Positions 1 through 64,000 of a stretch of DNA of 64,000 nucleotides are shown piece by piece (positions within the stretch are counted from its first letter, which is position 1; each line of letters opens with the position of its first letter). This DNA comes from Moniliella sp. 'wahieum' (lineage: Eukaryota). The notes beneath the pieces were generated by a model. It was not told the origin of the DNA, did not search any database, and saw only the letters and a list, made by a program, of their open reading frames with translations. Position numbers and translations under genes: made by a program. The DNA is taken from contig RSEE01000118.1 of assembly GCA_003971905.1 (NCBI GenBank), positions 1-64,000 of the forward strand, read 5' to 3'.

Positions 1-190
1 CCCACCCTAACCTAATCCTAGGGGAGGGCGAGGGTAGATAGCGAGCTACCCGAAGGGGACAGAGTTATGCCGAGGCGATAGCTCGCTATAAAATCGTCCG
101 CTCTATGCAGCATATGCCCTCCGTTTTTCGATTGGACCACCCGTTCAAAAGTTACACCCCCCCATCCCTAACCCTACCCAACCCGACCCA
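1..190 (+). repeat. Degenerate telomere-like (CCCTAA) motifs at the window start
   Basis: 1-20 reads CCCACCCTAACCTAATCCTA and 166-190 reads CCCTAACCCTACCCAACCCGACCCA. This is not a perfect array. The C-rich + strand fits a left chromosome end, and the adjacent subtelomere-type elements support that reading. Confidence 0.35.
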
Positions 191-450
191 CCCCATCCGT
201 CGTATCTCAGCCGTGCACGGTCCGTTCGACCTCAGATTTCACACACCCAGTCCAGAGGGTGCCCTTCCATACGTCTTCCCCTTCCAATTGCCATTTGTGT
301 GCCGGCGAAGCGCCTAAGCCGAGGAGCGCAACATGCCGAACGTCAGCTCAGTCGTCGGCTGACCGCATGCCCTGCTTGAAGTAACTAGTAAGTCCCCACT
401 ATTGCCTCCTTGCTCATCGCTGACTGTCCTGTGTGAAGATATGATGTGCC

Positions 451-760
451 TTGTGGGATGTACGTGTCCCTATCTACTACGTTGCGAAACCGCAGCCTAG
501 GGAACGGGCTAGGCAATTATGGCGGGGCAAGAAGGTTTGTACGACGACGATGCACCCTCGACAATGCGAGTGGTGCTCCCGCTTCGGGCATGCGGCAGCG
601 GTCTGCCAACAAGTGGCGACCGGGGGCAAGAAGTGCGGCCTGTGCCGCATCCCCGGCACCAACGCGACCAATGCCAAGACCTGATTGATGCGTCGATCAG
701 GGCGATTGCTCGCAAGACAGGGATGCCCCTGAGGAAGTCGAATGCAGCGCAGAAGACGTC
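451..760 (+). pseudogene. Gag/ORF1-like retroelement fragment with two CCHC zinc knuckles
   Basis: CEWCSRFGHAAAVC (565-606) is an exact CX2CX4HX4C. A second knuckle CGLCRIPG-HQRDQC (634-674) is restored by one 1-nt frameshift. The PRQCxxCxxFGH context resembles LINE ORF1 proteins. Confidence 0.65.
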
Positions 761-3369
761 GTGGCGAACGGGTCGGAGCGAATCGGAGTGGCAGCGCCGG
801 CTGCCGCTTTGGATGTGTCCCGGACAAGCGCGCATGGTTCATCTGGAAAGAAAACTTGGTCGTGTTTACTCCTCCCCCTCCGAGTTGGAGGGGGAGCCTT
901 TTGGAGGCGGTCAAGACGCCAGCGAGGCCCGCGACTGGGGCGATCGTGGTCATGGGGCGTCAATTGGGCCGGTACGCCGGTCGACGCGGAGGGCAGCGCT
1001 CAATGCTGTCTTCGTGCGCAGGGCTGCCGTTGCGGAGGCGGCCTTGGTCCCCTTGCCTGGTGGATCCGACGATGGGTTGGAGTCGGGCAAAGAAGGAGGG
1101 GACGGAGTGGGAAGCGAGGGGGGTGGATCGGAGGGCGAGGAGGCCGGCAGCGAGGGCGAGACGGCCAGCTCGGGGCGGGGGCCTGCTCGAGGCGGCCTCT
1201 GGTCCATCCCCCCCCCGTCTGACCCCTGGCGAAGCTCCTTTCCAGGGCAAGGAAAACAGTGCCATGTTCACCAACGTCGCCTGGGGCACCATGCTAGCGG
1301 GGATGCCCTTGTGGAACATCACATACGAGTCAATATCAATAGGCGCCGACCAACGCGACCCTCGATGTTATTGTCTCGCCACTGTCCCTCGCCGGCCTAT
1401 CTACCTGCAACCCGCCATGAAACGGTTTGCCACTGCGTAGGAGCGACTCTGGCATGAAAGTGGTGGCAAGTGGCCGCTGCAGCCCTTTTATGAGTCCCCA
1501 TCGGCCCTCATACCGCCCTGGCCCAGCTCTCGCAACTGAGTGCCGATGACTATGCCACGAATCGGCAGTGGTTGGACGAACGGCTCTCCCCAGCCCTGGC
1601 GACTCTAGACGATCTCAAGAAGGTCGATCAAAACCACAATCTCTGCCAAAGTGGCTGCCCTGGCTCGACTGTATTGGTACGTTCGATGACCCGTCCATCC
1701 GTTGGGATGCTCTTCTTCCTTCCTGGCACCCCGCCGCGGTAACAGGTGCGACGAAAGGGGGTGAAAGGAGAGAAACAGCGCGAGGAGGAAGACTTGCTAA
1801 CCCGCACATCTCTCAGCAGGAGCAGATGGGCACCATCCCAACTTCACAACTGCATAAGATGATGCACTCTCTTCTTTGCCCGATACACTGTTGATCTCAA
1901 TACCTCAACTCCCGTATTGGTCAGCACGCGACGGGGGAGCGGGGACCACAACGTGTTACAACAACTGGAATGATACGGAGAACCCACTGGCGCATCTGGC
2001 GGCCAAGAACGTACGTATACGATGATGATCTTTTCAGGGTCGTGGCGCAGCCTCACTAGAAAAAGAACCGGAGGGGATGATATACTTACTGGATTCGCTT
2101 TGCCTTAACAGTTTGACCAAGCTTCGCAAGATGCCGAGCATTGGACGGCCAAGCTGTTTGTCGCCATGGAAGGCACTGCCCACCCCCCAAAGCAGCAGCT
2201 CCCTTGAATAATAGAGCTACCTTTGGCTGGAACACTATGCATGGCTCAGTGTTGACTAGCACCTCCGTGCTTCATCCCTTGCCGCCTCATCTTCCTTTGC
2301 TCCAGCTACGAATGTTCCTCTTGACTGGGATACCCGGGTGTGGCAAGGCTGCCGTCGGCACTGTTCGCGTAGGCCTGTCTCGGCCCTGCTGCCCCACATT
2401 GTGATGGCGGTACGTTACCCACGTTCTCTTGTACTGTCCAAATTACTGACAACAATAGCAGCTCAAACACCGCACCAAGGAACCTGCCTGGATCAATACC
2501 CCTTTTCCAGGCATACGAGCGTACGCGGTGGCAATGGAGGCACTGCCCCACTTGACGATGGGCAGCTACTGTGGCAAAGAAAGTACCCGCTCCACTCCCC
2601 CTTCGGTGGGGTCTGCTCGGACGATCCTGATTGCCATTTGGCCGGGCAGGGACGTGCGAAGGCGGTGTCGGACCTGCATCCGGGTCTTTAGCGGCCGGGC
2701 GCCGCCCCTACGGGATAGCCAGCTGCTTCTGGGCAACACGGCGGACGCCTTTAACGCCGTCTGCAGCGCTTCTGGCTGCAGTGCGGGTCTGGAGCGGCTG
2801 CTGCTCGTGCGAAAGGGAGAGACTAGGTTGGTAGTTTTTTGGCCGCAACGAGAGATGTTAGGCGACACACAGCGAGCACCCGACGAACAACAACAATCGA
2901 CCGCCTCGGCGCTCGGCCCTCGCGGAGTCCGAGGAGCAGCTCGCAGGGCAACGCCATGGACATGGCCTCGACGCGAAGCAGCTGCAGAGCATGGTGCTTG
3001 GCGGGACAACGGCCAAGGGGGTAGCCCAATGGCTGCTGCGGCGGGGACAACGGGGACGACGGCGGTGGAGGCATGAGTGGGGGACGAGACGCGAGGGGAG
3101 GCAGGATGCAGCACCAAAAGGCGCGCTGCGTGTCGGATGGGCGGGTCGGTAAACAAGGCGCCGCTTGCGTGGTTCGCTGTGCTGCCGAGCGTGGCAAACG
3201 CCTACTGCTGTCCCCAAGAATCCGCAGCGCAGGTTGGTTCGTGGCCAGGTCCGGCCGGTAAGGACGGGCCAACCAAGGAGGGGGTACATGGGGCGCGCAG
3301 CCGCGCGCGGCGAGGGTCCAGTCGCGGGAGTGTGGTGCCGATATGGGTGCGGGTGTCCCCCCGGCACCG

Positions 3370-3920
3370 CGCTGGGCCGCTCTGTTTCGCGGCGAGGGTT
3401 GCGTCGTCGCGTGGTGGCCGCCGCGTCGGTTGGCGCGCCCACGCAGTTGCAATTCATCCACATTGGCTGCGGCCACCACCTACAACCCTAGCACCGCACT
3501 GAATTTCATCTCGTCGCGTCTGCGCGGCTTTTGCTTCTACGCCACCACCAGCACTGTGGGGCCGCTGCTGCAGCTCGCGTCCTAGCTTTTCTCTCGCTGT
3601 ACATCAAGCCGGATGCGTGCTCATGAGAGGTGGCGTCCCTTGCTTCCGCTTCTTGCTGCCCATCGGTATCCATGCAGCGCTCGATACCAGTGCACGGCTG
3701 GGACGAAGGCCTAGGCGATGGTCCGCAGCAGCAGCATGCCGAGCAGGACACGCTGTTCCTTCACCCGCCCACCTCGAGTCGTCGGTACAACGAACCGGGC
3801 CTTGCCTGCAAACGTGAATCGTGTTCTTCCCGAATCGGCCGCTTCTGCTCAAAGGGCAGGCGACACGATGCATAGCGGGATGCAAATCAACCTGAAGATG
3901 GCCCACCCATGGGGTCCTGA
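3370..3920 (-). repeat. Subtelomeric repeat block X, copy 1 (related to ~7215-7610 and ~13270-13640)
   Basis: Shared motifs include GCCGGATGCGTGCTCA (~3608, ~7444, ~13480), TCCACATTG (~3457, ~7300, ~13353) and CGACAYGATGC...ATGCAAATCA (~3861, ~7553, ~13591). Confidence 0.75.
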
Positions 3921-4315
3921 CAACTGGATTCTGCGTGGGGTGGCAACGAGGGCGGCAGCAGGGATAGCCCGCTCCCCTTTTCTGGTCAGCAACATGCCTC
4001 GTGCACACCTCTCAGAGCCACAGCGCCCCAACCAAACCGCAACACCACTCCCCGATGATTCCTTTCCTGGTACTTTCCGCCCTGCCATTTGCGTTGCTTC
4101 CCACCTGGGCCAACGGCGGCGCGCCAGAACTTGACCTCACTCCCCGATGGAGCGCCGACAGCCCGCTTGTATCGGTTTTAGTTGTCTCCCCAAATCGGCC
4201 GTGCTCGGGCTCCCAAGAGCAACCATTTGCTACAAACCGGCTTGGTGGCAACTGGCGTGCCCAGGAGAAGTGGACCATTACTCCTGGCATGGGTATGAGC
4301 TTTACCTTTGCAACG

Positions 4316-5900
4316 CGGGTGCCAACAATGACGACATTCCGGTATTTTTGCCAGCAGCTGCACTGGTAAGGTTGGGTTGGATATGGGGCCCTCCATTGCT
4401 GTGAGGCTGCTCGTCCCACTGCTTCCTCCATCGACGAACGAAGCTGGGCTCTTATCGCTCATGTCCTCCATGACCAAGACGGGTTACGCTTCCATCAAGG
4501 TACACTGCGACGCGGCGTGGCATCTCGTCGTTTGCTTCTGTTGCGTTTACATCCGCAAAAGCCTGTCGCACCGCCGCCTTCCTTTCGACCTTACGGCCAT
4601 GCGGAATTGCTAGACCTGCGAATCCTTTTTACGCTGTCTTGCACGGCGTTGGTACCGCTATACCCAGTATGTGTTTCTCTGGTACGAAAGTACCCATGCC
4701 TTGCTCTACTGTGATATACTGACCAGTGCACTAAACAGGTCCAAATTTATCTTGCCGGAAACGAATAGCCGATGAAAACAAGAAAGAAAGTCATCACCCC
4801 GCCATCTGCAGAGGTATCGCCTGCGCACCAGATTCATCACCCTGCCAGGCAACGACAACTTCGGGTGGTGGGGGGGGGCTGCCAGGTCCTGCCGCCCTAC
4901 GTGGACCGGGGGCGTTTCCAATGAACACAATGGGCACGTTTTGCAAGAGAGCTTGGGGTCTATTATAAAGACGTGGATCGAACCATCGCCAGCGCATACC
5001 GCGACGTTGTGTCGATGAAGGAGACGCGCAACCGGAGATGGCCTCGGCTTGAGGGATGGGGGGCAGCATAGTGGTGTGAGACCAACAGAAGGAGGAGCTG
5101 TGCTACTATGGTCACCCCTCAGGATGTACCTAGTCGCGCTGCACACTTCTCTCGGTGATTACCCATCCAGGATGGGCCCAGTTCGCCAACTTTGTTGGTG
5201 TGGATGCCGATGCTTGTACGTGGTCCATCTTCTTCTGTTGTGGCCCAAGTTGCTGACAGTTCTCATCGATCAAGCGCAGCACTGGAGGCAATAGGATCAG
5301 ACGCGTCATGCAGCCCTCCAACTTTTCACGTCAACGCCCCTCACCCAGTTGTTCAAAGCACCAATTGGGGGTATGCCGATACGGCACTTCCCTGTTGACC
5401 ATCGGCGCTGCACCACCAGCCAAGGCAAGGAATGCTTCACACCCCCGCAGGTTGTGCCTTAATGGAAGGCCCCCAGGTTGCCAACGAGGAGCACGTGCTG
5501 TTCGATGCTGTTCTGTTATGCTGGGCCATTCCGGACGCAGAAAAACGGGTGCTGGGGGCGAGCGGCCACCGCGGGCTGCCATCCGCACAGTCACAGCACT
5601 TCGAAAAAAGATGGGGGTCGGCGGCGACAGGCTTGTCTGCTGCCAGAGAGCGCGTTTGTTGACCGAGCAGGCCGCCCCAGCCGCAGTTCTCTGGCTTCAC
5701 CCGTGCACGAGACCAGGCTCGTCGTGGCCATGCGGGGGGATGATGGGCGCCGCATCTCGAAGCCCTGAAGAGGATGCAGATGGTGTGGTTAGCGTCAGTG
5801 AACCTCGCTCTCGATTGAATATGGATAATTGATGCGACGCTTGACTCGCCGCGCTTGCCGATCGGCTGGGCTGTCGACCACCCCCGAACCGGGGCCGTGT
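4316..5900 (-). pseudogene. Decayed repeat block with putative telomere-linked RecQ helicase remnants, copy A
   Basis: DNA similarity to 12109-13180, 16125-16470 and 7620-8110. Minus-strand peptides in RecQ order: RLILLPPVLR..ENCQQLG (motif Ia-like), VPIVFI (motif III-like), YHSR, and AVYLDG (4491-4508, RecQ Zn-domain-like). Many stops and frameshifts. Confidence 0.4.
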
Positions 5901-7149
5901 CGGAGCGAAATCTCAGCGTCGCATCTTCTGTCTTCCACTCCCTGATCATTCGCCACTCCCTCATCATTCACATTTCCTCCTTCCTCCTCCCCCCACCATC
6001 GGCCCCCCGGTGCTGCTGGGCCAGGTACCCACACGGCGAGCTCCTGGTACGGCTCTTGCGTCATCCCCTTGTGCATGCAAAGATAGCGGCTGTCATCGCG
6101 ACAGCCGTCGTTGGAGCAGCGGCCCAATTAGTCGCTCGAATTGTCTCGTTCTACCTGTCCCGCAACAATCACTGTCCCAGCCAGCGCATGTGTACCGCAG
6201 GTCCTAACCAAGAGAAGCAAGGCGGCGGGTATGCCATCCCCTCAATCTGGTCTGGCTTAATGGCCTCCGGACCATTTTGTCCCAAGTGGATCTAAGCTGT
6301 CTTGCTCGTGCTTGCTCGTGCGTTACGTGCACATCTAAGGCACATCATCTTGGGGAACTCGTTGCTGGCATTGCATCCGGGAGACCCAAACATGTCCATC
6401 TATTCATTGCGACTGCCCGACATATATCGCAGCGATCCCGCCACACAGACGCCTCTGAACCCCAGCGCCCAAGGAACATCATTCGCCATCAAACGGCCTG
6501 GCGACTGCAATGTTGGAGACTGGTTCCGCTATTCTTCCAGTGCGGCGGCGCAGCTTCATGAGGCCCTGGTACTGTTTTCGTGCAGTGTTGTACACCTTGT
6601 CCATGCCCTACAAATGTGGCGCGATGTCGCCGCCGTTCCCAACGATAGGATTAGCTGCTGTCGCTATGGGCGGTATCTCTGAAACTCTTGGTGCGCACAT
6701 GCGTTTCGACGAAGCTTGCTGGCCCAGATTGTGACGATGGTACGTTGCCCCGCTCTATTGTACTCTCTTGTGGTGCGAGTTGCTGACAACCGACGCAGAC
6801 CGAACACAGTGCCAGCAGCAATTGGGACGAACGTGCTTGCGCAAAGAAACTGGCTGTATCAATGCCTCTCAGCCAGAGCATGCGACGCGTACGCGGTGAA
6901 AGTGCAGGCACTGTTCCGCTTGACGCCGCCCTCGCTAGGCAAGTGCGCGCACTGCTCTCCCCTTTGTTGTACGGAAGGCGTGGGTTGGGGTTTGGACAGC
7001 AAGGGACGTGCGAAACCAGTATCCTTCGCGCTCCACCCGCCCGCTTCAGCAGCTGTGCGCCAGACCTGCGTGGCAGCGAGCTGTGTCTGGCCAACACGGC
7101 GGGCACCTTGCCGCCGTCGGCAACGCTCCCTGCTGCAGTGCAAGTCTAC

Positions 7150-8800
7150 AGGGCTGCTACGGCGGCAGCGGACAGCCGAGCAGCCCCGCAAGCAGCAGCA
7201 ATCGACTGCCTCTCCGCGAGACGCGCAGAAAGGGCTGTTCCCGTCGTGGGGTTAATGTTAAACGTGCGTTTGCCGCCGCGCTTGGCGCGCAGAAGCTCCT
7301 CCACATTGGCCGCGGCCACACCGTCCAAGCCCCCCCCCGATTCTGGCCTGGCTGCGTTTAGGACCGCTTTGCCTCTCCACGACCAACCCGCTGGGACTCT
7401 GCTATGGCTCATGTCCTTGCTTCCTTGTCGCGCTGCGCACCAAGCCGGATGCGTGCTCACGGGAGCCCACCCCTCGGCTCCGCTTTTTGCCGTCCATCCT
7501 TGTCGATGCAGTGCCTGAACTGGCATCGAGAGCGCGGTTGCGTTACTGAGCTCGACATGATGCGCAGCGGTGGAATGCAAATCAACCTGGAGGCGACCCA
7601 CCCATGGGATGCCGTATCTTTGATGGTGGTGATTCCTGTACGTGTCCATCTCCTTCTGCTGAAACCCAAGTTGCTGACGTTTCACCTTAGCTGGACGCAG
7701 CACCAGAAGCAATATGTGCTCACACAAGCAACCATTAACTCGTCACGTCCACGTCCCCCCAGCCAGTTGGGCAAGGTGCCAATACAGGGAATATTGGCAA
7801 AGGCAGGGCACGCCTTCCGCCCCTGCAGATGCGCCGGCAGCGAAGGCCTCTACGACTGGCGAAGAGCAGAAGCTGCTCGCTGCTGCTGCGTTGGGGAATG
7901 GGCGCGTAGAACAGGTCCGGGGGGGGGGCGTGGCTGCTCTTCATTACCCTCATTGGACCCCTGAAGAGGATGGAGACGGGGTGGGTAGTGTCAATGAGCC
8001 TCACTCTCGATTGGATACTGATCGTGGATGTGACTGCCTCGCTGGACGCGTTTGTTGATCAGGTGAACTGGCGGCCACCACTTAACCCGAGCTATGCCAA
8101 AGTGAATCCTCCACCTCGTCCCTTTTGTTCGCCTCTCGCAGCAGGGCTGTCGCCCCATTGCGCTTCCCTTTGTTCTCCCCTCCCGAAGTCACGCCCCCCA
8201 CGCCTCCGCTGCCCGCACAGACCGGCCAGGTCCTCACCCAGTATGGCTGGGTGTTCCTTAATATGGAACCCGCATTGATCCCCACCCGAAACTGATCGAA
8301 AATGCGTCGAACTCTCGGCCTGGTCCCAGCAGCAGCCCCAAGCGCTTCCCCAACTCACTCCCGGTGCTGGCCGTAATGACCTCCACGACGCACAAGCCGT
8401 TCCGCACAGCGAACGCATTGCTCACCTCAAGCTTGCTGCCGCCGACCGTCAGCGCCATTCATACTAAAGACGAAAACAATTATCCGCACGACCCTACTCA
8501 ATACCAGGGCCATGATTCGCTCTACTGCTTTACATGTACGGCGACGACCCCATCCACACTTCCTCTGGTATGATATACTGACCGACGCGCTTGTGCAGGC
8601 CGAAACGTACAGGCACGGGAATACAGACGGAGATGGATAATCAAGAATGTCCGAGAACTAGGGCAAGGACATGGATCAAATCAGTGCCCGCTTCTCATTT
8701 ATGTGGAAGATGTTAGTGGTTCCTTTGGAAGCTGCCAAGTCATATGCTTCCAGGCTCCGCCTCGTCTTAGGGGCCACTATCCTACTGCTGCATATTAGAG
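7150..8800 (-). pseudogene. Decayed repeat block (putative RecQ/TLH relic, copy B), duplicated at ~13200-14860
   Basis: Colinear DNA similarity with 13200-14860, e.g. TATGATATACTGACCGACGCGCTTGTGCAGGCCG at ~8569 and ~14578. The minus strand has VLAPCPTGWG (~7757-7785, like the RecQ motif I LPTGGGK), followed by a motif Ia-like ILLLVLRP..RQQLG. Confidence 0.4.
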
Positions 8801-8811
8801 CACTCTCTCCT

Positions 8812-8920
8812 CTCCCAGATGGGAATCAAGTCCAAGGGAGAGTGGGGCAGATTGTGCGCGGCTGGACATTTCGTCGCAGAAGGCGATCGAGGCAAAGGGC
8901 CCGAACAAGAAAAGGTTCCA
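8812..8920 (+). mobile_element. Short CRE-type RT fragment (QMGIKSKG..IVR..QKAIEAKG)
   Basis: CAGATGGGAATCAAGTCCAAGGG aligns with CAGTTGGGCGTCAAGTCCAAGGG (~11250) in the RT. A second copy lies at ~14869-14970. Confidence 0.55.
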
Positions 8921-9329
8921 AAACGCAGCGTACAAAATGTGCAAACGCAAGTGCCAAGAGCCTGGACTTCTGCATTGGGGATTGTATCACCTGACTGATA
9001 CCCTTGCGAGTCAAGAATGTGGACCAAACCACTCGCTACCCCTACCTAAATGGCCTCCTGTTGCCCCACCGATTGTTCATTTTGCGGCTCGTGCTTGCAG
9101 CAACCCCTCCGCCATCTGTTTCGCTCGAGGAGGAAAAACGGATCTGGCACGGACCAAATTCCCCTGGGTAGGTGAGCAGCAATGGCACCAGGCAACTCAT
9201 CCGGGGCGACGATAGGGGCAATGTGGTCGGTCAATGATAGGATCAAGTTGGCATCCCGATGCCCGTCGCTTTGGGCAGATCAGTCTTGCTCTCTCCTCTT
9301 GGCTTACCTCCACAGGCCAACGCAACACC

Positions 9330-9930
9330 ATGGGCAGCGAGACGAACGTATGGGTGGACCAGGTGATCGGCAGCCAACGAGATTGCCCCTCATCCTGGCA
9401 AAAGGAAAAGAAGACGGTTTTGCTCGCCCACCAGTATACGAAGCTGCTGCCTCCTGTGACTATATCGCTCGGCCCCTGGCTGATCGAGAAAGCAGAAGCG
9501 CTCGATCCCAGCTGGAGGGCGGTGGTGCCCTCAAATCCAACGTTCACATTTCCTGGCCACGGGGTCATGACTGGGTTGCGGGACATTCCGGCCACGATAG
9601 TAGAGCCCGAGCCATCAAGAACCCGCAGCGAGTCGGGCGCTCCTACTGTCGCCGCACTAAGATCGCGATGGCAAACGCAGGTGCTCCAAAGAGCCCATCC
9701 ATATCCAACGGCCTAACCCCTTCGTCCTTGGGAGGCAAGACACGCGACCCCTTTCTACGTTGTATTTGCCATCCGCTCGCCGCCGTCCTGAGGCACACGC
9801 GCTGTCTAAGGAGATTAACACCTTGTTCGACATAGAGGCCAAAGCAAAGAACCAACGTACAATCCTTGTGCAACGAGTGCGTAGCTCTGTTCCCTTGGTC
9901 TTCGCTGTGGGTGACTACACCTGTGGTTAC
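9330..9930 (+). mobile_element. 3' part of a CRE-clade non-LTR retrotransposon (post-thumb region plus restriction-like endonuclease), decayed
   Basis: GSQRD..., AEALDPSWRAVVPSNPTFTF (cf. xxWLxVIPxxPxLxL), LRDIPATIVEPEP..LRS, FYVV, and EAKAKNQR...VPLVFAVG (cf. K-x-x-KY...FxPLVFSxGG) occur in RLE order across frameshifts. The CCHC finger is absent. Confidence 0.55.
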
Positions 9931-10439
9931 ACTTCCGCTATGCAAGCTAAGGTATACGGGTCACCCCATCCAAACGCGCTGCCCCTGTAAGTCATGCATT
10001 CAGGTGCTTTGCTTGATTTCTCTGCCGTCCATGTTGCAAACCCACAGCCTAGGAGCCGGACTAGGTATTTGCGGTCCTTGGGCTGCCCAAGAATGCAAGA
10101 CGAGCAAGATGTGTATTCACAGAACGTTGTGGATCGTGTGCGCTACTTTGGCTACGAATGTGTCCAAGGCACTCTTGAATGGAGATGGAGCGGGCAATAC
10201 AAAACTTGTTCCTTCTCCACGTTTCCACCGCCACCTTCCCCGCCTTGCCCGCCGTCTGGAGGTCGTGGCGAATCATGTGGCCCCCTTCCGTGCTGCGCGT
10301 GAACTAGGCCGGTGGGAACTAGCGTAACACCAACAGCTCAGGCGCGCACGCGCTACGCCAGGCAGTCGGTGCCGGCTGTGCCCAGCCCAATCAGGCAGCC
10401 GAAGCGGACCACCGGCAGTTCCGATTCGGATCCATTCGA

Positions 10440-12115
10440 GTGGTGGAGTGCGCTGTGCCCTCGCCGCCGGGCAGCACAATGGTGCGGCGTCGGTTCAAAG
10501 AGGCGGCCGGTCGATTGGGAAGAGCGTATTTAGATCATCCCGACGATGACGCCGTGTTCAACCTGCTTGCCCTGCCGAAGGCGGGCTTGCGGGGGGGCTC
10601 TTCGGCCGACGTTTGTGCCACCCTCAAGGCGTATCCGGAGGTGGCTTGGCCGCCAGCTATGGAGAAGGGCTCTGCAGAGCGCCAGCGTTCGATGATTTGA
10701 CCGTGCACATCGCCAGGTCAAAGAGGGCATGTGGGGGCGTGCGGCGCGTACGCTGCGTCCCCAGGATGCGGCGGTGGGGTTTGGTCCGGAAACGGTCGAG
10801 GCCGCGTGCGAAGTACCCTTCAGGCCCGAACAACCCGCTGGCTGGTTTGGTGGTTCGGCAAATGTCGGAGCGGGCCCGCCTGGTTTAACAGGCGACACCG
10901 CAGCGGCAGACGCCGGTGAGCCCCCAATGGTTTTGGAGTTGGCTGATAAGGACATCTATCGCGCGGCAAGCAGCTTCTCCCGGGACGTGGGGGGAGGCGC
11001 GGGCGGATAGTCGGTACCTTTTCTCCAGCTGGCTCTAAAGCAAGATGACTTTAGAGCGGCTCTCCAAGTCGTGGGTGTGCCATGTTTCATGGGACGTGCC
11101 CGGGTGCTCAGCTGTTGTGCACCAGTAGGTTGACGGCGCTTGCGAAACCTGACGGTAGAGTGAGACCGATCGCCTGTGGTGAGTTACTTTACCGCGTAAT
11201 GGCCAAGGCACTTCTTCATTTGGATGTGGTTACTCCTCTGCTCCACTCGCAGTTGGGCGTCAAGTCCAAGGGCGGGTGGAGCCGACTGTGCGGCTCATGG
11301 ATCGTTTGGTGAGCGGGCAAGAGAGGGGCCCGGCTTGGGCCAAGTTCAACTATGTGCTGTCGTTGGACTTTAAAAATGCGTTCAAGTCGATCGACCGGGC
11401 GCGGTGGCCCAAGCGGTGAGTGACTATTCGCCCGAGCTCCTTTCTTTCTTTCGTTGGGCTTATGGGAAGCACACCCAGTTGGTGTTGAGTGGTCCAGGCG
11501 GCTTTGGAACCCTCCTGAGCCAGCAGGGAGTGAGACAGGGCAACCCCTTTGGGCCCTTCTTCTCTGTCGGCATCCGCAGTATGCTGGAGCAGGCGCAGCG
11601 CACGTTGGGCGACGATGGGCTGGTGGTGTCCTATTTGGATGACACTTGTGTATTGTCGCGCAATGCCAATGCGCTGCAGCTGGTCTCGCGTGTTATGGCG
11701 CAGAGCAAGACGGGGCTGGAACTCAACCTGAGCAAGACGAAGACTGTCTCGACGCAGAGGTTGCGTCTGGAGGGCGGCACCTTCCTCGGCTCGTGCATGG
11801 GTCCCAGGACAGCTCGGCTCGCTTTTCTGCAGGCAAAGGTGGAGGCTCAGGCGGCGCTTTACCCCACCTTGCAAGGGATGCCGCTGAAGGACCGCTTGCT
11901 CTTGTTGCGCGTGGCTCTGCAGCAGAACCTGTGGCACCTGCTCCACTCGATGCGGACAGACGACCTGGCGGACCAGCTCCACCAGATTGACGAGCAGCTC
12001 TGGCGCGAGGTGAAGGCAATCGGGGGAGCGGATCCGAGCAAGGAGGACGGTCAGAAATGGCACAGGGTTCTTTTCTTCTTGCCAGCCCGTATGGGTGGCT
12101 TAGGCGTTCGGGCGC
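10440..12115 (+). mobile_element. CRE-clade (Cnl1/MoTeR/SLACS-like) non-LTR retrotransposon reverse transcriptase, pseudogenised and 3'-truncated
   Basis: Motifs: FNLLALPKAGL..AYPEVAWP, KYPSGPNNP, SRLTALAKPDGRVRPIACGELLYR, QLGVKSKGG(VEP), LSLDFKNAF, GVRQGNPFGP, SYLDD, GLELNLSKT, FLGSCMG and the thumb LPARMGGLG. In-frame TAG at 11008-11010 where GGW is expected, plus several frameshifts. Confidence 0.9.
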
Positions 12116-13180
12116 CAACAGTGGTGGCATTCCGGTTGGTTCTATCCACAGTTACTGGTGAAGTCCGATTGGATATGTTGCCTTCCATTGCAGTGAGACT
12201 GCTCGTACCCCTGATGAGACTGGGCTCACATCGCTCCTGTCCCCCAGGGTGGCGCCGTGGCCAAGATGGAATCGACGCTGTGATCAAGGCACACCTTGAC
12301 GCGATGTGGCATATCGTCGGTCCGCTTCTGTTACATCCGGCACATCTCTCGCGCCCCCACCTGCCTTGCCGCCCTACCACCACGCCGGATTGCCAGACGT
12401 GCCAATCCATTTTCACACTATCATGCTCGATGTACCGACTATCTGTTCATCAGGTACGAAGTCACCCAAGCCTTGCCGTGGTGTAATGTACTGGCCAGTG
12501 CGTTAGACAGGTGCGAATATGCTGGACGGTGGAGAATAGCCGATGGAAAAGCAAGTGATCGCCCCGCTCTCTCCAGAGGTATCGCCTCCGCATCAGGTTA
12601 AACACCCCGCCAGGCAACGACAACCTTGGATGGTGGCGGCCCGTCCCAACGTTAACCGGAGGCGCTGCGCGCTGCAGATGAAAACAACCGACAAGCACTG
12701 CAAGAACCTGAGGTGCAAGATAAAGGCATGGATCGAGTCATTGCCAGCTTCTGCCGCAATGTGGTGCAGGAATCAGGGAACGCGCATCTACAGATCGCCT
12801 CGCTCAAGCCCGCGGAATGAGGGTCAGACATGAGAGTGTACGGCCAACAGGATGAAAAGCAGGTGCCACTAGTGGTTGTCCTTCGTGAAGTGCTCAGCCG
12901 CGGTGCCCGCCTCTCCTTGGGCTTACCTACCGACCCATGATGGGCCCAGCGCTCCCACTATGTTGGTGGAGATACCTGTACGTTGTTCATATCCTTCTGC
13001 GGTGGCCCAGATTGCTGACATTTCGCATTGTCCAGACGCAGTCGGAGCGCCCGCATTCGTGTAGCCCTTGCCACATCAACGTCCCTCAGCCGCCGAGCAA
13101 AGCGCCCAAGGAGAGAGTACCTCCGCTGCGCCCTTTGGCCATAGGCAGCACCATTGGCAAAGGCAAGGCACGCTTCGCCC
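12109..13180 (-). pseudogene. Decayed repeat block (putative RecQ/TLH relic, copy C) abutting the RT thumb
   Basis: Colinear with 4316-5430. Minus-strand LSNALASTLHHGK (~12471-12510, YHAG-like motif IVa), IVGTSS (~12423-12442, IVATSA-like motif V), then C..(CLDHSVD)..GGQERCEP (Zn-domain-like). Confidence 0.4.
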
Positions 13181-13199
13181 TCACCCGTGGCTGCAACAA

Positions 13200-16100
13200 C
13201 CGCGCCAGATTGCAGCGGCGCAAGCAAACCGAGCAGCCTCGCGAGCAAACGCAACCGACTGCCTCTGCACGAGACGCGCAGAAAGGGCTGCTCCCGCCGC
13301 GGGGTTGACGTTTAACGTGCGTTTGCCGCCGTGGTTGGCGTGCAGAAGTTCCTCCACATTGCCGTGGCCACCCCGTCCAAGCCCCCCTCCCCGATTCTAG
13401 CCTGGCTGCGTTTGGGACCGCTTTGCCTCTCCACCAGCAACACGCTGGGGTTCTATACGTCTCATGTCCTTGCTGTCTAGCCGGATGCGTGCTCACGGGG
13501 AGGCACGCCCCTCACCTCCGCTTTTTGCTGCCCATCATTGTCGGTGCAGTACCCGAATTGGCCTTGAGAGCGCGGCTGCGTTACCGAGGTCGACACGATG
13601 CGCAGTGGTGGAATGCAAATCAGGCGGCCCACCATGGAGTACCGCAACTTCGATGGTGGTGATGCCTGTACGTGTCCACCCTTGTGCTGGAACGCTGACT
13701 TTTCCATTAGCTGGACTCAACTTCAGAGGCATTGTACGTGCACTCAAGCAGCCCTTAACTCGTCGCGTCCACGTTCCCCCAGCCAGTTGCCCCAGGCGCC
13801 AATGCAGGGAATATTGGCAAAGGCAGGGCACGCTTCCGGCTCCCTGCGGATGCGCCAGCAGGGAAGGCCTCTACGGCTGGCGAAGAGCAGATCCTGCTCG
13901 ATGCTGCTATGTTGTGGGACGGGCGCATAGAGCAGGTCCAGGGTACGTGCGGCTGCTCTTCATCCCCCTCGCTGGACCCCTGAAGAGGATGGAGACCGGG
14001 TTGATGAGCCTCACTCTCGATTGGATACTAGCCATGGATGTGACTGTCTCAGTGGACGCGCTTTTGGTCAGGTGGACTGGCGACCACCACCTAACCCGAG
14101 CTGTGCCAAAGTGAATCCTCCACCTCGCCTCTTTTGCTCGCCACTCGCGGCAGGGCTGTGGCCTGATGCGCCTCCCTTTGTTCTCCCTTCCCCAACTCGC
14201 GGCCCTCACGCCTCCGCTGCCCCGCACATACCGGCCAGCTCCCCCCTTCCCGGAGTGGGGGTGTCCTACAACATGGAAACCGCATTGGTCCCCACCCAAG
14301 ACTTATCGAATGAGTCGAACGTCTGGCCTGGTTCCAGCAGCAGGCCCAAGCTCTTCTTAGACACACTCCCGTCGCAGACCGCAAAGACTCTACGATGCTT
14401 AATCCCTTTCACACGGCGAACGCTTTTCTCACCTCAAGCTTGTTGCCACCGACCGTCAGCGCCGTTCATACTAAAGCCAAAAACGATCATCCGCACGGCC
14501 CTACTCAATACCGGGGTCATGATTCTCTCTACTGGTTTTACATGTACGACGACGATCCCCACCCACACTTCCTCCAGTATGATATACTGACCGACGCGCT
14601 TGTGCAGGCCGGAACGTACAGGCACGGGTATGCAGACGGAGATGGGTGATCAAGAGTGTCCGAGCACTACGGCAAGGACATTGGTCAAACCAGTGCCCGC
14701 TTTTCATTTACGTGGGAAATGTTAGTGGTTCGGGATCGCTGTACACTTGGCCATCACTCGACATGATGACGCTGTGGAAGCTGCCCAGTCATATGCTTCC
14801 CAAGCTCCGTCTCGCCTTGGAGCCAATATCCTTCTACTGCATATCCGAGTACCCTCCCCCTCTACTCCCAGATGGGAATCAAGTCCAAGGGAGAGTGGGG
14901 CAGATTGTGCGGGCTGGGCACTTCGTTACAGAAGGCAATCGAGGCGAAGGGCCTGAGTGAACAAGAAAAGGTTCCAATGTGTAACGTGGATCGACTTCAA
15001 AACACAGCGTGCAAGAGTGCAAGCGCAACGTGCCAAGATATAAGGATCACCTCATTCCAAACGCACTACCACGGTATGACATGGATCAAGTGGCTTTTGC
15101 TTGATTTCCCTGCCGATCACGTTGCAAAACCACAGCCTAGGTGCCGAACTAGGCATTCGCGGTGCTTTGGCTGCCCTAGAATCCAAGACGAGCAAGATGT
15201 GTATCCGCAGAACGTTCTGGACTGCGTGCGCTCCTTTGGCTACGAATGTGTCCAAGGCACTCTTGAATGGAGATGGGGCGGGAAATGGAAAACGTATTCC
15301 CTTCTCCACCTTTCACCGCCACCTTCCGCCTTGCCCGCTGCCTGGAAGTCATGGCAAAATGTGGCTCCTGCCGTGATGCGCGTGAACGAGGTCGATGAGA
15401 ACGAACGTAGCACCAACAGCTCAGGCGCGCACGCGCTACGCCATAGTCGGTGTCGGTGCGGCGGTCTCAGTCCAATCTGGCTTCCGGCGGCCGAAATTCA
15501 GATCCATTCAAGTGGTGGAGTGCACTGCGCCCTCGCCGCCGGGTAGCACGATGGTGCCGCGTCCATTCAAACACACCGCGGGTCGCTTAGGAATTGCCTA
15601 CCTAGATCATCTCGACGGCCACGATGTGTTTAACTTGCTTGTTCAGTTCTCAAAGGGGGCTTGCAGGGAGGCTCCTCGCTTGGTGTTTTCACCTCCCTCA
15701 GGGCTGATCCGGAGGTGACCTGACCTCCAGCTATGGGGAAGGACTCTGCAGATCGTGCGCATTCCGATTGTTTCGCCCGTGCGCATCTCCAGGTCAAACA
15801 GGCATGCTAGGGCGGGCGGTTCGTACGCTGCGTCCCCAGGACGCGACGGTGGGGTTGCGGCCCAGGCGGCTTTGTACATTCTTGCACGGGTTGCCGCTGC
15901 AGGACCGCCTGCTTTGTTGCGGGTCGCTCTGCAGCCAAACTTCGGCATCCGCTCGGTTCAATGAGGACGGAGGATCTAGCGGACCAGCTCCACCAGATTG
16001 ACGAGCAGCTCTGGCGCGAGGTGAAGGCAATCCGGGGGACGGATCCGAGGGATGAGGACGGTCAAAAGTGGGACAGGGATCTTTTCTCCCTGCCAGCCCG

Positions 16101-16470
16101 TATAGGTGGCTTAGATTTCGGATATCAACAGTGGTGGCATTCCCGTTAGTTCTATCCGCAGCTACTGGCAAGGTGGGGTAGGGTATGGTGCCTTCCACTG
16201 CAGTGGGACTGCTTGTACCCATGATGAGACTGGGCTCATATCGTTCCTGTCCCACGTGGTGTGTGCGGCCAAGACATGATTGGCGCTGCCACCAAGGCAC
16301 ACCGTGAAGCGGGGTGTGTGGCATCTTTTCGGTCCGTTTTTGTTGCGTTTACATCCGACACGCCTATCTCGCCCCCGCCCTCATTCTTCCCTTACTGTCA
16401 CGCCGAGGTGCCAGGCGTGCAAATGCCTTTTCACACTGTCATGCACGATGTACCCACTATTCGATCCTCC
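13200..16470. repeat. Tandem segmental duplicate of ~7150-12440 with internal deletions
   Basis: 13200-15040 matches 7150-8960; 15090-15860 matches 10005-10780; 15860-16470 matches 11840-12440. Confidence 0.85.
15420..16125 (+). mobile_element. Internally deleted copy of the CRE element (N-terminal region joined to thumb, RT core missing)
   Basis: 15420-15858 is homologous to 10338-10780 and is joined directly to sequence homologous to ~11840-12110 (GCGGACCAGCTCCACCAGATTGACGAGCAGCTCTGGCGCGAGGTGAAGGCAATC is identical in both). About 1.06 kb is deleted. Confidence 0.8.
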
Positions 16471-16929
16471 ATCAAGTCGCCGGCGGCGGGCAATGAATGC
16501 ATGACCACCACACCCTACAACGATACGGCTGGCTTCTCAGACCCACGCGCTTGACCTGGACAGACCCCATGCGATGCTGGTACTACCACCGTGCTGACCG
16601 CGCGCGTGCGCCTTCCATTTGTGTTCTTGTATAGGCTCGCTTCTCCTGTCTCCTCTCCACGGCCGACGCCGCTTCGACCTGCCTCCACTCGGTACCAGTG
16701 CATGGCTCGGCCTGGCCCATCGCATGGGCTTCCATTTTTAAATGAGGCGGAGATTGTGAGACGGCGGTGGTTCATGATGATGCATATGCATGATGCATGA
16801 TGCACTAAATTTGAAAGTGGAATGTTGCCTGCCAAGTAAATCCCCCGTGTGTTGCTGCCCCTCGGGCTGCCTTCTTGTCCCCCTCCACCCCATCCCGCGC
16901 CTCGCCTCGCCCATGCCCAGAGGCTGGCG

Positions 16930-18188
16930 ATGAGTTCCTTCCAGGTCGGAGGCCACGCCAATGTCGTAATCCTGCTCCGGATCACCAGCCCCCGCCCTCT
17001 GCCCCACCTCCATTGCGCCTCTGCCCGCCAGTGGCGACCCCGCCGAGCCGGCCGAACAAGTGGCCGCCGTCTGGGCCGGCCCGCATTGCCAGCGCCGCCT
17101 GCTGAAGCGGACGACCTGGGGCGAGGTTTCGTTCTACGCTGCGTGTCGCAGTCTCGCAGGGGGAGATGCGCCGGCGGCGGAGCATGCGGCCGAGCTCCAG
17201 CTGCCGCAGGCGGCTGTGCCCCCTGCCACGCGCGCCGCGATCGCTGCCTTTGTCGAGCTGCAGCCTTGCTTCTATGGTGCCTATCCTCTCTTTCCCTCCC
17301 CCGCCTATCCTTCTCCCCAAGACGCGGATGTTCGAAATGCCATCCGCCTTTTAGCGCGCACTTCCATGGCCGCCTCTGACCCTGAGATGCACAGCTGGAG
17401 CATGGTCTTGAGCAACGTGGTGGCCGGCATGCAATGGCCCCACACCATCGACATTAAACTGGGCCACATTCTCTTTGACGACCGACCTGGCCGGACCAAG
17501 GAGGAGAAGATCAAGCGGATGCAAGCTGCTTCCGCCAGCACCACGTCTTCAACTCATGGGGTTCGTCTGACGGGCTTCCAGCATTGGCTCACGCCTCCGC
17601 CTCAGCCTGGACCAGATGGCCGGCCAAAGTCGCAAGACCGCCAGGAACGTGTTCTTCATTCGGTCGGCAAGAGCTTTGGCAAAAAAGTGGACCATGCGGG
17701 ATTTGCCGTGGGACTGCGAATGTTCCTTGGCTGCGCGTCGGCAGAGGACGAGGCTCACTTTAGCTCGGTTACCCAGTCTGGCTCCACGGGGGGCGCCTGG
17801 CCTTCTGACCGCATCCCTGGTTGGATTATGCTTTGCTCTTGGAGCGATCCATTCTGCCTTCGCTGAACCAGATGGTACGGGTGGTATCGGGGGTTGAAAT
17901 ACGGTTTCGCGGATCCAGTTACTTCTTGCCTACGAGAGCGACCCCGTCCTCCTCCACCGTTGGGCCACGGATCAGCTGCAATGGCCGCGGCGCATGTGGA
18001 CCGGCCCTCCCATCTCGACCTGCCGCCTGATTGACTTTGCCCACTCTTACTTTGTCCTAGGCCACGGGCCCGACCAAGGCCTCCTCGCCGGCCTCCGCAC
18101 CCTCATCACCACCCTCGATACCTTTCTGGCCCACCTACGCACTTCAGGAGCCGACTTGCCCCCTCCGTCAACTGACCCAGGGCGCTGA
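16930..18188 (+). CDS. Inositol polyphosphate kinase (IPK/IPMK, Arg82/Ipk2-like); indel-disrupted in this assembly
   Basis: FQVGGH N-terminus, GEVSFY, PHTIDIKLG (PxxxDxKxG), STTSSTHGVRLTG, RFRGSS(LL) and RLIDFAH motifs. Confidence 0.85.
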
Positions 18189-19018
18189 TATCGCTCAGTA
18201 CCCCTTGGCACCACTCCATCCCCGTTTGCAAACCTGAGGGCGCTCGATGCGCTTGGGCCCTCGTCTTGGTGCCCGCACAATCACGTGTCACGACCGCACT
18301 AATGACACCTGTGCCCTCCACGCCGTTAGATCTCGCATAGCCCAATTCTTGCCCTCCGATTGAGCTGTGGATATGGGTTCTATACCTTGCTCAGACAATG
18401 AGGCTCGTGCATGATGATGCCAGGCCTGCTTGAGCCCCTCGCCCTCTCCCTCTCCCAATCAGTGAACCGAATGTCCTTGTCAACCCGGGAGGCTACAAGC
18501 GCAAGATCCGCGCTCTGGCGCACCAGCGCCAGCATTGAGTCCATAGTGATCAGAACCTTGTTGTGCTGGGCCAGAGTGGTCCGGTCCTAGCAAGGTGTCC
18601 CTATCTCGTGCTCGACCTCTGACCAGGGCAATCACCATGCTTCACCGAGGACCCAAAGCGGGACGATAAGTGCGCAGCGCAGGCTGCGCTCCGTACGCCC
18701 TCAAGTGGAGCGTGCGACTCTTTCGATCCACAAGCACAACTTCTATCCCATCCTAGTGAGGTGGCTTTGTTGCTACCTATTGTGCCAGGTCGCTCTCAGA
18801 TGGATGGAAAGGCCTGCCATACCGGGACCAGCTGATGGCATTCTTTTTTGTCACGATGTCGTTTTCGTCCAGTCCATCTTTTTCAGTAACAACATGGGTT
18901 TGTTCGCGGAACAGGGAAGCTCGGTGCGTTCCATCAGGAAAAGAAACCGCAACGGGTGGAATGGCAAGGGGAGGCGGTCAGCCGCAGCAAAAGGTTCAGC
19001 AAGGGCAAGGAAGGCGGT

Positions 19019-19918
19019 TCAAATGACTTTGGAGACAATCGCCTTGAAAAAGTTGCGCGCACCGGGAATGTAGGACAGAGCATACCAAAGGTAGCAGAGG
19101 TACAGCACGATGCAAAAGATGAGGGCCAAAAAGCCAATATTGAGCACAAACGCCGAGACCCAGACCATGACAAAGGCGCCGATCATCAGTCCGGTGGCGA
19201 CAATACGGACGGGTTTGAACATGAGCTTCAGTTGGCGGACAAACTGCACCACAACCGGGTTAGGTTAGCATTCCCACACCACCCCATTCGCACCACCCAT
19301 GGTCAGTCATTACATACCCCAATCAAGAACCCAGTTCCAACCAGCGAAATCAGCACGCCGATTGAGTAGAGAATAGCAAAGGCCGCATGGCTGCCCGTGA
19401 TGAGGAGAATGGTACCGAGCAAGGAAAGGACAAACCCACCGAACACACTGAAGGAAGGAAACGTGGAGCAGGGTCAGTAGAGAGTGACAAAGAGGGACGC
19501 ACGCATTCCGCCGGGATACGAACCAGCAAACAAAGCCCATTATCCTCTGCTGGCGGGTCAGGTCAATGCCCCAGCGCTTGAACTCGGAGTTTTCGCCTGT
19601 CAGCTCGCCGCGTGCATAGGACAAGCTTTCGCTGTCGACATTGATCCACTTTGAGCCGGAGCCGCCTCCAACAGCGGCGCCTTTGGACTTGGAGGAGGAG
19701 AACAAGCCGCCGCCGCCACTGGTGCTGCTGGGCGGATCGGAGGGGGTGCTGCGGAACGGGTTGGCCCAGGACGAGGCGCTGGGCTGAGGCTCGGTGCTGG
19801 GAGTGGCAAGGGACTGGTTGGAGGAGACGCGGGTGAAGGGGTTGGACCAGATGCTGGCGTCGTCCTTGTCGAGGCTGGTGGTGGACTGGCCCTTGGACGT
19901 CGACCACCAGGAAGACAT
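19019..19918 (-). CDS. Got1/Sft2-family vesicle transport protein (SFT2-like), two introns (~19448-19523, ~19244-19317)
   Basis: [10 protein letters not shown]..., [36 protein letters not shown] and [11 protein letters not shown]. The introns are GT..AG; the second has a GCTAAC branch site. Confidence 0.85.
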
Positions 19919-20353
19919 GGGGGGCGGGGCGGGGTGGGGCGGTGGGGCAGAGCAGCGGGCGGGCTGGGATGGGCGGCGTGCGTTCTCTGGGGCTGCGCGC
20001 TGGGCTGCCAAGCGCAGTCGGCGTCTCCTGCGCGCCGCTGGCCACGGGCAGGGCGCACGTCACGCGTCGCGTGTCACCCATCCGCCGCCCGTCGCCCACC
20101 CCGAACACATTCCACTCCACCGTCGGACCAGGCAGGCAGGCCTGAGGCGCCCTTGCTGATGATTCCGGCCGGCTTGGCCGCCGTCGTCGTGTTCCGCCCC
20201 GCATCCTATTCCGCCTTCGGCCCCGTGTGTTTCCTTTTTTTTTTGTTGTGCGAGCCCACGCACCACCACCGCCCGCGTCTCCTGCGCTGCCCTCGACCCG
20301 TGATCCTCGGCCGTGAGGTCCTTCGCAGTTCGCCCGCCTCTTCTCTCTTCGCC

Positions 20354-20797
20354 ATGTCCTCCATCAGCCCCAAGGCCTTCCCCTTGGCCGACGCCACGCT
20401 CACCAACCAGATCCTCGACCTGGTGCAGCAGGCGTCGCACTACAAGCAGCTCAAGAAGGGCGCCAACGAGGCGACCAAGACGCTCAACCGTGGCATTTGC
20501 GAGTTCATCGTCATGGCTGCCGACACGGAGCCGATTGAGATTGTGCTCTCGCTCCCGCTCCTGTGCGAGGACAAGAACGTGCCCTACGTCTTTGTCCCGT
20601 CCAAGACGGCCCTGGCCGCGCCTGCAACGTCTCGCGCCCTGTCATTGCCGCTTCGGTCACCACCAATGAGGCGCGCGAACTGCAGAGCCAGATTCAAACC
20701 ATCAAGCTTGCTGTACGTTGGCCTTACTTCTGCTCTGCGCTGTCGCAGGATATGATACTGACTTTTGGTTTTCTAGATTGAGCGCCTGCTCATTTAA
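20354..20797 (+). CDS. SNU13: Box C/D snoRNP and U4 snRNP 15.5K protein, intron 20713-20776
   Basis: [42 protein letters not shown]...[35 protein letters not shown]...IERLLI. One G is missing at ~20615. Confidence 0.95.
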
Positions 20798-21653
20798 CAA
20801 GATGCTTGATTCCAACTGAGCTCATCGACGGATGGACCGTGGCAGCAGCGTTGGTATGTGCCGCGATGTACACATCCAACAGATGAATTGAATGAGGGTG
20901 TATCTGCTCCAGCCTGCCTTTGGGTGAGAAGACCAGCTCGGTGTTGGTAGTGCGATGATGTTGGCAGAGTGGGGCTGACAAGGAAAGGGGAGCGCGACAG
21001 GCCGTCACCTCCCCATCTCTCCGTGGTCAGACTAGGCATAGCACGTGCGGGGTGCGAGGATGGACAGGTTGAACAGACAGGACGGCTGAGCGAGCGGAGC
21101 GACGTTGTGCGCATGTGAATGCCGTTGGTCTGGGGTGGTTCCTGCTATACAAATGGGTGTCGTACCGGCTGGTGGCAGACAGCATGACCCATCCTGAGGC
21201 GTGAGGGCGTGGAAGCGGCAAGGTGAGATGGGGAGAGAGGAGGATCGGTGGGAGGCATCGTGAGGACAGAGACCCGGGGGTGAGTGGGTGAGATCTGAGA
21301 CTGGTTGCTGCGGGGCGTCGGCAGTAGGCAGCAGTCGACCGACCGACGCCGGAAGCAGGCCAGCCGGTGACGCGGTGACCGGTGACGGTGACAGGTGAGA
21401 TGTGACATGTGACGCGTGACGGGTGATTGAGTGATCGCCCTACAGACAGCCACAATGGGAGCACCTAGGCGTGGCGGGGGGGCAGTGTGTGGCGGCAACG
21501 CGTGGCAGTGCAGCGTCCCGCAGCACCAGCGGCTAAAGTGGATCCAGCCTGCACGCAGGCCAGGCTTGGCCGACACAGGCCCAACCCTTCTTGGCGCGGG
21601 GGGGCCCGGGGGTAGTGTTCCCTCTGCCACCTCCGCCAGCCAGCCGCTCAGCC

Positions 21654-23626
21654 ATGCTCCTTCTCCGAACGGCCCCCCTCGTGTCGTGGTGCGCTCCGGC
21701 GTGCCTGCCCGGCGTGTCGTGCGCTTGCTCGCCCCGCCACCCGTCAGCCGAGCGGATGCTGCAGCGCAGCCTTGCCACCTCGTCCGTGTCGCTGCAGGAG
21801 ACGCCCTCGCCGTCGCACCGCCCGTCGCGCCCGCCGCCGCCGCCCGGATGGGAGCGTCCCCATGCGGGCCGGCCCGAGGGGGCTCTCAAGACCTTCTTCA
21901 ATAGCTCCGGCTTTGAGACGGCGGCCGGCGCCAGTGTTGGCGTGCTGCTCTTGGGTATCGCCGCGCTCTGGTACAACGAATGGTACAAGGCGCGTGTGCT
22001 GTCCAAGATGTCCAAGGCTTTTGATGGTACGTCGTGTAGCAATCTCAGTGATCCCCCCCCCCCCCAATCCACTAACCAAAGAACTGCGATACAGGTGGCT
22101 ACGACCCCATCCTCACTCTGTCCGAGGCAACCGAAGGCGACGACCCGTCTCGTTTGCCTGTCAGCCCTGCGCGTCCGGAGCAAGAGCTAGTAGACTCCAT
22201 TGTCCGTGGCCAGGAGGAGGGTCGATACTTTTTGTTCATGGGTCCCAAGGGCAGCGGGAAGAGTTCCATGTTTATCAAGGCCATGGCCGATACCAAAGCG
22301 GATGGGGCGGCGTACTTTGAAGCGCACCATGACCTAACGGTCGTCTGGATCGCTTTAGTGAGGCGATCAACTTCAGCATGAACCGGGATTACCTCGGATC
22401 GCTTCTCGGTTTGGGAGACCCCTCGGGAACAACGACGATGCAAGCGCTGGAACGGGCACTGCACAAGCTCGAGCAAGCCTTGATCATTCGCCGTGAGAAG
22501 GAGCACCGGCCCGTGGTAATTGTCATGTCGGCCGCTCACTTGCTCGCGGCAGAGGAGGAGGGACGGTCGATGTTACGCTGCTTCCAGCAGCGAGCCGAGC
22601 GTTGGGCAAGCACAGGTACTGCACGTTTGTGTTCCTGAGTGACAACTATAGCTGCTACAAGGCACTGCGTCGGACCGGGGTGCGGATGGATACTGTCACG
22701 GTGCGTGACCTGACCGTCTCCATCGCTCAACATGCTGCGCAACATGCGCCAGGTTTACTATGGGGATGGCGACAGCCTTCCAGTGAACGAGTTGGACGAG
22801 GTGTACCGCCTGACAGGCGGTCGTCTGTCCATCCTTAATGCCGTGGCTCGGGGCAAGACATGCTCAGTGCTGCGCGTCACCTGATCGAAGATGAGAAACA
22901 ATGGGTCTTGTCTTTTACTGGGATCATTGAAGACCATGATGACGATGTGATGGACGAGCAAAAGTATTCAACGTGCAGCTGGCTTCTGGTGGTACGCCCC
23001 CCCCCTTCCCCGCCCTCTTCCAATGGAAACTGACACCGGGCCTGGCTCAGTTTGTAGAGTTGGCCAAGCGCTACCGTCAACTTGAACAGGCGTCTTCGAC
23101 GGAACTGGTAGAGGAAGAGAGAGACGTGGCGCTGGAGGAAGAGGCGCCCCATCCGCCGGGCATGGATGAGAATGAGGAGCACCAGGATCCTGGCTCCGAC
23201 TCGCCCATTCCACCCGGGAAGGAAGTGAAGTCAAGGAAGAAGATGGGCCGGAGGTGCCCAACCCTGAGATCGCTTGGGGCGATGTGCGGCAGATCATGAC
23301 GCGGCCGGACTACATTGAGAATCTGGACCATCTCAACGTCATCCACATTGACCGTGCGCACCATGTGACGGCCAACTCGGTGCCGCTCTTGCATGCATTT
23401 ATCTCGGTGCTGGAGGGAGAGGAGGACTTTGAAAGTCGACTCGTCAGTCATGGACCGTGTTAGTGCCATTGAGTCGCTTGGCCGCACGCGCGAACTGGTC
23501 TGGAAAGAGCAGGGCGACAAGGGCAAGTTCCTCATCAGGTCTGACGCCCGCGGTCGCGAGGTCGAATCTTGGACCCTGCTCGGCGGCGACGAGCGACTGG
23601 GGCGGGAGGAGGAGGAGGAGGCGTAG
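21654..23626 (+). CDS. Conserved fungal P-loop ATPase with N-terminal transmembrane helix, probably mitochondrial; intron ~22027-22094
   Basis: Arg/Ser-rich presequence-like N-terminus, TM segment VGVLLLGIAALWY, Walker A GPKGSGKSS, LERALHKLE, FQQRAERWA, DDDVMDEQKY and C-terminal IESLGRTREL. Confidence 0.7.
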
Positions 23627-24330
23627 GCCAAGGCCCAGACGTCCGCAGGGTTGCGCTGCATCGACATATTATCCTCCCGCCCCGTTGGAGGGACGATAGC
23701 GCTGCCGCGTGCAGTGGGGTGCTGGTGGGCGTTGAAGCGCCTGCGCTGCATCCGTCCGGACCCGCAAGGGGCCACCAAAATGCAAAACGTTCCCAAAGAC
23801 TTGTTCAGAATGCAAGGCGTGTTTCCAAAATGCAAGACGGTTGTTCCGCACGACAGACGAAGGGCAAACACGGAGGGGGTCGCAGATGCCGGACTGGGGT
23901 GGAGTGTGTGCAGCGCAAGCGCAAGGGGCGGGAAGGAGCAGATAATGAACCCAGACGCGTTCTTCAAGCTTCAAGAAGGAGAGAGATAAGGAAGACACAG
24001 GCCTCACTTGCGATCGGAGACAGCAGTCGGAACCAATGGGCTCGGCGGGGCAGTGCGAGGCACACATGGCGTCTGAAAGTTGCAGATGCGCTGCGCACTG
24101 CTCCGCTGTGCGAGGTGGCGTTTACAGACTGAGTACTCCTCCATATCGGAGCACCCAGGGGGCCTCCGCCTCAGCGCGCTTCACAGGCGCTGACGTCACG
24201 CGCCCTCCCGCCTCGTGCACATCGCCCCTTGCTCCACCTCCCTCTCGGCCATCTCCCTCTCATCTCCATCTCCATCCCCCCTCCCTCGCCATCCCCTCTC
24301 CATCCCCTCCCTCTCCCCTCCCCTCGTCTC

Positions 24331-27300
24331 ATGGCCACGGCCAGCAGCGTGGCCGCTGCGCCGACTCATGCGCTTCCCTATCGCATCGGCGCACACAGCG
24401 GCTGGAGGGCCCTACCATCCCAGCCGCATCCTCCACCACGCCCCAACGACCAGAACTCGCGCTGGAGCGTCACTGCTGGTCCACGCAAGGCCTCGGCCCG
24501 CTCCATGCCGGCGGCTGCGGCTGCGCCTGTGGCCGCCGCTGCCTCAGCCACTGCCTCGACCGGCGACAGCGGGTCTCCGACACGACCACTGCCTTCCTCA
24601 TCATCCACCTCTCGGCCCCCGCCGTGGTCACCAATGTCGTGTTTGGCAAATACATGCGCGCCCATCCATGCAACCTATCCGACTTCAAGATCTATGCGCT
24701 GCCGCTCGCCTCGCCCGCCGCCGCCGCTTCTGTCCACTCCTCCGCTGCGCCCACCGCAACGCGCCCTGGGTCCGCATTCTGCGCGACGGTTTGCGCAACG
24801 ACCCGGCATGAGACGTTTTCCGTGCGCTGGACCGACGCGTCGGGCACCCCTTTGCTACGCAGCACCTCATGCTCGTCCCGCTTGCTACGCATCAACCAAA
24901 CTACCACTGCACTGTATGGCACTTTGCCGTCGAGGGATGCGACGACCCATCTATCGTTCATCCTGTCCTCGCTGCATGGGAGGACCATACTAACGACATG
25001 GCATTACGTCTCGCCGCCAAGCATCTTCGTCTCCAAGGCCACCTAACTGCCTTTGACACACTCCTGCGCTCATCTTCCCTTGCTCCCACCCGCCCCCCAT
25101 CCGTTTGAACACCCCATTGTTTCTCGTCTCTTTTCTTCCCTAGTACTGGAAGGCGACTTTGAGGCCGCCGAAGCCAACTTGGAGCGGGCGCTTATGGCGA
25201 CGCGCCTTTGCCGCACCCCCTCTAACCTGGCCCGGTATCGATCCCCCTGGCACCACCCCTTTTTGAGCAAGCAGCAAACAAGGCAATGCCACAGGTCACC
25301 TGGACCGAGTCGGTCCCGCATGACCCCGAACGCGTATCAACCTCCCTGGCCAACTGTACCACCATCGGCCCCACCTGGCGATCAGGCATGCGACGGCATT
25401 GGACCCAGCCAAGAAAATCCTTTACCTCCACGGCGGGTACGATGGTGAGCGTGATCTTGCCGATTTCTGGAAGTACGATTTGGTCAAGCGCGAGTGGGAA
25501 TTGGTGACGTGCAACACTGCGCAAGCACCCGAGGTCCAAGCTGTGCCTGGTATGGGCTGCAGCCCGTGGTAGACCTGCGCAACCCCGTGTCTTCCTCATC
25601 CCGGGACCTACCTTTGGCCCAAGTGCAAGAAGAGGACACGCAATGACGTTCGACTCTCGCTCGGGCATGATGTACCTGTTAGGGCGGTACCTAGATGTTT
25701 CCCAGGATATGTTGATGCTGTCCAACTCTACCACTGCAACCGATGCACGCGCGGAGATTAGGGGGGACCGGACCGAACATTTCCTCGACCGGCTTCACGA
25801 GAGCATTGAGGATCCCGGTGCGTCTCGGATGACACCCATGGACGGAAATGATTACCGATCGGACCTTTGGGGGTACAACACTCGCACGGTCGTTGGACCT
25901 GCTATTCGTCTGATCTCGAGGCTGATGGCGGACCACCTCTCGTTTCTGACCACCAGATTGCCGTCGATGAGGAAGGCCAGATGTTGTACGTGTTTGGAGG
26001 CCATATCGTTGGCCACTATCGCTCGACGCGTGGCCATTCCCGCAAGGCCGATGGCCCATGGCTCGGCCTCTGGGAGTACGACCTGGTCGCTCGTCAATGG
26101 CGTCGCCTTAAAATCTGGGTTGCCCCCCCGCGCAGGACACCCTTCTTCTCTCTCCCCGCACAGGCCACTTCAATGTGCCTGACCATGGTGCTAGCCTCTG
26201 GGTCGTGGGGTGGCATGCGTGGGACGCTAGCCTGTGATGATGTATGGACGTATGATTTGCAAACGGGCTCGGCGAACCGGGTGCAGACTTTACCAGACCC
26301 ATCTCTAGGACCTGAAGCAGGCATCCAGTGATGGGTGCCACGCCAAGGGCCGCCTTGGACTTGGCCCAGGGAAACTGTTGCTCTTGACGGGCAAGCACCC
26401 CCCGTACGGCTCGTGGTATTACGGGCCGACCGCAAACGAGTTTGGGTTCTTGACCTTGCTTCGCGTACTTGGACGCGAATCTGTCAGGCAGCGTGCAGTT
26501 CCCCTCCTTCCAAAGACAGCAAAGGAATAACTACGTTCGCCGACGAATTGGCCACGACTTTACCTGGCGGTGCAATTCGGGTCAACGAAGAGTCCAGGCC
26601 CATTCCAGGCGTGTCCTTGTTTTGAGGGATGGAATATGCGCTCTTTGGCTCGGCCCCAAACAATCTTTTCAGCATTTCGGATGGGCACGATGCCCACTCA
26701 AACGACGATTGCCGACGAGCAGGAACCACGCCGAACGGCGACAGAAATGAAGTGATGTGGAGGAGAGGATTATGGTTTTGGCTTGGGCCCCTTATTGCCT
26801 CCGCTGCCCTCGGCGCAGGTGACACCTTCATTGGGGAGCCACCGCCGCACCTGCTTCCACTATGCCTCCCCGCTTTTCCCAAGCATGGCTTACGTTTCCC
26901 GCCCTGATGGCGGGGAACTCGGTGGTGTTTGGAGGGCAGAGCCAAGTTGGCAAGCAGGGCGAGCGCTGGGGCGACACTTGGCACACACTCACCTCTCTCC
27001 ACCTCCCCGTTGCAGAGATGCTTCGGCAAGCCCGCTTTTTGGTTCGGCAACATAAGTTTAAGGAGTTGCTTCGCTACTTTTCTCCATCGCCTTACCATGC
27101 GACGCAGGTGGCACTCAATATCTCAACTCGGCGGTTGCGGATATGGTGGATTACCAGTCAGTTCACGATACGACCATCTTGCGCACCTGAGCGCACTTCT
27201 CTTGTCCCCCCCCACTCCTCTTTCCCCACCCGGACGCGAGGCTGAATCGTCCTGCAGTAGTGAGGCTGCAGACGACGAGCCACTTTCCATTTCGCAAACC

Positions 27301-27500
27301 CTTTCTTCGACGGAAGTCCTGCCTGATGACCACGTGGACCCGTCGGGCGCCGTTCGCGTACCCGCAGTTGTACCGTTAAAGAGCAGTGAATGCTTTTCAC
27401 AGCGCATGCGCCTGTTTGAGTCGCTCATGCGCTTTTTCCCTCCTGAGGCGACGGAACCGGCGCAAGACTTGACGCTCGTCGTGGCTCGTCTCGGACTGAA
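24331..27500 (+). CDS. Muskelin-like protein (discoidin N-domain, LisH/CTLH, kelch repeats); end approximate
   Basis: LPYRI..HS..YHPSRIL..PNDQNSRWS, FLIIHLSAPAVVTNVVFGKY..HPCNL..FKIY, LRLAAKHLR, FEHPIVSRLFSSLVLEGDFEAAE, LYLHGGYDGERDLADFWKY, GGPPLVSDHQ..YVFGG, FLVRQHKFKE and RMRLFESLMRFFP. Confidence 0.8.
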
Positions 27501-27925
27501 AGAGCGTAGGCGGCGGTATATATCCTCTATCGCTGTGCTCCATCTTGTCATTATCCATATCCAGCCCTGCAATGGATGCATGCATTGGTCCCTTTGGTTG
27601 CTAGTTTTGTTGGTCTGGTTCATCTCAACGACGGGATGTTAAGTTCGTAGGACGTGCCATGAGCATGACGATCGTCTGTCGACTCTTCAGAGATGCAGGA
27701 CAGGTTCCTTTTTCGCGGGCCAGCGGTGACTGTCCGAACAGCAACCGTACGCCGACAGCGCCCGCACACGTGCATGCATCCCGGGACGTCAATACGAGGA
27801 GAGCTATAAAAAGAAAAGGGCCAGCAAGCCCTGGGCCACATGAGTGGGATGGCAGTGCAATAGATCATTGCGATTGCGCTTAGATCGGGGGTGTCGAGCA
27901 AGTGTCGTAAGGGGTAACGGGTTGT

Positions 27926-28687
<762 letters not shown>

Positions 28688-31409
28688 GGTGGATGCAAAG
28701 AGGGGGAGTAGAGAAGGAGGTGATGATGGGGGAAGAGTTGTCGGCTGATGTGGCCAGAGCGAGAAGCCCTTTTAATGGGTTGCGCTTGGGGCGAGCATGG
28801 GCGGTCCGTGCGGTGTGCTGCGATGCCCCCACGGAGGACACCGTGTAACGAGACGAGGGGGAACACAAGCGCGGTGCCGTCCCCGGGCCGGGCGGACAGC
28901 CGGACAGAAGGCAGAGCGGCAGTGTGCCTGTCGGCGGGGGCTGCCGCAGGGACACTGCTCGTGTGCGGCCAAACTGTTTGTTCCGCCAGCGCCGCCACTG
29001 GCGCCGTGCGTGCAAGCAGCCCACTTTGCATGGCCCCTTGCCTGGCGCATGCAGCTCAAATTAACTGTGCCCAGAAGAACCAGCCAGGCAAGCGTCAAGG
29101 CAAGCGCCAGCAAGCACCCCCGCCCAACCCTACCGCTGGGCGGCTGGGGGAGAACAGCAGAATTTATGCGTCGTTACGTTCAGGTGAGCCCGGCTGGAGG
29201 TTACCAGCATGCGTCGGCCAACGTCAGCTTACTTAGGCCTGCGCCCTCCACTCCCACCAACGTCCAACGCTCAAACACCGCCTATCCGTCGAGGGGCGGC
29301 GGCTTGTACGTGTAGCTTAGGTTGAACTGTCAAGCACAGAGGGCATGTGCTCCTACAACGCATCCTCCGCGCTGAGCTCAGCTGCCAATTGAGGGAATGG
29401 GGCGTTCCGAGGTTCGGTTTATGCTCAGCACCAACACCCCAGTACAACGAAGTTCAACCGCCAGTCGGGTTTCCAGAATCGACCCCATACATCATCGACA
29501 TCACGTATCGTTTCATCGTTGCCCGCAATTGCTGGTGCAGACTCCATATAATCGCCCGTAAAAAGATATAGTTATCTTCTCTGCCACTCCCGAAAGCGAT
29601 GTGTAAAAGGTGAGCAGCCCTCTATGCCTTCTTCCCCACTCGTACTTATCGACCAGATGCTTTCCAGTAGAGAGTGTCATTTTGCCCTCCAGCCGTAAAG
29701 CCATCGTTTTCTGCGTGGGTCCAACCGTCACGCATGCGTTCTTTTAGCTTCCGTGTCAGTCTCTTTGCCCTGCACCACCTTTTCCGTCCCAGCTGGACGG
29801 CCCCACCGAGCTGGCCAACAAGAGTGCGCGGCATGCTAGGAATAACATAGTAGAGGAGGAATTACTAGTCATGTGGACAGTGTCTTCGATTGGTTGTGAT
29901 ATGTTGTCGCGCGTCTCCATAACGGAGATGGAGATGGGGGGGAGGACAAGGATCATATTCATCGAATGGAAAGGAAGCGAGGTATGTATGCCTCTCGGAG
30001 AAGAAGAGAGATATGCGAGCTAAATCGCATGGGGGGAAAGAGGGAGCACAATCCAAAGGGGGAAAACAGGTACAGAACAACTCAAGGGGGCCAGACAACT
30101 TGGTGACAAAGAACGTGATCAAGTGAGTCTGATCCCGACACTCCCCACATCCCCAGTTCGTTTTGCACAACATATCAAACACAGACCAACAGCGACTCGC
30201 TCGAGTGCTTTTTAAGACCCGCAACTTCAGCAACGCAAAAGCTTGCCTTCGGGGGGGGGGGGTGCACAACCTTTTGATGGTCAAGAAAGGCGATGAGTAC
30301 AATGCGCCCTCGCTACGGTCACTTCGAGTCTCTCGTCGTCATATGCCGTTCGGCCTCCCTGCAACGCGCCCGTCCCTTTCCATGCCGTAAGAAACGCTTG
30401 GTAATCTCCTCGACTTACTTCGGACGAAGAGACACCACGGGAGAGCATGTTGATGAAGTGTTGCGGCTTCTTCAAGGGAGCCCCTTCCCCTTATTCCCAG
30501 CCATTCCGGCACGGGGACGTCTCACCACAACATCCACAGGATGGACTTTCCCCTCTCCCTTAATGGTCGAAGTGAGCATTTTCCATTTCAGAGGGGTGGT
30601 ATCCCATCCACACTAGCGGGAAAATGAATGTCTCCGCTGCCGACGACATCGCAGCACAGGACGCCACCCTTTGTTGTGTGGCCCGTTTCTTCCATGCGCT
30701 GTACCCCGATAACCATATGTTTCCTGGGCACATGACATGCGACCTAGTTCGCCATCTCCACTGCTGGGGGGGTGAGACCTGAAAGGGGAAAGATTCAAAT
30801 GCTCACTATCGAATGTCCAATGCTGCATCTCTTATCCTTTTTTGCATATATTATCCCTTCGCTCTCCCATTTCCCTTAAATTTTTTCCTCTTGTTCCCTA
30901 TGCCTGATGCCACTTGTTTCCTTCCGCGAACGATCACGCCATCCTCCCCGTCTCGAGCTTCATCTTAGGTGCCCTCGCTCAGCCCCGACTGCTCCCATCT
31001 GGTCGGGCGTGGAGACGTGGCCGGACGGGAGACGCAGTGGCACAAGCGCGTGGCCGCAACGTGACGGGAGTGAGAAGAGTGACGCGTTAGCCGTTAAAGA
31101 CCCGCATGTTGGCCTGTGCTAACTGTGCCCTAGCTTAGCTAACCCTGCTACACCTTGTGGTGAAATCTGCCGCAGACGATGGATGGCCACCGGTGACTGC
31201 CGTTAAATTACTCACAGATCACACATTTCGTATGCGTCACCGGTTAGGGAAGCGGGTCAGGATGTGGCACGAGGCAGTGTTGCGAGAAGTCGCTCAAGTA
31301 CTTTATGCCGGCCATCTTTGGGCTCTGCTTGGATGGAGTAGAGTAGTCGAGTGGGCGAGTGCCTCTCGTTAAGGCAACGGTTTCTTCCTCTGCCGCCACC
31401 GCAGGCAAG

Positions 31410-34400
31410 ATGTCGTCCAACGCCAGTGCGCCAAGCCGCTCCGCTCGCCGCGGCGCCGTGGTCGGTACGCCGTCCTCTCCCCGCTCCCCGTCCACTCACC
31501 GTCCGCCACGTCCACCGTCCGCGACGAGCCCACGCTTCCTCCTCCACCGCCTCCACGCCGGAGCCGGCTCCCTACACCCCATTCCTCATCCCTCATGGCC
31601 GCCGCTCAATCCTGCACCCCAAGCGGGACTGGATCAAACCGGCGTCGTGCCCTTGATCGTCCGTCCAGCCAGTCTTCTCTCCGTCGCGCGGTTTCGGCCG
31701 CGCTCTACCTCTGCTGCCACGTGACGTTGGTGGCAAGTGGCGCTTCATACGCGTCCCTCCCCTCCACTCCTAAGTCAAGCCATTTTTCCCTTCCCATATC
31801 ACATCTGTTCGCCACGGCCTCCCCTTCATCCAACAGGATATGGAGCAGGAGTTGATGCAACCGGTCTGGCCGAGTCGAGCGGAATAGTTGGCGCGACAAT
31901 TGAAGAGGATCATGGTGGCGTTGACGGTCCGCTGGAGCAAGACACAGGCCGCCTTCCGTCGCTCAAAGCAAAACCAAGCCCGTCACTTCGGACGATCCAA
32001 TGGAGTCCTCATCTTCTGTGGCCCCGACCCAATCCACCGCAGCCGACCGTGCCATTGGCGAGAATAACGGAAAAGGCAAAGCCAAGGCCCCAAACCCCAC
32101 CCGATCCCGATCTCGTTCCCGGTCTCGTTCCCATCCCCCGATCTCGTTCGCGATCCCAATCCATACCGAAGGAGGGCAAGCGCAAGTACACGTCTGAGAG
32201 CGGTGGCGAGTTGGGTCCGTCTCTTCCCAGCCTTGCGCAGCCATGCCAGCCAGTCATCCAAGCGGCTCAAGATCGATGGTGACGGTCCAGCGGGTGGGCG
32301 AGGAAGGGGAGGAGGAGAGCGAAGTTCAGGTTGATGGGGGGGGCAGCAACGTACCTGTCCAAGACGAGGCGGCCAGTGCCGATCAACCGTCCACCATGCC
32401 TGATCCGAGTCGTGGTGGTGGCGATGTGCCCGAGGCTCCGTTAGCGCGTGGCTCAATGGCCGAGGACATTCGCTATGAGACGGCGATCCAACGGCGGAGA
32501 CGGGAACATGAGCGCCCCAGCAACGATACTCGGTCCCGGTACGCCCCAGATGCGGCAACGATTGTTACCGTATCACCCAGAGTTGAAGAACATTTGGAAG
32601 GACCTGGCCCAGTCTCCGGTTCGAAAGGCTGAGCAAGCCGAGGAGCCACCAGACATGACCATCAATTGCTCCCCTTCCAGCTGGAAGGCATCAACTGGCT
32701 CATCAAGCAGGAAAAGTCCATGTGCGGTGGCATTCTGGCGGATGAGATGGGCATGGGCAAGACTATCCAGATGATTGGGCTCTTCATGCCAGACTACCAC
32801 GAGAAGAAAGGTCCGGCGTTGGTTGTTGCGCCGACGGTGGCGATTATACAATGGCGCAACGAAATCAACAAGTACACGCCTGATGAATGTCCTTCTTTGG
32901 CACGGCCTCAACCGGGAGAGGGATGCCGACGAATTCAAGAACTACGATGTGGTGTTGACCTCGTATCAGACCATGGAGCGGTCGTTCAGCAAACAAGTGA
33001 AAGGATGGCGGCGCAAGGGGCCTGTTCTTTGAGCCCAGCCCCTCCACAGCACCCATTGGCATCGGATCGTGCTGGACGAGCCCACAATATCAAGGAGCGG
33101 TCTACCAACATGGCCAAGGCCGCCTTCCAGCTCGTCGGCGATTACCGGTGGTGTCTCTCGGGCACGCCTTTGCAAAACCGGGTGGGAGAACTCTATTCGA
33201 TGGTCCGTTCATGGGGGCCGATCCGTATGCGTTCTACTTTTGCCTGCATTGCAAATGCAAGTCGCTACATTGGTCATTTAGTAACAAGCGCTGGTGCGAT
33301 CAATGTCGCCATCCGCCCATGACGCATACCGCCTTCTGGAACAGTGAAATCCTCAAGCCCATTCACGCGGTGTATCGACGCTGGTGAAGGGCGGGACGCA
33401 TTTCGGCGCTTGCACTCGCTCTTAGAGCACATTATGCTCCGTCGAACCAAGCTGGAACGGGCGGATGATATGGGCCTGCCCCCGCACAGTCTTGGTCCGA
33501 CGGGACCAATTCAACGAGGAGGAGGAAGACCTGTACGAGAGCTTGTACAGGGACACCACTCGTCGGTTCTCCACCTACCTCAACCAGGGCACCGTACTGA
33601 ACAACTACAGCAACATTTTACCCTTCTGACCCGCATGCGCCAGATGGCCAATCACCCCGACTTGGTGCTCCGGTCCCAGACCGGAATGCAGCAGCATCTG
33701 CTCGCCTACGATGTGGAGCAAAACAACCGAGTGTGCAGGATCTGTATGGACGTGGCAGAGGACCCGATCCTGTCCAAATGCCGGCACGTTTTTTGCCGCC
33801 TTTGCATTTCAGAATATCTTGAGATGGAACCGGGATCTCATGCGCATGCCCACGACTGCCCCTACTGCCATGCGACGATTGTGATTAATCTGGAGCAGGA
33901 AGCGCTAGCGCCCCCCCGTGGGTACGACGCTGCTCGCCAAGGCATCCTCTCTCGTCTCAGCATGGAGCAGTGGCGTTCTTCGACCAAGATTGAAGCGCTG
34001 GTGGAAGAGCTCCTCTCGCTCCGTCGGGAGGATTCGACAATCAAGTCGCTGGTGTTTAGTCAGTTTACCAATTTTTTGGATCTGATAGCGTTCCGTCTCC
34101 AACGTCTTGGCTTTTCGCTCTGTCGGTTGGAGGGTTCGATGACCCCTGAGGCCCGGGATAACCATCAGCACTTCCAGGCCAACACCCACACTACGGTGCT
34201 CCTGCTTTCTCTCAAGGCAGGCGGTGTGGCGCTTAATTTGGTCGAAGCAAGTCGGGTGTATCTTATGGACGTGAGTAGACAGTTTCCTGCCCCTTCTTTT
34301 ATCGCGTTATTCATGTAGAGACTGACCCAGTTTTTTGTTGTTGGCTTGCTTGCACTAGCCGTGGTGGAACCCGTCGGTTGAGACGCAGGCTATGGACCGC

Positions 34401-34586
34401 ATCCATCGTATCGGCCAACATCGACCAATTGTGGTCAAGCGGCTGATCATTGAAAACTCGATTGAGAGCCGCATCATCGAATTGCAAAACAAGAAGAGCG
34501 CCATGATCGAGGCTGCAATTGGCAAAGACGACAGTGCAATGGGACGCCTAAGTGTGGCGGACTTGCGCTTCCTGTTTACTCTGTGA
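31410..34586 (+). CDS. RAD16: Rad16-like SNF2 ATPase with RING finger (nucleotide excision repair), intron 34271-34358
   Basis: [132 protein letters not shown] and DLRFLF. The start codon is inferred. Confidence 0.9.
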
Positions 34587-35344
34587 CACGTTCTCGTTTT
34601 TCCCTACTGTTGTTTGTTATTGAATACTGGTTTTCCCTTGGTCGCATCCATCCTCCTCTCTCCCCTTCTCTCTACGATGGCATGGACAAGACTCGATGAT
34701 GGATTTTTTTTGTTGACTGACGTTGACGGAAGGTCAACTCCACTGGGAGCGAATCATGGCATATGTATTTGGTTCTGAAGTCTCAGGTTTGATTTTTTTG
34801 CGTAGAAGGATAGCTTCTACGAGCGAAATACTTCTACGAGCGCCTTTCCGTCATTGACAGGGTGGGTGAGCGGAGGGGGGTTGGATAACCTGATGGGGGC
34901 GGTGCGCTGATGGATGAAGAGGGGGGGGAACTTATTGTTGCCAGACACCTTCATCGGGTTCACACTATTATAGCGGGGCTGGCCTGATAATGCGACCGAC
35001 AACTGCGCGCCCAGGGGCTATCTATGAGATCTAAGATGTACCTTTTTGAAATCTGATATGTGGCCGTGTGAGAGGTGGGTAACTAGGACAGCCACTAGTC
35101 ACTAGTGACGTCGTGAAGCGAGTGACCAGGTGAGTGACTGGTGATTAATTGGCGACGCTAGGGAAACAAGAAGCGGAAGCTTGAAGAAAATATCTTCCCA
35201 TTGCGTTCCTGAAGCTTGAAAGCAGATGGGGCTACCCACGCGCGTGCTAGATCCATCTCTGGGCGTGGTGGCGTTACCGGGGTTACCGATTACCATCAGG
35301 AAAACAGCGATGGGCGCCAAACCAAAAGCCAGGCGAGGGAAGTT

Positions 35345-35380
35345 GCATGGGCATGGGCATGGGCATGGCCATGGTCATGC
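35345..35380. repeat. (GCATGG)n hexamer tandem repeat
   Basis: GCATGG x4 followed by CCATGG TCATGC. Confidence 0.8.
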
Positions 35381-35905
35381 GACTGAGTGTTGCAAGTGGG
35401 TTGCGCTGGCCCCTGCTGCCCCATCTTCGAGACGTCTTCGCCTGGCCAAAGTGGTGCGGTGACTGGCAGCGGCTTCCAGCTCAAGTGGTCAAGTGCCGCC
35501 CAAAACGCGCCGCTGGCTTGCCGGCACCGGTGTTGCCAATTTCAAATTTGTGCCGGGGGAGTGGGGCCAGCCTGGCCGACACTGCGCTGGGCGGCCGGCG
35601 CCGAAGGAGGCAGCAGCGCTGTGCTCTCCCGCCGTAGCTTCCGGCCGGCAGCACCCGGCACAGAGGCAGTGTGTGGCGCTGGTCACTGTGATCTGAGCCT
35701 GGTGCCAGCACCAAGTGAGACTGGGTTGTGTTATGTGGATGGGTGGGTGGGGTGTGTATGTACGATGGGATGGGGGCCGTTTGGAGCCGACGCTGGCCTC
35801 GAGCTGTCCTTGTGAGCCGCCTGTGCCTCCCTAGCACATATCCCCCCTCCCCCCCACCCACCCACTCCACCCGTTGCCCCACCACCACCATCTGCACCGG
35901 CACCC

Positions 35906-37108
35906 ATGTCTTCCTTCCAGCACACCCACACCCACACCCACCCCGCCCCCACGTCGTCATCATTGGCGGGGCATCATTGGCGCGTCGATCCTGTACTTAC
36001 CGCCAAGCACCCCTACCGTCCGCCGGGAGCAAGGTGACCTTGGTCGAAGCCAGTTCGGAGCTGGCAGCTGCAGCCAGTGGCCGGTCTGGCGGGTTCTTGG
36101 CACGCGATTGGCACGGCTTTTCCACCACCTCATCCCTGGCGCGGTTGAGCTACCAGCTGCACCGCGACTTGGCCGACGAACTGCAAGGCGCAGAACGATG
36201 GGGCTATCGCGACGTGGAGACGCTGCAGGTCAACATTGACACCTCCAAGCATCGCTCCAAATGTCCGCGTGAGCTTACCTGGATCGACCCTAAATCGTCA
36301 CCTCGACCAAACACATGGGTGGCACCGGCTCCACCGCCCAGGTGATGCCCAAAGCCCTGGTGGAGTATATGGTGGAAGAAGCGTGTCGCCAGCCAGGGGT
36401 GCAATGCTACTGAGCACCAAGGCCACCAGCATCCTTCTCTCTGAGGAAGATGCGATTAAGGGCATTGTGCTCGAGACGTACGACCCGACGTACAAACCGC
36501 GGTCCCCTCGAGCTGGCGTGCGACCGCGTTGTGGTCGCTGCCGGTCCTTGGACCGGGGAGCTGTTTAAGAACATGATTCAGCCCACCATCTTGCTCTACC
36601 ACAGTAAAGTCGCGCGGAAGGGAAGGACGTGGGCGGGTCGAGGGGCATTCGATCGTGTTGCGCAGCACAAGGCCGACGACGGCGCATTGCCTCTTTACCG
36701 ACATGCGCTTTGGCGACACGGGCATTGTTGCTCGTGGGCCCGAGATTTACGCTCGCGCGGATGGCACGGTGTACATTTGCGGCGGGTCAGACAATGAGCC
36801 GCTTCCGGCGTTGGCGGACGACATTGGATACGAGCCACGCCAAACCAAGCGGCTCATGGAACAATCCGCATCATTGCCGCCGACAGTTTGGGGGATGGCG
36901 CGGTGCTGGAGGCGCAACATGCCTGCTATCTTCCTGCCGGCGCATTCCGAGGCCCGTTGATTGATGGGTTGCCGGAGCGTGGACTATACATTGCTGCCGG
37001 TCATACCTGCTGGGGCATCACCCTCGGCCCAGGAACAGGCAAGGTCATGGCCGAACTCATCTCGAAGGCAAGGCGCACAGTGCCGAGATTGGCGGCCTGC
37101 GGGCCTAG
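35906..37108 (+). CDS. FAD-dependent oxidoreductase, DAO family (Tda3/YHR009C-like)
   Basis: HVVIIGG(G)IIGAS, AAAASGRSGGFLARDW, VVVAAGPWTG, PEIYARADGTVYICG and AAGHTCWGITLGPGTGKVMAELI. Confidence 0.85.
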
Positions 37109-39184
37109 TGATGCCGCCAAGCTATGCAGAGCGGGTCTCTGCCGTACAAGGGATTGTTGTGGAGGACTACAACAGAGTTAGCTTTAAGTTTCCACTGACT
37201 GGATCATGTCACAATGGCCGCCCTCCATATAAGCGGGCTGGGTGTCCACATGATATAAATTCAGATCCACAGAATCTTGTCAGGCAGTGTTGCGCGTTGG
37301 CCACATCGAACTAGCCGCTGTCACATGGCCCTCACTGAGTACTGACTGTTGAGACCTGGAGAGACTGATTACAGCACAGAGGGGAATGAAGTATCCAGCG
37401 GAAGTGGCATGGTTCGTGGAGAGAAGACACAAGGGGGAAGTGAACACTGGAGCGCAAGAAAGGGGCAGAAGCGAAGACAAGGCCTATAGTGGCCTCGTGC
37501 CAGCGCCGCCGAGGTTCCTCCTATAATAAGGAAAGCTGTAATGATCTCCACATATCGCAGTACCGCAGCAGAGAACGCCTTTTGTCTTACCGCAACGCAC
37601 GCCTTTTACCCGGGTATACCGTCTTCTTCCGCCTCCGTTCTCGCCTCTTCACAACATACTCCTCAGATTCGTTCCACCTCTGCGGCAAGGGACCAAAGTA
37701 GCGATAGAAGCGGTTGGACAAAACACCACATATCTCATGTGACGAGTGACTGTTGGATGTGCTTGACGAGGAGAACGGCTCTTGTTCTCTCTGGTATTGG
37801 TGTCTCGTTCGCGTCTGCATCCACATTCCCCTCCGGGCCTGTGCCCCAAGAGCACGTGTGCTCGCGAAGAAATGAAAACAAGACGATAACACCCTTTTTT
37901 ATCTCCCCACAGAGGGCCAGAGAGTGCGAATGGCATGCGTGCATCGGATGGTGTCGAGGCTGCAGCCGGCCGCAGGCGGCGTGGTACAGCATGTGATGAG
38001 CATGGTATCGGCCGAGTATTCTAGAGCTGGAGCCGTGCATTACAGAGGTGGTGCGCGTACCCGCAGCGGACAAGAAATACAAGGCTCCACAGGGACAGCG
38101 CTACCTACTGGCTGCGGAGAGGAGCGGATGGCTGTGTGAGTGGGATGACTCACTGCGGGCGGGGGCGTCGCATGGGGCGCAGTCCACCAACCCCCACAGT
38201 GGCTGAGGCCGTCGGGCATCGAGCATCCCAGCCCAGCCCAGCGCCTGTGTGTCCAGCAGCCGGCACACATCTGTCACACCCGCCCCACTTGGCCTGTCTG
38301 TCCCCCGTCCCCCGTCGTCCGTCCACCCCCGTTTGGGTTCGCTGCGGGCACCGGAATGGGCAACGGCAGTGCAATGGCCGTGGCCAGCACAGCGGCCATG
38401 CAGCGCAGAGCCCGCCGACGCATGCCTTGGCACCAGCACATCGTGTCCGTTCGTCTCTGCCGCAGCCTGCCGCTCTCGCGTGCTTTTGTGTGCGGAGTCG
38501 CAGCGACGGAGGCGGGCTGGCGGTGGGTGCTGCGTGCTGCTGCCAGATGGGCGCGTGGAGGTGAGGGTGGGCGGGCGCATGGCAGGCGCCTGCCCTGATC
38601 TGGTCTCAGAGCTGACCCGATCAGACCAGAGTCTCCGATCGCAGCCGCTGAAACCGGCGCTCAGGCCCCCAGCACCCAGCACCCAGAGCAGCACGCGCAA
38701 TGGCAGGGGGTGCGAGCCATGGATGGGCACTGGGGGAGGTGCTGTCGAGGAGCGCGGGTGCTGCGGCGCGTGTGCGCTGGTGAGCACGAGGCGCGTCGGG
38801 TGCCGCCCCTCTCGTCTGCCGAGCACACCCGTGCCCGCCCGTCGCAGCAGCCGCGCCAGCAGCCCAGGCACCCTACCCCTCTGCGGCTGCCGTTGGTGTC
38901 CGCAGCGTTTTCGCTGCGCCAAAAGTTTCACTCGCCTCGCCACGAACCGCTGCCCTGCCCGCTTCTCTTGCGCGTCGCGCTGGATAGCCGCCCCAGCCAT
39001 CCACCCCCAGCCCAGCGCCACCGCCTCCCTGCTGTCTCCGCCCCACGCCATGCCGTCGCCCCCCCTGCGCCCGCACCACCCCACCCCCACCCGCATCCGC
39101 ATCGTCTGCTCCCCCCCCCACCCGCCTCTGCCCCCCCCCCCGCCAGCGGCCACGACGACCACCCGCCACCACAGCCGCACCGCC

Positions 39185-42100
39185 ATGCCCATCCTCGGCC
39201 CCAGCCCGCTGCCAGCGTTCCCGCGGCACCGCCCCCCGCCTCGGCAGCCACCGCCTCCTCTTCGTCCCTCGCCACCCCCGCGCTTGCGCCCGCCCAGCGC
39301 ATCGCGCTACAGCCGCAACGTGAGCCATGTCGGCGGCGCAAGACGAAATGTGATCGGATCCGGCCGTGTGCGTCGTGTGTGCTGCGCAGCACCACCGAAT
39401 TCTGCTACCTACCCGGACCGACCGCATCTGGCGGGTGCAAGCACTGCCGCTGCTGCCTCCACCTCGGCGCCGCAGCCACGTGCGGACGCTAGTGCGTCTC
39501 GCTCCCGCAAGCGCAAAGAACCCCTGCCGCAGGGCTATGCGCTCGACTCTCTCTCCGATATATCTGCCGCCTTGACCGGTGCGACGACGCGCGGTGCTTC
39601 GCTGGACGTCGATGCGGTTCGTGCCCAGCTGGAAGGGGTGCGGAGTACTCTGCATCGACTCGACTCGTTGCTTCAGTGGTGGAGCAACGGGATCGGGCCA
39701 AAGCGGCCCACCACCTCGATCCCAATCACGATCCCGACCACGAAAGTGATCCGGACGATCCTCTGCCCTCCCATGTGCGCGCGAGCAAAGAAGCATTGAC
39801 CAAGGATATATTTTACGATGTGGTTCGTATGGCGCGCGAGTCGCTGCATGTGGCGGCGGCTATGCAGCCTCCGACGGGCGAGATGGACATGGACGCCCCC
39901 ATGATGGTTCTCCGTTCGTCCCAGCAACCCACGCTGTTTTGACTCGGGCAGCTACCTCCCCCCCGAGGCCAACACGTTTCCCAATGTTCAAGGCGCCGTG
40001 TCGCCGGTTACGGGGTTTACCTCGGCTCCCACCGCCCGGCCGCCGCATCGGACGGGGAGGCCCGGCTCGGTGCGTCTCCTGCGCATCCCCCCGGTTTTGC
40101 CATGTGCTTGGAAAATGCAGACATGTGCGCGATGATGCGGGAGCGTTCGGTGACCTGGGCCGAGTTGGCCGATGTGCTACCGCCCTTGAGTGACTTTGAG
40201 CGGCGTTTGACGCGTACCGCCGGTGGATGGTGCGGTGGGGTTCATCCCGATGGGCGACCTGATGCGGGTGTGGCGTCACTTTGCCTATCCGCCCCAAGTC
40301 GAGTAAGCGGGATGCTGGTGCGGTCCCGCGTTCGGCGGTGGCGCTGTGTCTCTTGATCCTTGCCCTGGTTGGTATCTGATTCCGCCCGGGAGCGAGGTGG
40401 GGCCGTTTTCTGTGCCTCTGAAGGTCCAGCATCCCCGTCTCTACGCCCTGGCAATGGACTCTGCGATGGCCACTCTTCCTCTGCCTTTGCGCCCTTGGCG
40501 CGCCGACGGGGCAACACATGGTCCCGCGCTCAGGAGATCTCCTTCACGCGTGTGCTTGCCGACTTGCTGGCTGCCATGTACGCTTCGCTTCTGGTGCGCG
40601 TGACCTGCTGTGGAAAAAGTGGCGCCGGCTGCCGGCGTGGACAAGCGATCCATCTGTTTGACGAAAATCACGTTCGTGGCGCCACCTGACCGATATGCAG
40701 AAAGAGTTCCGTCGTCGTGCAGCGCACAAACTCGTGTTTATCGATCGTTGGGAGGCACTCCTGTTCCAGCGCGACTGGTCCGTCACACCAGCCTTGTTCA
40801 ATGTGCAACCGCCTGGTTGTGCAGGAGGACGCGTTTGACCCTGACACGGGGCTCTCTCTCTGAGCAATTTCTCCCCCCCAAGTCGGAATCCGATGCGTCG
40901 TCCGAAAGCGCGTGGGGTACCTTGTCTATACGGATGTGCTGGTTCAGCTCAGTCTACATTTGCGGTACGTTTTTACTTTTTATCCTCCTCCTCCTCCTCC
41001 TCCTCCTCCTCCTCCTCCTCCTCCTCCCCTCCTCCTCCTCCTCCTCCTGTCGTCGTTTCGAGGACTGAAGGCTAACATGCTTTGGATAGTGTGCTGCCCA
41101 CGTTACCACGCCAGGAAGCGGCGGAAAAACGCGGGCGTTGGACGCGTTGATTGCATATCTGTTTGAAGAGTATCTGGCGGCGGTAGGCTGTCTCAGGACA
41201 ACTGCTCGATTGGCGTCCGCCGCCCCCTCCAACAACGAATCTTCCTGGGCCCGAGCCCAGGAGGCGGAGAACGACTCTATCCGTGCGCTCAATGACCCGG
41301 TCCGGCTGGGCTTCATTGCCCATACGTGGTCCAATGCGTATACGCTGCGATCGATGCTGGCGCGTCCTTGGCTCGACGACCCGAATGCGCCGGAGGACCT
41401 ACGGGTTTGCGGCGCTGGTGCACGCGCGCAAAGTGCTCGAGATCATCCCGTTTGTTCGGCGATTACCAAGATCCGCGCATCTGCCGCATGCGGTATGGAA
41501 CCCCGATAACCTTTTGAGCGCGTCGATGATTTGCCGTGCCGTTTCTCTCGCCGAATGCGATGGCTCGGCGGCGCCAGGCTCGGCGAGCAGTTGGGGGCGC
41601 ACCGTGGCCTTCAGGGGTTTGGACTGGTTTGCATCCAAGATCTTTGACACGCTGCAATTTTGAAGAGCTGGGCTCGCAGGGCAATCGTTCGGCGCAGGTG
41701 TGCCAGTTACTGCTGCATGGACTATGCAACCAACGCAAGGAGCTACGGCAACGGTACCTCTCTTCGCGTCTGGGGCGGGCGCGTCTGGAGCGCATTGCGC
41801 CCGGTCGTCCCCCGGCCTCAGGCGCGGGCGAACCATCCCACTCGTCATCGCGTCCCTCGTCGCGCCCCGCGCGGGCCTAGCTCCAGCTCGCCCGAGGCGG
41901 ACGAGCAGGACCTAGAGCCAGTTTGGTCGCCGATCCGGTCGTTGCGCTGTTCAAACTTTCCAGCCGATTGATATTTCGGGCGGGCGGGGGCGGCGGGAGG
42001 AAACCCACTCTGTCGCCGCCAGCGACGTCGACGCAGCGTACCAGTCCGCAAGAGACGGCGGATCGCCACATGCCTCATCGTCGACCAAGGCCCCCTCGCC

Positions 42101-42955
42101 CCGTTCGGAGCGTGTGCTGCGAACGGGAGCACGATGTGGACCTTGCCCGCGCGGGCTGGTGGATCGTCCGAGACCGCCAGGGTCCCCGAAGTAGCCGAGA
42201 GACCGGATGCGTCGACTTGACCGCATCGGGTGCGACCGAGACGAGCATCCTTCGCTTGCCTCCCTCTACCCCCCACCCGCCCAACCCGTTCGACCCCGCT
42301 GCCGATGGGATCTGCTGTCGAGTGCGACGGCCGCGTGCGCAGGCGATGCTGGCGTACCCGTTTGGAGCAGTGGCGTAGCGCCGGCTCGGTCGAGTATGGG
42401 CCGTGGCTCAACGCCTCAGGCTCCACGCCCAGTTCGGCCCGACCCCCCGGCACGGCCTGGCCGCCGTTCGGAATGGAGGGGGCGAGCTGGCCGACGGGCT
42501 GGCCAAGGACGCACCTGGCATGGCGGGGGGCAGCGTGGTGCTCCCGCCCCGACCTGTGGTTGCAGGCCGCGCTGGGCATCCCAGCCGAAGCCATGGTCTC
42601 CTCTCATCTCGGCGCCGGCAGCGCCACTGCCGGTGCCCGCCGCGTCAGCGACCCGTTCCGCCTGGGCTGCGGCCTGTTTCAGCGTCGACTGCGTGGCCGG
42701 GGGCGGGGAGAGGGCACGCCTGGCTGGGTTCGCTGCTTCTGCTTCCGCTTCTGCTTCTGCTGCTGCTTCTGCTGGGCCGCTCGACGCGGGGCTGTCGCCG
42801 CTGCCGCGCCTGCCGGACTACCTGACTGGCATGCCTGTGGCGCCGCCTGGCCCGGAGCGGACGCGGACCGGGAGGCGACGCCGCCCACGCCGTCGCGCTC
42901 GTCGCTCAACGACCTGCTCGCCTCGCTCACGTCGCACTGGAGAGCAAGGGTGTGA
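39185..42955 (+). CDS. Zn(II)2Cys6 fungal transcription factor; intron ~40965-41089; boundaries approximate
   Basis: xEPCRRRKTKCDRIRPCASCVLRSTTEFC at ~39320-39405, a coiled-coil-like VRAQLEGVRSTLHRLDSLL, and a long helical middle region. The first Cys is missing as assembled. Confidence 0.7.
40983..41048. repeat. (CCT)n microsatellite inside a predicted intron
   Basis: About 21 CCT units between the GTACGT donor (40965) and GCTAAC...TAG (41071-41089). Confidence 0.9.
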
Positions 42956-43359
42956 GCGGGGAGGGGGGGCACTAGTCACTACTCTGCATGTCGAGCAAAG
43001 CAAAGAAGCAGGCGGTTTTGAAGTATAGCATGTCCATATTTTAGTAGAGTACTGTCTGGGTGCGTGTCCGCAGGTCACGTGCCCACCTGTGATCGGCCAC
43101 CAGGCCCCGACGCCGCCCCGCCGGGACACTGCGCCCGTGCCGCGCCCCAGCCGGCGCCGCTGTGCCCCGCAAGACGGCAGCACACGCACACGGCGGCGGG
43201 GGGCAGTGTGGCGGGGCGGTGTGTGGGATGGCCGGGTGCCTGGGCTTAGCTTTGGCCGCGTGGGGTTGCCCCCGCCGCTCCCACTCGGCCCCGCGTTGTG
43301 TCTGCCCGCGGCGGCTGCTCGCCACCACCACCACCACCCCACCACCACCATCACCCGCC

Positions 43360-46300
43360 ATGCGCGCCGCACTCGCTGCGGCCGTCGCCGCCGCCCTCCC
43401 CTCCCACCGCCCCATCGCCCATGTCGCCGGCCGAGACGACCACAACAAGCCCGCGTCCTCCTCCTCGCCCAGGCCCTCCCTGGCGGTGAGCACGAGCAGG
43501 AGCAGGAGCAGGCGCCCGCCGACCCATGGGTCCTTCTCAAGGCCAAGAAGCACCACGGCGCCTACACCGTTGGCGCACCTGCCTCCCTCGCAACGCTTGT
43601 GGCTGTCGAGCACGAGTCGGTTCGTGCCTGCTCCCCCCCCCCCGCTCTCCCGCTCGTGCTGCTCCCGCTGACTCGTCCCGATGCACCGCCTCTCGCCCTG
43701 CCTAGCCCACCGCCTTCCTCCTCATCTTTGATACGAACCAGAGCACGCTCGGCTGGTCCGCCGACGATCCAGGCGAGGCAGAGACGTTTGTTGCTGCGCT
43801 GGCCGAGTGTGTGCTGGGCGCTGATCTCCTCCGCCTTCGCCTACGTCCGTGCCTGCATCCAGCAGCAACCCGCCGCACTTTAACCCTGCGCTGGAACGTG
43901 CACCCCATGATAGTCCCTCGTCCGATGCGCCCTCGGCCTCGACAGTCGTCACTGAGCCCGACGCTGCGCCGCCCGCGCGCACCAAACCTTCTTCCTCCCG
44001 TCCTGCCCCCCCGCCCTCGCCGCCTGACCCAGACAGCGAGTGGGCCGAGCCCTTAGACTCGGCGCGTGCCTTCCCGTCACCCCCCTCGCTCTCGTTCGGC
44101 CGTGGAGCCCCTCCCCACCTCCCCTCTGGCCCTGTGGACACCGACGACCGACGCCGACCACGGCGCGCGTCGTCCGTGCTCGCTGCGCCCGAGCAGCCAG
44201 AGCAGCAGCCCGCTCCCTCCCGCTCCGCCACGCTGCCGCCGCCGAAAAAGCTTGCGTCATCGCCTCGCTCTCCCACCCGAGGGAAAAGGAAAGCAAAGAA
44301 AGAAAAGGTGCAGGAAGAGGATGCGGCCACGCCTCGTCCTCGACCTTCTCTGCATCAATCTGATGCGCGCCGCTCTGAGCGCAGCACCTCGGCTGCTCTT
44401 GCCCAGAGCCGCCGCGCACGACGAGCCGCCGGGGTTTTCCGTTGAGGATGGGCTGCAGCCCCCCGACCCACCTCCCTTTGTTCGGGCGGCAGAATGGGCC
44501 GAGGAGGAAGAAGAGGCAGATGCCGTGTCGGAAGTGAATGCTACACTCCGCGTGGCCGAAGAACAACAGCGCCTGCCGCCGCGTCCGCTGGCCGCACTCT
44601 TCGCGACCAACGTGGGTCAAGGCCCGATCGAAACCCATGCCAGTGGGAAACGCAAGCGGCGGAGGAACCCAAAACGATTCGATCCACGCGTGTTTGAGCA
44701 AACGTTGTTACAAGGCACCCTACGCCACGCTCGATGCAGCAGTCAAAGCTGTTCAGAGCAAAGCGAAGGCCAAGTCAGCCCGTGCTCGACGAGTCAAAAT
44801 GCAGGGCGCAGCCGCTCGCGCCGCTCCGGTTCAGCCCGCGCCACAGACAGAGGAGGAGGACGAAGCTGCGTGGGCAGAAGCGGAGCAGCTCCTGTCCACG
44901 ATTGGCTATGGCCTCAGTGCCTCGACTGAGGAGCGGGGTACGGTGCGGGGGGCGATGTGATTGGGGCCACGTTGCAGGCCGAGCTGGCCGCGGCCGAGGG
45001 GGGGTTTCGAGTGGGCTTGCTGGCACCGTTGGCGGTACGTCCCGCCAGCCTTGGCGTGCGATGCGACCTCCTGCGCCTCAGCCTGCCACGATGCAAGGCC
45101 GCATCCTCTCCCATCTCCGGCGGCTGGGCGGGTGGGAGGAGGAGACGGAAGCAGAAGGACCCACCTGGGCCCTCGTCGCAAGAGAAGAGAGGAGCAGAGT
45201 ATGGGATTTTCGACTCGAGAGAGGTAGACGAGCTGCTGGATGGGGTGGAGGAGGCCTTGTTCCACCTCGAGCATTTGGGCGGGATGCTGGATTCGGCGCA
45301 GGATGGCATGCTGGCTGCCGCACCGGATGTCGTGGCGATTCGCAAAAAGCGGCACGGCGAACAACTGGCAGCGTCGAATGCGCAAGCGCTCGCGCGGGAA
45401 CTGGACCATTTCCTCACCCAAGCCGACGACTGGTCGCTCCCACCTCGGCGTGCCCCGGCTCAGAGTCGACTTGGCTCGCGCGTCGTGTCCCTTGGCACCT
45501 ACGCTCCCCGGCCTGAGCCTGACGTTCGCACCCGGCGCAGTATGGATGTTTCGCGCCTGCATGCGCGCAAGAGCATGGACGTGGGTCGGATGGATGCGCG
45601 GCGGAACATGGATGGAAACCGGAGGGACGCGCGGCGCAGTATGGACGTTGGTCGATTTGCGCTGCGGCGCAGCATGGATGTGGGCCGGATGGACACGCGA
45701 CGGAGCATGGACGTTGTTCGCCCCAGTCTGCGTCCGAGCAAGAGTGTGGATGCTGATCTATGGGACTCGGACCCTCGCCGCGGCGTATCTGGGGACGATG
45801 ATGCAAAGGGAGTCAGGGGGCCAATGCCTCTTCGCTGGACTCTCGCCGACGCCAAAGCATGGACGTTGCTCCCCTTTTCCCTCCTGCCCGCGCGCTCTCG
45901 AGCTTGAGCGGGCGTGTGCCTGCCGCGCAGGCCCATGGTTCATCCCGGTCGGGCGGAGCGGCTGCAATGGAGACGCTTCTCTCCACCCCTTGACAGCACA
46001 GGGTGACCATGTGGCTACGTTGGAGGCGGCCGCAACGGAAGTGTACAAGCGCTACTTGACCTCGTCGGACCCCGAGCACTTGAGACGGCAGCCCGGTTTG
46101 CGGCCAAGTTCCTCACCTTTACTCAGCAGATGCGCGGTGGCCGTGTCGAGGCCTACCACGGCCTCGGTTTCCCCCTCTGCATCCTCCCCTTCCTTGGCCG
46201 CGACGCAACCAGGCCCGCCTCAAGGGTTGGCCTTGGCCAAGTCGATCGAGACGGCGCTGGAGCAGTATTGCGGCCTGGTCTTGTTTGTCCGGGAGATGGC

Positions 46301-47894
46301 GCCCGACAGCTACGAGGCACTGAGGGACGAATACGTTGTGGCGGTACGGGTGCATGTTACAATGCTTCGCAATGGTCGCTCCCCCCTGGTACTGGTTTGG
46401 CCCCTTCTCCTTCCTCGCCTGCCCTTTTGTCTGCTGGCTCGCAGGGCGCCTCGGTAGCAGCGGCGGTCCGATTGATGCATTCGGTCGCTGGTCTGATGGC
46501 GTCCCAGCACAGTTTTGTGGTGGACTTTCTGCATCTGTCCTCGGTCCCAATCACGTTTGCCAACTACCTTCAACTTGAGCCCGAGCTGGTTGCGCAGGCG
46601 ACCGAGCTGGGGTATGGGCCTCGACTTGCGCGGCCCGACGTGGCCCGAACGGGTGCTGGACCAAATCTTTGCGCCTGCGGTGCAGGCTGTGGAGGAACGG
46701 GTGCAACAGGAACGGATGCATGGCTTGGCGCCCATTGCGCTTCTTGCTGGGCTCGAATCTGCCTTGGCCGCCTCGCCTCGCGCCAATGCACCTCCTCAGG
46801 ACGGGATGGAATACGCGCGCGCGCGATTGGCGCCCCTGTGGACCACCTTGGTGGCCGACATGGACCAACTGGTGCAGCATGAGGCCGGGCTGTTGCGCCA
46901 ATCGTTGGAGGACGCGCCTTCTCTGTCCCAAGCCGTGGGAGAGGGAGAGGAGAAAGGCGGGTTGGGACGCAGGTTGACGCCTCCGGCGGCCGTCAGTACC
47001 GGCACCTGTGGTGAGCCACGAAACGTACGTCTTGCCCTGTGCGACGCGGGTGCCAGGGTGGTTTGTCCAAGCGGATGCGCAGGTGCGTCTTGCGTTGCGG
47101 GTGGTGAGTGCGCCCGTGGCGCAACCCAAGAGCACCCAAGCGCGCCTGGACGCGGCAGTGGCCAAGTTGGCAAGGTGGCACTGAGTCTGATCGCGGCGCG
47201 GGCTGGGGACGCGAGACGGTTTGCGCGCCAGGCACCGAAAGAACTGTACGCGGACCTGGTCCGGATCGTCAATCTGGACGCCATGTTGCAGGCGACGGGG
47301 CGGGCGCGGGCAAGTTGGCCAGCCGGGCGTTGGACGAGCTGGCAAGCCAGACGGGCGGCACTGCAGGCGGCGGTAGCGGGCTACGCCCATGCCCTTCTCC
47401 ATGCGCCCTGGGGCCAACTGGGCGCGTTTGTGGCCCAGGTGGAGCAAGTGCCGGGCGATCCGCTACGGCGACCAGGCACCCAACCCCACGACTGGCTCGC
47501 GCTCGTCGAGGCTTACTCGGCAGACAACGTGGTGGCGCTGGTGCGATCGCTCAGTCGGCAAGTCGGCTTGCACTTCCACCTCTCTCTCCCGAGAGCCAGG
47601 GCCAGGGCCAAGCAGCCAGCGCGCGAGGTGCGCAGCTGGCCTGGACAGCGATCCAACGCAGAATGGTAGCCGATGTCGAGCGCTTCCGCTCCCTCGCCCT
47701 CGCCGTCTTTCGCTCCGACCCGTGGGATGGCATTGGATGTGCTGGCCTGGTCGGTGGACGGGTCGTCGGTCGCGTCCTGCTTCCAGACCGCTCGCCCGTC
47801 GGCACGGGAGGGACGGGAGCTGAGCCTGAGGTTGAGGCGGAGGCGGCCCTGGGGCCTGGGGCGGGCAGGGCAGAAGGGCAGGGTAATGTTTTAG
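43360..47894 (+). CDS. Divergent exocyst subunit Sec3-like protein; boundaries approximate
   Basis: N-terminal PH-like WVLLKAKKHHGAYTVG, coiled coil DVVAIRKKRHGEQLAASNAQALARELDHFL (cf. Sec3 DIxxIExxxxGLQVQxxNQxxLxxEL), LEAAATEVYK, LEQYCGLVLFVREM, SFVVDFLHL..ITFANYLQLE, YAHALLHAPWGQLGAFV and LSRQVGLHF. Confidence 0.6.
45533..45730 (+). repeat. 33-bp coding minisatellite, 6 units, consensus RRSMDVGRxDx
   Basis: Units start at 45533, 45566, 45599, 45632, 45665 and 45698: RRSMDVSRLHA RKSMDVGRMDA RRNMDGNRRDA RRSMDVGRFAL RRSMDVGRMDT RRSMDVVRPSL. Confidence 0.9.
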
Positions 47895-48081
47895 CGCTCC
47901 AAAACTCGGATCCATCAGTTACTTCGGATAGGTGGGTGGACGCGTCTTTCCTTGCCCTTTTCCTCGCTCTTAGTACTATACGATACGATACGATCCTATC
48001 CTCAGGCCTCACCACACTCTCTCGACGTCCAGCTCAACTTGTAGGGTGTTCTATTGTTGAGGCGCAGGCGGGCGTGGTTGT

Positions 48082-48085
<4 letters not shown>

Positions 48086-48138
<53 letters not shown>
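48086..48138. repeat. (GA)n microsatellite
   Basis: Near-perfect GA run of about 26 units. Confidence 0.95.
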
Positions 48139-48141
<3 letters not shown>

Positions 48142-48637
48142 TGGATGGTATGAAGGTGGATGGGTGAGGTGCGCGTTCTGGGCTCGGAGAGGAGTGACTA
48201 GTAGTGACATTGAAGTGGGACAAGTGACGCGAGTAGTAGTAGCATCTTCATTGAAGGCAGCACCAGTGCTGCCTACGGCATGTTACTGCCGAAAGGCAAG
48301 GACTGTAGACGAAGAGACTGGGGCGGCAGATGGACACTCCAGAACGAAGCAATAGTACTACCAATATCACTACTAGCACTGGTGGTACAGTACCTGCCGC
48401 CCCAGCCCCAGCCACCAGACGGACACTTCGCACCTCCTCAGCTTCCCTCAGTCTGCCTCGCCTTTGCCCGTGCCGTGTGCACCTGAATGAGAGCGACGGA
48501 TGAGTGGTGGGCAGCCAGCCGGACTGCTCAACCAGCACCGCAATCCCATGATTGTCTTCTGCGTCATTGCATTGCGACTATGATGTTAGTGGATCTCTTG
48601 CGAGGATTGCGAACTGAGCACACGCACCGCTCTCGGA

Positions 48638-48684
48638 TCATCTCATCTCATCTCATCTCATCTTCGCATCATCTCATCTCTCAT
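48638..48684. repeat. (TCTCA)n pentamer repeat
   Basis: TCTCA x4 perfect plus degenerate flanking units. Confidence 0.75.
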
Positions 48685-49187
48685 TCATTCCATGGGTCTC
48701 ATATCATTTTCGATGCCTTCTTCTTGGACTGACCTCGTTTCGGCTGCGACCAACGTATGTTTTGTCGCGTCTTTCCCCGCCCATTGTTTCTTTGGCTCTG
48801 TTGCTGCGTCTTGGTTGTCGTTCGCGCGGTTCGTTGACGTGAAACTAGTGATCACTTGATCGCGCGTCGATTCATGTCTAATGTATGCCTAGTATTGGAA
48901 CACGCCCCACCTTGATCTGGGAATTAACGTCTCTGTTACTGCTCCTAATAGCCGGCTACTGAATCCCATGGGAACCAGCTGGCCCCTACCAGTGCGCGCT
49001 GGGATGCAAAGCAGAGGTTAAGCGAGGCAGGGGAGGAGGCAGATGAACATGGATTGGTAGCCCACAGCACTGATTAAGTAGATGTTGGGGGAAGAATGCT
49101 ACAAGGAAACAGCGTCTGCTGTCATGTGTGTGGGAAAGGGGGGGGGGTTGGAAGGGAAAAACAATGCGGGGGGAGGGGCAATTTTGG

Positions 49188-51052
49188 TTAAGAGCGCTTG
49201 GTCAGCAGCTCAGCCTTCTTGATCTGCTCGGCCGTTTCGGCATGAAGACGCTTCTTGTAGCCCTCAATGTCCATGTTCTCCTCCTTGGTCAAGTTGACAA
49301 TCCGACCGTCGCGCACTTCCCAAATGTCCTTGGCCACTGCCTTGAGCAGGCGGAAATCGTGCGAGACAATCACCACGCCGCCCCGAACTCATTGATAGCT
49401 TGCGCCAGCGCATCAATCGAGGTCATGTCCAAGTGGTTCGTTGGCTCGTCGAGAAGGATAATGTGGGGGGACTCCATGGCCAACTGGGAGAACACCACCC
49501 GGTCCGCAGCCCGTCGGACAGCGTGCGAATTTCCGAGGTTTGGTGCGACCCCGTCAGGCCAAATCGACCAATCTGGCCGCGCCAGAACTGGACGTCCTTG
49601 TTAGGGAACTTGAGCGAATACTTGGATTCCATATAGTCGAGCGGACTCTTGTCGTACGGCAACTGGTCCGCCGAGTGCTGCGAGTACTTGGCCAGCTTGA
49701 TGGATGGGTGGCGGTTGACTGTACCCTCGACCGGGTTCACGCGCCAGTCATGAGGTTGAGCAGGGTTGACTTGCCCGTACCGTTGGCCCGACAATCGCCA
49801 CGCGCGAATCCATGTCAACAGCGAGCTCGAGGCCCTTGTACAGGTAGTCCTCCTTCTTGCCCGGTACGAGAAGGCCACGTCGGAAAACGCAATGTTGGGC
49901 GGCGGCAAGCGTGCCACATCCTCAAAGTTGAACCGCAGCTTCTTGGGCTCGCGCACGGGCTGAACCATCCAGCACTCCATCTTGTCGATGATCTTTTGCT
50001 TCGACTGAGCTTGCTTGACCAAGTTGGCGTATGTACCGGCCGAGGCAATGAACCGCTTGATCTTGGCAATCTCCTCTTGCTGCTTGTAGTACGCCTTCAT
50101 CTGGTTCACCTCATTCTCTTTCTTCACCCGGACGTAGGTAGAGTAGTTACCACCATAGTAGACTAGTTTCCTTGTCCGTCGTCAGGTCAATAATGTTGGT
50201 GCACACCTCGTCCATAAAGTCGGCCGAGTGGGAGGTGAGGACGAGAATGTTGGGGTACTTGGCCAGGTAGGCCTCGAGCCACACGACGCTACCCAGGTCC
50301 AAGTGGTTCGTCGGCTCGTCCAACAGAAGCATGTGGGGCTTGATAAACAGGGCACGAGCGAGCGAGACACGCATGCGCCAACCGCCAGACAAGTCCTTGG
50401 TCGGTTTCTTCATCGACTGCACAGTAAACCCGAGACCGTGGAGAATGGAGGAAGCCTTGGCCTCAAACGTAGATGGGTCGAGCGCATCCAGTTCCTCGTA
50501 CATTGCCTCAATCAACAACTCGTCCACATCGTCGGACGCCGACACATCTTCAATCCGCTTCTCCAGCTTGTCCACTTTTTTTGGCCGACGCAATGCAGTA
50601 CTCGAGCGCATTCATCTCTGACGGCTCCACCTCGCCCTGGACCAGGTGGATATCAATGTGCTCTGGGATCTCCACGTCGCGCCCATTGATCGCCTCCAGC
50701 AACGTCGTCTTGCCCGAGCCATTCTCACCCAACAGGCCGTAGCGCTGGCCATAGTTGAGCGTGATCGAGGCGCCGTCGAGCAAGAGGGGCCGTGGAACGA
50801 CATGGTAAAGTTGTCAATGTGCACGTCGCGCGACTGCTTGTCCGAAGTAAGAACACCGGACGCGTTGCGGTCGGTAGCCAGCTCCAACTTCTTCATTTCG
50901 TCCGTCGCGCCGTCGACGCCGTCGGCCGAGGTGGCATCGGTGCTCTTGGAGGCCTTGGAGGCCTTGGACTTGGACGTCTTGGACGAGCTGGCGTCCTTGG
51001 GGTTCTTGGCGGCCTTCTCCGCCTGACGCTTTGCCTTGGATGCAGACACCAT
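49188..51052 (-). CDS. ARB1: ABC-F ATPase Arb1/ABCF2 (ribosome biogenesis/quality control)
   Basis: [103 protein letters not shown] and VIVSHDFRL. Confidence 0.95.
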
Positions 51053-51166
51053 GCTGGGTAACAAAGGGCCGAGGTGGTGGGGGGAGGCGGTGCGCGAGGC
51101 CCAGGATTCGGGCCACGGACAAGTCGCCTAAAAAGCGGCGGTCCGTGCTGGTATTCGTTTGAGCGC

Positions 51167-51176
51167 AAAAAATTTC
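51167..51176 (-). promoter_or_regulatory. RRPE-like A/T element upstream of ARB1
   Basis: GAAATTTTTT on the - strand, ~115 bp before the ATG, in otherwise GC-rich DNA. Confidence 0.25.
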
Positions 51177-52156
51177 GGGCACCCGCCCGCAGACGGGCAG
51201 TGTGCGGGGCAGGCCTACGTAATCGAGCGTCATCGATCCTCGCGGAGCGCAATCGGCGCGGGGCGGCTGATCAATCGATCATTACGGTGGTGATCGATGG
51301 TCGATGATTCCGATGATTAATTATTCATCGCGTTCTTCGGCGCCCCTGTGCGGGGGGCGAAACGCGCTGGGCACCGCACACAGCGCACCTGGGGGGGGCG
51401 GAAGAGCAGGGGGCCGCCACTCCTTGCACCGAAGCCCCAGGGGAGCAGTGGGGGCGTGAAGGAGTGGCGGTCGGTGCAACGCCGCTCGGTGCTTCTGTGG
51501 CGATGCGTGATTTTGGTTGCGCCAGCACACGGCATCATCTATGTCCCATGCATGATTCGGATGCGTTCCGATTCGGGATGCTCGCACCACACACCATGCA
51601 TCATGCATCATCGATCATCCATCAACGTCATCAACATTCAAACTATCACCTGTCACTCACATGTCGCATGTCACTGTCATGCATCAATCGTTCTTCCGCC
51701 TCACCACCAACCGCACGGTTCTCTCTCCACCCCCCTTACCATTCGTCGGCCCTCCTCCTCTGCTGGCCTTTCCGAGCTGCTCCTCTCCACTCTGGGCCTT
51801 CGGAGGGCAGATCACTGTTGATGAGGCCAAAAGCACGGTGGAATTAAGGATAACAGACAATGAAGCACGGGCACAGGATGCAGGCCACCATCCAGACCCC
51901 ACATGCCAACGAGAGTACCTCCTCTCGCCAGCGAGCAATGAAGGGAAGTACTACGGAGTTCTACGGGGTGGAGTGCGCGCAGTCGCCATAGTGGCTTCAC
52001 TCATAGCCTCACTAAATTATGTATCAGTGACTAGTAGTTCTTAGTGGTGCCTGAGCCTGAGGCAAGATATGAGTGGAGAGGAACTGGGGGACGAATGGTT
52101 CAATGCAGAGTCCACGACAAACACGTCGATCCGAAACAAAACTCGTGGTGAGAGCA

Positions 52157-52196
52157 ATGGCCCATGGCCCATGGCTCATGGCTCATGGCTCATGGC
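52157..52196. repeat. (ATGGCYC)n heptamer repeat
   Basis: ATGGCCC x2, ATGGCTC x3, then ATGGC. Confidence 0.8.
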
Positions 52197-55100
52197 AAGG
52201 GGACGACGAGGGGGCCGCTGGAGTGCGTATCAGGGAAGGGGAGACGGAGGGTGGTGGATGGGGAGAGCGAGCGGTGTTGGGCTGTTGGTGGGCCGCTTAG
52301 CGGGGCAGGGGATGCGTGGGCCCGTTGGCCTGCGGCGAGGGGTCGGGGAAGTGGGGGAGACCGGGGAAGTGGTGGTGTAGAAACCGTCGTAATGGGTGGG
52401 GGGCGAAGTCTGAGCCTGAGCCTGCGCCTGCGTCGGATGCCAGTGAGAGGGAACTTGATCGGGGAGGGCGGGCAGGCTGTCGTCGCTGGCATGACAGGAA
52501 GGAGTCAGCAGGGCGACCGTCTCCTTGTGAAACGATTTCTGGGAAGAGGGCGACGCCAATGGTGATGGGGATAATGGCCATGGCGGTGGGGAGGGGGAGG
52601 GGGAGGGGGATGCCGATCGTCGAGGAGGAGGCAGTGGGTGTTGTGGCATGTCATGCACTGCTGTGGGCTGGGGGAGCGGGTGAGGTGGCGCGTGATCAGG
52701 CATTGGTAAGGAGTGGCTAGACAAAGCGGGGGAGAGGGAACAGGGGGGGACGGTTGAGGTGCGCTCCAGAGACGTTTCCACCCGCGACGTTGGTGTTGGG
52801 AGGAAGGGAATGGGCCATGGATCGGAGGCAGTTCCTGGCGTCCATCGAGGTCGTACAAGTTGAGTTTGGTCAAGGCTGCTTTGCCGGTAAGCTGTTGGAA
52901 GGGGGGGTAGGGCGGTTTGCCCTGGGCGGCCAAGGCGAGTGCTCGTGCTTCCATTGCACGGGCAGTGCGAACCCTGCGCCTGGCCTCGGCCTCGAGCCCG
53001 CGCATCAACTGCGCATGCACCACCACCTCGGTCTTTTTGGTCTTGTTGCCCCCAAGCCATATCAGCAGCCCTGCCAACGCATTGGACGTGAGGGAGGACG
53101 AGATGATCATGGCGGTCAGGACGGTGGAACGGTGGTGGTACTCAATCCCCCACGTCACACCACACAGGGCCGCTTGCAACAAGGTGTGCAAATCGGACAG
53201 GATCACGATCGCAATCGCTCGCTTGGCACTGAACGCGCGGTGGGTCTCCGTCTCATGGTAGCGGTAGTAGTTGTGCGCGGCACGGAACTTTCTCTGCTGA
53301 TACACCAGCTCACTCTCCTCAGCGAGCGAAAGCAACGCTGGCTCGGCATCCGCCGGCACCGCATACGCCACCCGGCTCTCAGGGCCGTCCAGCAGGAACG
53401 CAGCCCCAAGCTCCAGCGCGGGTCTGTGCCCCCCACCGAGGTGTTGGGATGGGCCACGACCGTCGCCAGGAGCGGGGTGATGGTGGTGTTGGTGTTGGAG
53501 AAATGAGAATCAAGTCGCTCCCCAGTGCTCTCCTCGGGGCCGCAGGCCGCACTCGAAACCACGGAACCGGTGGCCGAATTTCAGGAGCTCGGTACTCGGA
53601 CCGGGACCGGACCAGCACATGCACACGCTGCCCATTGGACGTGGGGACAACCACCCGGACTGGCAGGACTGGCGGGACTAGCGGGACTAGCAGGACTAGC
53701 GGGACTGGTGGCCCGAAGGAAGAAAAGACGCAGTGTCGCTGGTAACAGGGCGTTGTGATGCAGGTCGAACAGGTAGTTGGGTCCCAGGCGTGTGGGCCTC
53801 TTCCACCAAAGAACGCAAGGGGTCTGCGGCTCCCGAAGGCCGGGTCTGCGGGCCCATGAAACCAGAGGACGAAGTGGGGTACTGGGCCAGGGCGCCGGCA
53901 TTCAATGCGTCATCGGGCAGGATGACGGTCACTGGCCGATCTCCTTGAGCCGTACGAGCAGTGGGTGGGATTTGATGCTGTGAGGATGGGGTGGCGACGA
54001 GGAGTGGCTGGGGACGGTGTGACCCAACGGACGAGGGCGATGGGAGGCTCGGAGAATCCGCGAGAGGAGGGCGAACGTGGAGCGGGGTGCGGGCGCAGCC
54101 AGATCGACAGTTTCTCTTTCTCTTTGCTGCTGCACTCCAACCGAGGGATCCAAGGAAATCGACAGGCCACCCCCGGTCCGAGTCTGGGAAGGGTGGACAC
54201 TCCCGACGTCACCATGCCAAATTCGGTAGGTGTGAGCGCAGAAGCAGTAGGTGTCGTCGCACTGCGCTGGGTCACTGCGACCGCCACGCGGCTGCTTCCT
54301 CCGCCACCTGTATCTCTGCCTGGGCTGTTGTCGCATGACGGACGCGATCGTGGATTCCCGCGTGGGCCTGCGCCTGCTTTTTGCGAGCGCGGCGTTGTTG
54401 AGGCGTGAGCGATTCATTGCTCTTTATTTTCTGCAGGGGAAGAGCTCATCCTGAGCTTCTTGGTCCGCTTCTGCTGGAGGCAGATGGCGACGCCGGTTGG
54501 TATCGTATAAACGGTAGGCATACGAGCGGGGCAGATCATTAGGGTCCTGTAGGGGAGTAAGCCCAGCTGTTTGCGCCGACGAAGCACGGAGGCGGTACCG
54601 AGTGATGCGGAACATGCGATACGAGTCACGGGCACGTGAGGGGGCTAAGGGAAGCCCGTCAGGTTAAACAAAACACACAGGATCTTGTCGCACCGCTCAA
54701 TCCAAAGCCGCCGATGGGGAGGGTTCCACCAGTGTACAATCAAGAGGAAAATGGCAATCCCCCATGATGCGATGAGCAGCCCATAGAGGACCATTAAGAA
54801 GCCCATGGCTGCATAGTGGAATCAGTATAGTCAGGAAGAGTGGGAAAAAGAGTCAACTCTCACTTGAAAAGGAAGGAATGCAATGAGGGAGTGCATGGCA
54901 GTGGGGGGAAACGTACGTGTTTTCAAATATCTTCCAAAGCCAAGCAGCCCGCGCCGAAAACGTTCACGCGGTTGCATAAGGCGCGAAATGGTCGCTTCAA
55001 CTGCTGCGTCTTCCTCTTCCTGTTCTTGCGCGGTTAACTGTGCCTGGTCGCTGAGGTCGCCCCGAGAACCCGCCCCATCTTTGTCTAGCTGCGGCATTTG

Positions 55101-55931
55101 TGCCTGCAGAACATTAGCGGGATCCGGAAGTGGAGAATGGCGAGAGTTCAGAGTAGGGTGATGGATATCGGCTCCCAAGTCAAGAGAGACGTTATTGGGG
55201 TCTCCGTCCTCGTGGTACGCCACCGAGTCATAAGTGTTCGCAGTGACCCCGAGGGGATCGTGGCGGGGAACGGAAATGGTGTGTTCGGGCATGGCGTTCA
55301 GAGCAGAAGGGCCTGTTGGGTGGGGGACTGCTCTACTAGCCCCAGCGGAACTCGACTGGCTTGTCCGGTGTCCCAGAAGCGACCCTCTCCTCGGGCGGCT
55401 GATAAAAAGGGGACAAGGGAGCCGAGTCGATCCCGGCGGCTTGCTAACGAGGTCCGACGTGAACTGGGGATGGCAGGACTGGCAATCGCAGTACTGTTGA
55501 GCTGGTGGTGGGAACCCCACTCCTCTGCTGTATCCTTTTTCACCGAGGATGGAGGGCGGGGGCAAGGTCGTTCCAAGAGGGGATCGGGGGCGGGTGAAAG
55601 GAGGGGCCAAAAAGGACACCTTGGATGTTGCTCCAGGTGTTCATCGTCGCATACGCAGGATCCACAACGTCCCACACATCCGCCTCTTGAGCACGCTCGG
55701 CCTCGGCATTGGCCGCGGCTTCGGCACGGGTCTCGACGGTGGTAAACTGGCCGCGAGGGGGTGGAACGATGGCGTTGTTGAATGGGAGGCGGGGCGAGTG
55801 GTGGAGGTGGATGCGTGCTTGGCAGGCGTAAAGGGCAAGGGGCGCGGAGGCGCAGAAACGGAGGGTGGGGGCAGCGCCGTGTCGCCATCCGCCTGCGCCG
55901 GACGCGGCAGCGGGCGCGGTGGGCGTGCCAT
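52190..55931 (-). CDS. Multi-pass membrane protein, DUF2985-like; intron near 54810-54915; boundaries approximate
   Basis: RFRRGLLGFGRYLKT..PMGFLMVLYGLLIASWG..WIERCDKILCVLFNLTG..APSRARDSYRM, and C-terminal HNYYRYHETETHRAFS..AIVILSDLHTLLQAALCGVTWG..NALAGLLIWLGGNKTKKTEVV. Confidence 0.65.
53657..53710. repeat. 9-bp tandem repeat (GGACTRGCR) x6
   Basis: Direct inspection; reads (SPA)n on the - strand. Confidence 0.85.
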
Positions 55932-56924
55932 CTACGATGTGAATGGCGTATTAACACCACAGCACAGCAGAGGGCGAGGCTGTCTGCCCGGGCGTGCTGG
56001 GTGGTGGGCAATCAGAGCGGGGTGACGGAGACGCAGCGAGAGAGCCTGAGAGGTGGACGGGCGAAGACGATGGGAGAAGAGCCAGCAACGATGGCAACCA
56101 ATGATATATCCGGGCGCTGGCATTACCGCCTCATTGCAGTCCACCGCGGTGCACAGGTGGCACTGTCCTTTGGGGGCACTGGGCCAGTGTGGTCTTGGCC
56201 GGAGTCTGGCGTACGAAGCCTACTGCGGGGTGTCAAGCTTCAAGCTTTTCAAGCTTCAAGATCCGCGGCGCACCGCCCTCAGAGCCAGCCACACCACCAG
56301 GGGGGTGGGACAGAGGAGAGGCGTGCTGGACTCGGCTGGTTGCTCGCAGCTCGCACCTCTGGGGCTCTGCCGCAGCTTCTGCCGCTCGTTGTGTCCTTGC
56401 GCCCAGCGCACCCACGCATCGCTGCCTGCGCAGCGCCAAACTAACAACGCACACCTGCGCCACAAATAAAAAATGCACTCTCGTGAAGATCTTTTATTCC
56501 TCCCCGCGATTCTACGTTGGTTCTGGTCCGGCGCGGCTATAAGACGGCCGGCTTCCCATTGATAACGCGGCCCCTCGTAGCTCTACCCATACACACACAG
56601 TAAGGAACACTACTCATCCCATTACGCGGGTATGGGCGGCATGCCCACAGTGAAAAGCAAGAGGGCGAGAAGAGGGCAAGAAAGGATTCAAAAGAGGCAG
56701 CTAAAGAATGGAAGTTGTGTTGGTTCTGAAGAGAGGCACAGGAGCCTATGAGAAGGGTAGGGCCTTGTAGAGCCGATGGTACTGAGGTGCAGAGGGAGAG
56801 TCCAGGCGGATAAGAGGGGTGATGCCTATCCCGCAGGATGGCGTGATTGGGGGGGGCATTGCTCCAAAACAACGAAAGTTGAAGGTCAAGCCGTTGTGCA
56901 ACGTTCCACGTTAACCGTTAACCG

Positions 56925-59727
56925 TTAAGCAAGCGTAGCCGCCGCATGCGACAGCACCACCTTGCCTGTCTCCTTGATCTTGGCCAGAAATGTGACCTGC
57001 TTGCCCTCCTTCCACGCTGGGTCACCACCGTCTCGCCCGGGAAGACGGTCGAGGCAAAGCGGACCTTGACCGAAACAATGGGCCCATAAGTATCCACAAT
57101 CGCCTTGGTCGCCGGCAAAGGTGCAGAGGCCATGCAGGATCGGGCGGGAGAAGCCGCCGACCTTGGCAAAGTCGGGATCAATGTGCAGTGGGTTAAAGTC
57201 CCGCTCACCGGTACAACAGTACAGCGCTGCCTGGTCCACGTTCGTCTTCTGTTCCACCACCGCATCCGGCGCCGCGCAGGGGCGTGTTGACCCGCGCTTG
57301 CCTCGCCCCGGTCCTTGCCCGTCTTCTTGCCGCCAAACCCGCCCGCGCCGCGGATAAACACAGTAGACTGGTTCTCAAACAACAAGTCGCCCGATTCCTT
57401 TCATACGTCTTGGTCACGTCGTCACCGCGGCCGCCTTGCCCTTGTCCAGCACCTCGAGCAGCGCCGGCTTGATGACCAATGTACCGGCCACGGGGATCTC
57501 CTTGTAAATCTTCAGGTACTGTTCCCCGTGCAGCAACATCATTGGGCTAAAGTTGGGCAGCCAGTCGAGCGGTGGAAGAGGAGGCGCTAAACTGAGGAAT
57601 GACGCCAAACGTGGGCAAGGCCTGGAAGTCATCCGCTTGCTCAAACGTATACTTCCGCTCGGTCGCCTTGGCGCCCACGCCAAGGTTGTAGAGAATGACA
57701 TCCTTCTCGTCGTACGTGTACTCGGACGACTCGGTCGGTTGCTTCTTCGCCTCCCGGACCAACTCTGGGTCTTCAGGATCAATCGACGACGCCTCGCCCG
57801 CCTCCTCTACTTCCTCCACCTCGTCCCCTCACCATCCAAGTTGGCCATAATGTCGCCCAGTGCTCCTGGGTATCGGCGGGCCAATTGGCACGCTCGGGGT
57901 CAAAGTCAAAGATGCGCGTGATGCGCGCAGCCACCTTCTCCGGGGTCAGGGGCGTTTGGTGACTAAAGGCAACCCCACCAGCACGCTCCCAGCGTACCGC
58001 CGCCACCCAACCGCCCGACACCTCAACAGACCCTTGGTCACGTCTTCATTGTCCTCCGATGCCAGGTAAAACCACCAGCGGCGCAACATAGTCTGGCTTG
58101 AACGCATCCACCCTCTCCTGTGGCCAAACGGTCGCCGTCATAGCCGTCCCAGCGTTCGGGGCAATCGTGTTGGCCAAAATGTTGTACTTGGCGCCTTCAA
58201 TGGATAGGGTTTGAGTCAAGCCCAAAATGGCCGCCTTAGCCGTCGAGTAGTTGGCTTGACCAAAGTTGCCGTACAGCCCAACAGAAGAGGTGGTGTTAAT
58301 GATGCGGCCGTACTTTTGCTGGAGGAAGATGGGCCAGGCCGCCTTGCAGATGGAGTAGGTGCCGCGCAAGTGCACTGCAAGCACTGCCTTCCACTCGTCG
58401 TCCGTCATCGAGGCAAAGGACTTGTCGCGTAGAATACCTGCATTGTTGATGACTACATGCAGTCCGCCAAACGCCTTGACTGCCGCCTCGACAATCTTGG
58501 TGCCTTCCTCCACCGAGCCAATCGCCGGTGCGGCCTTCCCCCGGCCTTTTGAATCGCCTCTACTACCTCGGCCACATTCTTTTCGGAAAGTCATTGACCA
58601 CCACATTGGCCCCCGCCTTGCCAAACAAGAGCGCATACGCCTTGCCTAGTCCAGCGCCAGCGCCCGTGACGAGCACCGTCTTGCCATCAAATCGCACCTC
58701 GCCCCCCTGTTCATTGGCAGGGGCCTTCTTGGAGCGCTCAAGATGCTCCAGATGGTTGGCATCCGTAATGGCGGTCGGGTACTCCACGTCGCCATCAAAG
58801 TCAAGAATGTCATCAATCTTGGCCTTAATGGCGGCAGGGGTAAAGGTCGCGTCGGCGCGGAACACGTGGCCCTTGGTACGTTGGCGGCGCAGGCCCGCAT
58901 TGAAGCCTGCGCCCGACTCGATCAGCTGCCCTGTCACCTCCGAGTTGGCTGCACTGACCAGGTAGGCCACCAGTGGCGCCACATACTCCGGCTGCAGTTT
59001 CTCCAGAATCTCCGGCGGCATCACCGTTGCCGTCATCTGTGACGCGGCAATGGGAGCAATCGTGTTGACGAGAATGTTGTACTTGGCGCCCTCGATCGAC
59101 AGGGTGCGCGAAAAGCCGTAGAGTCCCAACTTGGCGGCACTGTAGTTGGCCTGGCCAAAGTTGCCGTAGATACCAGCGGCAGAAGAGATGTTGATGATGC
59201 GACCGTACTGGAGCAAGAACGAGGACACAAGTCAGAGACGGCAACAGGTGATCGAAGGAGAGGAAGGAAAACGAGAAGCAACAAACCTTTTGCTTGCGCA
59301 TGTAGGGCCAGGCAGCATGCGCACAGGTGTAGGATCCGGTCACATGCACGGCAATGACCGCATCAAACTCAGCGTCAGTCATCGACTTGAACGACTTGTC
59401 GCGCAGAATGCCGGCATTGTTGATGACAATGTCAATGCGGCCCCATGTGTCGACGGCCTGCTTACCAGCTTGTCGCCCTCAATGTTGGAGTTGTAGTTTG
59501 GCAATCGCTTCGCCACCGGCAGCCTTGATCTGGGCCACAACCACGTCGGCGGCCTTCTTGCTCTTGTCTTCGACAGCGGGGCCGAGGTCGTTGACGACGA
59601 CCTTGGCGCCGCGTGGCTGGCCAAGGACGGCGTAGGCCTTGCCGATGCCGTTGCCGGCGCCGGATGATGGAGCCATCTCGTTCTTGAAGGAGATGGAGCC
59701 GTTCTCGAGCTCGGGGAAGTGGGACAT
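56925..59727 (-). CDS. FOX2: Peroxisomal multifunctional beta-oxidation enzyme MFE-2 (two SDR domains plus hydratase 2), intron 59208-59286
   Basis: [32 protein letters not shown] (x2), [50 protein letters not shown] and [28 protein letters not shown]. Confidence 0.95.
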
Positions 59728-60418
59728 GCTGGCGATGGTGGCAAGCAACGGGGGCGAGGAAGGCGAGGCGGCCGACGTTAAAAGGCGGGGAAGTGCGGGG
59801 GGGGGCGGTGAAAGCACGGCCAGAAGCCAGTACCTGGGGCGGTGCCTGCTGTGGGGGCCGGCTAATAAGGCAGCGTTAATGACGCGCTAACTGCGACGTG
59901 GGGGCGATGGGTGACTGGTGACATGCATGCTGCACCTGTACTGCGTATAATACCTGCATCGACTGCGTCTGTGCGTCGGTCGGCGTTGGGTGAATGGGCG
60001 AGGCAGGCCTAGCGCTTTGCCTTTTGCCCCACCAACAGGAGGGTCGGGTGTAAGCACGGACATACCTTGGTACACAACTGGGGTGTTATACCTGCTCTGC
60101 CCGCGCCGGGTTGGCTCTTGCGGCTGGAAGAAGCTTGGAGCTTGAAGCTTGAAGGCTCGGTGTGGCTCGGGCGGCGTTAGGCCTTTAAAACGCCCAGTGC
60201 ATCACTATACGCGCCAAGCGCCCCCGGCTTGCCCTCCAGCACTCCTATTGAAGGTCTATTCCACAGATCGCCTGCGTCCTCGGGCTGTGTGGAGAAAATA
60301 TATCAACAGTCTAATGTCCGCCACAGCGAACAGGAGACCCGGCCTAGGCGACCCAACTTCCATCACCGTTACGCACGTGGTCATCCCGTTCGTGTCCATC
60401 AACGTATCTTTCTCTTTC

Positions 60419-61547
60419 TCATGCCTCGTCCCCATCGGCAAGCCACTTGGCTAGGACTGAGCCCAGGACTTGTTGTCTGGCTGTCCCACCAAAAGTGGCC
60501 AAAGTCAAGGCCAACGAGCGGGTGGACGAGGAAGGTAGCCTGGGGCAAAGCGGCGCGCAGCCATTCTGCCGCGACGGGTAGTAACGATCTTGTCCGCGTC
60601 GCCCTGCAAGGTGGCGATGGGCAGCTGGGCCGGCAAGCGAGCCAAGAGCGGGCACTGGTCGGCGCCAGTGACAATGAGATGGAACTGAGCTGCGACCACT
60701 TCGCGAGGCCGGTCGACCGACAGTGTATCCTTCACGCGCGTGTCAAAGAACGCTTGGTTGGCTGGATTGGCCAGCCAACTGGCGCATACGCCTTCTCCAA
60801 CAGCCACCGTGCCGCGCGTTCCTGTCCTCTTGGGGTCCGGACTTTCGCTCACTATTTCGCCCATCTTGGCCGGGTCCATGTCGGTGCCTGGGAACCGGGG
60901 CATGGTGGCAGCCAGAATGACCTTGTGGATTTCCACCCCTTCAATCACCAGAGGCAGGGACAACTGTCCCTTGTCCTTGGCTGCGTCTGGTTCGGCAGCC
61001 AGGTTACGGGTGATGATGTGCTGGACAGTGTAGCCACCCATGGACCAGCCCAGGAGCGAGCAGCGCTGAATCTGGAGATGGTGCAGCACGTCGAGTGCGT
61101 CCTGCGCCATCTGATCAGCACGCAGTTGCTCTGGCTTAAAGCCGGGAGGAAAGACAGATTCGCCCATGCCGCGGTTGTCCATCACAATCACCGGGCGAAC
61201 GGGCGCATGGTCTTCCTCGCCATTGACGACGAGCAGCTGGGGGAACGGGTCCCAATCTGTCATTAGGCAGGAGAGACCTGTAATCTGGGAACACAAAAGA
61301 AGCGCATCAGTCAGTCGATCCGTTTGTGCAATTGGAAACCTTCGGGGGAGGGCAGCGCCTCAATTTGTTGTGACGGCGGGGGCCATGCGTTTAGCTGGCC
61401 AGGAATGAAACGCACCACGAGCAACGGCACGCCCTTGGCCGAGGGAGCAAAGATGCGGTAGGCAAGTTTGGCACCATCGCGTCCGACCACTGTCCCTTTG
61501 TTGAAGGGGATAGAGGCCAAAGGACCGGATGTAGGGATGAATGGCAT
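60419..61547 (-). CDS. Alpha/beta-hydrolase, paralog 1, intron 61285-61415
   Basis: RDGAKLAYRIF, VMDNRGMGES, MAQDALDVL, nucleophile elbow GWSMGG, LQGDADKIV (Asp) and DFGHFW (His). Confidence 0.85.
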
Positions 61548-61651
61548 GGTGGTGTGTTGTGCGCAACAGAGTCAGAGGAAGCGAGGTGGAAAAGCTAGGG
61601 GAGAAAGCAATGAGGACTTTTCTATACGCACAGCCAAAGGGGGGTGTTTGG

Positions 61652-61659
61652 TATATATA
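61652..61659 (-). promoter_or_regulatory. TATA-like box upstream of hydrolase paralog 1
   Basis: TATATATA ~105 bp upstream of the ATG at 61547. Confidence 0.3.
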
Positions 61660-63502
61660 GGTAGCAGACAGCGTCCACAGACGCTCAGCTTGGCGCTTAA
61701 CGTTTAACGTTGACGCTTATTTTGTTGGCACGCATCGCAGTTCGATATTGGCCCAGAGAGCGATCCGAGAGCTAAGAGAGGGGATCGACAGAGAAGACAT
61801 TTGTTGGGAATGGAGCTAGAATGGAGGGGATTCGCTTATCAGCGAGGGTATGCAATCTGGCCAATCACTCTGACTCGGGTCGTCGGGCACCACTAGCACA
61901 ACGAAGAGGTGATGCAGGTGATGACGATGATGCAGATGGTCGATGTCGATGATGAGATCGATGACAAGGCGAACCGGCGTTGTGGACCCTTTTTTAACAC
62001 GTGGCGCCCACGTGCGGTGCTACCGGTAGCTAACCGGCCCGACGACGGACCTATGGGCGGCGAGGCTGCTGGCTGACATGTGGCAGGCGCTCCCACGCTC
62101 TGACAGCGTTGGAACATGGTGTGGCGGGCTCAGCGCTCAGTCTGAGTAGTCAGTGTGCTCGCATACTGTGCATTATGTCATAGGCGCTCAGGCCTGTCTG
62201 AGATCTGACACCCTATTCCTGAGGGGCAGAGCGCGTCTTCTGACATGCATGATATGCCCCGACAACTGACACACCACACACCACAGCAACCTGCCGTGGC
62301 CATACCAGGCCATACCTGCTCGGCATGCCGAATTCAATCGACCCCGCTGTGCCTGACCCTTCTGACGGCTCAGGCTGAGCGCGGGCTGCTGAGTACTGAG
62401 TTGAGTATACTGAGTGCTGAGTCTCAGCCTGTTGCTCCATGGAATCCAAGCTAGCAGTCTCCTGCCATTAAAGTTTGAACGCACAGTAGACCGCGGTAGT
62501 CGGCAAGGAATCATTCAATCGTACCGGAAGTGTGGGGGTCAGATCTCAGAGCAGGAACAGCGGGGCTGCGAAGGCGGTGTTTTGTATACGAGCCATGTAG
62601 TCGCTTGGGGCCTGAGGTCCAGAGGCCTTCAGAGTGTAATGAGGCTTAAAGCTTAAGGTGAAAGCAGGGTAGCCGTCACTTGCTCATGCGGGAATAAGGG
62701 GCCACATAGCATAACCCTTTTGGTCTGGTTCGGGGCATGTGGGGGATGGGCGATGGCGCTGCGGCTCCGATGGGCTGCCTTGAAGCTTGAAGCTTGAGTT
62801 GAGTACTGAAAGTATTGTGGGGGGTACTTTCATACTCCTGTCTTGATCGATCGTCTATCGCCCCTCCTTCTCGCCCTCGCAGTTACTGAAGCTCATGAAG
62901 AATCCCAGGCATCGGGTTATACTTGTCATTACTACCACTGTGTTTGCCCGCAAAGAGAACATGTCTTTTTCGAAGCCACTAACTAGTAACTACACGTGGT
63001 GAAGTATACTGGTGTGACATGTGACATGTGAGCCTTGGTCGCTTCCATGGACCGTACGGGAACCGCCACCACATCCGCGGATGGCTCGTGTGTTTTGGCC
63101 AGAGGTCCTTCAGTGCCCCCTCAGAGCTTATAGGAGTTCCGTTGTTTTCTCGCTTCTGGTTGCCTTGTTCCGCAGCCTGGCAGCGACTGGCTGCTGGTAG
63201 ACGTTACTGGTTGGCCTGGCTTACACCACCACCACCACACCACCACTAGTGGTATTGCATCACCCTCGAGGACCATCCGACTCCCAATCTCCACACATAT
63301 ACCCTGATGGCAAGAGTTCGAAGGTTGAATACATTCAATGCGCTGAATTTTCCCTTCCTCATATTACCGGCCTTGCCACTGTTCACTCACGTGCATGTGC
63401 CAATATGATCCATTGCCCCCAACGAGGCTCCAAGGGCACGCCCAGCGTCCCACCGCTTCCGACACGGGCGGGTTGGTGCGGTGGACGTGCCTCCTGTTTC
63501 CC

Positions 63503-64000
63503 TTACAGCCGAGCCCGTTCCTCGTCGGCCAAGAACGGCCGAGGACACGAGCCCAGTCGGGCCGTGTGCGGCTGGTCGAACCAAAAGTGGCCAAAGTCGA
63601 GGTGCTGGTGCGGGTGGAGGAGCTGCTTTGCGTGCGGGAGGGCGGAGCGAAGCAACTCGCCTCCGATCGGGTGCACCATGCGGTCTTGCTCGCCGTGGAC
63701 AATGGCAACGGGCAGCGCGGCGGGCAAGCTGGCGAGGAGCGGAGCCTGGTCGTCGCCGGAGAGGATGGCGTTGAGTTGGGCCGTGATGACACGTTGTGGC
63801 CGTTTGCCCTGGAGGCTATCGGCAAGCCGCGTCCAGCACGGCTTGGTTCGCAGGTTGGGCAAGCCAGCTGGGTGCGTACTGCAGTTCCAGCAAGTAACGC
63901 GCGGCGCGTGCGCGTGCCGTGTCCTTGTCCGGGCTGGTACGCAGCAGTTTGGCCATCTTGCCCGGGTCCATGTCCGTACCCACGGCCCTGGGCATGGTGG
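63503..64000 (-). CDS. Alpha/beta-hydrolase, paralog 2 (3' part only; runs off the window), C-terminal PTS1 -ARL
   Basis: TMPR..GTDMDPGKM, RPQRVITAQ, VHGEQDRMV, DFGHFWFD and FLADEERARL*. Colinear with paralog 1 (TMPRFPGTDMDPAKM, RPREVVAAQ, DFGHFWWD, WLAD). Confidence 0.8.
   Translation of the reverse strand, partial: PPCPGPWVRTWTRARWPNCCVPARTRTRHAHAPRVTCWNCSTHPAGLPNLRTKPCWTRLADSLQGKRPQRVITAQLNAILSGDDQAPLLASLPAALPVAIVHGEQDRMVHPIGGELLRSALPHAKQLLHPHQHLDFGHFWFDQPHTARLGSCPRPFLADEERARL

Follow-up and report, generated by a model that had tools for sequence, protein, structure and literature searches.

Decayed CRE-lineage retrotransposons at a Moniliella chromosome end and their probable origin in terminal rDNA

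The locus

What occupies the first 16 kb of a chromosome end of the fungus Moniliella sp. 'wahieum', where no intact host gene is found? The stretch of DNA analysed here (the window, 64,000 nt; G000:C118:1-64000) begins at the start of contig RSEE01000118.1. The original prediction described its first 16.5 kb as a tandem mosaic of telomere-targeted CRE retrotransposon pieces on the plus strand and RecQ-helicase relics on the minus strand, amplified as composite units. The retrotransposons, their common orientation and the repeat structure are borne out; the helicase relics and the telomere-repeat targeting are not. The features referred to below are:

4-272, plus: terminal, telomere-adjacent unit of ~200-270 nt that caps many contig ends; one CCCTAA at 5 and another at 166
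464-532, plus: 28S (LSU) rRNA stub located immediately 5' of an old CRE (93% identity to LSU of this genome; blastn E 2e-18, nhmmer E 1e-12)
560-1065, plus: 5' part of an old CRE of family B, in which two zinc knuckles survive in decayed form
1425-2185, no strand assigned: repeat without assigned identity; interstitial copies on C55 and C7 (72%)
2387-4382, no strand assigned: decayed blocks without assigned identity, paralogous to 6717-7540 and 13295-13624
4697-5239, plus: older CRE reverse-transcriptase (RT) fragment, family C (consensus E 1.4e-9, window copy E 3.4e-6)
5270-8760, no strand assigned: decayed blocks without assigned identity, including the first half of the duplicated unit (7155-8760)
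8761-9929, plus: 3' half of a CRE unit with an internal deletion, comprising the end of the RT and the region of the restriction-like endonuclease
10020-10075, plus: decayed stub of 28S where CRE units meet head to tail (window copy E 0.005)
10267-12107, plus: best-preserved CRE RT region, family B, with frameshifts and stops (RVT_1 E 8e-6)
12475-13000, plus: older CRE RT fragment, family C, paralogue of 4697-5239 (consensus E 1.1e-12)
13211-16469, plus: second copy of 7155-12451, deleted, 78-80%; CRE pieces at 14661-15019, 15354-15850 and 15854-16126
15105-15164, plus: decayed 28S stub, duplicate of 10020-10075 (E 3.5e-4)
16970-17863, plus: inositol polyphosphate kinase frame, boundary of the repeat domain (Pfam E 1.9e-15)

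A genuine chromosome end

The window starts at a genuine chromosome end, as predicted. Of the 54 contig ends examined (a non-random sample, picked by sequence match), 23 have its terminal unit within their first 700 nt, and in 12 of these 23 at least two CCCTAA copies stand directly before the unit. The two single copies in the terminal unit are the only CCCTAA in the window. (The genome-wide count of (CCCTAA)4, 14 against 58 for the reversed control pattern, is not evidence by itself; it is the terminal positions that are informative. One (CCCTAA)4 locus, at C75:199297, is interstitial.) TERT fragments are detected in the genome along with CCCTAA repeats, and rDNA is present at many contig ends. 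Proceeding inward, the first recognisable host gene is the kinase frame at 16970-17863, in agreement with the predicted ~16 kb lacking one.

Self-comparison of 1-16.5 kb yields 15 matches, all in direct orientation. The predicted duplication of 7150-12440 as 13200-16470 resolves into three blocks, 7155-8921 matching 13211-14977 (80%), 9946-10781 matching 15032-15856 (79%) and 11838-12451 matching 15853-16469 (78%), with two gaps in the second copy, which has no equivalents of ~8922-9945 and ~10782-11837. Parts of the unit that were expected to recur at 3370-5900 do so at 2387-6044, at 62-70% identity. No RIP-like or CpG bias is seen in the pattern of decay, and ~60% of 1-16.5 kb is without assigned identity.

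Most of this DNA is not private to the window. Segment 273-15,000 is an old segmental duplication common to 11 of the 25 other ends examined, collinear there over 4-14 kb at 79-90% identity, which fits the predicted recombinational amplification of truncated CRE-lineage elements, here by exchange between ends. At 9 of the 11 ends rDNA spacer and 5S stand before the block, and most of its other copies lie directly proximal to rDNA. It is truncated and re-capped at differing depths (273 in the window, 345 in C19R, 674 in C24, 2584 in C29, 5467 in C45R); at the C129 and C112 ends the cap lies within a few bases of the 28S site used by a young sister family (see below). Mapping also confirms the expected enrichment of blocks at contig ends: among the matches listed, 38 of 40, 55 of 56 and 44 of 45 lie within 35 kb of an end, against a baseline of at most 22% of the genome, the best 40 candidates having been scored.

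CRE pieces and 28S stubs

Decayed retrotransposon of the Cnl1/MoTeR (CRE) lineage makes up ~37% of 1-16.5 kb, with every piece on the plus strand. A single young-copy query finds ten pieces, all plus, and none in the reversed control; a profile search, with a profile built partly from the window's own relatives, finds 13, again all plus, covering 6,164 of 16,500 nt at E<1e-3. The best-preserved region (10267-12107) is 66% identical in DNA sequence to the young family.

Three CRE 5' ends in the window are preceded by 28S stubs, and one of these stubs occupies a head-to-tail junction. The stub at 464 follows a non-rDNA spacer. The other two are individually weak and are duplicates of each other, but a consensus of 23 copies of the stub at 10020-10075 agrees with LSU in 40 of 50 nt, scoring 30 against a null maximum of 15. 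(Rfam returns no matches over 1-17,000; the stubs are too short for it.) These old-family stubs derive from a second 28S site, unlike that of the young family. No copy of the old family with 28S at both flanks was found, and no 28S association is seen for family C. CCCTAA is absent from the internal junctions of 1-16.5 kb, contrary to the predicted targeting of telomere repeats.

The young sister family in 28S

The young family (~4 kb) is represented by copies that are 98.5-100% identical and differ almost entirely by indels. Two zinc knuckles are recognisable; the reading frame is interrupted in every assembled young copy examined, probably through indel errors of assembly. The C-terminus, C-x2-C-x7-H-x3-C-x9-RHE ... 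E ... RTD ... D, agrees with the CCHC and restriction-like endonuclease pattern given in the available part of PMC12857005, and 8926-9929 of the window is its decayed homologue.

Of the 11 young 3' ends, eight abut a single 28S site; the other three lie outside rDNA, at GGGA(T/C), and none of the 11 lies within telomere repeats. (The eight junctions are not eight events: C2 and C33 are identical over 9 kb, and C30 and C24R share a truncation point, so that each pair may represent one stretch of DNA assembled at two places. All eight could descend from one insertion spread through rDNA recombination.) The off-target insertions with a visible upstream flank, at C63 and C1, occupy sites that look like the 28S site, with 11 consecutive bases in common at C63, and have their own target duplications, of ~50-65 nt at C63 and ~12 nt at C1. 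In 28S the duplication is ~225 nt (224-225 nt, 222 identical). At C158, three young units stand in tandem, spaced by exactly this duplicated 28S piece, and the 3' tail of the young element resembles the 28S bases immediately upstream of its insertion site.

Lineage

Sequence comparison places the elements in the fungal Cnl1/MoTeR (CRE) lineage. Their RT shares 36-42% identity with relatives in fungi, among them C. neoformans proteins that, judged by organism and similarity, are presumably Cnl1. In a quick tree (constructed without a named MoTeR or CRE1 reference and without the genome's dispersed CRE-like families) families A and B share a single branch (SH-aLRT 100), nested with support of 92 among elements of Cryptococcus, Kwoniella and Filobasidium and telomere-flanked elements. 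A Tilletia element stands as sister in this tree. More distant CRE-like families, at 30-50% protein identity, are scattered inside chromosomes. Against the profile, solved R2 proteins give E values of 6e-19 to 2e-13 and fungal CRE relatives 1e-66 to 1e-55; the young family has neither an R2-clade RT nor the R2 site in 28S, its own site differing from what we take to be the R2 position. Among 80 metagenomic relatives, 13 carry (CCCTAA)n and none has LSU or SSU flanks, a count that is biased because short-read metagenome contigs break at rDNA.

The helicase question

Genes for telomere-linked helicases (TLH) do exist in this genome: they adjoin telomeres at C75, C112 and C87, point outward and match DEAD, Helicase_C and OrsD, and decayed versions are found at C37, C35 and C64. 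Yet no helicase similarity is detectable in 1-16.5 kb of the window, in its copies or in their consensus. Pfam finds no helicase in minus-strand read-throughs of 6550-8800 and 12100-14800 or in six frames of 1300-4300, the rest of the region being represented by 21 chosen open frames. The genome's own TLH loci, used as tblastn and blastn queries against the window, give no helicase signal, and frameshift-aware alignment of its RecQs to single copies and consensus gives nothing above null. With 150 TLH-like proteins the window maxima are 36-43 (null 47-53), and a canonical RecQ profile (16 sequences) gives no window signal above null. For 24 slices of whole TLH proteins the minus-strand maximum is 59 against 83 in the reversed control; the consensus reaches 69, with a low-complexity slice, against 57, and the positive control up to 556, decayed TLH controls at other ends scoring 68-556 by the same method. 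The ordered set of helicase motifs I-VI, sought on the minus strand, is not found, consensus building over copies recovers no long frame, and a search among longer proteins finds no homologue of the C75 helicase.

RecQ motif II, at first read by eye at ~5250, 7680 and 13010, gave no score in any comparison and is rejected. The two minus-strand readings that look most like a helicase, at ~5250 and ~13010, coincide with the edges of plus-strand CRE RT fragments, and are dismissed because the opposite strand continues the CRE RT.

Origin of the mosaic

We regard the 16 kb as probably the decayed remains of retrotransposon arrays grown in chromosome-terminal rDNA. A putative element endonuclease would nick the 28S site, as the look-alike off-target sites and the two ends capped at the site indirectly suggest; target-primed reverse transcription would insert a copy and duplicate the target, and new insertions into the duplicated sequence would generate one-way arrays. 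All copies would be on the plus strand because terminal rDNA is, as we propose, read away from the telomere. Units at the inner rDNA edge may evade homogenisation and then decay, to be copied from end to end by ectopic recombination. Later breaks would be healed with telomere repeats and the terminal unit, and at the window's end one such break may have taken away the rDNA. The fuller account, that in a basidiomycete a CRE lineage moved from telomere repeats to 28S at two successive sites, making the ~225-nt duplication, that its endonuclease breaks rDNA-bearing ends and drives their turnover, and that the window is a fossil of the older site, seems to us evenly balanced between right and wrong. 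We take the structure to be a by-product, with no evident role in the host. Weighing against an origin in rDNA arrays are the possible descent of the eight young junctions from one insertion, the two weak old-family stubs that duplicate each other, the non-rDNA spacer before the stub at 464, the absence of a 28S link in family C, the anonymous ~60% and the CRE-like families dispersed inside chromosomes.

The connection with rDNA might instead be secondary, if a CRE of loose specificity, or one seeking telomeres, had hit terminal rDNA once or twice and recombination between rDNA-bearing ends had copied everything; the stubs would then be captured flanks. Identical contig starts (C2/C33, C30/C24R and C135/C136/C39R/C47R), the three young 3' ends outside rDNA and the dispersal of other CRE-like families speak for this, as does terminal rDNA of Magnaporthe that is truncated and telomere-healed without MoTeR (PMC7367193, in its available part). 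We nevertheless consider it unlikely, given that off-target sites resemble the 28S site (the 11 bases at C63), that the element tail is similar to the 28S upstream flank, that two families are each tied to a different 28S site and that precisely the duplicated piece of 28S stands between the tandem units at C158.

Telomere-targeted CRE interleaved with opposite-strand RecQ/TLH relics and amplified as a composite is more doubtful still, and as a model is already largely refuted: no RecQ/TLH query gives a signal above null where decayed controls are readily detected, and telomere repeats are absent from internal junctions. What speaks for it is that TLH genes adjoin telomeres in the same genome, that relatives elsewhere are telomere-flanked, that the anonymous 60% could be helicase decayed past detection, and that two segments, 3710-4382 and 5894-6432, have collinear counterparts at other ends which lie 1.7 kb and 0.4 kb, respectively, from TLH pieces. 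(The former matches DNA ~1.7 kb downstream of the decayed TLH gene at the C37 end, and has no helicase similarity of its own.) That the tandem structure is a misassembly is hardly credible, even for a noisy long-read assembly with identical contig starts: its copies differ by 20% and by large deletions, against ~1.5% error among young copies, and the junction between them is spanned at four other ends (C3, C12R, C19R, C129; 85-86% identity). The presence of segment 273-15,000 at other ends likewise makes misassembly of the internal repeat unlikely.

Relation to known systems

MoTeR1 of Magnaporthe, FoTeR of Fusarium oxysporum and Cnl1 of Cryptococcus have the RT lineage and a restriction-like endonuclease in common with the Moniliella elements and, in the available portions of PMC7367193, PMC12857005 and PMC12810828, also terminal arrays of head-to-tail units, copies that lack their 5' part and bear a telomere-repeat cap, and the co-occurrence of TLH genes at the ends of the host genome. 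As to the suggestion of end remodelling in a lineage where it had not been described, CRE beside TLH at fungal ends is already known from FoTeR in Fusarium (PMC12857005, as far as the available part goes). Unlike these elements, those of Moniliella have 3' ends that abut 28S, not telomere repeats, and a 28S piece as tandem spacer, with no interstitial telomere tracts between units. The TLH genes of Magnaporthe, Fusarium, Ustilago and S. pombe have counterparts beside Moniliella telomeres, but these are undetectable in 1-16.5 kb.

LINEs specific to rDNA are known chiefly in animals. R2, R8, R9 and other animal rDNA-specific retrotransposons with restriction-like endonucleases likewise insert into 28S, and R9, in the available part of PMC3636483, makes an exceptionally long target duplication; the Moniliella element, unlike R2, stands outside the R2 clade and has a fungal host. 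In S. pombe HAATI survivors, rDNA blocks are spread by recombination to many ends (PMC5959237, available part), as in Moniliella, which, unlike these survivors, has TERT fragments and CCCTAA repeats, is in its natural state and has a resident retrotransposon. The table of a 2024 review lists no fungal LINE within an rRNA gene (PMC10946416, in the portion available). No fungal rDNA-specific LINE, and no earlier report of 28S as the target of a CRE family in fungi, was found in the open-access articles searched; PMC9713403 and PMC13234504, in the parts available, have no bearing on the element.

A decayed mosaic is in itself ordinary. The CRE-lineage case, if true, would be a natural change of target from telomere to rDNA, which could be compared with relatives that target telomeres and between two 28S sites within a single genome. 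It would bear on how restriction-like endonucleases shift specificity and on rDNA-inserting proteins as tools, and would connect rDNA breakage with the turnover of chromosome ends.

Chromosome-end position

Contig C118 (181,970 nt) starts with the window, which, as originally predicted, begins at a true chromosome end; the genome has kept telomerase-type repeats. This follows from the placement of a terminal unit and of CCCTAA repeats, and from matches to TERT. Of 54 fetched contig ends (picked from search matches), 23 carry the unit of window 4-272 among their outermost 700 nt, and in 12 of these 23 it immediately follows at least two CCCTAA. There are 11 (CCCTAA)4 loci in the genome; of the nine on contigs of known length, eight are at the termini and one is interstitial (C75:199297, L121:4298-4321, mid-contig in 354 kb). 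A search for the TERT RNA-binding domain gave two matches, on contigs C1 and C25. TERT (L063, L064), Sgs1-like (L051/L052) and RecQ1-like (L054/L057) genes are each present in two copies on different contigs, some of them diverged; the genome is possibly a hybrid, or represented by two haplotypes. Within the terminal repeat, a 40-nt sub-unit (window 37-88) is tandemly reiterated up to ~15 times at the starts of C121, C154, C96 and C129 (L027, L028, L029, L037).

CRE retroelement pieces

Queried with the young 4-kb CRE element found at other ends (family A), the window yields 10 pieces, all on the plus strand as had been proposed, and none in a reversed control. A profile search, biased toward relatives of the window elements because these were included in building it, finds 13 pieces (6,164 nt) in the window and, across 25 ends, 131 of 133 pieces on the plus strand. 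The reverse transcriptase (RT) of the young element is 36-42% identical to Tilletia, Cryptococcus, Kwoniella, Filobasidium and metagenomic proteins; two zinc knuckles are present in the element, together with a CCHC-endonuclease motif. In a quick tree, family A and the older family of the window (family B) form a single branch within the fungal Cnl1-like group. The protein matches and the tree point, indirectly, to a basidiomycete host. Still older pieces are assigned to family C. (More distant CRE-like families, with 30-50% protein identity and some open frames exceeding 900 aa, are scattered inside chromosomes, for example at G000:C2:979494, C73:212331 and C5:1233665.)

Family C pieces in the window
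4697-5239, plus strand, older CRE piece
12475-13000, plus strand, older CRE piece

Duplication and spread between ends

The predicted tandem duplication is real, with copies 78-80% identical (assembly noise, ~1.5%, is far below this divergence), but it is incomplete: the second copy lacks two large segments. Parts do recur upstream, as older paralogues at window 2387-6044 (62-70% identity). Collinear matches of 4-14 kb to this block (79-90% identity) are found at 11 of 25 other ends, at four of which the junction between the two tandem copies is spanned. Mapped to the genome with three probes, the blocks prove to be concentrated at contig ends: 38/40, 55/56 and 44/45 of the matches listed, on 22-26 distinct ends, lie no more than 35 kb from an end, compared with an expected share of at most 22% of the genome. 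No RIP-like or CpG bias was found in the decay of the mosaic.

The inositol polyphosphate kinase region (window 16719-18203) is duplicated at 94% in the C14 end mosaic (C14:24419-25907). In the shared block of C14, C12 and C69 (L024:5580-7172, L022, L075), window 1299-1958 is replaced by an inverted 1.6-kb segment from inside the young element. Two direct duplications (64-70%) at window 58012-59480 and 60429-64000 are unrelated to the end mosaic.

Association with 28S rDNA

The CRE lineage of these ends is tied to 28S in terminal rDNA. At 9 of the 11 ends, rDNA spacer and 5S, mostly together with the 28S 3' end, come before the shared block, and ~10 fetched contigs start within an rDNA unit pointing away from the end. 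Eight of 11 young 3' ends examined (C2, C33, three on C158, C69, C30 and C24) are joined to 28S at ACCACA^GGGATAAC, a count that exceeds the number of independent events because C2/C33, C30/C24 and C135/C136/C39/C47 share identical contig starts; older copies (71-78%), whose tails are missing, were left out of it. The site is part of the peptidyl-transferase loop. The 28S segment from the insertion site onward is present on both flanks of the element (224-225 nt, 222 identical), and serves as the spacer between three tandem units on C158. The bases at the 3' end of the element resemble 28S bases upstream of the site. The other three 3' ends are at GGGA(T/C); of these, the one on C63 has 11 consecutive bases in common with the 28S site and a duplication of its own.

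In the window, stubs of another 28S segment precede three CRE 5' ends.

28S stubs in the window
464-532, 28S stub, 93%, E 1e-12
10020-10075, 28S stub, duplicated as 15105-15164

Upstream of the 10020 stub is the 3' half of one CRE unit and downstream of it the next unit's 5' end, a layout also seen on C158. This stub begins where several rDNA units of the genome stop short (C33, C136, C21, C64 and others), the position of the insect R1 site. No copy of family B among those seen is flanked by 28S on both sides. Other CRE-clade elements (Cryptococcus Cnl1, Magnaporthe MoTeR) target telomere repeats; the internal junctions of the window elements have no CCCTAA, and the 28S stubs are found instead. 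At ten ends the 28S of the innermost rDNA unit breaks off at about the same place, and in most of them a variant spacer containing a decayed 5S copy (68-83%) comes next: L014/L015 (C33), L016/L017 (C136), L083 (C21), L078 (C64), L126 (C70), L132 (C199), L130 (C47), L128/L127 (C10), L131 (C37) and L134 (C135).

Helicase genes

The original prediction had CRE pieces interleaved with minus-strand RecQ/TLH helicase relics, amplified as a composite. TLH genes do exist in this genome: C75, C112 and C87 have them at their starts, and C37, C35 and C64 carry decayed ones. Counterparts of window 3710-4382 and 5894-6432 lie 1.7 and 0.4 kb, respectively, from TLH pieces at other ends, and ~60% of the region is without recognized identity, all of which would be compatible with such relics. 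Against them, the window, its copies and their consensus scored at null level when compared with profiles made from 150 TLH-like proteins or from canonical RecQs, with whole TLH proteins cut into 24 slices and, by frameshift-aware alignment, with the genome's own RecQs, in searches that scored decayed TLH controls at 68-556; the TLH loci of the genome do not match the window. Judged by what these sequence comparisons show so far, the CRE-helicase composite is absent. Taken as a whole, the original observation is confirmed in part, and its interpretation is supported in part.

Near 5250 and 13010, where the minus strand can be read as helicase-like motifs, the plus strand of the same DNA continues a CRE RT. 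The TLH genes themselves (L066:2542-8547 on C75, L065 on C112, L067 on C87, L131 on C37) make up three divergent families with OrsD, DEAD and Helicase_C matches, adjoin telomeres or rDNA and point outward; the motif order of their middle region recalls, by eye, a tyrosine recombinase.

End turnover and comparison with known systems

The ends of C158, C222, C30 and C24 consist of telomere repeats abutting young elements that have lost their 5' part, with three different truncation points among them; on C129 and C112 the terminal unit is joined to 28S a few bases from the young site; and different ends have had the shared block capped anew, at window 273, 345, 674, 2584 and 5467. The endonuclease of the element might break terminal rDNA and so give rise to this turnover. 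Such breakage is inferred, since in Magnaporthe terminal rDNA is known to be truncated and to gain new telomeres where the element is absent (PMC7367193).

The 80 metagenomic relatives, from short-read contigs biased against rDNA flanks, show no LSU or SSU sequence at their flanks, and (CCCTAA)n occurs in 13 of them, a pattern which suggests that telomere targeting is the older state of the lineage. (One relative has a 51-nt 5S-rRNA-like piece upstream, L147:166-216; 80%, E 1e-7.)

CRE-lineage elements adjoining TLH at fungal ends have already been described (PMC12857005). For fungi, the table of a 2024 review, as far as available, has only an LTR element in the spacer, Ty1 and microsporidian MITEs (PMC10946416). 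No report of a fungal rDNA-specific LINE was found in the literature searched, subscription journals and Repbase being outside its scope. By position and orientation the elements resemble MoTeR/FoTeR/Cnl1 arrays, and by their target and the long duplication they resemble R2/R9, but they differ from MoTeR in not having its telomere target and from R2 in clade. What emerges above all is a CRE lineage linked to 28S in terminal rDNA.
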